From an uncultured Candidatus Saccharibacteria bacterium (GTDB taxonomy: Bacteria; Patescibacteriota; Minisyncoccia; Phycocordibacterales; CAIRYW01): 64,000 nt of DNA. Location: the NCBI GenBank assembly GCA_964386665.1, contig CAYLQP010000005.1, positions 177 through 64,176 of the forward strand, read 5' to 3'. Positions 1 through 64,000 of this stretch are shown one piece after another. A program made the position numbers and the translations under genes. Positions within the stretch are counted from its first letter, which is position 1, and each line of letters opens with the position of its first letter. The notes beneath the pieces were generated by a model that was not told the origin of the DNA, ran no database searches, and saw only the letters and a list, made by a program, of their open reading frames with translations.

Positions 1-585
1 AATGCCCGCTCCGACTCCTTGTAAGCATATGGTTTCAGATCTATTTCACTCCCCTCTTGTGGAGTATTTAGCCTTACCAGTTAGTTCTGGCAGATTCCCA
101 CAGGCTATTCGTGTCCTGCGGTACTCAAGAATAGCAATTAAAAAGATATTTTATTTTCGGATACTGGGCTATTACCATCTAGGGCCTTGCTTTCCAGCAA
201 ATTCTCCTAACAAAATATTTTGTAACTTTTTTGATATTAATCATATTGCTACCTTACAACCCCCAACTTGGGAGCGGATAGGACACCGAAGTATCTTATC
301 CGTTCCAAAGTCAGGTTTGGGCTTCTTCGCTTTCGCTCGCCGCTACTTACGAAATACAATTTGTTTCTTTTCCTCCAGGTACTGAAATGTTTTACTTCCC
401 TGGGTATGCACTTTGGCTAAAGTACCAAAGTTTCTGTCAAAGACAGAAGGGTTTCCCCATTCGGAAATCTCCGGGTCAAAGGTTGCTAGGTACCTCACCG
501 AAGCTTATCGCAACTACGCTACGTCCTTCATCGCCTCCTACAAGTCTAGGCATCCACCATATGCTCTTACATTCCTATTAGGAAA
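1..585 (-). rRNA. rrl: 23S rRNA, 5' ~585 nt (the gene continues beyond the window start; its 5' end lies near 575-590)
   Basis: The reverse complement of 300-420 reads ...GTAGCGGCGAGCGAA...GTACCTGGAGGAAAAGAAA. The reverse complement of 540-585 contains GGTGGATGCCTAG, and that of 1-80 contains GGCTAAATACTCC...GGGGAGTGAAATAGA. All are hallmark 23S domain I strings. Positions 130-260 appear to be a lineage-specific insertion or expansion. Confidence 0.85.
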
Positions 586-1038
586 TGTAAAAACCACAAT
601 ATTTATTTGCTTACATCTGTAATTCTTTACAGATTGTTTACCTGCCCATAAAGTTTTCATCTTAAAAAAACTTTATGGATTTGTTTGAAATATATTCGAT
701 ATATTTCAAACTCCATTTCCAACAAAAGACCTCTAGACCTAGATTACTTACGTAACTGGTTTTGAAAGTTGGAATGGAATTCAATTTTCAATGGTCAGGA
801 TTTTCCGTAAAAAAACCGCTTGAAGCGGCATTTGAGATAACAGGCTATTACTAGCTTTTTATCTATGCCGTTTTTTGATGGTCTTTAACATATTTCTGTA
901 ATGTGAGAATTATACTCTTTTGAGTTCCTTTGTCAAATCAAAATAGACCCCAAAGAGAGCTATCTTAAATAAGCCCTAAAATACAACAAAAAACACCCTT
1001 TAGAGGATGTTTTTTGAGATACGTTTTAGTCTAGTTAA

Positions 1039-1728
1039 TTACTCTTTTTCTGATATCTTTGTTCGAACTTTTGCAATCACATCACTTGCCGCTTGCTGTC
1101 CTCCCAATCCAAAAGCGAGTCCAAATGCTAAAGAGAAGGCTACGACAATCCCCGTGAAGAGTGTTTGCAAGATTACCTGACCAATACCAAGTTGATCTAA
1201 TGCAGCCAAAATACCAACAACCCAGATCACTGTTCGAGAAATAGCACCAAGAAGTTTTGCTGGTTTCATACTTGCAGCACGTGCAGAACCAACAACCAAT
1301 TTCTCAACTGCATCTGCCACCATTGCTGCAACCAAAAGAATCAATACAGAAGCGATGACCTGAGGAAGATATCCAATCACCACACCTTTCAAAAATTCAT
1401 TTACCTGTGAAAGATGAAGCACATCAAATGCAACAATAAGAAACACTACAATAACAAACCATTTCACAAGACCTCCAACAAACTTTCCAGAATTAAGTAC
1501 CATACCTGATCTTGAAAGTGTTGTATCTACCCCTGCTCTTTTTAATGTATCATCAACCTTTGCAGCGATAAAAATCCTATCAATTACTCTTCCAACAAGA
1601 GCCGCAACAACGAAGCCAATTACTAATATAACAAACGCAATAATAATATTTGGAATGAAAGAAATAATACCAAACCAAAGACCTGAGAACGCATCTGCTA
1701 TCATCACACTTGTATCTTGTAATACCAT
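1039..1728 (-). CDS. Multi-pass membrane protein, MscS-like / conserved TM-helix-repeat family (tentative)
   Basis: 229-aa ORF with several hydrophobic helices and a Gly/Ala-rich C-terminal TM region. No catalytic motif recognised. Confidence 0.4.
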   Translation of the reverse strand: MVLQDTSVMIADAFSGLWFGIISFIPNIIIAFVILVIGFVVAALVGRVIDRIFIAAKVDDTLKRAGVDTTLSRSGMVLNSGKFVGGLVKWFVIVVFLIVAFDVLHLSQVNEFLKGVVIGYLPQVIASVLILLVAAMVADAVEKLVVGSARAASMKPAKLLGAISRTVIWVVGILAALDQLGIGQVILQTLFTGIVVAFSLAFGLAFGLGGQQAASDVIAKVRTKISEKE

Positions 1729-1753
1729 AAAATAAATTTAATTAATAAACCCG

Positions 1754-2356
1754 CTACTCCACTAACCCAATCTTATTACTAATCACTTCGTGAGGATAAT
1801 CAAAGATGTCTCGGATCAATTTATCTCCTACCCCCAGCCGATATTCAAAATCAGCGCTTTCAAGAAGTGCATACTGAATCTCACGTCCCATTTCAGACTC
1901 TATTTCTTTCATTGTTTTTTCAAAAATATTTTTTTTGATTTTGTCTCCTACTACAAGCAAATCAACCCGTGTTTCAAAATCATTTAAAAATACTCCAGCA
2001 ATCACCACAAGTTTAATTCGTCCTGATTCCCCAAGTTTACGTACCAAAGATTCTGAAGTAAAAGGAGAAACTCTAAGCAAGAAGTCTCGTACGGCATCAA
2101 TATATTTAAAACCTGTATTAATAGTCCAACCATTTACCTTTCTACCAGAAGCATTTCGACACTCTTTTGTTTTAAGAAAATTTATTTTTTGTAATAAAAA
2201 TAATTCTTTTCGCACTTCTTTTTCTCGTGCCTTTATCTTTTGTGCAACTGTCTTTGAATCAAAAACAAGGGTTGGGTTAAAAAGAAAAAGTTTCATCACT
2301 TTTGCCTTATATGCGCTTCCTAAGATTTTTTCTAGAGTATCCATGGGTCTATACAC
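1754..2356 (-). CDS. Hypothetical protein (200 aa)
   Basis: Clean ORF in native AT-rich composition, co-oriented with neighbours. No recognisable motif. Confidence 0.4.
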   Translation of the reverse strand: MYRPMDTLEKILGSAYKAKVMKLFLFNPTLVFDSKTVAQKIKAREKEVRKELFLLQKINFLKTKECRNASGRKVNGWTINTGFKYIDAVRDFLLRVSPFTSESLVRKLGESGRIKLVVIAGVFLNDFETRVDLLVVGDKIKKNIFEKTMKEIESEMGREIQYALLESADFEYRLGVGDKLIRDIFDYPHEVISNKIGLVE

Positions 2357-2423
2357 TTTAACTTAATTCTTATACTTTCTTTAACCTCTTTAGTATACCC
2401 TAACTAAAATGAACTTAAAAGCA

Positions 2424-2458
2424 ACAAAAAAAATCCGCTTAAGCGGATTTTTTTTGAG
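2424..2458. terminator. Bidirectional hairpin terminator (atccgcttaagcggat flanked by A and T runs)
   Basis: Perfect 6-bp stem with a 4-nt loop, A-run upstream and T-run downstream. Sits between convergent transcription units. Confidence 0.6.
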
Positions 2459-2594
2459 ATTGATTTTAGAGTCACTTTGCCTACACGTCCTTTGTTCGCC
2501 GTCGCTCACAAAGTCGCGCAGGCCCCGTCTCGCGTCCAAATTCTGGTGAATTTGGAATTCGCTCCGACTCAAAAGTAACTTGAAATAATATCTA

Positions 2595-2963
2595 TTATTT
2601 CAATGTAACTTTTGCTCCTGCTTCTTCAAGAGTTTTCTTGAGAGCTTCTGCTTCTTCTTTCTTAAGACCTTCTTTGATTACCTTAGGAGCTGCATCAACT
2701 GCACCCTTTGCTTCAGCAAGTCCAAGACCACAAGCTTCTTTTACTACTTTGATAACTGCAATTTTGTTTGCACCCGCGTCAGTAAGCTCAACATTAAATG
2801 ATGATTGTTCTTCTGCTGCCGCTGCACCCGCACCTGCTGCTGGAGCCGCCGCAACCGCTGCTGCTGAAACTCCGAACTTTTCTTCTATAGCTTTTACTAG
2901 ATCATTGAGCTCGAGGACTGATGCTCCTTCAAGTTCAGTGAGGAATGAATCGAATTTTGACAT
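2595..2963 (-). CDS. rplL: 50S ribosomal protein L7/L12
   Basis: N-terminal dimerisation region, Ala/Pro/Gly-rich hinge, and the C-terminal IKVVKE...GLGLAEAKG...[10 protein letters not shown] signature. Confidence 0.95.
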
Positions 2964-2996
2964 AAAATATAACTTAAAACTTTTAATTAATAACTC

Positions 2997-3485
2997 TTAA
3001 TTCTTTTTCTTAGCTACTTCGTTGACCGCAATTGCAAGTCTTTGAAGTGGACTCTTGAGAAGAAATGCGATTTGAGAAAGAAGAACTTCTCGAGAAGGAA
3101 TCATTGCGATCTTCTTCATAGAATCTGCATCTTTATATTCTCCATCAAACACTCCCCCAAGAATTGAAAGCTTCCCTTTGAATTTCTTTTCAAATTCAAA
3201 AATTTCACGTGCTGGAACAAGAAGGTCTTCTCCATACGCAACAGAGAGTTCTCCAGAAAGTTCTGGAAGATCTCCTTTGTATTTTTGATTATCAAGAACT
3301 CGTTTTGTAAGCGTCTTTTTAGCAACTGTATATGACACCGCGTGCTCTCTAAGAGCCTTTCGCAATTCTGTCACATCAGCAACTGTTAATCCCTTGAAAT
3401 TTATAAAAACAATAGACTTAGATTTTGAAAAACCTGCATCCATTTTTTCTGTTATTTCTTCTTTTTTCTTTCGGGTAATTGGCAT
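2997..3485 (-). CDS. rplJ: 50S ribosomal protein L10
   Basis: 162 aa immediately upstream of rplL. Conserved L10 N-terminal region (KKEEITEK...SIVFINFKGLTVADVTELRKALRE). Confidence 0.93.
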   Translation of the reverse strand: MPITRKKKEEITEKMDAGFSKSKSIVFINFKGLTVADVTELRKALREHAVSYTVAKKTLTKRVLDNQKYKGDLPELSGELSVAYGEDLLVPAREIFEFEKKFKGKLSILGGVFDGEYKDADSMKKIAMIPSREVLLSQIAFLLKSPLQRLAIAVNEVAKKKN

Positions 3486-3660
3486 AGTTATATATTAACC
3501 TGTTTATAAACTCGACCCTAAGACCGCTTAAGATACATTATCTTGCAAAAGATTATCTCGGCAGGGTGTCGTTTGACAATTAACGCAAATCGTTTCCTTT
3601 TTGCTCCCTACTATCTTTGATCTTATTGATTGTTATATTAACGTTTTTTACCCAAAAGTC
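3486..3660 (-). promoter_or_regulatory. rplJ upstream leader / promoter region (possible L10 autoregulatory leader)
   Basis: 175-nt untranslated region upstream of rplJ. L10(L12)4 autoregulation of this leader is established in many bacteria, but no structure was verified here. Confidence 0.3.
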
Positions 3661-3666
3661 AAACAA

Positions 3667-4986
3667 TCACCTCGAAAAAAGTGATTTAAAGAAAAGAATT
3701 ATCCCCTTTTGACGGTCTTTTTGCTGTTCTTCAAATACTTCTACAAGTGGACTACGCTCACGAAAAGGACTTGTAGACGTCGTCTTTGGCGCTACATCAC
3801 TTGGTATATCTAATTCTTGCGAAGCAATCTCTGCATGCGTCATAGGAGAAACGAGCGTCTCCTCTGACTGTACCCTATCTGCGATTTGTCGTTTTAGCCT
3901 TACAAGTTCACGTAACATATCAGTTCTTTCTTCTGCAGAACCTTGGCCAAGAAAAACTGGTTTTAATGAAGCATTGCTTTGAGAAACAGCTACGCCAGAT
4001 GGGAAATACAACGAAACATCTTCTTTGTTACTTTCTATATTGAGTGGAATTCGAAGTGTCCTTTGAGGAAGAATAATTGTATCAGGAGCAATAACAAAAT
4101 GTGCATTTCCAAATTTGATAACCCATTTTCCAACATTTACTTCTTCATCCATTGGATTATTGAGTTCCACATATCCACCTATACCAGATACTACTTGAAC
4201 TATCTCAATCTTTGGATCAATCACCCTTACTTCTGTTCGAGCTACTGCGGAAGTACCAGACCGTCGACTATTTAATACGATCACATAATCTCCAGCAAAT
4301 TGATATATATGTTCAATTGTTTTTCCCCGCCCTGAAGTACCATCTCCAAAGGACCACTCAAATCGATTCTTGGTTTTTTTGTCATCAATGCCTGATGATT
4401 CTGCATTAAACTCAATAGGGGTATGAATGGTGGTAATTCGTTTTCGTCCCGCATCCACCTTAAACACCTCTGTTCTTTTAAGCTCTGATGTTTGTTCTTG
4501 GCTTGAGTGAGCGGATACCAATTTACTTCCAGATACACTACTACTTGTTTGACTACTGCCACTTGAAGTCGAAGCACTTGAGGACACCACAATCTCTTGT
4601 GTTGCCCGCAAGGTTTTACCAGTATCTCTTCCAACAAGAGTAACAGTAAGTGTATGTGTTCCAGACGTAGTATCTCGATAATAAAAAGTTCTCGAAGATG
4701 TGTTTTTGCTCATTGTGGTTGTAACCACATTACCAGTTGATCCTAGAAATTCCCCTGTATTCGAGCTTGAGCTAAATTCAACGTCATTTGTTTCAGTTAT
4801 TTTTTCTGCAGTTCCACTACTATTTTGAGTCTGAATTGTCAGTGGTCCAGAAAGCTGGTTTGGTCTCACTGATTGTTCTTCTGTCACAAAAGAAACATTT
4901 GAAATGAGACTTGTTTCCCCAAAAGAAGAAAGAGGCAAACACAAAAGAGAGGATAAGACCAAACAAAATGTTTTATACTTATTCAC
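3667..4986 (-). CDS. Secreted Ser/Thr-rich protein with a PKD-like domain
   Basis: N-terminal signal peptide (MNKYKTFCLVLSSLLCLPLSSFG). PKD-type motif FEWSFGDGTSGRGKTIEHIYQFAGDYVIVLN. Long S/T-rich stretches. Confidence 0.6.
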   Translation of the reverse strand: MNKYKTFCLVLSSLLCLPLSSFGETSLISNVSFVTEEQSVRPNQLSGPLTIQTQNSSGTAEKITETNDVEFSSSSNTGEFLGSTGNVVTTTMSKNTSSRTFYYRDTTSGTHTLTVTLVGRDTGKTLRATQEIVVSSSASTSSGSSQTSSSVSGSKLVSAHSSQEQTSELKRTEVFKVDAGRKRITTIHTPIEFNAESSGIDDKKTKNRFEWSFGDGTSGRGKTIEHIYQFAGDYVIVLNSRRSGTSAVARTEVRVIDPKIEIVQVVSGIGGYVELNNPMDEEVNVGKWVIKFGNAHFVIAPDTIILPQRTLRIPLNIESNKEDVSLYFPSGVAVSQSNASLKPVFLGQGSAEERTDMLRELVRLKRQIADRVQSEETLVSPMTHAEIASQELDIPSDVAPKTTSTSPFRERSPLVEVFEEQQKDRQKGIILFFKSLFSR

Positions 4987-5063
4987 ACTTTATATTTTAA
5001 ATTAAAATATTTTATTTGCAATAAGTCTTACACCTTCCCTCTTCTAAGAAAATAAACCTTGTA

Positions 5064-7058
5064 TTAAATCTGTTTGAAGAAATAAAGATCAATTTCTGGG
5101 AAGGTTCGTATTGAATCTTCAATGTATTTATTTAACTCAATACTTCCAGGAATACCAGGATTCAAATCGAATGCCTTTTTTGCATATTCACGTGCAACAT
5201 CAAACTTACCCATATACAAATACGCAACTGACTTCATCCAAAGTGGTTGTGGAGCGGTCGGTACCAGAATGATTGCCCTGTCTAATATCTCGTGAGCTTC
5301 TTTTAGCTTATCTACTCCAAAAAGCATAAAATATATTTGGGTATCAGCATAGTTTAGAAGCGCTCGAAAATTGTCTGGGTGCTTTGTTGTATAGGATTTA
5401 TATTCTTGTTCAAATCGTTCGAGCTCCTTTATAAGAAAAGAAACTTTTTTAGGATCGCTTAATACTTTTGGATTCTCACCTATTCCTCTTTGAAAATCAG
5501 TGAAAGTTCTCCAAAGGACCGCTTGTTTATCTACTGTTGTTGCAAAAAGTGTATCATAAAGAGGCAAACGTTTTTCTGCTGAACCTACGGTTCGAATTGA
5601 CCCATTAACAATTCCTGAAGTAAGGAATGGAAAAACTCCATACACCAAAGACCACAGACCAAAAAGTACAAAAATACTAGCAATCACCTGAACTCTCCCT
5701 TGTGGCAAATCTTTTTGGTCCGCTACATTTCCTTTATTATTAATTTCTCTAAAAAGAGAAAGTGACAAGGCAATCACCACCGCCAATAATACAAAAGAAA
5801 CTGAGGTATCGAACGAAGTTTGTAATTCAACCAAATGAAGAGTGCTATATATAAGCAGAGTCAATGCAAGTAATTTGTGAGATTTTTCTTTTGATATAAA
5901 TACAACACGCAAAAGCATATACCCAAGCACTATATAGATAGATATATACAACAATAATCCGACGAGTCCATTATCAAATGCTTGATCAATAAATATGTTG
6001 TGAGCTCGGTCAAACCAGGGTTCTCCACCAAACTCTGGAGTAAGAGTACGATTATCATAGTTACGTTCAAAGACCTTTTCGAAGTTTTCTGTCCCCCACC
6101 CTAACAAAGGTCTTTCTTTAATAAGCTCAGACGACATCTCCCAAACCAACGTTCGTCCACTTGTTGCTTGACTCAAATATAGATTTCGAAGAAATCCATT
6201 TTCAGAAAAAAGCGACATCGCACTAACACAAAGCATCACAAAAAATAAGTACAGAGATCCAAATGCAACATACTTCTGGATTTGTTGTTTCTTAATCTTT
6301 GAGATTATCCAAACACCAAACCATACCAACATCGACATAAACAAGACTGTCGCAGATGCTCTTGCTTCTCCAACAAAACGCAGTAACCCAACCCCTTCCG
6401 TACTTTTAATATTCAAAATATATGGATTCACCACAATCAATATTGGCAAAAGAAAGTTCCACCATTTTTTTTGGTCTGCAGAAAGCAAAAGATAGATTGA
6501 AAACAAAAATGTACCAAACAAATACATACCAGCAAATGTTGAGTTACCAAACGTAAATCCATCCCATGGTAACTTTTTAAACAAAAAATTAAATCCCTCT
6601 GGACCGAAAATAGATAACACCGAAAAGAGTGCTCCTGAAAAGACAGTAAGGAAAATAACTTTTCTTCTTTCTTTTGAATCCGCAAAGACATTTACAAGTA
6701 CTTGGGCAAAAAAACCGAGACAAACGATAAACCAAAGTCCCGTCATCCGAGTTATGTTTGAGTAAAACGAAGTAACAAAGTTACCATTTAGAAATGCCGA
6801 CAAAAACATACATGCGACGTATCCACACATACCTACTAAAAGCGGTGACTTAAAGAAAGTCATCTTTTGTTTTTTAAACATCGCAATACCTGTCAGAACC
6901 ATCAAAATAGAACTAATTAAAATCAGGTTGATTGCTCGTGTAGATGAACCGAAGTACAAAAACGACGTATAGTTAATAAATGGAAATGAAACCAAAAAAA
7001 CATACACTATATAACGAAATACATCTGTAACAAAGCTTTCTTTTTTAAATAAAAACAT
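5064..7058 (-). CDS. O-antigen ligase (Wzy_C)-like polytopic membrane protein with C-terminal TPR repeats
   Basis: 664 aa with >10 TM helices. A Wzy_C-like loop (WGTENFEKVFERNYD...FDRAHNIFIDQAFDNGLVGLL). C-terminal TPR-like repeats. Confidence 0.7.
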   Translation of the reverse strand: MFLFKKESFVTDVFRYIVYVFLVSFPFINYTSFLYFGSSTRAINLILISSILMVLTGIAMFKKQKMTFFKSPLLVGMCGYVACMFLSAFLNGNFVTSFYSNITRMTGLWFIVCLGFFAQVLVNVFADSKERRKVIFLTVFSGALFSVLSIFGPEGFNFLFKKLPWDGFTFGNSTFAGMYLFGTFLFSIYLLLSADQKKWWNFLLPILIVVNPYILNIKSTEGVGLLRFVGEARASATVLFMSMLVWFGVWIISKIKKQQIQKYVAFGSLYLFFVMLCVSAMSLFSENGFLRNLYLSQATSGRTLVWEMSSELIKERPLLGWGTENFEKVFERNYDNRTLTPEFGGEPWFDRAHNIFIDQAFDNGLVGLLLYISIYIVLGYMLLRVVFISKEKSHKLLALTLLIYSTLHLVELQTSFDTSVSFVLLAVVIALSLSLFREINNKGNVADQKDLPQGRVQVIASIFVLFGLWSLVYGVFPFLTSGIVNGSIRTVGSAEKRLPLYDTLFATTVDKQAVLWRTFTDFQRGIGENPKVLSDPKKVSFLIKELERFEQEYKSYTTKHPDNFRALLNYADTQIYFMLFGVDKLKEAHEILDRAIILVPTAPQPLWMKSVAYLYMGKFDVAREYAKKAFDLNPGIPGSIELNKYIEDSIRTFPEIDLYFFKQI

Positions 7059-7085
7059 AGTCTTATTATAACCAAAATCAAAAAT

Positions 7086-7118
7086 AAAAAAACCACCCCT
7101 TTCGGGGTGGTTTTTTTG
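7086..7118. terminator. Hairpin terminator (accacccctttcggggtggt + T-run)
   Basis: Perfect GC-rich stem, TTCG loop, flanking A and T runs. Confidence 0.6.
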
Positions 7119-7151
7119 ACTATAGCCTAAACTATATTCTCGAACCTAGAT

Positions 7152-9047
7152 TTAGTTAAGAACTTTGTATGAAGTCTTAAAGTCATCAAGATTTGAAGAG
7201 TAAGTATTAGCCATAGAAGTATCGTCTGAAGTATCCCATAGGATTCCATCGATAGCTGCTCGGTATTGTCCTGAAGTTCCTCCAGCTCCAAGTGGAACTG
7301 AGATAGAAAGTTCAAATGTTTCTTCTTCTCCTTCTTCAATTTGGTAGTTACCTACAGCAGTCTTGTCATCGTCAGTTGAGTTAACAAGAGTTGCAGAGAT
7401 TGTAGAAGCTGAAGTAGCTGTTCCTGCTTTGTCTACAGCCCAGTTTACTGATGTTCCATCAGTTGAGATTGAAGACATATAAACAGTATCTCCGATAGCT
7501 TTAACTTTGAATTTAAGTGTGAAGAGTCCAACATCGTCGTTAGTTGATGTTCCTACAGTTGCGTCTGTTGCAGTTGAAACGAGAGTAACTTGGATTCCTT
7601 CTGATCGGAATTCTTGTGCCTCTCCAATAGCTGTTCCAGATTTTTCTGTAGAGTCAGAGAGTTGATCTCCTTCTTCGTTTTCAACATCGATGTAATCTCG
7701 GTTTGTTGAAGTGATAGAAGCAGTAAGAGTGTCTCCTTCATCAGCTGTTCCATCGATATCTTCGATATTAGCAAGAACTTCGAATTCTACAGTGTCTCCA
7801 GCATCGATTGCGAAATCAAGGTTGTCGAATGTAACTGTAGCTGTTGCAGCTGAAGTAGATACAGTTTCTGTATATTCTTCATCTCCAAGAACAAGAGTAA
7901 CTGAAGTTGTAAGTTGATCTACATCTGTAGCTCCTGTAACTGTGAATGTTACTGGAAGTTCATCAAGAACAACATCTGAGTCTCCTTCGAGTTTCAATTT
8001 TCCTTTAAGAACTGAAACATCGTCAGTTACTTCTGATGCATCTACTACTACTACAGCTTCTTTTGGAGAATCAGTAGCCTTAGAAATTTTAAGTTCTGTG
8101 TCAGCAGCTGTTCCAAATGATACGAAGTCAAGTTCAACTGGAGAGTAAGTTACGTCTTCAGTAGAAACAACTCCTGATCCATCTTCAAATCGAACGTTTA
8201 CAACGTCGATTGTCCAAGCGTCAGTGTCGATATCTCCAGAGTCAAATGAATTTGCTCCGTCAACAGTTACGTAGAATTTCTCTATTTCTTCTGACTTAAC
8301 AACTGTTCCAGCTTTTACTGTTACAGTCTTAACCCATTTGTCGTTTGAATCTTCTGAGAACTCGTCAACATCAACTGATGCAATTTCAGTGTTTCCCATC
8401 CAAACTTTTACACCTGAGATGTAATCATCAAGGTGACTTGAGTCTCCAGATCCGTTTCCAGCTGGGTCAAGTGAAAGTTTGATAGATTTGATAGCGATGT
8501 CTCCATCGTTTGTAGCTTCGATTTCGAATCCAGCAACTTTTACATCTTCTTCACCTTCTCCAACTTCTTCGTCAGAGTATTGTGAAAGAGCTGAAAAATC
8601 TTGGATTGCTCCATCTGTTCCTTCAAGTGATGAAGTAGAACCAGTTGTTCCAGTTGTTCCTGTAGAACCACCAGTTGTTGTACATTTAGCAACAACTTTA
8701 GCTTGTGTAAGTGGTCCGAAGTATCCAGCTACTGGAGTTACTCCGTTCTCTGATTGGAACTTCATAACAGCAGCGTGTGTAAGTGGTCCGAAGTATCCAG
8801 ATGCTGGAGTTACTCCGAGGTATGATTGAAGTGCTGAAACATCAGCTCCACTCATTCCTTGTTTTAGGTCTCTAGTAAATGTAGGGCAAGATGCTGATGA
8901 TCCAGAAACAGCTGAAAGCTGTGCTGTAAGAGCTGCAATTTGCGCTTGTAGTTCAGCTGTAGTCATAGCAGAAGCAGGTGAAACTGCAACTACTGCGAAA
9001 GCAGCAACGGCTACAAAACCAGCAAGTGTTTTTGTGATTTTATTCAT
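7152..9047 (-). CDS. Secreted surface protein: N-terminal peptidoglycan-binding-like repeats, then a long acidic Thr/Asp/Glu/Gly-rich region
   Basis: Signal peptide. Two PG_binding_1-like repeats (GMSGADVSALQSYLGV...GYFGPLTHAAVMKFQ / ...GYFGPLTQAKV). The remainder is highly acidic and low-complexity. Confidence 0.65.
   Translation of the reverse strand: MNKITKTLAGFVAVAAFAVVAVSPASAMTTAELQAQIAALTAQLSAVSGSSASCPTFTRDLKQGMSGADVSALQSYLGVTPASGYFGPLTHAAVMKFQSENGVTPVAGYFGPLTQAKVVAKCTTTGGSTGTTGTTGSTSSLEGTDGAIQDFSALSQYSDEEVGEGEEDVKVAGFEIEATNDGDIAIKSIKLSLDPAGNGSGDSSHLDDYISGVKVWMGNTEIASVDVDEFSEDSNDKWVKTVTVKAGTVVKSEEIEKFYVTVDGANSFDSGDIDTDAWTIDVVNVRFEDGSGVVSTEDVTYSPVELDFVSFGTAADTELKISKATDSPKEAVVVVDASEVTDDVSVLKGKLKLEGDSDVVLDELPVTFTVTGATDVDQLTTSVTLVLGDEEYTETVSTSAATATVTFDNLDFAIDAGDTVEFEVLANIEDIDGTADEGDTLTASITSTNRDYIDVENEEGDQLSDSTEKSGTAIGEAQEFRSEGIQVTLVSTATDATVGTSTNDDVGLFTLKFKVKAIGDTVYMSSISTDGTSVNWAVDKAGTATSASTISATLVNSTDDDKTAVGNYQIEEGEEETFELSISVPLGAGGTSGQYRAAIDGILWDTSDDTSMANTYSSNLDDFKTSYKVLN
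8704..8820. repeat. 72-bp in-frame tandem duplication inside the surface-protein gene (encodes the duplicated GYFGPLT module)
   Basis: tgtgtaagtggtccgaagtatccag(c/a)t(a/g)ctggagttactccg at 8704 and again at 8776. The period is exactly 72 nt. Confidence 0.8.
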
Positions 9048-9604
9048 ATATTAATTAATTGTTTTTTTAATAAATAGTAAGTTGAGATTAAATTAATAAT
9101 TTTAATAATGTTCTCAAAGTTACTACTACTCTTTTTTTAATCAAAGGCTAAAAAAAATTTTCGACTTTTTTTATAGCCCTTGGCGCACATACACTTATAT
9201 AAAAATAAGTGTATGTACTTTACTCTGTATCGTTTAACCGACACAAAGCGAACACTAATTGTTTTCTCTGTTATTTGACGACCGAGAAAACAAATAGTTA
9301 ATAAGGGAAGTTTGGTTTGCGGTATATACAGACAAGAAGGGCAAAGTTTCTGTGTACGGGATTATATAGTTGTCAAAGGGCTTTTTCGTTCTGTCGTTTC
9401 AAAACCGTAAAAGTAATTTACACAAACAAACTTGTGTTCTTACAATTATACAGGTCTTAGGGTTATTTCAGCAAATTTTTTGTATGTGGATAAGTGGTTT
9501 TTACTTCCACATCCCACCTCGCTATATTAACATAATTGAGGGATAAAAGCAAAAAGTTTTTTTAAATTAAATTCAAATCTTGACCTGTGGCAAACACTTA
9601 AAAC

Positions 9605-10393
9605 TTAGAGAAGCGAGTACTTGCTCCACCGTCTTTCACCTGTCTTTTTGAGTAGTCCTTGATTCAACAAATCATTCAACTCTCTTTGGATTGTCTTTTC
9701 ACTACAATCAGTGATCAAAGATGATATGTCCTTGATAGTGACCTCTTCTTTCATTTTTATTATATCGATAATCTTATCTTTTCTATCTGACTTTTGAAAC
9801 GAATTTGTTTGTCCTTGAGAATAAGACCTTTCGTTTTTTAGATCATCAACTACCCCTTTTTGAGATACTGTTCTAAAAGACGATTTAGTGTCTTTTATGT
9901 GTCCTTTAAAGGACACATTCTCATTTTGTTTTTCTGTGTGCATTAATGCCGAAAAAGGTGATGGCGTCTTCTCTACTTCCACCGCAAAAAAATGTTTATC
10001 AAGAGGAACAACATCTCGACTAAAACTATCGGTATATCCATCAAGCAACGTGATAAGTAAGTCACATTCCCTCACAATGATTTCCCCATTCATTTGTGAA
10101 ATATTTCGGGTAAAGATTCCAAGCTCAAGGAGCGATTTAATTGACTCGATCTGTCCTCCAAAGACACGTAAGAACTGCTCAACATTTGAAGTGTCCTTTA
10201 TATTAATAAGGTCTACTCCTGCCTGTCTTATAGATTGTTTCAAAGGTTCTGTGTCCTTTATTATGTCGGTTATGAGATAAAGAGCCTTACTTATCTTGAT
10301 GCTTTTTTTATGCACAAAGAAAAGGTTGTCACTGCCATAAAAGACATTGTTACGAGTTGAAATTTCTATGTTTTTGTCTTTTTTGAGTTCCAT
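9605..10393 (-). CDS. Putative transcriptional regulator with a C-terminal winged-helix / DeoR-like HTH
   Basis: 262 aa. The C-terminal segment EEVTIKDISSLITDCSEKTIQRELNDLLNQGLLKKTGERRWSKYSL is a typical HTH. The N-terminal domain is unrecognised. Confidence 0.45.
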   Translation of the reverse strand: MELKKDKNIEISTRNNVFYGSDNLFFVHKKSIKISKALYLITDIIKDTEPLKQSIRQAGVDLINIKDTSNVEQFLRVFGGQIESIKSLLELGIFTRNISQMNGEIIVRECDLLITLLDGYTDSFSRDVVPLDKHFFAVEVEKTPSPFSALMHTEKQNENVSFKGHIKDTKSSFRTVSQKGVVDDLKNERSYSQGQTNSFQKSDRKDKIIDIIKMKEEVTIKDISSLITDCSEKTIQRELNDLLNQGLLKKTGERRWSKYSLL

Positions 10394-10602
10394 TTGTCTT
10401 TTTTAAGATTTTGTCCCTTTATCATATAAAAGACAGCTTTATTGTCAATAAGACAAGCTTTTCTTTTTATGCTTTGACTCTTGTGTTATCGACACAGACC
10501 GTGAGTTTTCCACAGGGTAAAAGTAATCTTGAAAATCTAAAATTAGATTTCGGGAATGTGCGTTTTTTTGGTAAAATAAAGAGGTATATAACTTACATTT
10601 TA

Positions 10603-12822
10603 ATGAAACAAAAAACAACAAAAAACCTAAAACGTGGAACTGAACGTTCTTATCGAAAAGAGGAAGAAAAAGACAGTGGTCTTAAAAACGAAACACTTCA
10701 AAGTATCGTCGCAATACTCTTTTTTATTGGAGCATTCTTTCTTCTTATCGCATCGTTTGGTAAAGGAGGAACTCTAGGGGAAGTCTTCTTCAATTTCTTC
10801 CACAAACTCTCTGGTGTTGGGTATTATCTTATGCCAGTAAGTCTTGTTATTCTTGGAACCGCTTTCGGTAAAAACATCGCTCATCGTTTTCCTATTCTTA
10901 AGATGCTCAGTGGACTTATCTTTTTTTTGGCAGGGCTTGGTCTTATAGAAATCGCAAGTAGTGGAAACGGAGGGAGTCTTGGAACAATGATCTCAAAACC
11001 ACTCATCTATCTATTTGATGTCTATACATCAATCGCTCTGCTTTCTGCTTTCATTATTATTTCTCTTTTGATTATTTTTGACACCCACCTTAAACGAGAC
11101 TTTTTGTTCTTCTGGAAAAAGAAAGATGACTTATTCGAAGATGATGAGGATGATCTTGAAGACCTAAAAGTAAGCAGTGGTGGTGAACGAGTAAAAAAAG
11201 AATCTCTCATCAATACTGAAAAAGAGAACTTGAAAGAATCTCAGCAGAAGACTCAAAAACTTGATCCTGTTGTTGCAACCAAAAAACCTGAACCTGAAGA
11301 GGAATCATTTATCAAAGGAACCCCTATTCTTCATAACAAGACATATACCCCACCCCCTCTTTCACTTCTTGAAAACGATAAAGGAAAGCCTCAAGTAGGA
11401 GACATCAAAGCTCAAGCGAACATCATTAAACGAACTCTTCAAAACTTCGGGATTAATGTTGAGATGGATGAAGTAACCATTGGACCAACCGTCACACGTT
11501 ACACCCTTAAGCCTGCCGAAGGAGTGAAACTTTCCCGAATCGTTGGTCTTCAGGATAACCTCGCGCTCGCTCTTGCAGCTCAATCTATCCGTATCGAAGC
11601 ACCCGTTCCTGGTAAGTCTCTTGTGGGTATCGAAGTACCAAATACAGCCAAAACAACAGTTGGGCTCGGAACACTTATGGGAAGCAAGGAATTTCAAAAC
11701 TCTGACAAACCACTTCTTATGGGGATTGGAAAAAATGTTTCTGGAGAAGGAGTATTCTATGACCTTGCAAAAATGCCTCACCTTCTTATTGCAGGAACAA
11801 CTGGTTCTGGAAAGTCAGTAACCGTTCACGCTCTTCTTACCTCTCTTTTGTATCGCAACAGTCCAGATATGCTCAAGTTTATTATGGTGGATGCGAAACG
11901 CGTGGAACTTACTCTTTATAACAAGATTCCCCACCTTCTTACTCCTGTTATTACAGACGCAAAGAAAACTATCCTTGCTCTTAAATGGGCAGCAAAAGAA
12001 ATGGATCGAAGATACAACGTACTTGAAACACAGTCAGTTCGAGACATTTCTTCGTACCACAAAAACATCGTAGCACCTGCACTCAAAGCCTATAAAGGCA
12101 AAGAAGGTGAAACCGTTCCTGAAACAATGCCTTATATCGTTGTTGTGATAGATGAACTTGCAGACCTTATGCAAGCATATCCTCGTGAACTTGAAAGCTC
12201 TATCGTTCGCCTCGCCCAAATGTCTCGAGCGGTTGGAATCCACCTTGTGCTCTCAACTCAACGACCATCAGTAAATGTTATTACCGGACTTATCAAAGCA
12301 AATATTCCTACCCGAATAGCCCTTAAGGTAGGAAGTCAGATTGATTCACGAACTATTATCGACAAAGCAGGTGCTGAAAAACTTGTAGGACAAGGAGATA
12401 TGCTCTTCTCTTCTCAGGAACGTCCAGAACCTGTCCGAATCCAGTCACCATATATATCTGAAAATGAACTCAAAGGAGTAGTTAAATATATCGTTGATGC
12501 ATACAAAGACGAGATCCCTGCAACAGGTATTACTCTGGGAGACCAAGGAGGAGAAACCGAGAAGAACGCGCTTTTTGATGGAGATGCAATGCAAGATGAT
12601 GCCGATGACGACGATCTATACGAAGACGCTCGAGAAGTGGTTATTCAAGCTGGTAAAGCTTCTACTTCATACATTCAAAGAAAACTCCGGGTTGGATACT
12701 CTCGCGCAGCTCGACTTATGGATATTCTCGAAGCAAAAGGAGTGATTGGTCCAGCTGACGGATCAAAGCCTCGTGAAGTTCTTGAAGGAAAAGCTTCAGA
12801 TACTTCTGAAGAAACGGTTTAA
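10603..12822 (+). CDS. ftsK: DNA translocase FtsK/SpoIIIE
   Basis: N-terminal TM segments, an acidic linker, then the motor domain with Walker A AGTTGSGKSV and the C-terminal gamma winged helix (YIQRKLRVGYSRAARLMDILEAKGVIG). The start is placed at the in-frame ATG at 10603; the ORF track begins at 10411. Confidence 0.9.
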   Translation: MKQKTTKNLKRGTERSYRKEEEKDSGLKNETLQSIVAILFFIGAFFLLIASFGKGGTLGEVFFNFFHKLSGVGYYLMPVSLVILGTAFGKNIAHRFPILKMLSGLIFFLAGLGLIEIASSGNGGSLGTMISKPLIYLFDVYTSIALLSAFIIISLLIIFDTHLKRDFLFFWKKKDDLFEDDEDDLEDLKVSSGGERVKKESLINTEKENLKESQQKTQKLDPVVATKKPEPEEESFIKGTPILHNKTYTPPPLSLLENDKGKPQVGDIKAQANIIKRTLQNFGINVEMDEVTIGPTVTRYTLKPAEGVKLSRIVGLQDNLALALAAQSIRIEAPVPGKSLVGIEVPNTAKTTVGLGTLMGSKEFQNSDKPLLMGIGKNVSGEGVFYDLAKMPHLLIAGTTGSGKSVTVHALLTSLLYRNSPDMLKFIMVDAKRVELTLYNKIPHLLTPVITDAKKTILALKWAAKEMDRRYNVLETQSVRDISSYHKNIVAPALKAYKGKEGETVPETMPYIVVVIDELADLMQAYPRELESSIVRLAQMSRAVGIHLVLSTQRPSVNVITGLIKANIPTRIALKVGSQIDSRTIIDKAGAEKLVGQGDMLFSSQERPEPVRIQSPYISENELKGVVKYIVDAYKDEIPATGITLGDQGGETEKNALFDGDAMQDDADDDDLYEDAREVVIQAGKASTSYIQRKLRVGYSRAARLMDILEAKGVIGPADGSKPREVLEGKASDTSEETV

Positions 12823-12824
12823 TT

Positions 12825-13253
12825 ATGCAAGGGCAAATCAAGATTGAAAAAATTGCCATAGTTACCCTTCTGTCGATATTTTTGGTATATGCACTCTTTG
12901 AAAGTTACAAGATACTGCGCGGACCAGTTATCAATATTAAAAGCCCAAAACCATATGAAGAAATCAACCTTCCTTTTGTAGCGATTGAGGGTGAAACAAA
13001 GAACATCAGCCTTATCACTCTCAATGACCGGCAGATATTTATTGACGAAGATGGTGTCTTTCGCGAAAAATTGTTGCTTCCTGAAGGTTATACTATAATA
13101 GAGTTAGAAGCTTTTGACCGATTTAAAAAGAAAGTAGTCAAATCTCTATCAATCTATCGTCCATATTCTACCTCAACTCCCCTACTTGAAAAGACTTTGG
13201 ATATGATTCAGGCAACAAGCACAAGCACAAGCACAAAGAAAATTATAAATTAA
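12825..13253 (+). CDS. Hypothetical small membrane-anchored protein (142 aa)
   Basis: One N-terminal TM helix. The C-terminal STSTSTS is encoded by a caagca hexamer repeat at ~13218-13240. Sits between ftsK and recA. Confidence 0.4.
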   Translation: MQGQIKIEKIAIVTLLSIFLVYALFESYKILRGPVINIKSPKPYEEINLPFVAIEGETKNISLITLNDRQIFIDEDGVFREKLLLPEGYTIIELEAFDRFKKKVVKSLSIYRPYSTSTPLLEKTLDMIQATSTSTSTKKIIN

Positions 13254-13264
13254 TCCCAATCAAT

Positions 13265-13537
13265 ATGGTCAAGAAAAAAACAAATGAAACAAGTCTTGAT
13301 ATGATTGCACGCAATCTCGCTGCACTTCATAGTGATGTCACATCATTTCGAAGTGAAGTAACAACATTTCGAAGTGAGGTTAAAGAAGAATTTAAACAAC
13401 TAGACAAAAGAGTAAGTAAAATAGAAACGAAGCTAGATAGTGTTGCATTTAGTCATTCTCGACGACCTGATCTGCTCGAAGACGATATGGTGGTTATTAA
13501 AAACGTCCTTACTAAAAATAATTTATTAAAAAAATAA
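13265..13537 (+). CDS. Hypothetical coiled-coil protein (90 aa)
   Basis: Contains a 21-nt tandem duplication encoding [14 protein letters not shown]. Predicted coiled coil. Confidence 0.35.
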
Positions 13538-13538
13538 T

Positions 13539-14609
13539 ATGGCACAAGCAAAAAAGAAAGAAAAAATTCCAAAGAAAACTGATTCGGGCATTGATGATAC
13601 TCTCCGATCAATCAAAACAAAGTTTGGAGATGATGCGATTATGAAACTAGGAGATGCACCTAAGGTAGATGTGGGTGCAATCTCAACTGGTTCTATTGGA
13701 CTTGATAGTGCTCTTGGGATAGGTGGACTTCCTCGTGGACGAATCATCGAAATCTTTGGCCCAGAATCAAGTGGTAAGACCACCCTTACTCTTCACGTTA
13801 TTGCTGAAGCTCAGAAACTTGGCGGAATATGTGCATTCATTGATGCTGAACACGCACTTGATCCAGAATACGCAAAACGAATCGGAGTAAAAACTTCAGA
13901 ACTACTTGTCTCACAACCTGACACAGGAGAACAGGCGCTTGAAATCGTTGATTCACTTGTGCGAAGCGGAAAGATTGATGTAATTGTTATTGACTCTGTC
14001 GCAGCTCTTACCCCAAAAGATGAAATCGAAGGAGATATGGGAGCACACCACGTTGGTAAACAAGCTCGCCTTATGGCACAGGGACTTCGAAAACTCACTG
14101 CCATTGTCTCAAAATCAAAAACAATGGTGATATTTATCAACCAAATCAGAATGCAGATTGGTGTGATGTTTGGAAACCCAGAAACTACTCCAGGAGGAAA
14201 GGCGCTCAAGTTCTACACATCTGTCAGGCTTGATATCCGACGAATTGCCCAAATCAAAAAAGGTGAAGAAGTGATGGGAGGGCGGGTGCGAGTAAAGGTA
14301 GTAAAAAACAAAGTCGCGGCTCCGTTTAAACAAACTGAGTTTGACTTAATGTATAACGAAGGAATCTCAAAAGAAGGCGAAATTCTTGCTCTTGGAGAAA
14401 AAATGGGGCTTATTCAAAAAAGCGGTGCAACATATAAAATGGGAGAAGAAACACTTGGACGAGGCTATGACGCAACGAGACAAGCGCTTCGAGATAACCA
14501 GAAGCTCTCAAATGATCTGCTTTCAAAGATCCGTAAGTTTATGAAAGAAGAAGGATTCTCTGTTTCCCCTACTAAAGGAGATCTAGAAGAAGAAAAACCG
14601 GAGGAGTAA
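13539..14609 (+). CDS. recA: Recombinase RecA
   Basis: [32 protein letters not shown] (Walker A) and full-length RecA similarity across 356 aa. Confidence 0.95.
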
Positions 14610-14646
14610 AATAAGAGATTAAAATAGTTTTTTAAAAATTAAAAAT

Positions 14647-14931
14647 ATGTTTATTTCATCAATTATTGTCTTACTAATAAATTTTATAGTCTATGGATAC
14701 TCTTCTTTTCTTTGTGCTTGGGAACCTAGTGGATTAGATTGTGTAAGGTTATTTTATTTACTTCACATAGCAATCGGTACTTGTATAAGTATAGTACTAT
14801 TAAATGAATTTAGAATTAAAAAAGATTCGCCAAAATTATTTAACCCTAAAATCAGTAGAGTACTTTACGGAATCGGTATTTTTGTTGGACTATTTCCAAT
14901 ACTATATTTTTTATTTTATTTTAATAGATAG
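14647..14931 (+). CDS. Hypothetical small membrane protein (94 aa)
   Basis: Three hydrophobic segments. Very AT-rich. Weak call. Confidence 0.3.
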   Translation: MFISSIIVLLINFIVYGYSSFLCAWEPSGLDCVRLFYLLHIAIGTCISIVLLNEFRIKKDSPKLFNPKISRVLYGIGIFVGLFPILYFLFYFNR

Positions 14932-15253
14932 AACAACGACCTAACTGTTTTAAAAAAATTTTGCAAAACGTACTTCAGGTTGTAAGACTTTGTCGCGGAA
15001 ATTTTTTATTTCTCTTGTGTGCTCCGCAATCATTTTATTTTCAATAACATCTAATCTTTTATCGACACCATCAGAACATTTATCAACTTCTGAAGGTCCT
15101 GTTTGGACTATTACTGCAAAATCTTCAATTTTCTTGTCAGTACTCTTATTTATTGAATGAATAATGCTTTAAATACCGCAAACAAATGAGACAGAGACAG
15201 CATTAGACGGTAGGACTTCATCAAGAAGCAGACAAAGGAGAAAAATTATTATA

Positions 15254-15284
15254 AAAACCACGCCTTACGGCGCGGTTTTGTTTA
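15254..15284 (-). terminator. Terminator hairpin downstream of efp
   Basis: aaccacgccttacggcgcggtt stem-loop followed by a U-run in the minus sense. Confidence 0.5.
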
Positions 15285-15318
15285 CTAAAGCCTAAAGCCT
15301 AAGCAACAAGCTTATTTC

Positions 15319-15885
15319 TTACACTCTCTCCACGTATTCTCCGGTAGTTGTGTTCACTCTGATTACATCCCCTTCGTTTACAAACATCGGAACATTGAGC
15401 GTTGCTCCAGTTTCCAAAACTACCTGCTTGTTTCCTCCTTTGGCTGTATCACCCTTCACTGCTGGATGGGCTTCGGTAACCTTCAGATCAACTTTGATTG
15501 GAAGTTCTACTCCAATAACCTTTTCGTCAAACAAGAGTGCATCAATTAGTGTATTTGGTTTTAGAAACATTCGGCCATCTCCCAAGATGTGTTCCTCGAG
15601 CTTAAATCGCTTTGAAGGATCATTTTCTTCACAGAACCACCACTCCCCTTTGTTATTATAAAGATACTTAACTGGTTTTTCTTCAATATCCGCTTCATCA
15701 ACTTTTTCTGATTGGTGGAAAGTCATTTCTTTCACACTTCCCGTGATCATATTTCGAAGCTTCGTTTTGTTCTGGGGCTTTCGTTGTTGCATTCGAAAGA
15801 TATGCGCATCAAGCACTTCGTAAGGGTCTCCATCAACAATGATATGTCGACGAACAAGGATTTCATTGTATTCGAGCATTGCCAT
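15319..15885 (-). CDS. efp: Elongation factor P
   Basis: 188 aa. Conserved EF-P N-terminal KOW-like region and the three-domain length. Confidence 0.9.
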   Translation of the reverse strand: MAMLEYNEILVRRHIIVDGDPYEVLDAHIFRMQQRKPQNKTKLRNMITGSVKEMTFHQSEKVDEADIEEKPVKYLYNNKGEWWFCEENDPSKRFKLEEHILGDGRMFLKPNTLIDALLFDEKVIGVELPIKVDLKVTEAHPAVKGDTAKGGNKQVVLETGATLNVPMFVNEGDVIRVNTTTGEYVERV

Positions 15886-15897
15886 AAAATTTAGAAT

Positions 15898-16104
15898 TTA
15901 TCTTGCAACGAAAGGCATAAGCGCCATAAATCGCGCTCGCTTAATTGCAAGTGCAAGTTTTCGTTGATTTTTAGAACATACTCCTGATTTCTTTTTTGAA
16001 AGAATTCGTCCGTGAGGATTGATAAATTTCTTCAAGATTTCTGTGTCTTTGTAATCAATAACGTCTATGTTGTTTTGCTTAAAAAAGCATTGTTTTGAAT
16101 TCAT
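15898..16104 (-). CDS. rpsR: 30S ribosomal protein S18
   Basis: 68 aa. Motifs DYKDTEILKKFI...GRILSKKKSGVCSKNQRKLALAIKRARFMALMP. Confidence 0.9.
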   Translation of the reverse strand: MNSKQCFFKQNNIDVIDYKDTEILKKFINPHGRILSKKKSGVCSKNQRKLALAIKRARFMALMPFVAR

Positions 16105-16136
16105 CTATTTTAATTAACTTTTTAATTTTTACTTGT

Positions 16137-16595
16137 TTAGAAAGGTATATCTTCAACATTGATTTCTTCATCTGGGTATTGGATCTCAGCGAAATCATCT
16201 TGTTTGTCGTTTGTCGCTGGTGATGATTCTTTATTTGCAGGTGCCGTATATCCCCCGGTTGTTCCAGTTGCTTTTGGTCCAAATTGGAAATTCTCAACGA
16301 TAATTTCTGTTCGATATTTCTTTTGACCATCCTGAGCATCCCAACTTCGAGTTTGAAGTCGTCCATCAAGGAAAAGAGGGTTTCCTTTTTTCATATACTG
16401 TCCAATGAGCTCTGCTTGTTTTCCAAATACCACAACATTGTGATATTCAACTGCCTCTTGTTTACGTCCATCTTTGTCTTTCCAAGTACGGTTAGTAGCA
16501 AGAGAAAGATTAACAACTTGAATTCCTGAAGGAAGGGCTTTCATCTCTGGATCTTTTGTAAGGTTACCGTAAAGAAACACTTTGTTCAGATACAT
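16137..16595 (-). CDS. ssb: Single-stranded DNA-binding protein
   Basis: OB-fold N-terminus (LNKVFLYGNLTKDPE...), Gly-rich linker, acidic C-terminal tail ending DIPF. Confidence 0.9.
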   Translation of the reverse strand: MYLNKVFLYGNLTKDPEMKALPSGIQVVNLSLATNRTWKDKDGRKQEAVEYHNVVVFGKQAELIGQYMKKGNPLFLDGRLQTRSWDAQDGQKKYRTEIIVENFQFGPKATGTTGGYTAPANKESSPATNDKQDDFAEIQYPDEEINVEDIPF

Positions 16596-16657
16596 ATATT
16601 TGAGTGATTAGCTATTAGTAAGTTACTCTAGTAAGAAACTAGAACTATGCACACAAA

Positions 16658-17155
16658 TTATACCACCAAATCGTCAATTGTCTTGTCGAGCTCTTCTGGT
16701 GTAAGCTTTTCCTTTTCTTCTTCTTTTACTGCTTCTGGAGCTACTTCATCTTCTTTTTTGAACGCACCTTTCATTTGTTCTTTGGTAGCAAATTTTGCTC
16801 CATGGAGTGTATTCTCACGTACAGTCTTCACTACAATAGAACGAAGCACGTTTTCAAGTTTTTCAACTTCAGCAGCAACAGTTGCAACTTGTTCAGTCAC
16901 TACTTCAAACTTAATCCACCCGAAATACGCTTCTTTAAATACTCTCTTTGTGCCCTTGATCACCTTTGAAAGTGGGTATGCAAGAGACACTAACCTTGGA
17001 AAGTCTTCTGATACCACTTCTGCTTTGGAAGTATCCAAAACATCGCGGATCAAAGAGACCTCGTGAGAAAGATTGTCCTCTCCCACAATCGGAGCGATAT
17101 GAAAGCCTACTTCATAGACCTTTGAATCCTCCTTGGTTTCTTGTGTTTTTGTCAT
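16658..17155 (-). CDS. rpsF: 30S ribosomal protein S6
   Basis: YEVGFHIAPIV... S6 fold with an acidic C-terminal extension. Canonical rpsF-ssb-rpsR order. Confidence 0.88.
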   Translation of the reverse strand: MTKTQETKEDSKVYEVGFHIAPIVGEDNLSHEVSLIRDVLDTSKAEVVSEDFPRLVSLAYPLSKVIKGTKRVFKEAYFGWIKFEVVTEQVATVAAEVEKLENVLRSIVVKTVRENTLHGAKFATKEQMKGAFKKEDEVAPEAVKEEEKEKLTPEELDKTIDDLVV

Positions 17156-17240
17156 TTATATTTGTTTATAATTAATAATGCACCTCTTTTAAGGCGCTTG
17201 GTTACTCTAACATAAAGCCGAGAAAAAGTGAAGAGTGCCT

Positions 17241-18029
17241 TCATTCCCAACTCCAAAGGGACTTTGAATTCTGCAAAAGGACTTTTGACACTTGTTCAAA
17301 AGAGATATTCTTGATTTCTGCCATTTTTTTGATTACCTCCATAACATACACAGGCTCACACCGCTTCCCTCTGTAAGGCACTGGTGCCACATAAGGACTA
17401 TCTGTTTCTGACAAAAGTCTTTCAAGAGGTGTAGCCTCAATAAGTTCTTTGTATTGATCGGCAAAGGTTATTACCCCTGTAAAAGAAATATGAAACCCAA
17501 GATCCAAAAAGTCCTTGAGGTCTTCCAAACTTCCTGCAAAAAAATGTGCCTCGCCTTTGCAAGCACCATACTCTTTTAAGACCTTTAATGATTCTTGGTA
17601 CGCGTTTAGACCATTTCCACTTCGCATATGAAGCATAAGAGGAAGATCAAGTTCAAGCGCAAGTTCGATCTGTGCCCGAAATGCTTTTTCTTGCACTTCT
17701 TTTGTTTCAGGACCTACTCGATAAAAATCGAACCCACACTCACCTATTCCGATACATCGATTGTTTTTTGCAAGCTCTCTATAATAGTCTTTATCGAAAA
17801 CTTCTTCCTCTGTATGCACTGGATGCAATCCAACAATAGACCACAAGTTGTCTTGTGCTTGTCCTAGTTCAACTGCTTTATAAGAATTCTCCTTCTTTGT
17901 TCCTACAACAAGAGCTCCTACATTGTTTTCTTTCATACGAAAGTAGACGTCTTCTCTATCAGAATCGAAGTCGTCAAAATTAAGATGTGCGTGGTTATCG
18001 ATGTATATAATGTTTTCTTCTTTACTCAT
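17241..18029 (-). CDS. tatD: TatD-family metal-dependent hydrolase (DNase)
   Basis: IDNHAHLNFDDF N-terminal metal-binding motif; TIM-barrel TatD similarity throughout. The start is placed at the internal Met (MSKEENIIYID...). Confidence 0.85.
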   Translation of the reverse strand: MSKEENIIYIDNHAHLNFDDFDSDREDVYFRMKENNVGALVVGTKKENSYKAVELGQAQDNLWSIVGLHPVHTEEEVFDKDYYRELAKNNRCIGIGECGFDFYRVGPETKEVQEKAFRAQIELALELDLPLMLHMRSGNGLNAYQESLKVLKEYGACKGEAHFFAGSLEDLKDFLDLGFHISFTGVITFADQYKELIEATPLERLLSETDSPYVAPVPYRGKRCEPVYVMEVIKKMAEIKNISFEQVSKVLLQNSKSLWSWE

Positions 18030-18049
18030 ATTTTGTAATTTTATTATAA

Positions 18050-18093
18050 GCATAGAGCCAGTTTTTTGCTAGCGCAAAAAACTGGCTCTATGC
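18050..18093. terminator. Perfect 44-nt palindromic hairpin
   Basis: gcatagagccagttttttgctagcgcaaaaaactggctctatgc, downstream of tatD. Confidence 0.6.
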
Positions 18094-18104
18094 AACATTG
18101 ACGA

Positions 18105-18120
18105 CTCTCTCTCTCTCTCT
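18105..18120. repeat. (CT)8 dinucleotide microsatellite
   Basis: ctctctctctctctct immediately after the palindromic terminator. Confidence 0.9.
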
Positions 18121-18422
18121 GTTTGATAGTTTAAGAAAGTAGATCAAACAACCAATCTTTATGCGCCGACAATTTCGAGATGTTGAGATAGGAGGAAGGT
18201 TCTGTTTACTTCATTGTTCATTTAACAAATATAGACTTGTTCCATCAGCACACACGTTTGTATTTATACGAACGGAGACAACGCCAGGTAAGACAAATTG
18301 TTTGTCTGTGTTAACAAAGACACCTGGGCCACTTATTGAGCCTACTGAGCCAGTAGCGCTTAAATAAATCCTCTTTACTTCCTTTCTTTTTTGCCACAAC
18401 TTAACCTTGAGTTAGTGGTTTT

Positions 18423-19865
18423 TTATTTCCTCAAAAAAAGTGGAGTTTCAGGCATTTTGTTTGCTTTGATACATTCTTTGATTTTTCTTGAAGTTTCAGG
18501 CAACAGTGGACTAAGCATTCGTCCTATTGTATAAAGCTTTTTGATTAATTCTTCCAAGATTTTGAGTGCCTCATTCTTGTCTGTTTTGATTAGTCTAAAC
18601 GGTTCCTTTGTTTGAATGATGCTATCAAGTTCCCCAATGTGTCGCCAAACAAGATCTGCAAGCGCCTTGAAATCAAAAGTTTCTGCGATTTGCCAGTACT
18701 CATCTGGAATAGTATTTTCTTCAATAGTGACAGGCTTCTCTAGATGAGTCTCTGCCATCTTCATAATACGGCTTGTTAAGTTCCCTATTCCATTCGCAAG
18801 ATTCGCATTATAACTTTCAAGAAGTTTTTCTTTTGACACCGCAGTGTCTTCAAACGGATGAAATTCTCGAAGCACAAAATACCGAAGCGCATCTGTTCCG
18901 TATTCTTCTATAATTTCAAGTGGATCAATTGTATTACCAAGTGTCTTTGACATCTTCACCCCTCCTTCTCCAAGGATAAATCCGTTTACGATGATCTGGC
19001 GTGTAAGTGGTAAATCAGCCGCCATAAGCATCGCCTGCCACATCACCCCTTGAAATCGAGTGTTATCTTTGCCACAGTATTGCGTCGGAGTACCATTTAC
19101 CCAATATGTTTCAAAATCTCCATCTGTTTTAGGCCACCCAAGTGTTGAAATATAATTTGTCAGTGCATCAAACCACACATACATCACGTGCTCATCATCG
19201 TTTGGTACTGGAACACCCCAAGACATTTTGCTCTTGAGGCGAGAAATCGAGAAATCCTCAAGCCCTCGTTTGATAAACTCTCGCATCTCATTCATTCTAA
19301 AAGAAGGAACAATGAAGTTTGGGTTTTCTTCGTAATATTTCAAAAGTTTTTCACCAAAGGCCGAAAATGTAAAAAAGTAATTTTCTTCTTGTATTAATTC
19401 AGGAACCCGATTATGTTCTGGGCATTTCCCATCAACAAGCTCACTTTCTGTTCTTTCTCGTTCACATCCAACACAATATTTGGCCGTGTAATTTTTCTTG
19501 TAAATAAATCCATTCTTTTCACAGCGTCGCCAAAACTCCCCCGCCGCTTTTATATGATGTTCATCGGTCGTTCGAATCAGATGAAGTCCCTCCGCTTCTT
19601 CTAATACTCCAAACTTTTTTAATGTTTCTTTAAAAAGATTGGCATAAAAATCAGTGTATTCTTGTGGCGTTTGACTTACCTTTTGTGCTGATTCAAAAAT
19701 CTTTGCTCCGTGTTCATCTGTCCCTGTATTAAAAAAGACGTCACATCCTTGAAGTTTTTTGATACGCGCGAGAGTATCGGCACGGACAATTTCAGTTGCA
19801 TGTCCCAAATGAAGTGGTGCATTTACATACGGAAGTGTAGTTGTAAGATAGAAAGCTTTTGACAT
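18423..19865 (-). CDS. metG: Methionine--tRNA ligase (short form)
   Basis: HIGH-type motif PYVNAPLHLGHA near the N-terminus; KMSKT (KMSKS) motif; 480 aa. Confidence 0.93.
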   Translation of the reverse strand: MSKAFYLTTTLPYVNAPLHLGHATEIVRADTLARIKKLQGCDVFFNTGTDEHGAKIFESAQKVSQTPQEYTDFYANLFKETLKKFGVLEEAEGLHLIRTTDEHHIKAAGEFWRRCEKNGFIYKKNYTAKYCVGCERERTESELVDGKCPEHNRVPELIQEENYFFTFSAFGEKLLKYYEENPNFIVPSFRMNEMREFIKRGLEDFSISRLKSKMSWGVPVPNDDEHVMYVWFDALTNYISTLGWPKTDGDFETYWVNGTPTQYCGKDNTRFQGVMWQAMLMAADLPLTRQIIVNGFILGEGGVKMSKTLGNTIDPLEIIEEYGTDALRYFVLREFHPFEDTAVSKEKLLESYNANLANGIGNLTSRIMKMAETHLEKPVTIEENTIPDEYWQIAETFDFKALADLVWRHIGELDSIIQTKEPFRLIKTDKNEALKILEELIKKLYTIGRMLSPLLPETSRKIKECIKANKMPETPLFLRK

Positions 19866-19880
19866 AAATGAAACTCAATC

Positions 19881-20957
19881 TTAAGATGTTAAACTTCGTT
19901 CTCCTGCTTTTTTGCGATCCATATCATCAAGAAACTCAACAAGAAGTACTGATGCAGGAACCGAAAGAATAATACCAAGAAGACCTGCGAGCTTACCCCC
20001 AACAACAAGTGCCAAGATTACCAGAAGTGGTGAAATCCCAACAATCTTTTTTACTACGAGTGGATAGAATAAGTGATTTTCAAATTGTTGCACAAGAAGG
20101 TACCAAAGAAACACCCCTCCCGCTCCCATAATCCCTCGATCAAGAAGAGTAAGAATAACAGCTGGAATCGCCGCAAGTACAGGACCGAACACAGGGATAA
20201 GTTCCAAAAATGCTGCCAAAAATCCAAGCAAAAGCGCGTGCTTGACCCCCCCAAGAAGAAGTCCGATGTATACCATCAGTCCTACAAGGACTGCGAGAAG
20301 AAGTTGCCCTTGCATCCATGAGCCAATCTTTTCTTTGGTTCTTTTCCAAAGCCCAAGAACATATTTTTCGTATCGAAGTGGTGTAACGATTTTCAAAAAA
20401 CTCCCCACTCCATCTTCAGTCACCGAAAAATAAAACGACAGTACAACAATCAGGAGAACATTAAACAAGTTGTTTGCAATGAGCCCTACGTTTGAAAGCA
20501 CATTTCCAGAAACATTTGAAATACCTGTATGGACAGTATTTAGAAATGATGGATTACTCACACTCGCTGCTATTTCTGTTACAAGTGGAACATATCCCTG
20601 CAAAATACTTTCATCAAGAAGCGGAACAACTTGGTTTACCTGTGAAAGATAGTTAGGAATATTGGCAATTACCCCTGACATTTCAGAAAGCAAAATTGGT
20701 ATAATCGAAACAAAGACACTAAACAAAAGCATTGCTACGACTGCATAAATAAGCACAACTGCAAACACTCGTGGAATCTTTTTTTCAATAAAAAACCGAA
20801 CTCCTGGTTCAATAGCAGAAGAGATTACAATAGCGGTAAGTACAACAAGAACAATATCCTTCAAGATAAAAAGTAACCAGAACAAAAGTCCAAAGACAAA
20901 CACCCGCAATATGGTTGAAGAAGAAATGTTAATATATGAGTCTTTACTATCTGGCAT
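19881..20957 (-). CDS. AI-2E family transporter (UPF0118 / PerM-like permease)
   Basis: 358 aa, ~8 TM helices, with the characteristic AI-2E topology and length. Confidence 0.75.
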   Translation of the reverse strand: MPDSKDSYINISSSTILRVFVFGLLFWLLFILKDIVLVVLTAIVISSAIEPGVRFFIEKKIPRVFAVVLIYAVVAMLLFSVFVSIIPILLSEMSGVIANIPNYLSQVNQVVPLLDESILQGYVPLVTEIAASVSNPSFLNTVHTGISNVSGNVLSNVGLIANNLFNVLLIVVLSFYFSVTEDGVGSFLKIVTPLRYEKYVLGLWKRTKEKIGSWMQGQLLLAVLVGLMVYIGLLLGGVKHALLLGFLAAFLELIPVFGPVLAAIPAVILTLLDRGIMGAGGVFLWYLLVQQFENHLFYPLVVKKIVGISPLLVILALVVGGKLAGLLGIILSVPASVLLVEFLDDMDRKKAGERSLTS

Positions 20958-21000
20958 ATAGGCTAGTATATCCTAAAAGCCCTTTTCTATCCAATACCCC

Positions 21001-22278
21001 TTAAAAATTAAGTAATTTCAAAAACTGAGCTTCTTTTTCAAATGAACCAACAAGCGCAAGGTTCGCAGTCTCTGAAACAAAAATCTTTTGAGCTATCTTT
21101 TGGATATCTTTTGCTGTAATAGCACGAATGAGTTTTTCTTTTTCTTGTGGTGTCTTGATTTTTTGACCCATCAAATCCTGAAACGCATAAAAATCTGCGT
21201 ATGCATCTGATGTTTCAAGTCCAAGATACATATTTCCCACCAACACCTCCTTAGCTTTTTCGAGCTCTTCTTTAGACACAAGGTGTGTTTTGAGTTTTTT
21301 TACTTCTTCGATAATAGCTTTGAGCCCTTCTTCAACTCGCCCTTTTGATAGGCCACTTGCAATTGCAAAGTATCCCCTATCCAAATACGTTGAATTCGAA
21401 GCACGCACATAGTAACAAATCCCCATTTCATCTCGAAGTTTTTTAAACAACCGCGAACTCATTCCGTGTCCAAGTACCGATTCAAGAACTTTTATTTTCA
21501 TATTGTCTTTGTGACTGATTGGAAACGTTCGAAACCCGAGTACAACGTGAGCTTGGTCAGTTGGTTTTTGAAATATTTTGACTTGTGGTTTTTGTTGAGC
21601 TTCTTTTGTTTTTACCTTTGTATGTTTTTTTTCTTTTGAAATATCTTTGAACTTGTCGGTAATGAGTTTGAGCGTCTTCTTTTCATCAAAGGCACCAGAC
21701 ACAACAACAACAGTTCCCTTTGCAACATAATGCTTCTTTTGATAATCACGAATATCCTTTGCAGTAATAGATCGAACAACTTTTTCGTTCCCGATGATAG
21801 GCCAACCTGCCGGTTGATCTCCGTAGAGAAGCGCTTCAAATACTTCTCCTACTTTTGCTTGTGGCATATCTTCATACATTTTCATTTCTTCAATCACTAC
21901 CCCCTTCTCTCGTTCCATTGCATCAGTATCAAGTGTTGGATGTTGATAAATATCAGAAACGATATCAACAAGTGTATCAATATGTTTTTTGTGAGCCTTG
22001 GCAAAGTACCCTGTGTACTCTTCTCCAGTGAATGCATTTGAAGTTGCACCAATACTATCAAGTTCGCGTGATACATCCCCTGTATGAGGACGACTCGTTG
22101 TTCCCTGAAAACACATATGCTCAAGGAAATGTGATAGACCGTTTATTTCTTTTGTTTCATAATCACTTCCAGCCGATACAAGCACCATCACTGTTACCGC
22201 CTCGCTTGATTTAACTGGTACAGTAATAATTCGAAGTCCGTTTGAAAGAGTGGTTTTTTTGTAATTCATAAATATCAA
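21001..22278 (-). CDS. M16-family zinc metallopeptidase (insulinase-like)
   Basis: Inverted zinc-binding motif HFLEHMCFQGT (HxxEH). Two-domain M16 length, 425 aa. Confidence 0.85.
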   Translation of the reverse strand: MIFMNYKKTTLSNGLRIITVPVKSSEAVTVMVLVSAGSDYETKEINGLSHFLEHMCFQGTTSRPHTGDVSRELDSIGATSNAFTGEEYTGYFAKAHKKHIDTLVDIVSDIYQHPTLDTDAMEREKGVVIEEMKMYEDMPQAKVGEVFEALLYGDQPAGWPIIGNEKVVRSITAKDIRDYQKKHYVAKGTVVVVSGAFDEKKTLKLITDKFKDISKEKKHTKVKTKEAQQKPQVKIFQKPTDQAHVVLGFRTFPISHKDNMKIKVLESVLGHGMSSRLFKKLRDEMGICYYVRASNSTYLDRGYFAIASGLSKGRVEEGLKAIIEEVKKLKTHLVSKEELEKAKEVLVGNMYLGLETSDAYADFYAFQDLMGQKIKTPQEKEKLIRAITAKDIQKIAQKIFVSETANLALVGSFEKEAQFLKLLNF

Positions 22279-22325
22279 AAAAAGAATAAAGAGTAATGAC
22301 GCTGATTATATCAGAAATAAGAGAT

Positions 22326-22358
22326 AAAAAAAGCCGTTTGCGCAAGCGCAAACGGCAG
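22326..22358. terminator. Hairpin terminator (gccgtttgcgcaagcgcaaacggc)
   Basis: 12-bp perfect stem. Confidence 0.55.
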
Positions 22359-22362
22359 ACAG

Positions 22363-22728
22363 TCAACCACGGTTGGCGAGATGAACCGCACCAATAATAC
22401 TCCCTCCCACAACGAATTCAATAATTCTCCAGTGATCCCGACCGTTCACAAACACAGTGAACCCTTGTCGTTTCGACAACCTAGAAATTTTTGGTAAAAG
22501 AGTCTTCCAATCTGTAGTGACTCTCAAAGGAATGTGACAATTAGATCCTGTAGGATTTTTTGCAATTTTCCAAGTACCCACCCTATTAAGGGTCCATAAA
22601 TGAGTTTCAGATCCAGGTTGATTTTTAGTCTTGCCTCCAAATAATGAGCGGAGTATCTTGACAAACGCACCCGGGTTTGTAGATTGTACTATCCCGAGAT
22701 AGATATCCTGAAGTACTGTGATTTTCAT
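22363..22728 (-). CDS. Hypothetical protein, paralogue A (121 aa)
   Basis: Shares FxK(I/V)L...FGG...(H/R)LWT(L/I)...IG(A/T)VHL motifs with the adjacent ORF. Confidence 0.45.
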   Translation of the reverse strand: MKITVLQDIYLGIVQSTNPGAFVKILRSLFGGKTKNQPGSETHLWTLNRVGTWKIAKNPTGSNCHIPLRVTTDWKTLLPKISRLSKRQGFTVFVNGRDHWRIIEFVVGGSIIGAVHLANRG

Positions 22729-22842
22729 GTTGTAAATAGCATTAGTGCCACACCGAAGTCTATCTCAAAATACAAAAAACACAACTCTGACAGCTTAATA
22801 CTTCTTATGTTGCCAATAAAAAAGCCTTGCTAACACGCAAGA

Positions 22843-23232
22843 CTAAGTTTCACAAAAATCTGAGCCGACCAAATGGACAGTGCCAATATGTCGATTAGAC
22901 CCTATCTTAAAAAACTCAACTAGCACCTGCCCTCTTTGTTCCTTCTCCGATGGACCAAAAGGATGAGATTCAAATCTGATCCAAGTACCAATGAGTTTTT
23001 CTTTCAACGAAGCGAGCAACTGCTCCACTGGTTCATCAATCCATCTGGAGATTGCCTCTCCAGTGAAGGCGTCGTATTGAATCAGATAAGTTTCGTTACC
23101 AATGGTCCAGAGACGGTGATCGTGCTCGATTTCAGTCACTTCACCTCCAAACATAATCTGGAGCACCTTTGCAAATTCAGGTGCAGAAAAATGGGAAGAG
23201 ACCATCGCTGTGTGGAAAGGACGTGAGTTCAT
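22843..23232 (-). CDS. Hypothetical protein, paralogue B (129 aa)
   Basis: Tandem paralogue of 22363..22728, with the same conserved motif order. Confidence 0.45.
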   Translation of the reverse strand: MNSRPFHTAMVSSHFSAPEFAKVLQIMFGGEVTEIEHDHRLWTIGNETYLIQYDAFTGEAISRWIDEPVEQLLASLKEKLIGTWIRFESHPFGPSEKEQRGQVLVEFFKIGSNRHIGTVHLVGSDFCET

Positions 23233-23270
23233 TAGCTATTAAATTAACATTACATAATCAAAAACACAAA

Positions 23271-23295
23271 CCCCCGCAAGCTTCGCTTGCGGGGG
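23271..23295. repeat. 25-nt GC-rich hairpin (cccccgcaagc-ttc-gcttgcggggg), copy 1
   Basis: Perfect 11-bp stem. The exact reverse complement recurs at 26321-26345, on the other side of the 1005-aa gene. Confidence 0.8.
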
Positions 23296-23311
23296 GGGGT
23301 TGTAGAAACAA

Positions 23312-26284
23312 CTAATTAAACAATGCCATCACCGCATCCCAAATATTCGCAAAAAATCCTTGTTGTTTTTTGACCATTGGATTTGATGCTGCAATACTTA
23401 ATCCAATTGAATTACTTTGTCCAAGCGGTCCGTTGAGGCTCATACGATAGTCTCCCTCCAACAAACCATAGTCAATTGGCCTGAAACTAAAATAATTACT
23501 ACTATAAGCAAGTTGTGTCACTGGTATAGTTTTTTGTACATTAGTATTAGTTTGTGAAATAGTTACTATATCTGCTCCATTAATTCGCTCTCCATTTACT
23601 ACAACAGTCTCTTCAAATGCAAAAGGCTCTTTACGTGATTCAAAGAGATAAGGAGATTTTTCACCAACAATCACAACCTCATTACTTACTAAAGGATTTT
23701 GCACAGTCTCTCTTATATCCCTCTGTGTTTCATCAAATCCATACAACGCTTGTAAGTACATATTGTAACGACCGCTAAATAACGCTCTTGTTGGTTGACT
23801 TGCTTTCAATTTCAAATGACCAGTTTGCCCATCTTTCAAACGATATGTATTCCCATTCACTTCAAATCCCTCAGAACTCTCAATCGTTGTGGCAACATAT
23901 CTGATGGTTTCTCCGTATTTCTCTCGATTATCTTTTCGTTCATACAGCGCTTGTCCTGCAAACTTATCAAACAAAACATCACCACCAAGTGCTGATACCA
24001 AGACCTCAAACCTTCCATCAAGAGACACTTCTTGCTTTGATTGGTCAAAAAGAACACTAGCAACAGCAGGTGTTTTTTCTTTTATACTGAACGATATCTT
24101 TTTTGAAGATGTAATATAAAACAGTGGACTATCTCCATACACATTTTTGTCACAAACACTTGAGACTCGAACAAAATATTGTCCATCAGATAAGTGACTA
24201 AGAGGAGTCCAATTGAATCCGTTAATTGCTTGCTCTGCACTTACCTCTTCTTCAATAGTAGACACAAAAGTGTTGTTTGCATCAAACAACTGCACATCAA
24301 ACTGTCCAATATTTGCTGACCCCCATTTCAAAGTAAAGCTTTTGTCACTGTTTGGACTTACAAGAATTCTTTTAAGACTTGGATTGGCAACACACTCAAA
24401 TAAAGAGGAATCTACTATCACTTCTTTTGATTTTAGAACTGGTAAATTCAAGAAGTTATATTCTGCACTCGAACGAAACGTACTCAATGACATTGAGTAA
24501 GCTAGATTTCTCAAAGAATCTCGTTGATCATACCCACGAAGAGTAAAAAACACAGAACCTGTTTGACCCTTTTTTATCAAATAAAAGGCACCCTCATCAG
24601 TAACATCACCTTTTATTCGATCAATACTACCTGGAATATCACTTATAAAAGTATTTTCTATATTTGTATCTGTTTTTCGCACAAACACAGAACCTCTAAA
24701 AGCACCTTGTTTAGGAATCTTCAAGTCTTGTTCAGGTGCTTCAAACTGAACTTGCAGTGGAGTTGCAAGTGAAATATCGTACCTTTCTGAACCTTGATTA
24801 TTAGTAACTTGATATCTGGTTTGTTCTGGAATGACTGTGACTTTTACTTTTGGAGCAGGTAATACATCTTGTTTGCAAAGATTTTGATCAAAATCATTTC
24901 TCATATTTTGATATCCAGCTTCAGTAAAAATAGGACTAAACCGAACGGGTACAAATGGTTGACCAAGACTGTCTGCAAATTCTTTGGTGTTGAAGTATTG
25001 ACCATACTCATAAAAAGAAAGTCTCATATACTTCTTGACAATCAATCTACTTCGATCAGAAACAGGGTTTGGGTATTGATCAATTGCAAAAAGTATCTTG
25101 TATAAGTTTTCATTTTTAGTAAACATTTCACGAGCCACTTTATAATACGCTTTTTGAAATTCAGCTTTTTTTGTTGCATCAAGTCTATCGATCGCATTTA
25201 CCAAAGGATAATATGGCAGAGGGGCTCTGCACTCCGTAAAAGAAAAATCAAAACCATACAATATACTCTTCCATTTATCTGATCCGGTAATCTGTCCGTA
25301 GTCTTCATTATGTAGTACCGAGCGATCTGTATCATTCACCAATGCTGTTACAAGAAAGTGTCGTATAGAATCCTCAGGATTAAAAGTAAGTGTTTTTGAT
25401 TCGTTTTTTGTATTAATAATCGCTACATTATCAAGTCTATTTGAACCTTTATTCCAATCTCCTTGCCACCCAGTATTATCACCATCCTGGATTAATCCGT
25501 CTTCAAGACCAAATTGTCGTACAAAAGGTTGCGCATCATCCAGCTCGTTGTCTCGTTGCATAAACATATAAGAATACTCTTTGTTAAGGTAAGCTTGGTC
25601 AGTATTGAGCATTTTGAGTTTAGCGAACGCAACCGGTTCAACAGAAGGTACACCAAGAAGTCTCATTGTTCGGTATACAACATACTCTCGAAACTGTGGT
25701 GTAAGCGCTCCCTTTAGACCAAAGAAAGGAGAATGACTGAGCGCATCATTAAATGCATCACAGTTTTCAACCACTCTTACCTTTTGGTATAAAGAAGACG
25801 TCTGTGAACCAAAGGTTGATATACCTGGGAAAAGTGGTTTTGGATTACCTTTTGAATCAAACTTATCGAACGACATATTAAACATTGGCGGTTTACATCC
25901 ATTTCGGGCGTGTCCCTTCTTTTCTATATCAACTTTCCAATCATCAAGTTTTTGTCCTGCTGGAGTATATTCAGTAAGTTTTGAATCAGTGTCCCCTGTT
26001 GAATTATCAATAGAAAACCCCTTCATATCGAGGGTAAATATTCGCTGTGGTAGTTTAGCGATCGCATAATTATTTACAGAAGCAGATTTGTTAGTAAGTA
26101 TCCAATAGTCATACGCATCAATCACTCCATCTTTATCAACATCATACGGCCTAAATGGCCCCGCTGTTTTTGCAAAGACAGAACTCGTGAGGACAAAAGC
26201 AAAGATAATGATAAGAGAAACAATGATTTTATTTTCAGTTTTGAGCACGTGAATAAAATCTTTATATATTTTTTTGGTATTCAT
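23312..26284 (-). CDS. Large secreted/anchored protein with an N-terminal dockerin-like Ca-binding motif
   Basis: N-terminal TM/signal segment. DVDKDGVIDAYDYWIL (dockerin/EF-hand-like). ~990 aa with no other recognised domain. The start is placed at MNTKKIYKD... Confidence 0.55.
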   Translation of the reverse strand: MNTKKIYKDFIHVLKTENKIIVSLIIIFAFVLTSSVFAKTAGPFRPYDVDKDGVIDAYDYWILTNKSASVNNYAIAKLPQRIFTLDMKGFSIDNSTGDTDSKLTEYTPAGQKLDDWKVDIEKKGHARNGCKPPMFNMSFDKFDSKGNPKPLFPGISTFGSQTSSLYQKVRVVENCDAFNDALSHSPFFGLKGALTPQFREYVVYRTMRLLGVPSVEPVAFAKLKMLNTDQAYLNKEYSYMFMQRDNELDDAQPFVRQFGLEDGLIQDGDNTGWQGDWNKGSNRLDNVAIINTKNESKTLTFNPEDSIRHFLVTALVNDTDRSVLHNEDYGQITGSDKWKSILYGFDFSFTECRAPLPYYPLVNAIDRLDATKKAEFQKAYYKVAREMFTKNENLYKILFAIDQYPNPVSDRSRLIVKKYMRLSFYEYGQYFNTKEFADSLGQPFVPVRFSPIFTEAGYQNMRNDFDQNLCKQDVLPAPKVKVTVIPEQTRYQVTNNQGSERYDISLATPLQVQFEAPEQDLKIPKQGAFRGSVFVRKTDTNIENTFISDIPGSIDRIKGDVTDEGAFYLIKKGQTGSVFFTLRGYDQRDSLRNLAYSMSLSTFRSSAEYNFLNLPVLKSKEVIVDSSLFECVANPSLKRILVSPNSDKSFTLKWGSANIGQFDVQLFDANNTFVSTIEEEVSAEQAINGFNWTPLSHLSDGQYFVRVSSVCDKNVYGDSPLFYITSSKKISFSIKEKTPAVASVLFDQSKQEVSLDGRFEVLVSALGGDVLFDKFAGQALYERKDNREKYGETIRYVATTIESSEGFEVNGNTYRLKDGQTGHLKLKASQPTRALFSGRYNMYLQALYGFDETQRDIRETVQNPLVSNEVVIVGEKSPYLFESRKEPFAFEETVVVNGERINGADIVTISQTNTNVQKTIPVTQLAYSSNYFSFRPIDYGLLEGDYRMSLNGPLGQSNSIGLSIAASNPMVKKQQGFFANIWDAVMALFN

Positions 26285-26320
26285 TAAAATAATTGTATAC
26301 CTAAATATAGAAATACAAAA

Positions 26321-26345
26321 CCCCCGCAAGCGAAGCTTGCGGGGG
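26321..26345. repeat. 25-nt GC-rich hairpin (cccccgcaagc-gaa-gcttgcggggg), copy 2 (inverted)
   Basis: Exact reverse complement of the hairpin at 23271-23295. Confidence 0.8.
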
Positions 26346-26453
26346 TTTGCTTCCTCAAAGAAAACAATTTTAAAATTACGTTCTTAGTTGGAGGGAGCTT
26401 GTGACGCTGCTCCCATTCGCGCCGAAGTGTTGAGTACACTTCGGAGAAACTCG

Positions 26454-26969
26454 TTAGACCTTCTGTTTCGGATCACCATGTATCTGTGGAGTCAGGATGA
26501 TTTTAACCTTATCCTCAAATGGTGGAGGTGGTACATTTGCAGGAGGAAGCGTAAATCTCCCCCGCTTATTAAGTGTCAAACCAACAAGCTCTGGAAAATG
26601 CCTCAGGTATTCCTCCATAGAGATGCTGGCAGTAGGTTTGTACTTCCCCCAAGTGATACAAAGCAGCATAATGTGTGTTGCCACACAAAACAGAGCTAAG
26701 ACCCCTAACGGACCAAGTCTCCAAAGATTCATGAATTCAGTAGCCTCTCGAGAAAATGAGTGGCCCCAAACTTTTGAATCCCCCTCACTGGATACCTCAA
26801 AGAGGATTCCAAATGAGACAGAGAAAATCAGCACGGAGAGTGAGGCGATTATTCCAATCATTGAAACAGTCATCGCACACCGGCGAAGATTGTTTGAAAG
26901 GCAGGCCGAGCCAAACAGAACAGTGAGCACGAGGCTCACCCCGACATAACCAAGCTGAACAGTGTTCAT
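26454..26969 (-). CDS. Hypothetical 4-TM membrane protein in a compositionally atypical (~48% GC) segment
   Basis: 171 aa with hydrophobic helices. The surrounding 26380-27050 is GC-enriched and has overlapping ORFs in other frames. Confidence 0.35.
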   Translation of the reverse strand: MNTVQLGYVGVSLVLTVLFGSACLSNNLRRCAMTVSMIGIIASLSVLIFSVSFGILFEVSSEGDSKVWGHSFSREATEFMNLWRLGPLGVLALFCVATHIMLLCITWGKYKPTASISMEEYLRHFPELVGLTLNKRGRFTLPPANVPPPPFEDKVKIILTPQIHGDPKQKV

Positions 26970-27056
26970 AGATGTTGTAATTTCAGGTTGAAAACACTCC
27001 AGAGAGACCGGCAGGTTTGCCAGCTGTCAAAGAGCATTTGTTCCTATTTTATCACA

Positions 27057-28394
27057 TTAAAGGCTATTTGTCAACTCATCAATTGACACTCTTTTTTGCT
27101 CTCCTGTGTCTCTGTCTCGCACAGTTACTGTATTGTTTTCTAAGGTGTCAAAGTCGATAGTGACACAGTGTGGTGTTCCTACTTCGTCTTGTCTTCGATA
27201 TCGCTTCCCTATGGTTCCTGATTCGTCATAAAGCACATTGCCAAACTGCTTTTTAAGCATACTGAACACTTCTCGAGACTTCTTCACGAGTTCTTCTCGG
27301 TTCTTGAGAAGTGGCAAAACAGCAACACGAATCGGAGCGACGTTTTTGTGGAACTTGAGATATACTCTCTCTTCTCCACCCATCTCGTCTTCGGTATAGG
27401 CATCAGAAAGGATTGCAAGGAGTGTGCGTCCTACTCCAAATGAAGGTTCAATTACGTGTGGAATGAACCTCTCTTTTGCCTCTTCATCAAAGTATGAAAG
27501 ATCTGTTTTTGATGCTTCGCTATGAGCCTTGAGATCAAAATCAGTTCGATATGCAAGTCCGTAAAGCTCTTTTTTACCAAACGGAAAATCAAATTCGAAA
27601 TCAATCGTCCGCTTCGAGTAGTGTGCTCGATCTGCGTCCCCTACTTCAAGCTCGTGGATATGTTCTTCTCTCAGTCCTATGTCTTTTGTAAATTCCCACA
27701 CTTCTTTTCTAAAATTTTCAAACGTCTCTTCCCAGTCTTTTGGATTTATGAAGTATTCTATTTCCATTTGTTCAAGCTCTCTAACTCGGAAGATAAAGTC
27801 TCGTGGAGCGATTTCGTTTCGAAATGCTTTTCCTATTTGTGCCATTCCAAACGGAAGTTTGGGATGGATAGAATCCATTACGTTTTTGAAGTTTACAAAC
27901 ATCCCCCCTGCGGTTTCTGGTCGTAGATACGAAACAGAAGAATCATCAGCGATAGCACCAATATGTGTTTGAAGCATCATATTGAATTGCCGAACATCAC
28001 CAAGAGGATTACCTTCGGGGCTTTTGATACCGTTTTCTTTTATGGCTTGATCCATTGCATCAAGACTCATTCCTTTGGGATCAATGTGTGCTTCTTCAAG
28101 GAGATGATCCGCACGATATCGTTTTTTTGTTTTGAGATCTTCAACTAATGGATCAGAAAATCCTGCAACGTGCCCACTCGCCTTCCATACGTTTTGGTTC
28201 ATAAGGATAGCAGCATCTATTCCATACATATCTTCTCGATCAGTCACAAATCGCTTCCACCACACATTTTCTATATTTTTTTTCAAGGCAACTCCAAGTG
28301 GTCCGTAGTCCCATGTTCCTGCAAGTCCTCCGTAGATTTCTGAACCTTGAAAGATAAACCCTCGTCTTTTGCAAAGGCTTATTATCTTTTCCAT
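27057..28394 (-). CDS. glyQS: Glycine--tRNA ligase (class II, alpha2 GlyQS type)
   Basis: N-terminus RRGFIFQGSEIYGGLAGTWDYGPLG; class II motifs; C-terminal anticodon-binding domain. The start is placed at the internal Met MEKIISLCKRRGF. Confidence 0.9.
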   Translation of the reverse strand: MEKIISLCKRRGFIFQGSEIYGGLAGTWDYGPLGVALKKNIENVWWKRFVTDREDMYGIDAAILMNQNVWKASGHVAGFSDPLVEDLKTKKRYRADHLLEEAHIDPKGMSLDAMDQAIKENGIKSPEGNPLGDVRQFNMMLQTHIGAIADDSSVSYLRPETAGGMFVNFKNVMDSIHPKLPFGMAQIGKAFRNEIAPRDFIFRVRELEQMEIEYFINPKDWEETFENFRKEVWEFTKDIGLREEHIHELEVGDADRAHYSKRTIDFEFDFPFGKKELYGLAYRTDFDLKAHSEASKTDLSYFDEEAKERFIPHVIEPSFGVGRTLLAILSDAYTEDEMGGEERVYLKFHKNVAPIRVAVLPLLKNREELVKKSREVFSMLKKQFGNVLYDESGTIGKRYRRQDEVGTPHCVTIDFDTLENNTVTVRDRDTGEQKRVSIDELTNSL

Positions 28395-28425
28395 TTTGTT
28401 TTCTTTGTTTTCCATAATGTATGTT

Positions 28426-30330
28426 TTATTTTGAGACCTTGTCTTTTCCAAATTCGAAGTTGGCTTCAGTTGGCACAGAAATAGTTGCTGGAATATTGAT
28501 CAATTTCAAGTCTGTCCCTGCAAATGTATCACGAGCTGAAAAAGTTGCAAGGTTGACGATGTCAGGTGCTTGTCCCACTTGTCCGAGACTTGGTGTAACA
28601 CCAAGCTTAAATGTCACCTTACGAAACGACCCTGCGGTTCCTCCCCCTGGGAGCACTTTGCCTATATCCCATATAATCTTTCGGGAATCTGGACTGTAAA
28701 TAATCTTTTCTGATGTCGGAGTTGTTTGCCCAAGCCAGTTCACATACGCAGGAAGTGTTGCTTCAATCTTGCTTTCTTCAAGAATGTTAAGTGAATTAGT
28801 CAACGTCCATGTGACTGCAAACTCAGTTGTGGTTTCAACCTTTGGTGGATAGGGACCGCTGTTTTTAAATGGACCTTCGAAATGGTTCACAATAGTGTTG
28901 AACCGTGCATCGCTTTGGATCTGAACTTTTTTGGTGATGGTTGATTTGATTATTTCTGGAACATTATCTTCTGAAAGTCGCTTCCCCGAAACGGTAATAT
29001 CAACTAACACTTCTTGGTTCTTAAGACCTGTTGCGTTCTTGGAGAAAGCGCTTAAAAGCGAATAGTTGAAGAAGACACTGTTTGATTTGCCTGATGCGAT
29101 AGAAGTAAGTTTTGGTGACTCAACATTTGTCCACACAAGCGTATCTGTACTTGCTCGATAGAATCCGCCGTCCGCGGCAACTGATTCTTTCATTATCATA
29201 TCGCCTTTGAGTTTTGCAACGATTTCAACATCGGTAACAGGGACCGCTAAGTTGTTTTGAAATGTGATTACATTGTCTACTGATTTTCCTGATTTGATTG
29301 ATTGTTCTCCTCTATCGACTGCAAGCCCAATACTGATAAAAGGTTTTTTGAGCATAATTGACTCTGCAAGATTTACAAATGGTTTGTCGATGACTGTTTC
29401 GTTTTTGGTGTCTTTGCCTCCGATTGTAAACCTAAATGTTTTTTCTTCATCTTCTGATCCTGTCAACATCCCTACTATTTTTATTTTTCGCTCCCCTTTG
29501 GGTTCAATATCTCCAAGGTTCCAAACTGACGTGTTAGTAAGTGCAACAGGAGTTGCAGACTTGAGCTCAAATCCAGCTGGGAATTGAGCTTGTAGCAACA
29601 AATCTTTTACTACTTCATTTGAGTTAGATGTGACAGTGACGTTTAAAACCAAGTCTTGATCTGCGTTTATTTCTTTGAGCATATCAACCTTTAAAGCAAC
29701 TGGCGAAGAACCAATGACAACATTATAAAGACCATCGTATGTGAATACCCCTCCTGAATTTTCGAGTCGGTATTCGAGCATATACTTTATTTCTGGACGA
29801 CTTCCCTCCTCATCAAAGACAAGTGCGTTGGTTTCCTTACGTACTGTTTGATGTGGTGCAATCGTACCAACCGGTATTCGTTCTCGTAGCAGATCAGATG
29901 TTTTATCGATTGGGTTTTTGGTACCTTTTGGATATTCAAGAAGCAAATCAGCAAGGATAAGTGGCGTATCGTTGTTGTTAGTGATTGTAATATCAAGTGG
30001 GAGAGGTTCTCCCGCGGCAACTGATACAGGACCAGTAATTGCAACCGCAATATTACTTGAAGAAATTACGTTGTCCCCCTTGAAATAAATAAAAGAAGCA
30101 AACAAGACTGAACCAACAAAGAAAACTGCCGAAACCATTAAAACAATCATAGAAAACCTTTTTGGGTTGGAAGTGTTTTGAGTCACTACCTCTGGTTCTT
30201 CCTCCCACTTTTCTTTCACTCCTGTTGCGTGTTTGTGTAGATCAAGAATCATCGTGTCTGGTAACTTGGCGTTTGGAGAGTAAAGTACTTGTTTCAAATC
30301 TTCTATTTTATTTTCTTCTTCTGTATTCAT
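28426..30330 (-). CDS. Hypothetical membrane-anchored protein with a large extracellular region (634 aa)
   Basis: ~70-aa cytoplasmic N-terminus, one TM helix (FSMIVLMVSAVFFVGSVLFASFIYF), then a long beta-rich extracellular part. Confidence 0.5.
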   Translation of the reverse strand: MNTEEENKIEDLKQVLYSPNAKLPDTMILDLHKHATGVKEKWEEEPEVVTQNTSNPKRFSMIVLMVSAVFFVGSVLFASFIYFKGDNVISSSNIAVAITGPVSVAAGEPLPLDITITNNNDTPLILADLLLEYPKGTKNPIDKTSDLLRERIPVGTIAPHQTVRKETNALVFDEEGSRPEIKYMLEYRLENSGGVFTYDGLYNVVIGSSPVALKVDMLKEINADQDLVLNVTVTSNSNEVVKDLLLQAQFPAGFELKSATPVALTNTSVWNLGDIEPKGERKIKIVGMLTGSEDEEKTFRFTIGGKDTKNETVIDKPFVNLAESIMLKKPFISIGLAVDRGEQSIKSGKSVDNVITFQNNLAVPVTDVEIVAKLKGDMIMKESVAADGGFYRASTDTLVWTNVESPKLTSIASGKSNSVFFNYSLLSAFSKNATGLKNQEVLVDITVSGKRLSEDNVPEIIKSTITKKVQIQSDARFNTIVNHFEGPFKNSGPYPPKVETTTEFAVTWTLTNSLNILEESKIEATLPAYVNWLGQTTPTSEKIIYSPDSRKIIWDIGKVLPGGGTAGSFRKVTFKLGVTPSLGQVGQAPDIVNLATFSARDTFAGTDLKLINIPATISVPTEANFEFGKDKVSK

Positions 30331-30369
30331 ACGATACCTATTATACCAAAAGTTTTAAAAAACAGTGCA

Positions 30370-30942
30370 CTACAACTGACTTTCAGCAAGAGCAAGGTTG
30401 ATGAGTTTTATTAAATGTGGCTTATGTTCAAGCGCTTTGAGTACATCAGCATCAGTGATACTTCCAACAAGCGAGATGTTTTGATCGAACGTCTCCCCAT
30501 ATCCAAGAGCTGCCAAAATCCTCATAGCCCCAATGCATTCGATACATTCGAGAGTTTCTTTGGTGTATATCCGCCGATGTAAAAATACGTGAATTGCCTT
30601 TAGGGTTTCAAAAAGGGTTTCGTTTTTTTCTTCACCTCGGACAAGTTTTTGGATTAACAAAAGTGAGCGCAAGAAACTGGAACGGTTTTCTTTTGTTAGT
30701 TTCATTACTTCACTTGCAACTATATCAGTACCACGATAGATTGATCGTCCTTTTACTACCGTAATAAAACACTTATTTCCTACTTCCAAAAACCCCTTAA
30801 ACTTGGATCCACTATTACGAACCCCAGTAAATAAAACAGAAATAAGTCCGAAATCCTGTGTAAAAAAAGAAACTATCCTGTCGGCCTCTTTTGAATTTCG
30901 AATTGTTACGATAAATGCCTCTGTTGTATATTTTTCGTGCAT
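30370..30942 (-). CDS. recO: RecO-like DNA repair protein (short form, tentative)
   Basis: N-terminal OB-fold-like segment (EAFIVTIRNSKEADRIVSFFTQDFGLISVLFTGVR), 190 aa. Weak. Confidence 0.4.
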   Translation of the reverse strand: MHEKYTTEAFIVTIRNSKEADRIVSFFTQDFGLISVLFTGVRNSGSKFKGFLEVGNKCFITVVKGRSIYRGTDIVASEVMKLTKENRSSFLRSLLLIQKLVRGEEKNETLFETLKAIHVFLHRRIYTKETLECIECIGAMRILAALGYGETFDQNISLVGSITDADVLKALEHKPHLIKLINLALAESQL

Positions 30943-30970
30943 AAATCAAAACCATTAAACAAATGGTGAA

Positions 30971-33900
30971 TTATTTTTGAATTTGAATTGAGACTATTTC
31001 TCCTTCAATTGTTATGGTTTCACTCGATACTTCTCCTACCACAAACATACGGGCGTTCACTGCCTTTGCTACGAGATCCTTGTAACCTTCTTTTTCGAAC
31101 ATTACTCGCAAAGCATCACTTACCCCAAGAGCTACTTCCACCACATCAGTAGGTGAGCATCCTGCTTCTTTTCGTTTGTCTTGGATGGCACGTACAAACT
31201 CTCGCAATAACCCCTCTTCTCGAAGATCTTCAGTAACAACAATATCGAGTTTGATTTCTCCTTCTATGTTTGCATCGACTAATACTTCTTTTACGTTTAC
31301 TTCATCGGCAATAATTTCGAGGTAAGCGTCAGGAATGTGTTTTTTAATCACAAGTGTTCGAAGTGGTTGTCTTACTTTTATGTTTGATTTATTTCGAGCT
31401 TCAAGAGCAAGTGTTACTGTGGTTCGGGCTTCTTTCATTTCTTCTTCGATACTATCACTTACACCAAGCACGGTTGGCCACTCCTCTAAATGCACACTTT
31501 CTTTATCATCCTTGTGTCGAAGCTTGAGAAACACACTTTCGGCAAAAAACGGTGCAAATGGTGCCATTACCTTTGACAGAGTTTTGAGCACAACATAAAG
31601 AGTTTGCTTGGCTTCTTTGTCCCCTTCTCGAATCCGATCTCGAGACCGTCTGAGATACCACGTCGAAAGGTCGTCGATAAAATCTCGCATCGCTCGCACT
31701 GGTTCAAGTAGTTTGTATGAATCCATTTGTGTTTCAACGGTGAGTACTAAAGAAGACAACCGTGAGAGAATCCATTTATCAAGTATTGAATGCGAAGTGA
31801 CTTCGGTTTCTTCTTCAAGAGAAACATCACGATATAATTCATAAAACGAAAGTACGTTAGCAAAAAGATTAAATACTTTTTTGCTTATTTCATCAACGGT
31901 TCGTTCGTCGAAGTTTTTGCTTTCTCCTGGTTGATTGACACTATACATCCACAGACGCAGTGTATCGACTCCATATTTGTTAATCATCTCAAACGGATTG
32001 ATCACGTTTCCAAGACTCTTTGACATTTTTTTGCCATCTTTGTCCAAGAGGTGCCCCAAACAAATAACGTTTTTGTAGGCATGACCCTTACCCATAAGAC
32101 ATCCAACAGCATGAAGTGTGTAGAACCACCCTCGTGTCTGATCGATTGCTTCAGAAATAAAGTCTGCTGGGAATAATTTCGTTTCAAGTCCAAGCCCATC
32201 GGCATTTTGGGCAAATGGCATTGCCCCACTATCAAACCACACGTCCATCACTTCTTTGACTCGAGTAAGCTTTTCTCCTGTGTCATCTATTAGTTCAACT
32301 TGATCAATAAATGGTTTGTGGAAGTCGAGTCTGTATTCTTCATCGTGTGGAAGTGGGATAAATTCAAATGGTGTGTAACTACCTACTTCAAGAAAAACAG
32401 CTCCTGGTTCGTAGATTGATTCAACCTCTTTGTCCTCCGCCCCTTGTGCAACGCACTTAGCAAGTTTCATTGGACCATCATGAGAGATGATAAGAATGTT
32501 TTTGCCAGAAAATGTTTTTTCAATCTCATAGAAGAAATCTCCTACTCGCTTCTTTACATCCATAAGCGTTTCGAGATCTTCGTGTTTGGTAAGTAAACGG
32601 TCCATATAATTTGGATATACTTTCGCAAATTCTTCCCAAGGCTTTCCTGAAAGGATGCCAAAGTACTCTTCTGCAAGTCGAGGATCCTCTATTGCTTTTA
32701 TATCTCCTAACACCTTCTTCACTTCTTCCATTGTTTCTCGAGTTCGAGTAAGTGGAGAATAGAAAATCAAATCAATGTTTTGATCCTTAAGTATCTGCGC
32801 ACTTTTCGTTGCATCTTGTCTTCCCTTTTCGGTAAGGTGATGCACTTCTTCGTTGTCAGAAGAAAGCACTCCTTTGATGTTATGCTCCGCCTCTCCGTGA
32901 CGCATCAAGAAATATTTGTTTCCAGATACCTTGGTATGTTGCTTGAGTGTAGTAAGCGAATCGATCACAACTCGTTTTGTCTTGGATTCGTTTTCCCAGA
33001 TTGGAAGTGGTGTTCCCCAATACCGTTCACGTGAAATTGCCCAGTCTTTGATTTCTCGAAGCCATTCACCAAACCGCCCTTCTTTGATATAGTCTGGCTC
33101 CCAGTTAATCTTTTGGTTTTCGGAAAGCAAGGTTTCTCGAAGACTCAACATTCTGATGTACCAAGAGTCTCGTGCAAAATACAAAAGCGGAGTTTTACAT
33201 CGCCAACAGTGAGGGTATGTATGTTTGATGTTTTCTTGTTTGAAGAAAAGATTTCGATGTTTGAGTTCATTGATGATGTCTACCGCAAGAGTTGGTTTAC
33301 CGTTTTCGTCTTTTTCTTTTGCGAATCTGCCCGCAAGAAAACCGCACCACCCCTTGAAGTTACCATCTTCTCCAACCGTGTGGACTTTTGGGAGGTTTTC
33401 TTTGGTTCCAAGCGCGAAGTCATCTGCTCCATACATTGGTGCAATATGAACAATACCCGTTCCATCGGTTGTGTTTACAAAATCAGCGGCATATACCTTA
33501 AATGCATTAGAGATTTTTTCTTGTTCTCCTTCCGGTGCGTTTTCTTTCAAGAACGGGAAAAGTGGTTCGTATTCAAGACCAACAAAATCAGTTCCTTTTA
33601 GTTCTTCAAGAATTTCAAAACCTTCTTCTAAAATAGAAACTCTTTCTTTTGCCAAAACAAGAGCATCTGAAGAATCTTTATATTTTATCTTTACATATTC
33701 AATATCCTTCCCCACCGCAAGAGCAACGTTCCCAGGAAGTGTCCAAGGAGTTGTCGTCCACGCAAGAATATATGTATTCTCTTGACCTACTACTTTAAAT
33801 TTCACATATACAGACAAATCTTTTACTTCTTCATATCCTTGCGCAAGCTCGTGAGATGAAAGTGCAGTTCCACATCGAGGACACCACGGCAACACCTTGT

Positions 33901-34429
33901 AATCCTTGTAGAGAAGTCCTTTCTTTTCAACTTCACCTACAACACCCCACAGGTTTTCGATATAAGAATTATGAAATGTGTAGTATGCGTTTTCCTGATC
34001 TACCCAGTATCCAATTCGTTTTGTAAATCTTCCCCAATCTTCAAGATACGTAAACACACTTTGTTTACATCTCTTGTTAAACTCTGCTACACCAAATTGT
34101 TCAATTTCTTTTTTGCTTTTAAGTCCGAGCTCCTTTTCTACTTGAAGCTCAACTGGCAGTCCGTGTGTGTCCCACCCGCCCTTTCGTCCAACTCGAAACC
34201 CTTGCATTGTCTTGTAACGAGGTAAACAATCTTTGAAACTTCGAGCCTCAAGATGATGAATCCCAGGACGACCGTTTGCAGTTGGAGGTCCTTCATAAAA
34301 CACAAAATCTCCCTTTGGGGATTCTTTTGTTAAGGTTTTGTGAAAGATATCTTTTTCTTCCCAAAAGGTAAGGATTCGCTCTTCTTCGAGCGCTCGGTCG
34401 CTTTTCTTTTCTACTTCTTCATTACTCAT
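30971..34429 (-). CDS. ileS: Isoleucine--tRNA ligase with an in-frame ~190-aa histidine-phosphatase (PGAM-like) domain insertion
   Basis: HIGH region (PPTANGRPGIHH), CP1 editing domain (WTTTPWTLPGN), KMSKS and a C-terminal Zn/anticodon region. The segment between WGTPLPIW and DVWFDSG is ~250 aa, against ~65 aa in E. coli, and contains FLMRHGEAEHN, an exact PROSITE PG_MUTASE match. Confidence 0.92.
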   Translation of the reverse strand: MSNEEVEKKSDRALEEERILTFWEEKDIFHKTLTKESPKGDFVFYEGPPTANGRPGIHHLEARSFKDCLPRYKTMQGFRVGRKGGWDTHGLPVELQVEKELGLKSKKEIEQFGVAEFNKRCKQSVFTYLEDWGRFTKRIGYWVDQENAYYTFHNSYIENLWGVVGEVEKKGLLYKDYKVLPWCPRCGTALSSHELAQGYEEVKDLSVYVKFKVVGQENTYILAWTTTPWTLPGNVALAVGKDIEYVKIKYKDSSDALVLAKERVSILEEGFEILEELKGTDFVGLEYEPLFPFLKENAPEGEQEKISNAFKVYAADFVNTTDGTGIVHIAPMYGADDFALGTKENLPKVHTVGEDGNFKGWCGFLAGRFAKEKDENGKPTLAVDIINELKHRNLFFKQENIKHTYPHCWRCKTPLLYFARDSWYIRMLSLRETLLSENQKINWEPDYIKEGRFGEWLREIKDWAISRERYWGTPLPIWENESKTKRVVIDSLTTLKQHTKVSGNKYFLMRHGEAEHNIKGVLSSDNEEVHHLTEKGRQDATKSAQILKDQNIDLIFYSPLTRTRETMEEVKKVLGDIKAIEDPRLAEEYFGILSGKPWEEFAKVYPNYMDRLLTKHEDLETLMDVKKRVGDFFYEIEKTFSGKNILIISHDGPMKLAKCVAQGAEDKEVESIYEPGAVFLEVGSYTPFEFIPLPHDEEYRLDFHKPFIDQVELIDDTGEKLTRVKEVMDVWFDSGAMPFAQNADGLGLETKLFPADFISEAIDQTRGWFYTLHAVGCLMGKGHAYKNVICLGHLLDKDGKKMSKSLGNVINPFEMINKYGVDTLRLWMYSVNQPGESKNFDERTVDEISKKVFNLFANVLSFYELYRDVSLEEETEVTSHSILDKWILSRLSSLVLTVETQMDSYKLLEPVRAMRDFIDDLSTWYLRRSRDRIREGDKEAKQTLYVVLKTLSKVMAPFAPFFAESVFLKLRHKDDKESVHLEEWPTVLGVSDSIEEEMKEARTTVTLALEARNKSNIKVRQPLRTLVIKKHIPDAYLEIIADEVNVKEVLVDANIEGEIKLDIVVTEDLREEGLLREFVRAIQDKRKEAGCSPTDVVEVALGVSDALRVMFEKEGYKDLVAKAVNARMFVVGEVSSETITIEGEIVSIQIQK

Positions 34430-34438
34430 ATATATGTA

Positions 34439-35476
34439 TTATCTCGGTAACATTTGATCTTTGTTAAACATAGTTGCAGATCTATCTTCGTATGACAGAC
34501 GGTCTCTAAACAATATCCCCAGAACAATAGAGAGCACTATACCAAGTACCGCCACAAAAGAGAAGACTTGGAGTGTTCGTTTTGTTTTTTGTTTGAAGCG
34601 CTCTGGAGCTTCTGTTGTTACGATGGTTTTGAGGTTTTGAAACACAGAAAAGTTAAAGATAGTAAGCAACGCCCAAAACGGTGCGAGCACAAGTGAAACA
34701 ATCAAAGACCATACGAGCATAAAGAGATAGTACGAAGCAGTGTGTGCTGTTGCCTCAGAAAGAATGATGTTTGTCACAAATGCAATTCCCCGATCCACTC
34801 CCCCATAAAAGAAATGTGTAAGCAAGATTGCAATAGTACCAAGCACAAAAAGAACTACTGCTCCAACACCCAAGAGTACGAGCATGAGTAATACATATCT
34901 TCCAAACACTTGTGCTCGTTTTCCGTTTACAAGCCAAAAGCTTGAAACAAGCGCATCGCCGGCTTTTTTCTTTTCGAGTACTACAAGTGGTGTCGCAAAC
35001 AAAAGACTAAGTGCAACCATCACTCCAGGTACGATAAGCAAGAAGGCTCCCCCGAGAGTTGCAACCATCCCTACTATCCACACAAGAAAAAGTGGAACAG
35101 TGCTTTTTAGTATTTTTTTGCTTGAGATAACGTGTGACTCTTCTATACCGTTGGATACATCTTGAACTTTTTTGATTGCACCAAGTTTGAGAAATTGAAA
35201 CAAAAGACCAATAAAAACTCCAACCAAAGATAGAACAACAGAAAAAAATATAAATAACCCTTTGCTTTCAACAACAGGCAACACTTTAAACCCAAGTAGA
35301 TTTATTAAAACATTGAGAAGTGACGGCACAAAAGCAAGCAAGAAAAAGAAAGAAGAAATAGTTAAGAAATGCTTAACAAAAAAACTCCAAGAGTGTGTAA
35401 ATAGCACCTTAAACGAATCAAGAGAAAGTTCGGTTGATTCAAGGGTGATGTTTGGTTTTGCGTGTGTATGTTCCAT
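34439..35476 (-). CDS. Hypothetical polytopic membrane protein (345 aa)
   Basis: ~8 predicted TM helices. No motif. Confidence 0.45.
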   Translation of the reverse strand: MEHTHAKPNITLESTELSLDSFKVLFTHSWSFFVKHFLTISSFFFLLAFVPSLLNVLINLLGFKVLPVVESKGLFIFFSVVLSLVGVFIGLLFQFLKLGAIKKVQDVSNGIEESHVISSKKILKSTVPLFLVWIVGMVATLGGAFLLIVPGVMVALSLLFATPLVVLEKKKAGDALVSSFWLVNGKRAQVFGRYVLLMLVLLGVGAVVLFVLGTIAILLTHFFYGGVDRGIAFVTNIILSEATAHTASYYLFMLVWSLIVSLVLAPFWALLTIFNFSVFQNLKTIVTTEAPERFKQKTKRTLQVFSFVAVLGIVLSIVLGILFRDRLSYEDRSATMFNKDQMLPR

Positions 35477-35783
35477 AAATTATTTGTTGTTTTTAATCTA
35501 ATCATTATATCCCACTCTCCCCCCTTCACAAAATACAAAATTAGGTGTAGTATATTTATTCAGTAACAGCTCATTTCAAACCCGCTGTTACTTACCGACA
35601 ACCAACACCAATGAAAACACCCGAAAGTACACAAACCCCTCCCGAACAAGAGACTAAATACCCAAGGCGGGAAAAGTTACGTTACCGCAACAACCAAGGA
35701 CGGAACAGAAGAAAACAATAAAGACCAGGCTACACATTCCTGAGCTAATACCAGCACACTGAGAAGTGTGTTTTTTTATTTCA

Positions 35784-35813
35784 GAAGCGGGTGACCCAAG
35801 GGTCACCCGCTTC
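35784..35813. terminator. Hairpin terminator (gaagcgggtgaccc-aagg-gtcacccgcttc)
   Basis: 13-bp perfect stem downstream of trhO. Confidence 0.6.
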
Positions 35814-35838
35814 TTTGTTACAAGTTATCTGTTATTGA

Positions 35839-36762
35839 TTATGAGTTTATTGGCTGCACCTCAATTTTCTGCATACACTCTTCCCCACAAAACATTCCGC
35901 CTTTTTCAATACAGCTTTCACACACAAGCATATGCTTGTGACAAACAGGATTTTGACAGTTGATGTACCTTTCGGTTTGTACTCCACACTTATCACACAT
36001 ACCAACGATTTCTCGGTCACCGCCGAAATCCATTACCACTCTATTATCAAACGTATACAAAGCTCCTTTGAAATCTTCTCCAGGAAACTTCTCCATATAA
36101 CAATGCATTCCTCCATCAAGTTGATATACATCTTTAAATCCTTTTTTTACCAGATATCCACTCATCTTTTCACATCGGACTCCTCCTGTACACACCGTGA
36201 GCACCTTCTTGTCTTTGAGATGTTCTATCTTCTCTACAATCTTTGGTAAGTCTCGTGAGTTTTCGAGTCCAGGGTCAATTGAGTTTTTGAAGTGTCCTAC
36301 CTTGAACTCATAACTGTTTCGCATATCAACCACGACGAAGTCTTCATTCTTCTCATACCATTTTTTGAGTTCATCTGGTGAAAGATGCTTACCTGTGATG
36401 ACATTTGGATTTACATCCTCATCTCCAAGTCGAACTGATACAATTTCGTCGCGTACTTTTATCTTGAGCTTTGGGAACGCTTCTCCGGTACCTGCACTTG
36501 TTTTGAATTTCACATCCTTGAAACATCCCATTCCCCGTGTATCTGGAGAAATATGTAATTTGGTAAGTGTTTCTATATACTGATTCACATCTTCAACTCT
36601 TCCCTCAAGAGTGCAATTGATTCCTTCCTTGGCGATAATAATACGTCCCTTGAAACCCTTCGCAACACAAAATCCCCGATGCCACATCGCGAGGTGTTCT
36701 GGATGTTCAATTGGAGTGTATTTATAAAAAAGTAATACAACGAAATCTTTGTTTGAGTTCAT
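35839..36762 (-). CDS. trhO: Rhodanese-domain protein, UPF0176/YceA family (tRNA uridine(34) hydroxylase TrhO)
   Basis: UPF0176 N-terminal domain, then a rhodanese domain with the active-site Cys (CTGGVRCEK), then a C-terminal Cys-rich tail. Confidence 0.8.
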   Translation of the reverse strand: MNSNKDFVVLLFYKYTPIEHPEHLAMWHRGFCVAKGFKGRIIIAKEGINCTLEGRVEDVNQYIETLTKLHISPDTRGMGCFKDVKFKTSAGTGEAFPKLKIKVRDEIVSVRLGDEDVNPNVITGKHLSPDELKKWYEKNEDFVVVDMRNSYEFKVGHFKNSIDPGLENSRDLPKIVEKIEHLKDKKVLTVCTGGVRCEKMSGYLVKKGFKDVYQLDGGMHCYMEKFPGEDFKGALYTFDNRVVMDFGGDREIVGMCDKCGVQTERYINCQNPVCHKHMLVCESCIEKGGMFCGEECMQKIEVQPINS

Positions 36763-36796
36763 ACCTTATAAATATACGAAAAACCGCAAAAAAGTA

Positions 36797-36840
36797 AAGC
36801 AAAAGCCCGCAGCCGAAGGCTGCGGGCTTTTGCTTTTTTC
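36797..36840. terminator. Hairpin terminator (aagcaaaagcccgcagccgaaggctgcgggcttttgctt)
   Basis: Long perfect stem with T-run. Confidence 0.6.
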
Positions 36841-36850
36841 TATATCCTAA

Positions 36851-37324
36851 CTAAACCGTTGGAGCAACATCTTGTGCTTTTGCAACAACGCAGTTTTCAC
36901 AACTTTTGTGACAATCACCACATCCTTTCCCAAGAGACATTTTTCCTGGACCAACAAGCATAATAGCTACAAGAGACGCAAGAAGTGATAGATCAAGTTC
37001 TGATGCAAGGTATTTACCAAGGAAAGGAACTTGAGGAAGTGTCCATTTCACTTTAAATGCCGCAACCGCCATCACAATTGCAAGAAGAAGTGCACCATAA
37101 AAAGAAAAGAGTCCAAGCATTACCGCGATACCTCCAACAATTTCAACTCCCGTTACAACATATGCCCAGAACGCACTAAATCCAATCTGATTAAAAAAAT
37201 CGATAGTTCCTTGCGGCTCTGTCATATGCATCGCCTTAAGCACTCCGTGAAATACAAAAGTTCCTCCCACAAACACACGAAGAACTAACAAACCAATATC
37301 TTTAGATTTTGAACAACAATTCAT
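36851..37324 (-). CDS. DoxX-family membrane protein
   Basis: LRVFVGGTFVFHGVLK... DoxX signature with 4 TM helices. Cys-rich C-terminal tail. Confidence 0.7.
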   Translation of the reverse strand: MNCCSKSKDIGLLVLRVFVGGTFVFHGVLKAMHMTEPQGTIDFFNQIGFSAFWAYVVTGVEIVGGIAVMLGLFSFYGALLLAIVMAVAAFKVKWTLPQVPFLGKYLASELDLSLLASLVAIMLVGPGKMSLGKGCGDCHKSCENCVVAKAQDVAPTV

Positions 37325-37429
37325 ATAAAAACAAGTTAACTAATAATTAATGAGATAATTATAACATACCGATTTCAAAATTCTATCGTCATTTGATTTT
37401 TATAAAAAAAAGCTTATTATTCGGATTAG

Positions 37430-37696
37430 ATGAAAACAATGCTAATTATAAGATCAAAATCCCTTAAAGGATACTTAGATCATTTCACTTGCGCAGATGC
37501 AGGTGGAAGTAACGTTTCTGAAGAAACGGCAATGAAAGCACTTCGTCGGTTTCATAGACGACTGACAAAAGATGCGCCTACGGATCCAAGCCATCTTCAA
37601 GGCATCACGAACAAGATTGCCCGGCAAACCGGATGTCATATCCGTTTTGTCTTTAACAAAAAAAACAATCGTCCTTTGAGAATATGGAAAGCTTAA
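37430..37696 (+). CDS. Hypothetical small basic protein (88 aa), GC-enriched
   Basis: Single plus-strand ORF in a minus-dominated stretch. Followed by a hairpin terminator. Confidence 0.3.
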   Translation: MKTMLIIRSKSLKGYLDHFTCADAGGSNVSEETAMKALRRFHRRLTKDAPTDPSHLQGITNKIARQTGCHIRFVFNKKNNRPLRIWKA

Positions 37697-37697
37697 T

Positions 37698-37720
37698 ACG
37701 GACCTTCGGGTCCTTTTTTA
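37698..37720 (+). terminator. Hairpin terminator (ggaccttcgggtcc + T-run)
   Basis: Perfect 5-bp stem, TTCG loop, T7 run. Confidence 0.6.
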
Positions 37721-37728
37721 TTTATCAC

Positions 37729-39423
37729 TTACATCTTCTCAACTTCACTCATCCCAAGAAGCCAAAGACCCTTCTGTAGAGTCGTGATAACACAATCAAC
37801 TACTGCAGTTTTGTATGGTGAATACACATCATCAATATCAGCAATTTTTTCTTTTGCATAAAACGAGTTAAATTCGGCAGATAGTCTCGTGAGGTACTCT
37901 ACAACTTTTTGAGGCGCTTTCTCTTCGAAAGCCCTCAAGGCAATATCTTTGAACTTAACAAGCTCTTTTTCAATTCCAAAACATTTTGATATATCGATTT
38001 CTTTTTTAATCTGTAAGTCTTGTGCTTTTTTCTGTACCGCCTTTGCACGCACAAGTGTATAGAGAAGGTACGGACCAGAATCCCCTTCAAATGAAAGAGC
38101 CTTCTCTCGATCAAAGATAATATCTTTACCTGGCGACTGTTTTAGAATCGCGTATTTAATAGCGCTAATTGATACGTTAGTTGCGATTTCTTTCTTCTCA
38201 CCATCTGATATGTCACGTTCAGTCATTTTTGCGAGCACTTCCTTTTCAGTGTCCATAATCAACGATTCACCGGTAACAATATTTCCCTTTCGAGAACTCA
38301 TTTTTCCTTCGGTAAGCCGAAGCATTCCGTGAGAAATAAACTCGAGACTCTCTGCACTTTTTGGATCAATAAGTCCAAGAACACATTTGATCACTTTGAA
38401 ATAATCAGTAATCTCGTTTGCTGAAGTAACCACAGATATATCAGGGGCATATCTTCGAATCTTTTCTAAGGTATTTGCAAGCTCTTTTGCTTCATATGTG
38501 GGAAGTCCTTGCGAATTCAAAAACACTCTTGTATGCAAACCATATTTCTCGCCTTTAAACACAACTGCACCATCACTTTCTTCAAACACATCTTTCATAT
38601 GTGCTCTCACTATCTTTACCGCGTCATCTGATACTTCGCTTTCAAATATATGAGAATCAAACCGTGTACCAAGTTTCTTGTATATCCGATCAAAGTACGT
38701 CAGACTCCACTGTCTCCCTTTGTCATAATACACTTGCAAGTCTGCGTCTGACTTTTCAAATAATTTTTTGTTTATTTCTTTGATTTCTTCTTTTGCCTTT
38801 TCGTCATCTTCAAACGCGTTTACTCCAACAACATATGCGTCTCCCATAAACTTAATCTTGTCATCTTCGGAGTCTTCATCGTGAGGAAAGGAAGCTCTTG
38901 CTTGTTTCATTGCCCAAATTGTTTTTGCAACGTGAAGACCAATATCTCCTTGATAGCACACTCTCTTCACATCCGCTCCTTGAAACTGCGCTAGTCTTGA
39001 AAGAGACTCGCCGACTGCGTTTGCCATCAAGTGACCAATATGAAATGCCTTAAAAGGGTTTGGGTCCGTATATTCAAAAATTGTTTTCTTCCCTTCAAGG
39101 AGATTACCTTTTGAAATTCCTTCTTTTTTGATCTTTAATACTTCGCTTACAAAAAAACTTTCTTTAAAAGAAAAGTTAATAAACCCTGGACCCGCGATTT
39201 CAATCTTAAGTACTTCATCCGGTAGATTTGTCTGTAATTTATCAATAATCTTTTCTGCTAAAGCACGTGGCGAAAGCTTTAGGGCTTTCGCTCCCACAAG
39301 TGCTACATTTGTTGCTATATCTCCATGAGAAGTGTCTTCAGTGTATTCAACCACAAAGGAAGAATTGACAATATTAAACTTTGTAAGTATTTCTTGTATA
39401 TTTTGTTTTAACACATCTTTCAT
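37729..39423 (-). CDS. argS: Arginine--tRNA ligase
   Basis: 564 aa. N-terminal Arg_tRNA_synt_N region, class I core (HIGH-like FHIGHLM), and DALR anticodon-binding C-terminus. Confidence 0.92.
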   Translation of the reverse strand: MKDVLKQNIQEILTKFNIVNSSFVVEYTEDTSHGDIATNVALVGAKALKLSPRALAEKIIDKLQTNLPDEVLKIEIAGPGFINFSFKESFFVSEVLKIKKEGISKGNLLEGKKTIFEYTDPNPFKAFHIGHLMANAVGESLSRLAQFQGADVKRVCYQGDIGLHVAKTIWAMKQARASFPHDEDSEDDKIKFMGDAYVVGVNAFEDDEKAKEEIKEINKKLFEKSDADLQVYYDKGRQWSLTYFDRIYKKLGTRFDSHIFESEVSDDAVKIVRAHMKDVFEESDGAVVFKGEKYGLHTRVFLNSQGLPTYEAKELANTLEKIRRYAPDISVVTSANEITDYFKVIKCVLGLIDPKSAESLEFISHGMLRLTEGKMSSRKGNIVTGESLIMDTEKEVLAKMTERDISDGEKKEIATNVSISAIKYAILKQSPGKDIIFDREKALSFEGDSGPYLLYTLVRAKAVQKKAQDLQIKKEIDISKCFGIEKELVKFKDIALRAFEEKAPQKVVEYLTRLSAEFNSFYAKEKIADIDDVYSPYKTAVVDCVITTLQKGLWLLGMSEVEKM

Positions 39424-39453
39424 ATCTCAATTTAACCACAAAATACCAAAACA

Positions 39454-39490
39454 AAAAAGCCGTTTCGCGAAGCGAAACGGCTTTTTTGTT
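39454..39490. terminator. Hairpin terminator (gccgtttcgcgaagcgaaacggc)
   Basis: Perfect stem flanked by A and T runs. Confidence 0.6.
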
Positions 39491-39748
39491 TTTTTCTCTC
39501 CAATGCGTCGATATATATTTCAATCTCTTTAATAGAGTAAAGATTTTCTATAAAAAATACCCCAGAATTTCCGGGGTTAATCGTCCAAAGGAACATCAGG
39601 GACAACAAGGAAGTATTTGCCCTCTACCTCAATTACATTTTCGCTTTTTTTAGTAAGAGTAAACAAAAGTCCTCCTACTTTATAGCGGTTTTGATCCGGG
39701 GTGTCCTGAACCAAAGATTGCAACTGGGCTATGATTTCTGCTGAAATC

Positions 39749-40624
39749 TCAATCATATTTTCTAGAATATAATAATAATGTCTTCTTGTCAATATTTAAT
39801 GATTCTGCAACATCACCAATTACTATATCGAGCATCCTTTCATCAGGAATCGCTCTAACTTTTTTATCCAATGATTCTTGAAGAACATATTCTTCTCCGT
39901 CCATTTCCCCCATATGCTTAGTCGATAATCCAAAATCAATTATCACTGGTTCACCACACTCATCAATCATTATATTTCCACCATGAAGATCTCTGTGTAC
40001 GTATTTAGCATTACGCATTTTTTGAAGTGCTTTTCGGATTTTTACAAAAAAAGTATATGGATCAAAATTTTCTGGGAAACCTTCCTGATCATCGATATAT
40101 TGATGAATCGATTTTCCTGCTATTTGCTCCATATATATAGCTTCGATATGATCTTTCACTCTTACCCCATCTCTTTCTTCTTCTAGATCCAAACTCATAA
40201 ACGCAGATAAACGAGGTACACGAATTACTCCGTTTAATAAATTTCTAATTTCCTCATGAATTCTTGCCTCTTCTTTCATAGAATTCGCGCCAGGTTGAGT
40301 TATTTTTTGCTCTTTCTGTGCACCAACAAATCTTTGATACATAGGATGAACTCTTTGTACTGAAACTCCTTCATCAAGCTCTATGGAAGGAAATACAGAA
40401 GAGTCCCTTTCTATTTTAAAACAAAAGCCCTCTGATCGATTTCCTGCAGAAACAACTCTTGCTGCCTGACCAACACCAAGAAGCAGCTCTTCTTCTGTTG
40501 ACCAACGACGAAGATTTTTAAGTAACCTTGCTTCAATTTTTCTTTGCTCCTTCTCCTCATGAAGCTCATAATCACTTCCTAATACCTCTTGAGTCGAATC
40601 ACTAAATTCAAATCTAATTACCAT
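39749..40624 (-). CDS. Protein-kinase-like protein (ePK / RIO / Bud32-like fold)
   Basis: Gly-rich loop LLGVGQAARVV, a catalytic loop YVHRDLHGGNIMID and DFG (IIDFGLS). 291 aa. Confidence 0.6.
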   Translation of the reverse strand: MVIRFEFSDSTQEVLGSDYELHEEKEQRKIEARLLKNLRRWSTEEELLLGVGQAARVVSAGNRSEGFCFKIERDSSVFPSIELDEGVSVQRVHPMYQRFVGAQKEQKITQPGANSMKEEARIHEEIRNLLNGVIRVPRLSAFMSLDLEEERDGVRVKDHIEAIYMEQIAGKSIHQYIDDQEGFPENFDPYTFFVKIRKALQKMRNAKYVHRDLHGGNIMIDECGEPVIIDFGLSTKHMGEMDGEEYVLQESLDKKVRAIPDERMLDIVIGDVAESLNIDKKTLLLYSRKYD

Positions 40625-40636
40625 TGTTTTTGTTTA

Positions 40637-41314
40637 TTACAGTTTTAATTCTCCTTTTACTTCCCCCCAAACAATCTCATGAATTTCTTCAATCGAACGA
40701 AGAGTGTCTCCATCCATACAATCAATGCGCTTCCAAAAAGGTTCCCGTTTGAGCATAAAGAGTCCTGCTTCTTTTGAGTTGTGTAAATATTCAAAATCAC
40801 TGTCCGCTACGTCTCTTACTCCCTCTCGAGCCAAGATCAGTTGTTTTGACACATCTTCAGACACATCAAGATACAACACCATATCAGGTTTTAATACGCC
40901 AAGTGTCTGGTATTCCATCACAGAAAGCCAATCAAGAAACTTGTTTCTTTCACTTTCTTCTTTCATCTTCCCTCCTTGATGAATCTGATTACTTGAAACA
41001 TAACGATCGAGTATCACCACCTTTCCTTTATCAAGCCAATGGCGCAACTGCGAAATAGTTTCAAACCGGTCACACGCATAGAGGACCGATGTCACCTTCG
41101 GATCCATCTGCATAAAATTTCCGTGATGGCCATCCAGACATTCTCGAATTAGTTTCCCAAAAAGATTTTTTTCGTATTGAGGAAACCGTAGTGTCTCAAC
41201 AGAAACCCCTTCTTTTTTTAGTCGCAAAAAAAGCGCTTCAGTCTGAGTTGTCTTCCCACTCCCATCGGTCCCTTCAATAACAATAAGTTTTCCTCGTTTT
41301 AATTCGTGATTCAT
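40637..41314 (-). CDS. tmk: Thymidylate kinase
   Basis: P-loop IVIEGTDGSGKTTQ, DRY motif (ILDRYVSS), and a LID region. Confidence 0.88.
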   Translation of the reverse strand: MNHELKRGKLIVIEGTDGSGKTTQTEALFLRLKKEGVSVETLRFPQYEKNLFGKLIRECLDGHHGNFMQMDPKVTSVLYACDRFETISQLRHWLDKGKVVILDRYVSSNQIHQGGKMKEESERNKFLDWLSVMEYQTLGVLKPDMVLYLDVSEDVSKQLILAREGVRDVADSDFEYLHNSKEAGLFMLKREPFWKRIDCMDGDTLRSIEEIHEIVWGEVKGELKL

Positions 41315-41383
41315 TATGTGTATTAGTATAATATAGGAAGCACATACAAACTACTCCTCCACCACCTCTACCATATTCACCCA

Positions 41384-41896
41384 ATGAAAACACTCATTTT
41401 CTTTGTTCTTTTCATTTTAATTTCAAATGTTTCCGCCGCGTTATTTTCACTTCGATACGAAAGCACAACACCAAACCACCTCACCCTTCAGACAAATGAA
41501 GGAGTGACACAGCTTCCGACAGGAAGGATGTCTTCGATCGTCATCTCACTTCTTCAATATGAAGGTGCAATCCTCGTATCAATAAAACACGAGTCACTCG
41601 CAACCAGTTTTGATCTGAAGTATTCTCCAGAGACACTTCGCTTACGTGCAGATATTCTCGGAACACACGAAACTCACCTTTCATTTCAAGACACCGACAC
41701 TGCTTCTCTTTCTCTCTTTGACGGTTTTCAAATGGAACTTGATATAACACACACCCGAGAGTTACATTTTGATTTTGTAGGAGACGTAAGCGGATCATTT
41801 GAAGTGTATTTTGAAGAAGCGGTTCCCGAACCATTTCCCTTCTTCTTTCTTCTTTGTGCAGGGGTGATGCTCTCACAAAGAAATCGCCTCTCCTAA
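41384..41896 (+). CDS. Secreted protein with a PEP-CTERM-like C-terminal sorting signal
   Basis: Signal peptide MKTLIFFVLFILISNVSAA. C-terminus ...AVPEPFPFFFLLCAGVMLSQRNRLS (VPEP + TM helix + basic tail). Confidence 0.5.
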   Translation: MKTLIFFVLFILISNVSAALFSLRYESTTPNHLTLQTNEGVTQLPTGRMSSIVISLLQYEGAILVSIKHESLATSFDLKYSPETLRLRADILGTHETHLSFQDTDTASLSLFDGFQMELDITHTRELHFDFVGDVSGSFEVYFEEAVPEPFPFFFLLCAGVMLSQRNRLS

Positions 41897-41930
41897 AGAA
41901 GAGAGGTTTTTTTAAATCAATTAGAAAGCA

Positions 41931-41960
41931 AAAAACGGCCACCCTAAGGTGGCCGTTTTT
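41931..41960. terminator. Hairpin terminator (aaaaacggccaccctaaggtggccgttttt). A second hairpin lies upstream at 41887-41913.
   Basis: Two consecutive stem-loops downstream of 41384..41896. Confidence 0.6.
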
Positions 41961-42088
41961 TTGTCCTCACTTTCGGAAGAATCTTTCTCGAGGAGAGAGA
42001 TTTGCACAAAAAATATAGATATTTTTCATATAAAAAAGATTCTCCCAAAAGTAAGCTGGATCTGCTCCAGTTGCATATACAATACACT

Positions 42089-42133
42089 GCGCCGAAATTT
42101 TGAACAACTTCGTTGTACTCAAAATTTCGGCGC
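42089..42133. repeat. 45-nt palindrome (gcgccgaaattttga ... tcaaaatttcggcgc) with a 15-bp stem
   Basis: Read directly. It shares the CGCCGAAATT core with the hairpin at 46462-46482 and is followed by the ccctatca motif that starts the r1 repeats. Confidence 0.7.
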
Positions 42134-42360
42134 CCTATCACCCCACCACACTCGTGATGAAGTGAACAAGTTGGAGAAAGATCTTACACTTTCTCCAGAA
42201 ATCAAAGAACTTCTATCTCGTTACACCAAGCCCTTCTTGATGTATATTTTCTACGTGCGAGCACACGATCATTTTTCGGTATGATTACCTTCTATGTGAA
42301 AGGAGTTAGTTTCTTCCTGCTCTCACTTCTGTTCACACGGCAAGAGAGTGCCGCGGTTCC

Positions 42361-42714
42361 TTACTCGGGATTGCCAGTAACAACAACGAGTCCATTGTGG
42401 TCATCGGACATAACTTTGACATCATATCCACTTCCCATAATTGCATCTTCAAACGCTTGCAACTCCTCCATGGTGGTGTATTCCACCCCGAGGAAAACTG
42501 CAGGTCGTCCGTTTTGCACGGCTCGTACTGCTCTCGCTATCAAATCCGCTCCACCCCAAGCAATCGTTTCGTCACGACCGGCTTCGGAGAAATCAATCTC
42601 CCAAGACCAACCCTTCCGAACAAACTCTCCCAGGAGAGCTATTGGATTTTGACCACTTGGAACTTCACGAGTTTGACCTTCGTATGGTCCAGTCAAAGCA
42701 GTTACTTTGATCAT
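42361..42714 (-). CDS. Hypothetical protein (117 aa), mid-GC
   Basis: Clean ORF whose start codon lies 2 nt from repeat r1a. No motif. Confidence 0.4.
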   Translation of the reverse strand: MIKVTALTGPYEGQTREVPSGQNPIALLGEFVRKGWSWEIDFSEAGRDETIAWGGADLIARAVRAVQNGRPAVFLGVEYTTMEELQAFEDAIMGSGYDVKVMSDDHNGLVVVTGNPE

Positions 42715-42715
42715 A

Positions 42716-42880
42716 CCCTATCAGTCCACAAGGCTTTGCAGACTGAATTGGGAGGAGCTTCGATGTTACCAACACCGAAGCTCCTTGTAACCATTTTGCT
42801 TCCTCACGGAAGCAAAAATTTTTTCTCATTTTCAAAGGCAGAGAAATTCTCCTTCCTATTATTCATCCCGCATAGGTGCG
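42716..42880. repeat. Composite repeat module, copy 1: r1a (ccctatcagtccacaaggctttgcagactgaattgggaggag) + hairpin 1 + the ~93-bp r2a
   Basis: r1 recurs at 43732 and 46429. r2 (aaccattttgcttcctcacggaagcaaaa...cgcataggtgcg) recurs at 44094-44185 with one mismatch. Confidence 0.85.
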
Positions 42881-42888
42881 TTTGTTAC

Positions 42889-43590
42889 TTAATTATCAAC
42901 GATCTCCGTGCATTGTGACCAACACGGATGAGCTTTCTTACTCACCGGAAGGTTGTGTGCTTCATCAAGAGTCTTTTGCAGAACCTTAAGCAGGCTCTGC
43001 AAGACTTCTGCCGACATAAACATAGGCTCTGCCCATAGGTGAATTTCTGCCACCTGTTTACTGACCAACCCATTATGATCAGCCACCTCTTCGGCGATCA
43101 CAGCCCAAGGCCCAGAGGTCTCGAGGGTCCACGCCTGCCCCCACCAATAAGTGGTAGGGCGGCCATTGCCACCTTCTTCCAGTATGACTGGGAAATTTTG
43201 GTACGTGGCTGGCACGGTACTCCGTGCCGTTGGATAGTAACAATGAAGATTTTGCTGATAACCCTTCAGCAGAACCTTTTCATCCGCCTGGTGATGGCGG
43301 ATGATTTTATACGACACGCCCTTGTCGTATAAAAACTTCATGACAGGACATCCCGGGGGAGTCCGAAGAAAACAGTACGCAGACCGCGTACTGTTGTGAA
43401 AAGTTATGTACCCGTCGCTGGGTACATTAAATTTCCACAAATCTTTCTGCGCTGCACCCGAGGTGCTGCGCAGACAAAATTTTCCCTCCTCCATCCACCC
43501 CCACCAGGAGTGGTAAAAATTTTTCTGTTCCGTGGCGGAGGTGCCACGGAGTTCTTGTTTGATCTGGGCGATTATGAATGACCGTTCCAT
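42889..43590 (-). CDS. Hypothetical protein (233 aa), Trp/His-rich, mid-GC
   Basis: Sits between repeat module copies. No recognised motif. Confidence 0.4.
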   Translation of the reverse strand: MERSFIIAQIKQELRGTSATEQKNFYHSWWGWMEEGKFCLRSTSGAAQKDLWKFNVPSDGYITFHNSTRSAYCFLRTPPGCPVMKFLYDKGVSYKIIRHHQADEKVLLKGYQQNLHCYYPTARSTVPATYQNFPVILEEGGNGRPTTYWWGQAWTLETSGPWAVIAEEVADHNGLVSKQVAEIHLWAEPMFMSAEVLQSLLKVLQKTLDEAHNLPVSKKAHPCWSQCTEIVDN

Positions 43591-43731
43591 TTTTATTTTT
43601 CTTCCTTTAAATTCTCAGCGCGAAAGAAAACGCTATATCTGATTTTGTGCAGAGTTCTATTTATATTAACCTGCGTATTTTTATATCAAATCAGAAAGAT
43701 ATGTTTTGTTGGTTCAAAACCTAGGTTCACT

Positions 43732-43797
43732 CCTATCAATCCACAAGGCTTTGCAGACTGAATTGGGAGGAGCACAAGTAACCAAACTCGTGCTCCT
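43732..43797. repeat. Repeat r1b + hairpin 2 (aggagcacaag-taaccaaa-ctcgtgctcct)
   Basis: Same 5' flank gaattgggagga and the same loop taaccaaac as hairpins 1 and 3, but with a different, compensated stem sequence. Confidence 0.8.
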
Positions 43798-43825
43798 AAA
43801 TAAATGTTTCTCCTAATAAAAGGAG

Positions 43826-43852
43826 ATAAGGGAGACGGGACTCGAACCCGCA
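43826..43852 (-). tRNA. tRNA-like 3' fragment (T-arm GCGGGTTCGAGTCCCGT + acceptor 3' strand CTCCCTT); no 5' half found
   Basis: The reverse complement reads gcgggttcgagtcccgtctccctta, a canonical T-stem/T-loop. No D-arm or anticodon arm could be fitted upstream, so it looks like a remnant or attachment-site duplicate. Confidence 0.45.
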
Positions 43853-44049
43853 TAAGATTGTTACCACACCACGTTTTCCATTAAATCAAGCCATATGCAT
43901 CGAAAATCGATGCTTTTTGTACTTTTTTTAAAACGCGTAGCAGCTCCAATCCTCGATTGCTCGTACAGCCTTCGCAGGCTTGCGCTTTGTCCGATTTAAG
44001 CTACTCCCCCCTAAAGAACCCTATGAACCAACGACGCTTGTCGCGGGTT

Positions 44050-44185
44050 CAATTGGGAGGAAGTGCGACGTAACCAAACATCGCACTTCCTTTAACCATT
44101 TTGCTTCCTCACGGAAGCAAAAACTTTTTCTCATTTTCAAAGGCAGAGAAATTCTCCTTCCTATTATTCATCCCGCATAGGTGCG
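44050..44185. repeat. Hairpin 3 (ggaagtgcgacg-taaccaaaca-tcgcacttcc) + r2b (93-bp near-identical copy of r2a)
   Basis: 44094-44185 matches 42789-42880 with a single t/c difference. Confidence 0.85.
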
Positions 44186-44193
44186 GTGTTTTT

Positions 44194-45732
44194 TTAATTT
44201 GCAGACGACCGGGAGTTCCAGAATCTGCCAAGGGCGACGCGCGCAGTAGACTGCGCGCGCGACTCCTTATTGAGGAGCCACTGCACCGGGACAAAGCGCC
44301 GGTGTGCCCAGCCGTTCGCCGCCATAAAGGCGGCGGTGCCACGCTCGCAGTTGCCTGCAGCGTAGCTATCCGCGAGACAAGCGAGGACGGTAACGTTCGC
44401 CGGCAACTCCAGACCATTGGCTTTCGCCTCACGGTCTTGTGTTGCCCAGGCCTCGGCCGCAAGTCGGATGGCATACCTCTGCCAATACTTGGCAGATCCG
44501 CCGACTTTTTTTCCAGCATCCTCCTTAGGTCGGATTATTTCTAATCCGTTGCCCCAGGCACGGCTGACCTGGGACCATTCCGAGGTCTGGAGGATAGCCT
44601 CAGTTGGTTGCTCTGAAGGCAACCAACTGAGGTGATACGTCCGCCCTGTGGCAATATTCTTCACCACAGTCTGCCTGCGCAGACCAGTGCACCGCCGACG
44701 GTAAAAGTCGGCAACCAACCCCTCCACCACCTCGTGGCCGCGAAGTGTAGCTGAAGCCACAACAAACATTTTGACTCCGTCATCCTGCCGCATGGGCGGC
44801 AGAATGATTTGATCATAATGTTGCCCTTCCGCCATTCTCTGGCGGAAGAATTCCCGAGCCTCGGGCACCATCGCCCGCCACTGATCGTGGTGGAATCCGC
44901 GGAACCGAACGAATTCGGTGACGCGGAATTTTTCGATATGCACTCCAGTGAAGTGTGCGAGGGTCCGTAGGGCCAACCGCTGACCCAGCTTATTCCCGCG
45001 TTTTGGCCCGCGGGGAGCCGCAAGTTCACCCATCACAACCGTCCAAGGGACGGACTCAATCCCGAAGGGACCGAGAATTTCTTTCGCCCGGCAGAGGCCG
45101 GACGAAATCGCCCGGTATGCCCTGCCAGGTGTTTCCCACCTCTCCATCGAGGAGCCGGTGAGAAATGCGGTCATGTGACCGCAGTGATGATTGCGGGGCG
45201 AGTTCATTCCTCGCAACGGCGCTTTTGCGAGCGCCGTTGCGGCGCGGCGAAACCATGCGGGATGTTCCCCCACCAGTTCCCCCATGGCTTTCATCCAGCC
45301 TGCGGTGCGAGCGCACCGCTCCATGTCAGCGGCTGGCACTCTGTGCCAACCATGCCAGCACATGGAGCCTACAAACTGGCTGGGGCAGGTGCCCCAGTTC
45401 GATGGTAGGATAGGGGTTTCATTACCCCCCTCATATGTTGGTGGCCCTGATAGGGCTGCCAGTGCATCCTTGAGTGGCTTTTCGCCACTCGTGAGAATCC
45501 GCGCAATTACTGCACGGGTTGATGTGTCCCCCCAGCGGTTTGCACCACCGGGGAATTTATTTTTTTTACCAAACGCTCCTCTCGGGCGCACGAGGCGCCG
45601 ACAATCGGCCTCACGGCCGAGGAAGAAACGCAGGTCACGGATTGAAAACAATGAAAACTTCATTGTTTGATGACAGGTAACGTTACTGCAGACGGAAACT
45701 GTTTTTCGCAATATGCGAGTCGGATGTTTCAA
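44194..45732 (-). CDS. Hypothetical 512-aa protein in a ~60% GC insert (possible replication or transposition function; unassigned)
   Basis: An uninterrupted 1.5-kb ORF in GC-rich DNA, which is unlikely by chance. Rich in R, W, H and C. Contains AHFTGVHI and KYWQRY (YxxxY) about 160 aa apart, which weakly resembles HUH-nuclease motif order. No firm family assignment. Confidence 0.45.
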   Translation of the reverse strand: MKHPTRILRKTVSVCSNVTCHQTMKFSLFSIRDLRFFLGREADCRRLVRPRGAFGKKNKFPGGANRWGDTSTRAVIARILTSGEKPLKDALAALSGPPTYEGGNETPILPSNWGTCPSQFVGSMCWHGWHRVPAADMERCARTAGWMKAMGELVGEHPAWFRRAATALAKAPLRGMNSPRNHHCGHMTAFLTGSSMERWETPGRAYRAISSGLCRAKEILGPFGIESVPWTVVMGELAAPRGPKRGNKLGQRLALRTLAHFTGVHIEKFRVTEFVRFRGFHHDQWRAMVPEAREFFRQRMAEGQHYDQIILPPMRQDDGVKMFVVASATLRGHEVVEGLVADFYRRRCTGLRRQTVVKNIATGRTYHLSWLPSEQPTEAILQTSEWSQVSRAWGNGLEIIRPKEDAGKKVGGSAKYWQRYAIRLAAEAWATQDREAKANGLELPANVTVLACLADSYAAGNCERGTAAFMAANGWAHRRFVPVQWLLNKESRAQSTARVALGRFWNSRSSAN

Positions 45733-45966
45733 CGACTACTTTCTAGTTTTACCCTCCCTCATACGAGTTTAGGTTCCAGAAAAGCATTTTGACCGCAAAA
45801 TAAATTGTAGGCACAAAATGCTTTTCTGGAAAATCCTATCGCAAACAAAAACTTTGACACTTTTGTTTGCGAACAAGATGCAGAAAATTAACCAAAATTT
45901 TCTGCAAAAACCTTTCCAACACTTCACCCCACCACGGAGTATGGTAGTTGGCCTACCATCGTTTCT

Positions 45967-46395
45967 TCAGAGGTCGAATTGCTCAACCTCTTCGACACTG
46001 GCCGGGATGGCCAGCACGTTGGTCTCCCCGCGGGAGACCCTGTTGATCTCCCGCATCACTGCGGGAGACCCGAGTGACCGAAGCGCGAAGCGCGCTCCGG
46101 TCTTCCGCATCGGGATCATCCCAATGCGACCGAGTAGTTCGGCGCGACTCAGGTCGCGCCGAATGATTTCGAGAGGGAGAGCGATCTCGGTACCCTCCCC
46201 CTCAATGCGCAGTACAATCTTGACCAACTCCTGCGCGAGCTGGCGGGTGCGCCTTGCGGCAACCCAGAGAGCCACGGCGGCAATACCGCCGATGGCCCCG
46301 CAAATGTCGGCCACGCCACTGACGAAATCCATGAAACTCATGGCAGCCCCGGATCTACCCCGGTAACTCCGCAATTTTGAGCGCGTGATCCTCAA
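45967..46395 (-). CDS. Hypothetical 142-aa protein in the high-GC insert (one TM helix)
   Basis: Co-oriented with the 512-aa ORF. Hydrophobic segment FVSGVADICGAIGGIAAVALWVAA. Competing ORFs exist in other frames because of GC richness. Confidence 0.3.
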   Translation of the reverse strand: MRITRSKLRSYRGRSGAAMSFMDFVSGVADICGAIGGIAAVALWVAARRTRQLAQELVKIVLRIEGEGTEIALPLEIIRRDLSRAELLGRIGMIPMRKTGARFALRSLGSPAVMREINRVSRGETNVLAIPASVEEVEQFDL

Positions 46396-46428
46396 TTTTG
46401 AGCTGAAGTGAAATGCTCTAGGTTTTTT

Positions 46429-46482
46429 CCTATCAACTTACAAGCTTTGCAAGCTGAATAAGACGCCGAAATTGCTTTCGGC
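46429..46482. repeat. Repeat r1c (cctatcaacttacaagctttgcaagctgaat) + hairpin 4 (gccgaaattgctttcggc)
   Basis: Third r1 copy, located exactly at the distal edge of the high-GC insert. Confidence 0.75.
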
Positions 46483-47239
46483 TACTTATAACCACAAGCA
46501 AGTAAAAAGCGAAAGTATTCTTTCTTTTTTTACGAGTCGCCGTGGTTGTATACCAAAAATTTAAATAGAATTTTTGGTATATAAAGAAAAACGTTTAGCA
46601 TCTCTTTGGTGCATCACCTTTTTCTTCATCTGTCCTCATCTTACGATATTTCACAAGCTCATAACCCGTGTCGTAAAACTCAAACTATTTAGTTTTCAAA
46701 ATCCATAGTACGACCCGATGGTTATACTATCCCTCTTGATTTTGGTTACTCTCTCCTCAGAGAATTTCCCTCTATCTGGGATATTCCTCAAGACAAAGTT
46801 GGTTAGACTTTCTCTCGAGACGATATCCCCTCGAACTATGTTCGAGATGTTCTCGTGTCACGAAGTGTTTGGGTTGCCCGAAACGTCTTCTTGTATATAT
46901 AGACTGGTTTCTAAGCACTCTATATTCATCGAAGCTTCGCCTTTAGAAACAAGGTGTACAAAAGGGTGCTATTCACGCCGGCTTACTTAGGCCTTTGTAG
47001 ATCTTCACTCTCTCCTCAGAGGTGTGAAGAACACTCTTTTATCTACCTTCTCAATGTTCTTTACTGTGAATAGTATAGCATCTTCTTTACATATTGTCAA
47101 TAATGTGTGGCAATTTATTATTTAATCATCGAATATATTGTGACAAAAGGCTAAAAACTCTTATTTTTAGTTATCCACTTGTCATAAACTTGTGACAGTA
47201 TTATACTATAAGTACATTATGAAATAACCCATATAACGT

Positions 47240-47995
47240 ATGTACCAAGAATATCTTGCAAAATCAGGGCTTTCGAAAGATCAGGCAACTATATATGACC
47301 TTCTTCTTCAATATGGAAATATTGGGGCTAGTAAGCTATCTAAACTCTCTGGGCTTAAACGAGGGCTCACCTACAAAGTGATTGATCAACTTATTGAACT
47401 TGGGCTTTGTGAGAAAAACGACAAACTATCGAAGATAACTCTTTTCTTCCCTGCCCATCCTTCAAAAATCAAAGAGTTATTTGAAAAGAAAAAAGAAGAA
47501 GCCAAACTTGCTGAAGAAGCACTTACGGGAATGATGGGACAAATGATCTCAACCTTTAACCTCGCTTCTGGTAAACCTAATGTGCAGTTTTTTGAGGGGC
47601 TGGAGGGGGTATGGAAAGTACTGGAAGATTCTTTGACTGCAACCACAACCATTGATGCGTACAGTGATATTGAATCAATCGAAAAATATATTCCTGAAGT
47701 AAATAAAAAATATGTAGAGAAGCGTGAAAAATTTAAAATCAAAAAACGAGGACTTATCCTCGATACTCCAAAAGCTCGCGCACTTCTTGAGGGATACCAT
47801 ACAGATGTAACAGAAAATAAATTTATAAAATGCTCACTTACTCCAAACCAAACACAGACAATCATTCAAATTTATGAAAACAAAGTTTCATTTATTACTC
47901 TTGGCGAAAACACAATGTTTGGAACAATTATTGAAGATATTCATATTTATGAATTACATAAATATCTCTACCAATCTTTGTGGGAGAAGTTTTAA
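47240..47995 (+). CDS. TrmB-like transcriptional regulator (N-terminal winged HTH)
   Basis: LSKDQATIYDLLLQYGNIGASKLSKLSGLKRGLTYKVIDQLIELGL matches a TrmB-type HTH. 251 aa. Confidence 0.55.
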   Translation: MYQEYLAKSGLSKDQATIYDLLLQYGNIGASKLSKLSGLKRGLTYKVIDQLIELGLCEKNDKLSKITLFFPAHPSKIKELFEKKKEEAKLAEEALTGMMGQMISTFNLASGKPNVQFFEGLEGVWKVLEDSLTATTTIDAYSDIESIEKYIPEVNKKYVEKREKFKIKKRGLILDTPKARALLEGYHTDVTENKFIKCSLTPNQTQTIIQIYENKVSFITLGENTMFGTIIEDIHIYELHKYLYQSLWEKF

Positions 47996-48003
47996 AAGAC
48001 CCA

Positions 48004-50766
48004 TTAACTTCTGCTGCTCAATGTAGGACCTCTATCAATCTTAGTTTTGTATTCCTCAAAAAGTTTTTTAGGCACTTTTTCTATAACAATAATTGCAAAA
48101 TTCTCTTCTTCGGTCAACTTTCTTTTAAAGAAACGTGTAACAACCCATTTTTCGTCCCCTTCTTCAAGTATTGAAAAATCCGTCTCGGCCACATTTTCCA
48201 AACGAGTCATCATTACCCTACACCTACCGTCTTCAAATTCATTCCACTGGAAAGGTATTACATTATCCATAACCATTTCTTCTGTATATTGTTTTGAAAT
48301 GAAAATACTGTTCATTGATTTATTTGAAACAATGTTCAAAGAAGAATCCTCTTCAAACTGGAACTGTCCTTCAGCTACAAATCCGCGTTCAATATACTTC
48401 GGAGTAACTGGTGCCCCTTTAGAACAGGTGGCAGTTACAATGTGTTTGTTCATTACTTCGTCTAGAGTCTCTTCCATCATCTTTTCACCGATTCTTCCCC
48501 CTTGAAAATCAGGATCGATATTGAATTTACCAAAATATACTTGATCTCCATTATATTCAAATACAACCACTCCAACTAATTCTCCTTTAAAGAAAAGAGT
48601 TTGAAATTCTGCATTTGGTTTTTTTAAACTTTCATCAAAACCTTCAAGTAACTGCGCCAACATTTTTGGTCTATCTTTATAGTTTTTTCTGTAAATTTCT
48701 TTAATAGCTCGTATTTGATCTGGGGTAATTGTATAATTCTCACCTGTAAAAAGATCGGTGTCTGGTAAATCATTAAAATCAATTCTTTCGCGTTCTGTTG
48801 ATTGCACTATCGATTGCATTAAGATAGCCTCAGCTGATACAGCTTCTATTTTTTTACAAATCGTTTCTGGGTTACCACCTTTTATTAAATCAACAACTCT
48901 ATTTAATATTTTAGTTCGGACTCTTTGCGGAATCTTTCCAGATGCAACATTTTTTACCCTTCTTCTTCTTTCAATTTGTGCAAAGGGATCATTTTTAAGG
49001 TCATCACTTAGTTCGTCTTCACCTACCTCCCCGATGACTTCATCAAAGTGATTTAACTCTGCCAAGATTTTAGCAACACTAATGCAAATCTTTTCAGCAT
49101 CCTCATCATTAAAGCGCTCAAATAAATCTAAAACATACCCTTTGAACTCTTCACCCTCTAAGTTTAAGAGGATAAAAAATTTGAGTCCATTCTCACCAAG
49201 ACGTTTAGTCATTTGAACTATTCGATTTTTTTCAACATGATCAGCTTTTTGCCAAACCACAAACAAGGCACCTTGTTCTTTGAATGTAAGATTATTTAAG
49301 TCTGCTTCTGTATTATGAAAAAGCTCCCCATCCGCAAAACCAAAATAGCCTTTTTGAAACTCTGCAACATATTCCTCTCGCTCTTTTTTTTGCTCTTCAG
49401 TTTCATCAGGTTTTGGAATAAAAAGAGTTTCATACACAAATTCCATAACTCGGGCTTTTACAACATCATCTAAAGAATCCACTTCAGCTAATTTAAAATA
49501 TCCAGTCAATTGGTCATTTCCATCAAATACTCCAACCTCGCCATTAGGCGTAAGTCTTCTTACAAAATAGTTTGGATCATTTTGCTCAGCTAGATCATAC
49601 ATTTTCTCTAGATACCTCACTCCACTTTCTGAGACACCGATACGCCCAAACTCAAGTCTATATAACACAGCTGTCAAAGCATTCTTGTTTTTAGCCTCGC
49701 CTTTTATTTTTTCTAATAAACCTTTTGCCGCCCTATGAGGATCTTGTGCAACCAGAGCTTCAGTTGTTGCATTGGCAAAGATAGGGTTACGGTTTTTATC
49801 CCAAAATTCAACAAGTAAATCCGTTGTTTCTCCTGTATCATCCTTTACTTTTTTGATCTCATCTAACACAGCAAGTAGCATTCGGTGGTGTGGGTATTCC
49901 TCTACGGCACCTCCATGAGCAGCGGTATTATCCATTTGATATTGAAACCATTCTTGAGCTTGGTTATAGGCATTGCTTGGCTGAAATGTTCCGTACAACA
50001 TTGAATGTGCAACATTGTGTCGGGAAGTTTGATTAAATCTTTTCACACTAGCAGCTGAGAATACACTATTGTTTGTTTCTTCAAATACAAGTGAGTACTG
50101 AAGAATAGAGAGAGCTGTCTGAAGAAATCTTATTTTATCTGCTGTTGGTAATTTATCATATGCTTCTCCTTGAAACATGTTGCCTGTCTCTAATCTTTCA
50201 TCTAAGCCCAAAGATTGAGAGTTTGCATTATCAAAGGTTTCCAGAAATTCTTTGGAAGCTTCTCCAAAATCACTTATTCTTCTAAAAATATCAAAACTAT
50301 AATTTGATAGTAAGTGCGCCGGCGCGAGTTTACGACGGTCATGTACTGCGGCCCATTTATCTGATTGAACAAATCCCACACCTTCTGAAGAAGGTTCTTT
50401 AATATCTTCACCTAACCCAGCACAGATAGCCCACAAATTATATTCTCGACTACTTCTAGGTAATCTTTGAGATTCAATATATGACTTAAAAGCATCTAAT
50501 TCATTTGGAAAAACTTCAAAATACCTATTTGCAATATCGGGAGTAACCCTGAGATCTACCAAGGACATGGACAACCAAAACATCCGCGTGCCAACATCTA
50601 CTTCTTTGAGTGTGTTTAAATTTGATTCTTCAAAAAAATCAACCGGACTTCTAGAAAATTTTTCGACCCACAACTCAATTTCTTTATCAGAACCAACAGA
50701 AAGCTCGTATGCTTCCAAATACGCATCACTATTTTCTAATCCTTCTGGTGGAAATTCTTTTGGCAT
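48004..50766 (-). CDS. Large (920-aa) protein with an internal GNAT acetyltransferase domain
   Basis: Residues ~690-800 are GNAT-like (LVGVVVFEYNGDQVYFGKFNIDPDFQGGRIGEKMMEETL; the Q/RxxGxG/A acetyl-CoA motif is QGGRIG). The N-terminal ~680 aa are unrecognised. Its start abuts the glyA stop. Confidence 0.6.
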   Translation of the reverse strand: MPKEFPPEGLENSDAYLEAYELSVGSDKEIELWVEKFSRSPVDFFEESNLNTLKEVDVGTRMFWLSMSLVDLRVTPDIANRYFEVFPNELDAFKSYIESQRLPRSSREYNLWAICAGLGEDIKEPSSEGVGFVQSDKWAAVHDRRKLAPAHLLSNYSFDIFRRISDFGEASKEFLETFDNANSQSLGLDERLETGNMFQGEAYDKLPTADKIRFLQTALSILQYSLVFEETNNSVFSAASVKRFNQTSRHNVAHSMLYGTFQPSNAYNQAQEWFQYQMDNTAAHGGAVEEYPHHRMLLAVLDEIKKVKDDTGETTDLLVEFWDKNRNPIFANATTEALVAQDPHRAAKGLLEKIKGEAKNKNALTAVLYRLEFGRIGVSESGVRYLEKMYDLAEQNDPNYFVRRLTPNGEVGVFDGNDQLTGYFKLAEVDSLDDVVKARVMEFVYETLFIPKPDETEEQKKEREEYVAEFQKGYFGFADGELFHNTEADLNNLTFKEQGALFVVWQKADHVEKNRIVQMTKRLGENGLKFFILLNLEGEEFKGYVLDLFERFNDEDAEKICISVAKILAELNHFDEVIGEVGEDELSDDLKNDPFAQIERRRRVKNVASGKIPQRVRTKILNRVVDLIKGGNPETICKKIEAVSAEAILMQSIVQSTERERIDFNDLPDTDLFTGENYTITPDQIRAIKEIYRKNYKDRPKMLAQLLEGFDESLKKPNAEFQTLFFKGELVGVVVFEYNGDQVYFGKFNIDPDFQGGRIGEKMMEETLDEVMNKHIVTATCSKGAPVTPKYIERGFVAEGQFQFEEDSSLNIVSNKSMNSIFISKQYTEEMVMDNVIPFQWNEFEDGRCRVMMTRLENVAETDFSILEEGDEKWVVTRFFKRKLTEEENFAIIVIEKVPKKLFEEYKTKIDRGPTLSSRS

Positions 50767-50768
50767 AT

Positions 50769-51947
50769 TTATTTCTTCCCTCGCAAGACTTTATCGATCT
50801 TTTGGGCGATTTTGACGAAGTCCACCTCCTTCTTTCCTCGTGTGGTTTCTGCTGGACTTCCAAGTCGGATTCCAGATGGGTCAAATGGACTTCGTGTTTC
50901 TCCCGGAATTGTGTTTTTGTTACAAATCATCCCTGCTTTCTCGAGAAGTGCTTCGGCGTCTTTTCCAGGAAGACCCTTCCCACCCATCCATGTATCAACA
51001 AGTACAATGTGTGAATCAGTCCCTTTTGAAACAATTCTCCATCCAAGTCTCGATAGTTCTTTGGCGAGTGCACGAGCATTTTTGATGACTTGTTTTGCAT
51101 ATGTCTTAAATTTTGGATCCATAGCTTCTTTGAGTGCAACCGCAACCGCAGCAATTTGACTCATATGTGGACCTCCTTGAATAGATGGAAACACAGCTTT
51201 GTCTATTTTTTTGTTTAGTTCTCTTTCATCTTTTTTTGCAAAGATAAGCGCTGAACGAGGACCTCGAAGTGTCTTATGAGTGGTGGTTGTAACGATATCA
51301 GCGTAAGGAAAAGGGCTCGGGTAAGCCTTCCCTGCTATAAGTCCTGCGATATGAGACATATCAACCATAAGGAGTGCTCCGCAGGCATCTGCAATTTCTC
51401 TAAATTTTTTCCAATCAACCACTCGTGGATATGCAGTGAATCCTGCTACTATGAGAGCTGGTTTTTCTTCTAGTGCGATTTTTTTTACTGCATCATAATC
51501 AATGAGCTCGGTGTTTGGATCAACAAAAAATGGTACTCGTTGCCACACTTTTCCTGTGATTGATACTTTCTGAGCATGCGAGAGATGTCCTCCAGATGAA
51601 AGCTCCATTCCCATAATTTTTGCACCTAAAGGTACTGCCCCGAGATATGCAGCAAGATTTGCATTTGCACCACTTAACGCCTGAACATTAACATGCCAAT
51701 TATCTTTCTTGAGTCCAAAGAGTTTAAGTGTTCGCTCCTGACAAAGAAGCTCTAATTTATCTGTGTTATCTTGCCCTCCATAATATCTTGCGTGAGGATA
51801 CCCTTCAGCATACTTATTATCAAAGATAGACCCAAGAGCTTCGAGTACATCTTTAGAACAATAATTTTCTGATGGAATAATGTTGAGAACTCTTTTTTGT
51901 CTTTTTGTTTCGTCTTGTATAAGCTTTTTGATTTGTATGTCTTTCAT
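50769..51947 (-). CDS. glyA: Serine hydroxymethyltransferase
   Basis: PLP-lysine region (TTTTHKTLRGPRSALI) and full-length SHMT similarity, 392 aa. Confidence 0.93.
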   Translation of the reverse strand: MKDIQIKKLIQDETKRQKRVLNIIPSENYCSKDVLEALGSIFDNKYAEGYPHARYYGGQDNTDKLELLCQERTLKLFGLKKDNWHVNVQALSGANANLAAYLGAVPLGAKIMGMELSSGGHLSHAQKVSITGKVWQRVPFFVDPNTELIDYDAVKKIALEEKPALIVAGFTAYPRVVDWKKFREIADACGALLMVDMSHIAGLIAGKAYPSPFPYADIVTTTTHKTLRGPRSALIFAKKDERELNKKIDKAVFPSIQGGPHMSQIAAVAVALKEAMDPKFKTYAKQVIKNARALAKELSRLGWRIVSKGTDSHIVLVDTWMGGKGLPGKDAEALLEKAGMICNKNTIPGETRSPFDPSGIRLGSPAETTRGKKEVDFVKIAQKIDKVLRGKK

Positions 51948-52038
51948 ATTATTGAAGTTTAAAAAATAATCTACAAATAAAGAGAGTAAGGTTTATTCAG
52001 TTGTAATAATCTTAAATCATAATTAGTAGTGCTACATT

Positions 52039-52533
52039 TTATTTAAATACCTTTTCGCTTCCTTTCATAAGGTATACATTTATTATACCAGCTGAAATTA
52101 TAGAGTCGAAACAGGGCTTACAACACCACCAATGACCCCATAAGTAAAGGTCTGCCCCTTTTACTTTTTGAGTACCATATTTGTTGGTTGCATCTCGAAC
52201 AGCCGAAGCTTCTGCGTGGTTTTTGTTGGTAACACATCCTGGACAAACCCAGTATTTTGTACCACTTTTAACCTTGAGCCACTTTCGAAGACAAGCGCCC
52301 TTACCATGAAGACGGGTAAACCATTTTTGTTTGAATGTGGCACAATTTGCCCCATATCCAATAATTTCATTACCTTTAACTATTACGGCACCTGTTGGGT
52401 GATGAAGATCTGTGCTGTGCTGAAGAGAAAACCTCTTTGCTTCTTGTAAAAAAGAATTATCCTCGTCCACATAGAGAATAGTCCAGCCTTCTGGCATATA
52501 CGGATAATTTATATGTTTTGATTCATTACTCAT
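52039..52533 (-). CDS. dCMP deaminase-like cytidine/deoxycytidylate deaminase
   Basis: Zinc motifs HAEASA (H-A-E) and PCxxC (CKPCFDSI). 164 aa. Divergent from the thyA-like gene with an 18-bp gap. Confidence 0.75.
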   Translation of the reverse strand: MSNESKHINYPYMPEGWTILYVDEDNSFLQEAKRFSLQHSTDLHHPTGAVIVKGNEIIGYGANCATFKQKWFTRLHGKGACLRKWLKVKSGTKYWVCPGCVTNKNHAEASAVRDATNKYGTQKVKGADLYLWGHWWCCKPCFDSIISAGIINVYLMKGSEKVFK

Positions 52534-52551
52534 TAGGATTATAATACCAGT

Positions 52552-53421
52552 ATGACAAAATTTGACCAGATATATACAAACATATTAAAAAATATTCTAA
52601 AGAACGGGATTGAGGAAACTTCGACTCTTCAGAAGGTCAAGACAAAGGCACTTCCTGGGGTTCATTTTCAGATAGATATTGAAAAGGATGGTTTCCCTCT
52701 TCTGACTCTTCGTAAGATCCCAGTAAAACTTTTTGTAGCTGAACAAATCTGGTTTATTTCAGGAGCCCGAAAACCAGAAGACTTCTTGCGAGATTACACA
52801 AAAATCTGGGACGCATTCACAAATCCAAACGATGTTGTTACTGTTGCGTACGGATACAGATGGCGCAAACATTTTGGGAGAGACCAGATTGGTGCGCTTG
52901 TAAAACTTCTTCAAAAAGAACCCTTAAGTCGCCACGGTGTTGTTATCGCTTGGGACCCAGGAGCTGATGGACTTTCTCTTATCAAAAAAGCAAATGTTCC
53001 CTGTCCCTATTCATTTACAGTAAATATTATTGGTGGCAGACTCCATCTCCACAACATTGTTCGATCAAATGATATGTATCTTGGGTTTCCCGCGGACGTG
53101 GCAGGGTTTGCATTGCTTCAATGCATCCTCGCCCAAAAACTTGGCGTACGACCTGGTATATACAGTCACTCCATTTCAAATTCGCATATTTATGAAAACC
53201 AATTTGATGCAACTAATGAGTTAATAAAAAGAAAAAACAATCACAAAAATATCTCTGTAAAACTCCCACACAACACCTTTGACCGTGCAGAAAAAAAGGA
53301 CAAAAAACTTGCCGAAGAAATTATCCAAATGTTTGAAAAACAATACTCCCCTCTCGAGAATATAAAAGGGGTCAAAATCACTACTTGGAATGACCAAGTA
53401 AAAAAACAAAAAAGGAAGTAG
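52552..53421 (+). CDS. thyA: ThyA-family pyrimidine C5 methyltransferase/hydroxymethylase homologue; Asp at the uracil-selecting Asn position, so substrate specificity is uncertain (dUMP vs dCMP)
   Basis: DGFPLLTLRK, EQIWFISG, YGYRWRKH and the catalytic Cys151 in NVPCPYSF align to E. coli ThyA. RSNDMYLGFPADVAGFALL aligns to RSCDVFLGLPFNIASYALL, so Asn177 corresponds to Asp182 (gac at 53095-53097). Confidence 0.85.
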   Translation: MTKFDQIYTNILKNILKNGIEETSTLQKVKTKALPGVHFQIDIEKDGFPLLTLRKIPVKLFVAEQIWFISGARKPEDFLRDYTKIWDAFTNPNDVVTVAYGYRWRKHFGRDQIGALVKLLQKEPLSRHGVVIAWDPGADGLSLIKKANVPCPYSFTVNIIGGRLHLHNIVRSNDMYLGFPADVAGFALLQCILAQKLGVRPGIYSHSISNSHIYENQFDATNELIKRKNNHKNISVKLPHNTFDRAEKKDKKLAEEIIQMFEKQYSPLENIKGVKITTWNDQVKKQKRK

Positions 53422-53509
53422 GACCTACGCTTTTTTAACCTTAACAACAACATTTAAATAAAAAAATGTAAGGATTGTGCTCTTTTGGCTATTTTGTATA
53501 CTTATCTAT

Positions 53510-54163
53510 ATGGCAATACTTACCCAAAAGCAGATTTTAGAAAGGGTCCAATCAGGCAATATTGGATTTAAACCTGGTCTTGATGAATTTCAAGTTCAAG
53601 CCCATGCAATCGATATGCGACTTGGTTATACGTTTTTACTTCCTAAGAGCTGGCATCTTACAGACAAGGGTCGTGAAGCGCTCTATATAGACCACTATGA
53701 CAAGAACCGGCAAGACTATTTCGATGTGATTGAGCTTGAAAAAGGACAGATATTTGAACTGCTTCCTGGTGAATACGTCCTTGCCTCAACTCTTGAAAGT
53801 GTAAAGATTCCAGACGACCTTATGGCAGTCCTTTATCCTCGAAGTTCAACGAACCGAAAAGGACTTTCAGTTGACCTTACTGGAATCATCGACTCAGGAT
53901 ATGAAGGTCAACTTGTTATCCCTATTCGAAACAACACAGGTTCTCAAGTAGTGAAACTATATCCCGGAGAACGGTTTTGCCAGATTGTCTTTGAACGTCT
54001 TGAAGAGTCAGTCACTGCAGAAAAAAGTCGATATCATATGAAAGATATTGTCGATGGATTTATCCAAACAAAAGATGGTAAGAAAAAAAGAGATCTCGAC
54101 GAACTTCAATATGTATCAAATGGCAAGATTACAGAATTAAAAGCTGAAAGAAAAATACAATGA
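53510..54163 (+). CDS. dcd: dCTP deaminase (dUTPase-fold)
   Basis: Dcd-family similarity throughout (LPGEYVLASTLESVKIPDDLMAVLYPRSSTNRKGLSV...IDSGYEGQLVIP). The start is set at MAILTQKQIL. Confidence 0.8.
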   Translation: MAILTQKQILERVQSGNIGFKPGLDEFQVQAHAIDMRLGYTFLLPKSWHLTDKGREALYIDHYDKNRQDYFDVIELEKGQIFELLPGEYVLASTLESVKIPDDLMAVLYPRSSTNRKGLSVDLTGIIDSGYEGQLVIPIRNNTGSQVVKLYPGERFCQIVFERLEESVTAEKSRYHMKDIVDGFIQTKDGKKKRDLDELQYVSNGKITELKAERKIQ

Positions 54164-54498
54164 CATTTGATGATTATGAAAAAATAGCAAGGACCACAGA
54201 CTCAACTCAAGGACATCCTTTTATTTCTGCCAAGTTTATGTCAATTGTTTTGGGACTCGCTGGAGAAACAGGAGAAATAATGGAAAAATTTAAAAAAATC
54301 TGTTGGCACAAAGAAGGTGTCTGGACCGAAGAAGACAAAAAAGAACTAGCAAAAGAACTTGGTGATGTGCTCTGGTATACATCTTCTCTTGCAGGACACG
54401 TTGGTTTGTCTCTTGAAGAGATTGCAAAACAAAATCTAGAAAAAATAAAAAGCAGAGTTGACCGAGGAGTACACCAGGGATTTGGTGATAACCGGTAG
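54160..54498 (+). CDS. MazG-like nucleoside-triphosphate pyrophosphohydrolase (small all-alpha NTP-PPase)
   Basis: 112 aa. EExxE-type motif region (LAGETGEIMEKFKK...ELGDVLWY). Overlaps the dcd stop (ATGA). Confidence 0.7.
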   Translation: MTFDDYEKIARTTDSTQGHPFISAKFMSIVLGLAGETGEIMEKFKKICWHKEGVWTEEDKKELAKELGDVLWYTSSLAGHVGLSLEEIAKQNLEKIKSRVDRGVHQGFGDNR

Positions 54499-54839
54499 AG
54501 CTGAAATAGAGTGAAGAGCGTAGTATGTGGAACGTAGATAAACAAAAACTACATACCATAAGCGAAGCGGACTACATATAACATACAAATCAACGGATCC
54601 CGTTAGAAAACAAATATAACCATTTACAACCTCAAACTTATGAAAAAACAAAACCCATCCATCAATTACCTTTATAAGCAATTATCTAACGTTTTCTAAA
54701 CGGGATGAATGGGGTAGTAGAAAATGACATTGTATAAATACCTAAAAAAATAAATCAACATATGCAAGTCATACACTTAACAAAATTATTTAAACAAAAT
54801 GAAGTTGCTCAATAGAGCTATGTCATTTTTCACTACCCC

Positions 54840-55550
54840 ATGAAAATATCAGTTATTATCCCAGCTCTCAATGAAGAAACGCGTATTGTATCTACCCTTG
54901 AACAGGTGGGAGGTTTTTTGGAGCAACATGATATTAACGCAGAAATTATCACTGTGGATGATGGGTCCACTGATGCAACAGAATTTGTTAGTCATGAGAC
55001 ACTGCGACGCAGACACACTCCTTATAAAGTTATTCGTCACAAAACCAATGCAGGAAAAGGAGCTGCCATTGCAACAGGTATCAAGCATTCGACCGGAGAT
55101 TATATTCTTTTTCTTGATGCTGACGGATCTACCAACATCAAGGAATTAAAAAGATTTTTTACTTATATTAATCCTGCCACACTTCTTATTGGCTCTCGTC
55201 AAAAAAATAAAAACCTTATTCTTATCGACCAAGGATACGGAAGAAAAATACTTGGTTTTTTTACTCAACTCTTTCATAAAATATTTTTTAGACTTCCTGT
55301 ACTTGATAGTCAGTGTGGCTTCAAATTACTTCCAAAAAGTCTCGCAATCTCCTTTATTCGCAAACCATATCCAAAACGCTTCGGATTTGATATCGCACTC
55401 ATCGACTATGCACTTAAGTGTGGATTTGAAGTTGAAGAGATTGGTGTAGAATGGAAAGATATTTCAGGAAGTAATGTACGACCGTTTGTTGATATATTTA
55501 AAACTGCCTTTGAACTTTTGATTTACAAAATTAATAGCCTAAAACAATAA
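54840..55550 (+). CDS. GT2-family glycosyltransferase (DPM1-like / dolichyl-phosphate sugar transferase-like)
   Basis: VIIPALNEE...ITVDDGSTD...FLDADGS (DxD). 236 aa. Confidence 0.75.
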   Translation: MKISVIIPALNEETRIVSTLEQVGGFLEQHDINAEIITVDDGSTDATEFVSHETLRRRHTPYKVIRHKTNAGKGAAIATGIKHSTGDYILFLDADGSTNIKELKRFFTYINPATLLIGSRQKNKNLILIDQGYGRKILGFFTQLFHKIFFRLPVLDSQCGFKLLPKSLAISFIRKPYPKRFGFDIALIDYALKCGFEVEEIGVEWKDISGSNVRPFVDIFKTAFELLIYKINSLKQ

Positions 55551-55552
55551 CC

Positions 55553-56062
55553 ATGATTCATACATTTATTATTGCAGCGCAAACACTTGATGGATTTATC
55601 GCAAAAGATAGCAATCATCCTGCCTTCTGGACAAGCAAGGAGGACAAAAAACGATTTGTTGAACTCACTCAAAGAGCCGGAGTATGTGTGATGGGTTCTC
55701 AAACATTTAAAACCCTCCCTCGTCCACTCAAAGAACGACATAACGTAGTTTACTCAAGAAAAGAACAGTTCGAAGGTGAAAACGTAGAAACCACTTCTCT
55801 TCCCCCTATTGAACTGATCACTAATCTTGAAGCAAAAGGTTACAAAGAAGTTGCGATCTGTGGTGGCTCAAGTATTTATACAATGTTTCTAAAAGCGGGT
55901 GTTGTAGACACGATTTATCTCACTATTGAACCAAAACTATTTGGAAAAGGTATGACGCTTTTTTCTGATGATATGAATATCGAAGTTGAACTTGTCTCTC
56001 ACGAAAAAACAGAAGGAGGAACTTTACTTCTTGAATACAAAGTAAAAGGAAAGATGATATGA
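55553..56062 (+). CDS. folA: Dihydrofolate reductase
   Basis: FIIAAQTLDGFIAKD...VMGSQTFKTLPRPLKERHNVVYSRK...ICGGSSIYTMFL parallels the E. coli DHFR motifs [24 protein letters not shown] and VIGGGRVYEQFL. Confidence 0.7.
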   Translation: MIHTFIIAAQTLDGFIAKDSNHPAFWTSKEDKKRFVELTQRAGVCVMGSQTFKTLPRPLKERHNVVYSRKEQFEGENVETTSLPPIELITNLEAKGYKEVAICGGSSIYTMFLKAGVVDTIYLTIEPKLFGKGMTLFSDDMNIEVELVSHEKTEGGTLLLEYKVKGKMI

Positions 56063-56175
56063 GAGGGTTAGCTTCTAGACTCTAGACTCTAGGCTTTAGG
56101 GAGAAGCCAAAAAAACTTGAAAGAAAGTTTCCCATTTCACTCTGTATATTAAAAAAAAGCGGACATTTAAGCCGC

Positions 56176-56829
56176 TTATTCAAGAACAAGGAAAGATGGG
56201 ACCCCGGACTCCCCTTGCACAATATCTAACAATGAACGACCTAGTGCTTGGGCTACTCCAAAGACTTTTGCCAGAAGATCAGCAATTTCACCCTCTTGTT
56301 CCTGAGGAGCTGTATGTACTGCTTCTGCCACTTCCCACGCCTCTTCCAAGCAATGGGTACAGATTTCCCAAAGCGGTGTCTCTGGATAAATCGAATCAAT
56401 CATTTGTTGTAGCAGGTCCAAAGTATCATACTGCAAAGGAAGAACAGGTTGGAGATTAGCTTTTTCTTCGCTTGGTCCAGAATGATGTACTCCTCTTTTC
56501 CTTCCTTTTGAACATTGACAGGGGACATTGCCACACCAGGGACAGACACCTGGATATTTTGTGACAAGAACTTCCGTCGCATCAATCGCCAATGAGTTAC
56601 AAAGCGCGAGAGTAGCAAACAAAAGTTTTGTCAAAAACTTTGGGATATCTTCTGGGCAACCCCTTCGGTTACTCTTACTTACTTTCTTGCCCAGTGACCA
56701 ATTACCCAAGTGATGTCCTTGGGTGTTTTGTCTCCAGGAAAAGCCAGATCTTGTAGATCTTTTAGTGAATCGAGAGTTTTCATATTTTCTACCTCTAAAC
56801 TTACTTTCTTTTGAGAAAAAGTCAAACAC
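56176..56829 (-). CDS. Hypothetical protein with a Cys-cluster and a C-terminal MazG/HisE-like NTP-pyrophosphohydrolase-like segment; GC-enriched
   Basis: CPWCGNVPCQC; the C-terminus LWEICTHCLEEAWEVAEAV...EIADLLAKVFGVAQALG resembles MazG-type helices. Start uncertain; possibly two fused reading frames. Confidence 0.3.
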   Translation of the reverse strand: MFDFFSKESKFRGRKYENSRFTKRSTRSGFSWRQNTQGHHLGNWSLGKKVSKSNRRGCPEDIPKFLTKLLFATLALCNSLAIDATEVLVTKYPGVCPWCGNVPCQCSKGRKRGVHHSGPSEEKANLQPVLPLQYDTLDLLQQMIDSIYPETPLWEICTHCLEEAWEVAEAVHTAPQEQEGEIADLLAKVFGVAQALGRSLLDIVQGESGVPSFLVLE

Positions 56830-56830
56830 A

Positions 56831-56860
56831 AAAGCGGCAGCCTTCGGCTGCCGCTTTTTG
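56831..56860. terminator. Hairpin terminator (gcggcagccttcggctgccgc + T-run)
   Basis: Perfect GC stem with TTCG loop. Confidence 0.6.
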
Positions 56861-57067
56861 TGTTTTTTTGTGTTTTAGAGATTATGCTACTACCTCCACC
56901 CACACATATTTTTCTGATGAAAAATTACGCGGGCCCGTCTCGCGCCGTCGCGCTCCGACCGGTTGAAGTGATCTATATCACTTCAAATCCTTACAGGATC
57001 AGTACACCTTTTGGATATATTTCTTCGCAAAGCTTGAAATCTATCTCAAAAGATCCGCGAAGGTTTC

Positions 57068-57490
57068 CTATATCACCTCCACGCCCATACTCCGACAAGT
57101 TCCTTCGATGATTCTCATTGCTCCCTCAATGTCTTTTGCATTTAAGTCTACCATTTTCTTTTCTGCAATTTCTTTGATTTGAGCCTTTGTAATCTTCCCT
57201 GCTTTTTTCTTAAGGTTTGTTCCTGATCCTTTTTCAATTTTCATTGATTTAAGAATAAGTCTACTTGCAGGTGGAGTCTTGAGAACAAAATCATAACTTC
57301 GGTCTTCGTAGACAGAAATGACAACTGGAATAATATCCCCTGCCATTGCTGCTGTCGCCGCGTTAAACTTTGTAACGAAGTCTCCAATTGCGATTCCAGC
57401 TTGTCCAAGAGCAGGTCCTACTGGTGGTGCCGGCGTTGCTTTCCCTGCTGGGATCACAAGCTTTAGTTTTTTTGTTATTTTTTTTGCCAT
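57068..57490 (-). CDS. rplK: 50S ribosomal protein L11
   Basis: [20 protein letters not shown]... L11 signature. 140 aa. Confidence 0.93.
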
Positions 57491-57629
57491 ATTATTTTAG
57501 AATATTGAATGATGAATCTATAATACTTTGTAATGAATCAAGAATCATATCAAGAGTTAATATTTTGAGAAGCGCTTTTTAAAGCCAAAACTTAATTCCT
57601 GAATCTCGACTCTCGATTCTATTTTACTA

Positions 57630-58172
57630 TCAAATCCGTCTTACTTGCAAAAAGTCTAGCTCAACTGGAGTTTCTCGTCCAAACATTGAAACAAGAACTT
57701 TAATCTTTCCTTTTTCTCGATCAACTTCTGCAACCTTCCCTTCAAGTTCTTTGAATGGACCGTCCACTATTGTTACCGCATCATCTATTTCAAGGTCAAT
57801 ATTATGCTTTGGAGTACTGTTATCCATCCGTCGGAAAAGTTCATCAACTTCTTTCTTTTCAAGAGGTACTGGATATACTCCACTACCAACGAACCCTGTA
57901 ACTCGAGGTGTGTTTCGAACTACGTACCAAGAATCGTCAGTTACAATCATATCTACAAGAACGTACCCTGGGTAGATTTTTTCTTCTTCTTCAGTTCGTT
58001 TGTTTCCTTTGATTTTGATTTTCTTTTCTGTTGGAACAATCACGTTGAAAATCCGATCCTCCATTCCAAGAGATTCAATTCGTTGTTTAAGGTTTTTTGC
58101 CACTGCATTTTCATACCCAGCGTATGTATGAATTGCAAACCAGTTTCGTTCTCCTTCAGCTTGTTTTGACAT
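57630..58172 (-). CDS. nusG: Transcription termination/antitermination factor NusG
   Basis: NGN domain (WFAIHTYAGYENAV) and a C-terminal KOW domain. Confidence 0.9.
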   Translation of the reverse strand: MSKQAEGERNWFAIHTYAGYENAVAKNLKQRIESLGMEDRIFNVIVPTEKKIKIKGNKRTEEEEKIYPGYVLVDMIVTDDSWYVVRNTPRVTGFVGSGVYPVPLEKKEVDELFRRMDNSTPKHNIDLEIDDAVTIVDGPFKELEGKVAEVDREKGKIKVLVSMFGRETPVELDFLQVRRI

Positions 58173-58184
58173 AGTACTGTTTAA

Positions 58185-58367
58185 TTAAAAGTTAAGTAAT
58201 TTTGAAAGACCTTCTTTAAATAAAAAATCAAAAAGTCCAAGCGCGACTGCAACTCCAATCGAAAACAAAATAACAAGCACGGTAAAAAAAGCAGTTTTCT
58301 TTTTGTCTGGGAAGATAACGTGTGTCATCTCATTTTTTACTTCTTTGATATACTCTCCTGGTTTCAT
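58185..58367 (-). CDS. secE: Preprotein translocase subunit SecE
   Basis: 60 aa with a single TM helix, immediately upstream of nusG (canonical secE-nusG-rplK order). Confidence 0.8.
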   Translation of the reverse strand: MKPGEYIKEVKNEMTHVIFPDKKKTAFFTVLVILFSIGVAVALGLFDFLFKEGLSKLLNF

Positions 58368-58470
58368 ATGGTTGTGAGTTAACTACTAAAGTCTTGTTCG
58401 TGTATTAAAAAACCCCTTCTTTGGGGTGTTTGTATCATACCTCTTTTATACCCCCTTTGTCAACAAACAA

Positions 58471-58495
58471 AAACACCCCTCAGTGAGGGGTGTTT
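58471..58495. terminator. Hairpin terminator (cacccctcagtgaggggtg + T-run). A second hairpin lies at 58412-58428.
   Basis: Two stem-loops between SIMPL and secE. Confidence 0.55.
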
Positions 58496-58505
58496 TTGTT
58501 GTCAC

Positions 58506-59297
58506 TTACTTGATTCTAAACTGAACCGAGACGCTTGAAACAATCTTGTTTTCTCCCATTGGTAGATCTGGAGTTGGAAGTGCTGCTCCTACTGCCATAG
58601 TATCCATAGACCGTTCTGCCTTCATAAACATTGGGCTATATCCCCCGTTGTTTTCAGAGAATGACACAATCTCGTCGAGATTAACTCCCAAGTCTTTGGC
58701 AAGTCTTTTGGCTTTTTTCTTGGCATCAGCAATTGCTTTTGTTCGAGCTTCAAGCTTTAACTCTTCATCATTATCGATTGTATATGTTACTTGGCTAAGG
58801 TTTTGAACCCCGAGTTCTGCAATCTTGGCAGTGACAACTGCTGTGTCTTCTGCTTTTCGAACCTTTACCGTAACAGAGTACGACGCGTCATAACCAACAA
58901 GTGTTGAGCCTGATGGTGGACAAGCAAACTGTGTACATGGTCGAGCAGTATAGTCATACTTCGGGTTAATACTTGGGGTTGAAACAATATCCTTGTCGGC
59001 AATTCCTTGATCTCGAAGCATCTTGATGACTGCGTTGTTTTTCTCAGTTGCTTTCTTTTGAGCTTCTGGAACTGTTTTTCCTTCTTCTGTAATAGTAAAG
59101 TTAAATGTCGCAATATCAGGAACCGCGAGCACTTCTCCTTCACCTGTCACGGTGATAGTGTCCATACTTTCTGGATTACCAGAGTAGTCTTTAAATTCAT
59201 TAAGTGATTTACCTAACAAAAATACTGCGAGAAGTACGAGAACAAGTTTTCCCAAACCTCGAACGCTCTTTGAGCTAAAAAATGTATTATATTCCAT
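58506..59297 (-). CDS. SIMPL-domain (DUF541) secreted/periplasmic protein
   Basis: Signal/anchor, then ITVTGEGEVLAVPDIATFNFTI... typical of the SIMPL family. 263 aa. Confidence 0.65.
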   Translation of the reverse strand: MEYNTFFSSKSVRGLGKLVLVLLAVFLLGKSLNEFKDYSGNPESMDTITVTGEGEVLAVPDIATFNFTITEEGKTVPEAQKKATEKNNAVIKMLRDQGIADKDIVSTPSINPKYDYTARPCTQFACPPSGSTLVGYDASYSVTVKVRKAEDTAVVTAKIAELGVQNLSQVTYTIDNDEELKLEARTKAIADAKKKAKRLAKDLGVNLDEIVSFSENNGGYSPMFMKAERSMDTMAVGAALPTPDLPMGENKIVSSVSVQFRIK

Positions 59298-59368
59298 ATG
59301 TGTAATTAAGCTTATAAACAGACATGTTTAGTTTAGCACAAACTCGTCTCAAGAAAAAACACCTTGTC

Positions 59369-60271
59369 TTAAAGATGGTTTTGATTCAAAAGTACACTTA
59401 ATACCACGTTTTCAAAAAGAGATGCAACCGTCATAGGACCAACTCCACCTGGCACCGGTGAAATTGCCGAGACAATCTTTGATACCTTTTCGAAATCAAC
59501 ATCACCAACAAGAGTTCGTTTCACCCCTTCTTCAAGGACCTTGCTTCCCGTGACCGAATTGGTCCCCACATCTACTACCACCTGCCCTGCACGGAAACAT
59601 TCTTTTCCAAAGTACTTTGGTTTTCCAACCGCAATAATAACAATATCGTGTTCTTTGATTACTTTTGGGAGATGCTCAGTTTTGCTATGAGCAATAGTAA
59701 CTGTTGCGTTTTCTTTCAGGAGAAGAAGGGCCACTGGCTTCCCCACAAGAAGAGATCGTCCCACAACAATCGCTCGTTTACCTTTAAGTTCGATTTTGTT
59801 TTTTTTGAGAAGTGACATTACCCCTCGTGCTGTTGCTGGAATAAACGAAGGAACAATGTTCTTAGGATCATTACCTCCACTTGCGCTTTCGTAAAGGAGT
59901 CCAGCGTTTTTTGAATGAAGACCATCTACGTCTTTTGAAGGGTCGATTGTTTCAAGAAGTTTAAATTTGTCGAGATGTTTCGGGATAGGAAGTTGCAAGA
60001 TAATACCCGAAATCCCCCGATCATCATTCAGGCTTCGAATCTCTTCAATCACATCTCTTTCTTTCACCGTCTCATCAAGTGGTATGTGTTGAACCTTCAC
60101 ACCAATTTCATTTGCAAAACGCTTTTTGTGTTCGATGTACGCGCAGGATTCTTTGTTGTCACCTATCTGAATGATTGCAAGACATGGGGAAACACCGAGT
60201 TTTTGTATCTCTTTTTTTAGCTTTTTTTGAATTTCAAGCGACAGCGCTTTGCCGTCTAGAATAGTTGCCAT
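59369..60271 (-). CDS. folD: Bifunctional methylenetetrahydrofolate dehydrogenase/cyclohydrolase
   Basis: ATILDGKALS... N-terminus, the Rossmann motif GRSLLVGKP and full-length FolD similarity. The start is placed at the internal Met (ATG at 60269-60271). Confidence 0.9.
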   Translation of the reverse strand: MATILDGKALSLEIQKKLKKEIQKLGVSPCLAIIQIGDNKESCAYIEHKKRFANEIGVKVQHIPLDETVKERDVIEEIRSLNDDRGISGIILQLPIPKHLDKFKLLETIDPSKDVDGLHSKNAGLLYESASGGNDPKNIVPSFIPATARGVMSLLKKNKIELKGKRAIVVGRSLLVGKPVALLLLKENATVTIAHSKTEHLPKVIKEHDIVIIAVGKPKYFGKECFRAGQVVVDVGTNSVTGSKVLEEGVKRTLVGDVDFEKVSKIVSAISPVPGGVGPMTVASLFENVVLSVLLNQNHL

Positions 60272-60410
60272 AGAAAATACTTTACCATATATTCTATGTT
60301 TTGGGTATAATTCAAAACCTTCATTTCTGAAGAAAATCCGATATCTCGGGTTCTCTTTAAAAATGATCGCGCGAACCATCCGAAAACGGATGCGCGATCA
60401 AACATGTCTA

Positions 60411-60812
60411 TCACTTCAACTCTCCAAAATAATGTCCAGGAGCAAGAAACTCTGGTAAGGGAGGAACTTGCGCCCCTACACTTTCCACCCGAGGTTGAGC
60501 GGGGACTTGTGGCTCAGGTTCAAACTCCTGTTTCAAAACAGGTTTAGCTTTTGAAGCTGAAGCATCAGAGATACCCCGAATCAAACCAAAAGCATCAGAA
60601 ATGGGCCCGTTATACTCATAGACCAGTTTATCACCTTCGGTTAGACCAATAAGTGTGAGAGTACAACCTATTGGAAGAATTCTTGGTAAAGCACCTTTGT
60701 TTCTTTCAAGGATAATGATATAGCTTTTCATTTGATCATGATATTGAATGTACATCCTACTTCTTGAAAAACCACTGGGTTTCCCTTTCGGATTGATGGG
60801 CTCTGCTGTCAA
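60411..60812 (-). CDS. Hypothetical protein (133 aa)
   Basis: ORF with a Pro-rich C-terminus. No motif. Confidence 0.3.
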   Translation of the reverse strand: MTAEPINPKGKPSGFSRSRMYIQYHDQMKSYIIILERNKGALPRILPIGCTLTLIGLTEGDKLVYEYNGPISDAFGLIRGISDASASKAKPVLKQEFEPEPQVPAQPRVESVGAQVPPLPEFLAPGHYFGELK

Positions 60813-60837
60813 AGCTCATCATCCCAAAAGTGAATAC

Positions 60838-60871
60838 TAAAAAACCGGCTCGCCTGAGGGCGAGCCGGTTT
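60838..60871. terminator. Hairpin terminator (ccggctcgcctgagggcgagccgg)
   Basis: Perfect 10-bp stem flanked by A and T runs. Confidence 0.6.
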
Positions 60872-61003
60872 TGTGTTAATTTGATTTGAATCTATTTACA
60901 CAAAAAGCTCCCCTCTGGCATAGCCCAGAAGTAAAATCCAAAAAAGTATGTATTTGTGTTTCCTATTTTCATAGTAGTATTATACTAACAAAACAAAAAA
61001 TAA

Positions 61004-62404
61004 ATGCAAATGAAACATCCACAACCAAAAAGACATATCGATCTAAATCAAGAAGTGTACAAAAACGGACCTGTTCTCTATTGGATGAACCGTGATTGTC
61101 GTGTAGATGATAATTTCGCACTTCTCTTTGCACAGGAAAAAGCCCTTGAGCTTGATACCCCTCTTATCGTTCTCTATAACCTAGTACCTGGTTTTCTTGG
61201 GGGCACATTACGCAGTCATCACTTCAAAATCGAAGGCTTAAAAGAAGTTGAAGAAAACCTCAAGAAAAAAAATATCCCTTTCTTTTTAATCGAGGGAGAT
61301 GATACAGAAAAAGAGATTGTGAAGTTTATCGAACAAAAAAACATTGGATATCTTGTAACAGACTTTTCTCCCCTTAAGACTTCTATCAAGTGGGAAAGAT
61401 ACATCAAATCTCACATTTCTATCCCCTTTGTCGTCCTCGATACACACAACATCGTACCGTGTTTTTTTGCTTCTCAAAAACTGGAATACGGTGCATACAC
61501 ACTACGACCAAAGTTACACAAACTTCTCCCTCTCTTCTTGCAAGAAATCCCAAAACTTAAAACACAAACAAAAAAGGTGTCTCATCAAAAACCAATTGAC
61601 TGGCAAAAAGTTTTACATAACAAGAAACTCAAACTCGTTCCTCCTGCCAAGTGGATTACTGGTGGAGAAAAAGCCGGATTAAAAATGCTTCGTTCTTTTT
61701 TGAAAGAAAAACTAGATACGTATGGAACCGATCGAAATGATCCAACAAAAGATGGGCAATCGAATCTTTCGCCTTATTTACACTTCGGACATATATCTCC
61801 CCAGAGAGTGGTGCTCGAAGCGTTGAAGTATACACAAAGAACAATTGAAACTGTTTTGAACATCCAAAAGAATGGAGCAAAAGAAGAGGCTGGCTCTCTT
61901 GAAGCGTTTATAGAGGAACTTGTGGTACGGCGAGAACTTGCAGACAACTTCTGTTTTTATAATCCACATTACGATACATTTGAAGGGTTCCCCGCTTGGG
62001 CCCAAAAAACACTCAATGAAGCCCGTGAAGACAAACGTGATTATGTATATAGCAAAAAACAATTTGAAGAAGCCCTTACTCACGACGAGCTTTGGAATGC
62101 GGCCCAAAACCAAATGGTTACCACAGGCAAGATGCACGGATATATGCGAATGTATTGGGCCAAAAAAATTCTCGAGTGGAGTAAGTCTCCCGAAGATGCA
62201 CTTGAAATAGCAATCTACCTAAATGATACATACGAACTCGATGGCCGTGATCCAAATGGCTATGCAGGTATTGCGTGGAGTATTGGTGGAGTCCACGATA
62301 GGGCTTGGTTTCCTCGAAAAGTGTTTGGTCTTGTACGCTTTATGGCACGAAGTGGTGTGGAAAAAAAGTGTGATGTAAAAAAGTATATCGAAATGTATAG
62401 CTAA
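61004..62404 (+). CDS. Deoxyribodipyrimidine photolyase (class II CPD-photolyase-like)
   Basis: N-terminal photolyase alpha/beta domain (LYWMNRDCRVDDNFAL) and a C-terminal FAD-binding helical domain. 466 aa. Confidence 0.8.
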   Translation: MQMKHPQPKRHIDLNQEVYKNGPVLYWMNRDCRVDDNFALLFAQEKALELDTPLIVLYNLVPGFLGGTLRSHHFKIEGLKEVEENLKKKNIPFFLIEGDDTEKEIVKFIEQKNIGYLVTDFSPLKTSIKWERYIKSHISIPFVVLDTHNIVPCFFASQKLEYGAYTLRPKLHKLLPLFLQEIPKLKTQTKKVSHQKPIDWQKVLHNKKLKLVPPAKWITGGEKAGLKMLRSFLKEKLDTYGTDRNDPTKDGQSNLSPYLHFGHISPQRVVLEALKYTQRTIETVLNIQKNGAKEEAGSLEAFIEELVVRRELADNFCFYNPHYDTFEGFPAWAQKTLNEAREDKRDYVYSKKQFEEALTHDELWNAAQNQMVTTGKMHGYMRMYWAKKILEWSKSPEDALEIAIYLNDTYELDGRDPNGYAGIAWSIGGVHDRAWFPRKVFGLVRFMARSGVEKKCDVKKYIEMYS

Positions 62405-62431
62405 CAAAAAATCCCCTTTCGGGGATTTTTT
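62405..62431 (+). terminator. Hairpin terminator (atcccctttcggggat + T-run)
   Basis: Stem-loop with TTCG loop directly after the photolyase stop. Confidence 0.6.
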
Positions 62432-62433
62432 GT

Positions 62434-62847
62434 TTATTCTTTTGTTTCTGTCTTTGTTTCTACTTCTGGGGTTTCAGCTGTATCAGTTCTCATCATTTCC
62501 ATTTTCATTCGTTTACTGATTTCTTTTGCAGCTTTTCGACGAACGTAATAGAGTTTTGCTCGTCTTACTTTCGCTCGTTTTGTTACTTCGATTTTGTCGA
62601 TAAGAGGAGAATAAAGCGGAAATACTTTTTCTACTCCATATCCTCCAGAAACTCGTCGTACAGTAAATGTCGCACCAGCTTCTGCTCCGTGTTTTCGCGC
62701 TAACACCATTCCTTCAAACATTTGAAGTCGTGTTTTACCTTTTTCTTGAATTTTTTGATATACCTTGACTGTATCTCCAGATTTCATATCAAGCGCTTTT
62801 CGCTCTTCAATATTTACTGTTGATGTGTGGGCAGTTACTTTTGTCAT
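62434..62847 (-). CDS. rplS: 50S ribosomal protein L19
   Basis: FxxGDTVKVxxKIxEGxKxRxQxFEGxVLARK... L19 signature with a charged C-terminal extension. Confidence 0.9.
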
Positions 62848-62874
62848 AATGTCGATTACTCTATCATATAGGCG

Positions 62875-63618
62875 TTATTTTGGCAAATCGATTGAAAGCA
62901 ATTTAAACGCCTGGTTAAAATCCTCTGGAAATGGCGCCTCAAGAACGACTTCTTTGCCACTTAAATGTTTAAATATAAGCCTACTTGCATGAAGGGCGAG
63001 ACGCTTGAAAGAAAGAGGATTTCTTCGGTTTTTGGCATATAATCCATCGGCTAGGATGGGGTGACCTATAGCACTTAGATGAACTCGAATCTGATGTGTC
63101 CGACCTGTTTGTGGCCACACCTCCAAAAGAGATACCCCACTCGCACTTTTTTGAACTTTGTATTTTGTAAATGCTTCTCGCATTTCTCCCCGAGCATTGT
63201 TACCCACCGCCCACTTACGAACATCGGTTGTACTTCGTCCAATCGGAAAACTGATAAGTCCTCGAGAATCTCGTGGAGTGCCTGCAACAAAAGCAAAATA
63301 AGTTTTTTTGATTTCTCGGTCTTTGAACGCTTGTTTGAAGTATTCAAAACTTTCTTGGTTCTTGGTAATTATAAGAATCCCTGACGTCTCCTTGTCTATC
63401 CGATGAACAATTCCTGGGCGAGGCACTATTATTCCTTCATCAGTTTGCGTATCTTCTCCTACCCCTTCGATATCTGGATACTGCTTTAAAATCCAATCAA
63501 CAAGAGTAAGCTCATCTGTCTTCCCATCTCCATGAACAGCAATTCCAGCTGGCTTGTTGATAACAAGCAAGTCTTCGTCTTCAAAGATAATAGAAATCAG
63601 TTTAAACAATGTTTCCAT
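62875..63618 (-). CDS. RluA-family 23S rRNA/tRNA pseudouridine synthase
   Basis: Catalytic motif HRIDKETSG; S4-less RluA architecture. 247 aa. Confidence 0.88.
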   Translation of the reverse strand: METLFKLISIIFEDEDLLVINKPAGIAVHGDGKTDELTLVDWILKQYPDIEGVGEDTQTDEGIIVPRPGIVHRIDKETSGILIITKNQESFEYFKQAFKDREIKKTYFAFVAGTPRDSRGLISFPIGRSTTDVRKWAVGNNARGEMREAFTKYKVQKSASGVSLLEVWPQTGRTHQIRVHLSAIGHPILADGLYAKNRRNPLSFKRLALHASRLIFKHLSGKEVVLEAPFPEDFNQAFKLLSIDLPK

Positions 63619-63934
63619 TTTTTAATGCTTTATGAGATTTTAAGAAAAAGTAACCGACAATACTAAATGTAATGATTGGAGATACAAAATGTGGGACATG
63701 GTAACCAAAAGCATCTGCAAGCATAATGACACCAAGTGCAAAAATAGAATACATTGCACCGTTTTTTATAAACATATACTTTCTAATGCGGTCAATGTTC
63801 CCCACTGTAAGTTGTCGAAGTACAAGTGCTCCGATTCCATTTCCTAAAATAATAAGCGGAACTGAAAGCGTAAATGCAAATGCCCCAAGTACCCCATCGA
63901 TTGAAAACGTTGTATCGATCACTTCAAGATACAT
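63602..63934 (-). CDS. Hypothetical small membrane protein (3 TM)
   Basis: 110-aa ORF whose stop overlaps the RluA-family gene start. Hydrophobic. Confidence 0.35.
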   Translation of the reverse strand: MYLEVIDTTFSIDGVLGAFAFTLSVPLIILGNGIGALVLRQLTVGNIDRIRKYMFIKNGAMYSIFALGVIMLADAFGYHVPHFVSPIITFSIVGYFFLKSHKALKNGNIV

Positions 63935-64000
63935 TATCTTTGCAATATCAGATTTGTTTGAATGACCAGAGACCAGTTCTTTTTCGGTTTCCTCGGCAGT

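Follow-up and report, generated by a model that had tools for sequence, protein, structure and literature searches.

Annotation pipelines and the CPR literature give the name thyA to a gene whose product, in the DNA considered here, departs from thymidylate synthase (TS) at the very position that selects uracil, which raises the question whether the enzyme methylates dUMP at all, or dCMP instead. The gene, called ThyA(D) below, lies in the window (the whole stretch of 64,000 nucleotides that was analysed), where the original prediction placed it in a seven-gene pyrimidine and folate cluster. Since ThyA(D) has the signature of phage dCMP methylases, thymidylate in Parcubacteria/Paceibacteria (CPR) is probably made through 5-methyl-dC nucleotides (dCMP to 5-methyl-dCMP to dTMP; rough probability 0.6), and it seems just as probable that the cluster is the housekeeping thymidylate module of these bacteria, with a ThyA-family synthase of predicted cytosine specificity. 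If true, a route to thymidylate so far described in phages alone operates in bacteria.

The active site of ThyA(D)

In HMMER alignments to solved TS chains, RSNDMYLGFPADVAGFALL of the query is aligned to RSADIFLGVPFNIASYALL in an unambiguous register, and MAFFT alignments with E. coli ThyA give the same one. The Asp is thus where the original prediction had put it, at E. coli Asn177, and the alternative offered with it, an ordinary cycle seen through a slip of register, falls because the register is correct. The other equivalences (query, then E. coli in brackets) are Asn148 (L143), Cys151 (C146), Pro152 (H147), His128 (R127) and Ala181 (F176); the PCP that had been noticed in place of PCH is shared by 119 of the 120 closest database homologues. 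Specifically, Asn-to-Asp replacement at the 177 position makes L. casei TS and E. coli TS alike prefer dCMP, and it was the N229D mutant (1njc) that scored best among the L. casei chains when the PDB was searched. In metaviromes, positions 177 and 147 are the top two discriminators of cytosine-modifying from canonical TS (147 being second-best), so that Asp together with PCP separates cytosine-using homologues from dUMP enzymes, as had been supposed for Asp.

Table 1. Features of the locus, in positions of the window (E-values from Pfam unless stated).
Feature	Position	Strand	Match	Remarks
Thymidylate kinase (Tmk)	40637..41314	-	Thymidylate_kin 8.9e-23	P-loop motif
SHMT (glyA)	50769..51947	-	SHMT 6.4e-156	would regenerate 5,10-methylene-THF
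dCMP-deaminase-fold zinc deaminase	52039..52533	-	dCMP_cyt_deam_1 7.3e-14	divergent; start cat 52531-52533
ThyA-family enzyme, ThyA(D)	52552..53421	+	Thymidylat_synt 4.3e-50	predicted cytosine-type active site
Catalytic Cys151, then Pro152 (tgt ccc)	53002..53007	+		Cys151 tgt 53002-53004; Pro152 ccc 53005-53007, where TS has His147; PCP replaces PCH
Asp182 (gac)	53095..53097	+		E. coli TS Asn177, the uracil-selecting Asn
DCD/dUTPase-superfamily protein	53510..54163	+	DCD 2.2e-34	Pro138 = cct 53921-53923
MazG-type small NTP pyrophosphohydrolase	54160..54498	+	MazG 1.4e-11; phrog_229 1.8e-30	
GT2 glycosyltransferase	54840..55550	+	Glycos_transf_2 9.7e-25	inside the operon in the window
Dihydrofolate reductase (DHFR)	55553..56062	+	DHFR_1 3.5e-19	would recycle DHF from TS-type reductive methylation

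Asp occupies the 177 position in all 112 pattern-matching sequences among those 120 homologues, in 74 of 74 pattern-matching loci from a set of 80 species-level relatives (all Patescibacteria), and in every one of the best 64 matches among 1.84 billion representatives, which makes it a family trait rather than a one-off or chance. Positions 147 and 177 co-vary almost perfectly (H/N 28 and P/D 93, against H/D 2 and P/N 1). In a neighbour-joining tree the window protein and the Xp12 enzyme fall into a clade of 106 leaves, all with Asp and none of the Asn type, which is separate from canonical TS and distant from T4 dCMP hydroxymethylase. The blastp scores for ThyA(D) are 170 bits to PaMx74, 157 to Xp12, 101 to E. 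coli ThyA and 30 to T4 gp42. Of the eight NCBIfam thyA equivalog models, seven are missed by far; the score for TIGR03284, 113.2, lies just above its cut-off (108.35). In nature TS(D) also occurs in the fusions deaminase-TS(D) and PRA-PH-TS(D), and the C-terminus is hydrophobic and TS-like in most family members. ThyA(D) is therefore a predicted dCMP C5-methylase that would produce DHF.

The window protein belongs to a subclade of its own that has lost the Arg21 equivalent and has a basic C-terminal extension, so that catalytic competence can be assumed with less confidence here than for the main family.

The conserved module and its neighbours

The ORFs and family memberships given for the seven-gene cluster stand, but the conserved module consists of six genes, one of them a thymidylate kinase gene that had not been counted: SHMT, Tmk, the divergent dCMP-deaminase-like gene, ThyA(D), the DCD-like gene and DHFR. 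Among the 44 species loci that are fully flanked, the deaminase and DCD-like genes are present in 44, DHFR in 43 (within 4 kb of ThyA(D)), and Tmk (likewise within 4 kb) and SHMT in 41 each. In the window tmk is set apart from the cluster by an insertion of about 9.5 kb; in relatives it lies inside, and adjoins the deaminase gene in loci L003 and L005. The presence of Tmk implies dTMP as the end product, and the tight linkage of DHFR implies DHF production, in agreement with the reductive methylation first proposed; a DHFR gene also adjoins the Xp12 and PaMx74 methylase genes. ThyA(D), the sole TS-like gene within the conserved operon, is a cellular gene, because in relatives (contigs of 0.3-0.7 Mb) it and its module lie beside the genes for L11, NusG, SecE, ArgRS and IleRS, and because its closest IMG/VR relative is only 38% identical.

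The deaminase gene starts 18 bp from the thyA ATG, as reported, and is adjacent and divergent in 77 of 80 relatives and in all 44 fully flanked ones. Its product has the motifs HAE (residue 106) and CKPC (138) with an additional CPGC (97), and its model (pLDDT 85.8) finds the human, PBCV-1, S-TIM5 and T4 dCMP deaminases as best folds. It is predicted to deaminate a 5-methyl-dC nucleotide to a thymidine nucleotide.

The neighbour that had been called dcd does not bear out that name. Aligned with the Dcd proteins of M. tuberculosis and E. coli, it shows Pro where they have the catalytic Glu; Pro stands there in 75 of 75 loci and 120 of 120 homologues, and a role as dCTP deaminase, making dUTP, was accordingly rejected. 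Of the nucleotide-site residues it retains the counterparts of Ser111, Arg115 and Asp128, and it is predicted to be a dNTP pyrophosphatase, possibly converting dCTP to dCMP. The first 4 nt of the MazG gene overlap the end of the DCD-like gene, and the MazG product is weakly similar to YpjD and DCTPP1. This is a variable accessory gene, found in 14 of the 44 loci; its place in the window corresponds to that of Dut in L007.

The GT2 gene is a local insertion outside the conserved module (it occurs in just one of 80 relatives, there 8 kb off), so no case is left for the glycosylation once considered. Its place inside the window operon, and an Asp177 common to T4 gp42, MilA and the 5hodCMP synthases, would suit a dCMP hydroxymethylase or hydroxylase (yielding 5hmC or 5hoC, perhaps then glycosylated), but such an enzyme is very improbable here: residue 143 is acidic (Asp/Glu) in hydroxymethylases and hydroxylases and Asn in ThyA(D), as in Xp12 and PaMx74, a THF-releasing enzyme would not need the linked DHFR, and the slight similarity to T4 gp42, the TS-like C-terminus of most members and the lack of GT2 in 79 relatives point the same way.

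A proposed route to thymidylate through 5-methyl-dCMP

The first of the two options originally put forward, from dCMP through 5-methyl-dCMP to dTMP, is the best-supported reading, with Xp12 and PaMx74 as phage precedent. More specifically, dCMP would come from dCTP through the Glu-less DCD-like pyrophosphatase or, in some genomes, the MazG enzyme; ThyA(D), with Asp182, Pro152 and Asn148, would transfer the one-carbon unit of 5,10-methylene-THF to C5 of dCMP and reduce it, giving 5-methyl-dCMP and dihydrofolate, while DHFR and SHMT would regenerate the cofactor. The divergent deaminase would then turn the 5-methylcytosine nucleotide into a thymine nucleotide, in the cell most likely 5-methyl-dCMP into dTMP (the phage homologue mSCD-B5 uses 5mdCTP, not 5mdCMP), and thymidylate kinase would carry dTMP onward. 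With dCMP as the methyl acceptor, dTMP would be formed without dUMP in that role. The residues with their conservation, the kinship to Xp12-type methylases, the synteny and the missing Dcd catalytic Glu are observed; we infer the substrates, the products and the order of these steps, as well as the absence of any other TS from the genome.

In phages, a thymidine nucleotide has been proposed to arise by deamination of a 5-methyl-dC nucleotide, and animal cells deaminate 5-methyl-dCMP to dTMP rather than phosphorylating it, which by analogy lends the route chemical plausibility. Formation of 5mdCMP in E. coli was shown for the Xp12 TS and for five Asp-type TS from metaviromes; in the same screen no 5mdC could be detected for two of the seven Asp-type phage TS, which speaks against the route. 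The literature search found no paper on thymidylate via 5-methyl-dC nucleotides in cellular organisms.

The enzyme might instead methylate dUMP, or both dUMP and dCMP, despite Asp182, in an ordinary thymidylate cycle fed by the adjacent dCMP deaminase and dUTPase, with Asp and Pro as lineage-specific drift compensated elsewhere. SHMT, DHFR, Tmk, dCMP deaminase and Dut are all classical genes of that cycle, a true Dut stands alongside the DCD-like gene in 26 of 80 clusters, the deaminase could equally give dUMP from dCMP, and the customary name and the TIGR03284 score agree. We nevertheless consider this unlikely, given the dCMP preference of the Asn-to-Asp mutants, the co-variation of 147 and 177, a clade that is all Asp and includes a proven dCMP methylase, the seven equivalog models missed and a DCD homologue without the residue required to form dUTP.

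It is quite improbable that the chromosome is modified before replication as in Xp12, its C being largely or wholly 5-methylcytosine: dCTP would be destroyed, 5-methyl-dCMP phosphorylated and incorporated, and dTTP drawn by the deaminase from 5-methyl-dCTP. The genes correspond to those of the Xp12/PaMx74 module (pyrophosphatase, TS(D), deaminase, DHFR), the substrate of mSCD-B5 fits, the cluster holds a kinase, and a fold that binds dCTP but does not deaminate it could serve as dCTPase. However, the kinase belongs to the ordinary Tmk family, the deaminase shows no specific relationship to the 5mC-selective deaminases of Xp12 and PaMx74 (blastp E about 0.2), which also leaves the 5-methylcytosine preference assumed by the favoured route less secure, and no literature report was found of globally 5mC-substituted DNA in Patescibacteria; the sequence data are silent either way. 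We know of no cellular genome that is fully 5mC-substituted.

Comparison with known systems

The closest known system is the deoxycytidylate C5-methyltransferase of Xanthomonas phage Xp12 and Pseudomonas phage PaMx74 (a TS homologue, EC 2.1.1.54), whose activity has been demonstrated by experiment and whose gene is linked to those for a 5mC-selective deaminase and DHFR. It shares with ThyA(D) the N143/P147/D177 signature, the NVPCP motif, the loss of the 'AWPTPDG' loop of the E. coli enzyme and an inserted 'DGL', at 31-33% identity (157-170 bits). The gene set of 5mC phages (NTP pyrophosphohydrolase or HAD hydrolase, TS(D), dCMP deaminase and DHFR) is also recognizable around ThyA(D), with the Glu-less DCD-like protein in the slot of the HAD/MazG hydrolase and a deaminase from a distinct, Patescibacteria-specific subfamily. 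However, the phage gene serves DNA modification, whereas ThyA(D) lies on a bacterial chromosome in an apparent housekeeping setting beside ribosomal-protein genes, is linked to Tmk and SHMT, and has His where Xp12 keeps the Arg of R127.

Canonical ThyA (EC 2.1.1.45) shares the TS fold, the catalytic Cys, the equivalents of E58, Y94, R126, R166, D169, H207 and Y209, the coupling to DHFR and SHMT and, for most of the family, the hydrophobic C-terminus; ThyA(D) differs in clade, in its equivalog scores and in N177 to Asp, H147 to Pro, L143 to Asn, R127 to His and F176 to Ala (or Ser). T4 gp42, MilA and the RB69/DLP3 5-hydroxy-dCMP synthases have Asp177, and hence presumably cytosine recognition, in common with ThyA(D), but residue 143 is acidic, Pro147 is missing (T4 gp42 reads D/T/D at 143/147/177) and no DHF is produced. 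As for the DCD-like protein, it has the fold and length of Dcd and bifunctional DCD-DUT, passes the TIGR02274 cut-off (117.7 against 92.8) and resembles dUTPase in its motif-3 region (GIIDSGYEGQL), but with Pro for the catalytic Glu138 of Dcd it is not expected to deaminate.

Active-site residues and closest relatives

HMMER alignments of the ThyA-family protein of the window, called ThyA(D) here, to solved thymidylate synthase (TS) chains match its stretch RSNDMYLGFPADVAGFALL to RSADIFLGVPFNIASYALL without gaps and put Asp182 in the column of Asn177 of E. coli ThyA, whose numbering is used for positions 21, 127, 143, 147, 176 and 177; MAFFT alignments with E. coli ThyA agree on this column. 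The hand alignment that led the original prediction to read Asp at the uracil-selecting Asn position was thus in the correct register, and the alternative offered with it, an ordinary dTMP cycle if the alignment were off by one, falls. The PCP read in place of PCH is also borne out, with Pro152 in the His147 column. Asn177 and His147 of canonical ThyA contact O4/N3 of dUMP, and ThyA(D) lacks both. Cys146, E58, Y94, R166, D169, H207 and Y209 of the canonical enzyme are all present; R21 and R127 are not kept (L/T and H, respectively). The top-scoring L. casei chain in a PDB search with ThyA(D) is 1njc, the N229D mutant.

Seven of the eight NCBIfam thyA equivalog models have cut-offs far above the score of ThyA(D) (e.g. 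136 versus a cut-off of 327), and the TIGR03284 cut-off of 108.35 is narrowly exceeded at 113.2. A fold search confirmed the TS fold for the AlphaFold model, whose confidence values are too low for the folate and Cys loops to be relied on (pLDDT below 50 at residues 83-104 and 135-150, the residues leading up to the catalytic Cys among them). The 64 kb of the window hold no second TS motif, and no ThyX RHRxxS motif within any ORF. In the subclade to which ThyA(D) belongs (proteins of 289-292 aa; homologues P0001-P0024, relatives' loci L007-L012), the Arg21-equivalent motif has been lost (SERTG to TSTLQK, residues 22-31) and a basic C-terminal extension, TWNDQVKKQKRK (residues 275-289), has been gained, most family members ending in GLKIVL. 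Arg21 and the C-terminus of TS cooperate in active-site closure, and the loss and the basic tail look like a coupled change of two active-site-closing elements.

Database searches returned 2263 homologues at E<=1e-10. Among the best 120 of these (69-100% identity; Parcubacteria, Paceibacterota, Taylorbacteria and similar bins), Asp is found in all 112 that match the motif and Asn in none, and the PCP motif occurs in 119 of the 120. Scanning a single genome for each species detected relatives in 275 species. The 80 best belong without exception to the Patescibacteria (Kaiser-, Nomura-, Adler-, Taylor- and Colwellbacteria, Paceibacterota, Minisyncoccia), and every locus among them with a readable motif (74/74) carries Asp. 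As far as these sequences tell, Asp182 is a family trait and no single mutation.

A representative search covering 1.84 billion cluster representatives returned Asp-type proteins as all 64 top matches, canonical enzymes appearing only from about E=1e-34. Within the top 150 representatives, positions 147 and 177 covary near-perfectly (93 P/D, 28 H/N, 2 H/D, 1 P/N), R127 and F176 vary together with them, and 83 share N/P/D at 143/147/177. A metavirome genotype-phenotype study independently found that positions 177 and 147 set cytosine-modifying TS homologues apart better than any others, and a 2026 paper associates methylation with the lack of an acidic residue at E. coli L143, and hydroxymethylation or hydroxylation with Asp or Glu there. 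The phages Xp12 (Xanthomonas) and PaMx74 (Pseudomonas), which encode a dCMP C5-methyltransferase (EC 2.1.1.54), share the NVPCP motif with ThyA(D), in which it includes N148 and P152, whereas the dCMP hydroxymethylase T4 gp42 has D/T/D at 143/147/177, where ThyA(D) has the non-acidic Asn148 at the first position. The Xp12/PaMx74 group also provides the best ThyA(D) matches in the phage database, with blastp scores of 170 bits for PaMx74 and 157 for Xp12, against 101 for E. coli ThyA and 30 for T4 gp42. Of the 138 sequences in a neighbour-joining tree, 106 make up the smallest clade that contains both ThyA(D) and the Xp12 TS; all 106 are Asp-type, and Asn-type enzymes form a separate clade. When expressed in E. 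coli, the TS of Xp12 and five Asp-type homologues from metaviromes made 5-methyl-dC. Because of the signature, the bit scores, the tree and this production of 5-methyl-dC, the closest characterised relatives of ThyA(D) at the sequence level are dCMP methylases, neither thymidylate synthases nor hydroxymethylases.

A T4-like hydroxymethylase was accordingly rejected on residue 143 and low similarity. The original prediction had also entertained a 5hmC pathway with the GT2 gene as glycosylation partner; this partner was discarded, since GT2 turns up in a single one of the 80 relatives, where it lies 8 kb off. Together with the non-acidic Asn148 and the linkage of DHFR in 43 of 44 loci, the lack of GT2 conservation makes hydroxymethylation or hydroxylation, with possible glycosylation, very unlikely.

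A conserved chromosomal neighbourhood

Pfam supports the family memberships proposed for the seven neighbouring ORFs, and the deaminase start does lie 18 bp from that of thyA. Synteny was compared in 80 species loci, 44 of which are fully flanked, with 3 kb or more to either side; the positions and counts are collected in the table.

Features of the window, with their occurrence as genes within 4 kb of ThyA(D) in the 44 fully flanked loci
Feature	Position	Strand	Remarks
23S rRNA, 5′ end	1-580	-	at window edge
ORF, 1005 aa	23312-26329	-	no Pfam match
Isoleucyl-tRNA synthetase	30971-34429	-	embedded His_Phos_1 domain, residues 507-670
tmk (thymidylate kinase)	40637-41314	-	41/44 loci
GC-rich island	42500-46400		up to 60% GC in 300-nt windows vs about 38% background
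Island ORF	42889-43590	-	no Pfam match
Island ORF	44194-45732	-	no Pfam match
Island ORF	45818-46366	+	no Pfam match
TrmB-like regulator	47240-47995
GNAT-domain protein, 920 aa	48004-50766
glyA (SHMT)	50769-51947	-	41/44 loci
Deaminase	52039-52533	-	divergent, immediately upstream of ThyA(D); 44/44 loci
ThyA(D)	52552-53421	+	Pfam Thymidylat_synt, E=4.3e-50
Catalytic Cys151 codon (tgt)	53002-53004	+	then Pro152 at TS His147 position
Asp182 codon (gac)	53095-53097	+	E. coli ThyA N177 position
DCD-like gene	53510-54163	+	immediately downstream of ThyA(D); 44/44 loci
Pro138 codon (cct) of DCD-like gene	53921-53923		catalytic-Glu position
MazG	54160-54498	+	14/44 loci
GT2	54840-55550	+
DHFR	55553-56062	+	43/44 loci; same operon as ThyA(D) in window
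ORF, 217 aa	56176-56829	-	weak C-terminal MazG match, E=7e-5

The block adjoins the L11, NusG and SecE genes, with RecO, IleRS and ArgRS genes upstream, on contigs as long as 0.69 Mb, and no viral contig of IMG/VR has a ThyA(D) relative above 38% identity. Prophage or viral cargo was rejected on this identity ceiling and on the fixed site beside the L11, NusG, SecE, ArgRS and IleRS genes. By its genomic context the block is a chromosomal housekeeping module, because it has ribosomal-protein-gene neighbours, lies on long contigs and has no close relative in IMG/VR. Beyond the Parcubacterial family, the closest relatives are those at loci L088/L089 (protein P0125, with 47% identity to the window ThyA) and L087 (P0121, 56%), on phage-like contigs with a terminase and many small ORFs; in L089, the genes for TS(Asp), canonical dUTPase and dCMP deaminase are consecutive. 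These contigs hint at gene flow of the module between phages and CPR hosts.

In the window, tmk is split from the block by about 9.5 kb; in relatives, tmk and glyA are neighbours. The intervening DNA comprises the GC-rich island (no Pfam match and no meaningful Rfam match at 42.5-46.4 kb), the TrmB-like regulator and the GNAT-domain protein, and is probably acquired. Between the DCD-like gene and DHFR, some close relatives have a canonical dUTPase (L007, L012) and others a small MazG (L008, L010), as does the window, which suggests non-orthologous replacement between dNTP pyrophosphatases. The 217-aa ORF beyond DHFR has a Cys-rich N-terminal half (CPWCGNVPCQC), gave no PDB or PHROG match and recurs in only 1 of the 80 relatives (L061). 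Farther away, the His_Phos_1 insertion of isoleucyl-tRNA synthetase is kept in distant Parcubacteria relatives (L003, 1113-4502; L005, 883-4365); no 16S rRNA was detected within the 64 kb.

The DCD-like protein and the deaminase

The DCD-like ORF scores above the curated cut-off for dCTP deaminase, and its best alignment is with the bifunctional enzyme of M. tuberculosis. To deaminate, Dcd needs a catalytic Glu (E138 in E. coli, E129 in M. tuberculosis); the window protein has Pro138 instead, and Pro stands at this position in 75/75 loci and in 120/120 homologues from the database. No variation is seen at Ser111, Arg115 and Asp128, and the GIIDSGYEGQL motif around Pro138 resembles dUTPase. The role of dCTP deaminase, which the original prediction had given to this gene, and that of a dUTP/dUMP supplier were both rejected because Pro replaces the catalytic Glu. 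The protein is probably not simply the cell's dUTPase either, because it coexists with a separate, canonical Dut in about a third of clusters (26/80). We infer a dNTP pyrophosphatase, possibly one converting dCTP to dCMP, a step that is carried out in phages by MazG-, HAD- or gp56-type enzymes.

The dead Dcd, the near-perfect covariation of positions 147 and 177 and the clade membership of ThyA(D) all speak against an ordinary dUMP enzyme or one of dual specificity; such an enzyme would fit the neighbours, all of them classical dTMP-cycle genes, and the frequent presence of Dut, and on balance we regard it as unlikely.

The deaminase belongs to a Patescibacteria-specific subfamily, with the zinc-binding motifs HAE at 106 and CKPC at 138 (positions invariant in 42 homologues) and a second Cys/His cluster. 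Its model (pLDDT 85.8) has human, PBCV-1, S-TIM5 and T4 dCMP deaminases as best fold matches. Orthology to the 5mC-selective deaminases of Xp12 and PaMx74 was rejected, as blastp found no significant similarity between these and the window protein (MAFFT misaligned their motifs); 5mC selectivity is therefore not transferable by homology. The representative search also yielded natural fusions of the Asp class (P0143, P0190, P0147): dCMP deaminase-TS, PRA-PH (MazG-like)-TS and HNH endonuclease-TS. The first two give Rosetta-stone support to a pyrophosphatase/methylase/deaminase trio and, with the invariant divergent arrangement, support functional coupling of the deaminase to ThyA(D). In metaviromes, deaminase-TS linkage was reported for 70% of cytosine-modified contigs versus 6% of unmodified ones.

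A candidate route to thymidylate and its known counterparts

The observed residues, phylogeny, synteny and Glu loss are most consistent, at a probability of about 0.6, with a route in Paceibacteria/Parcubacteria from dCMP via 5-methyl-dCMP to a thymine nucleotide and on to Tmk, the substrates and products of every step, and the phosphate level at which deamination occurs, being predictions from sequence. Specifically, the DCD-like pyrophosphatase would hydrolyse dCTP to dCMP (assisted by MazG in some genomes), ThyA(D) would convert dCMP and 5,10-methylene-THF to 5-methyl-dCMP and DHF, DHFR and SHMT would recycle the folate, the deaminase would turn the 5-methylcytosine nucleotide into a thymine nucleotide, and Tmk would phosphorylate dTMP. 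The tight genomic linkage of DHFR speaks for reductive methylation, and that of Tmk for dTMP as the end product.

The same gene set is compatible with a chromosome in which 5-methylcytosine replaces most or all C, as in Xp12. The Glu-less DCD-like or MazG enzymes would then be dCTPases, the clustered kinase would phosphorylate 5-methyl-dCMP, and the deaminase would draw on the 5-methyl-dCTP pool for dTTP. The sequence is neutral either way, and no report of such a chromosome in these bacteria was found in the literature. This reading is very unlikely; if true, it would put pre-replicative substitution of a base in a cellular genome for the first time.

If ThyA(D) does methylate dCMP, an entire class of highly abundant, uncultivated bacteria would use a third thymidylate route, besides ThyA acting on dUMP and ThyX, with methylation first, deamination second and dUMP bypassed, a chemistry documented so far only for 5mC-genome phages. 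Such a route would (i) require new annotations for the genes named 'thyA' and 'dcd' across thousands of Patescibacteria genomes, (ii) change nucleotide-exchange and folate-dependency models for these symbionts, (iii) tie a phage DNA-modification toolkit to cellular core metabolism and (iv) open up cells as a new source of candidate deaminases that act on 5-methylcytosine, which are currently of interest for methylation sequencing.

CPR papers treat the gene as an ordinary thyA, and no description of an Asp-type TS or dCMP methylase was found in the literature on Patescibacteria/CPR. Animal cells handle salvaged 5mC by deaminating 5-methyl-dCMP to dTMP, without phosphorylation of 5-methyl-dCMP. 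For Xp12-like phages, the origin of thymidine nucleotides from 5-methyl-dC nucleotides has been proposed at the triphosphate level, with support from label tracing. Phages already provide the precedent for this class of enzyme and for methylating before deaminating; new with respect to the literature found is that an Asp-type TS, together with a DCD-like partner lacking the Glu, would serve a large bacterial lineage as its conserved thymidylate module on the chromosome.
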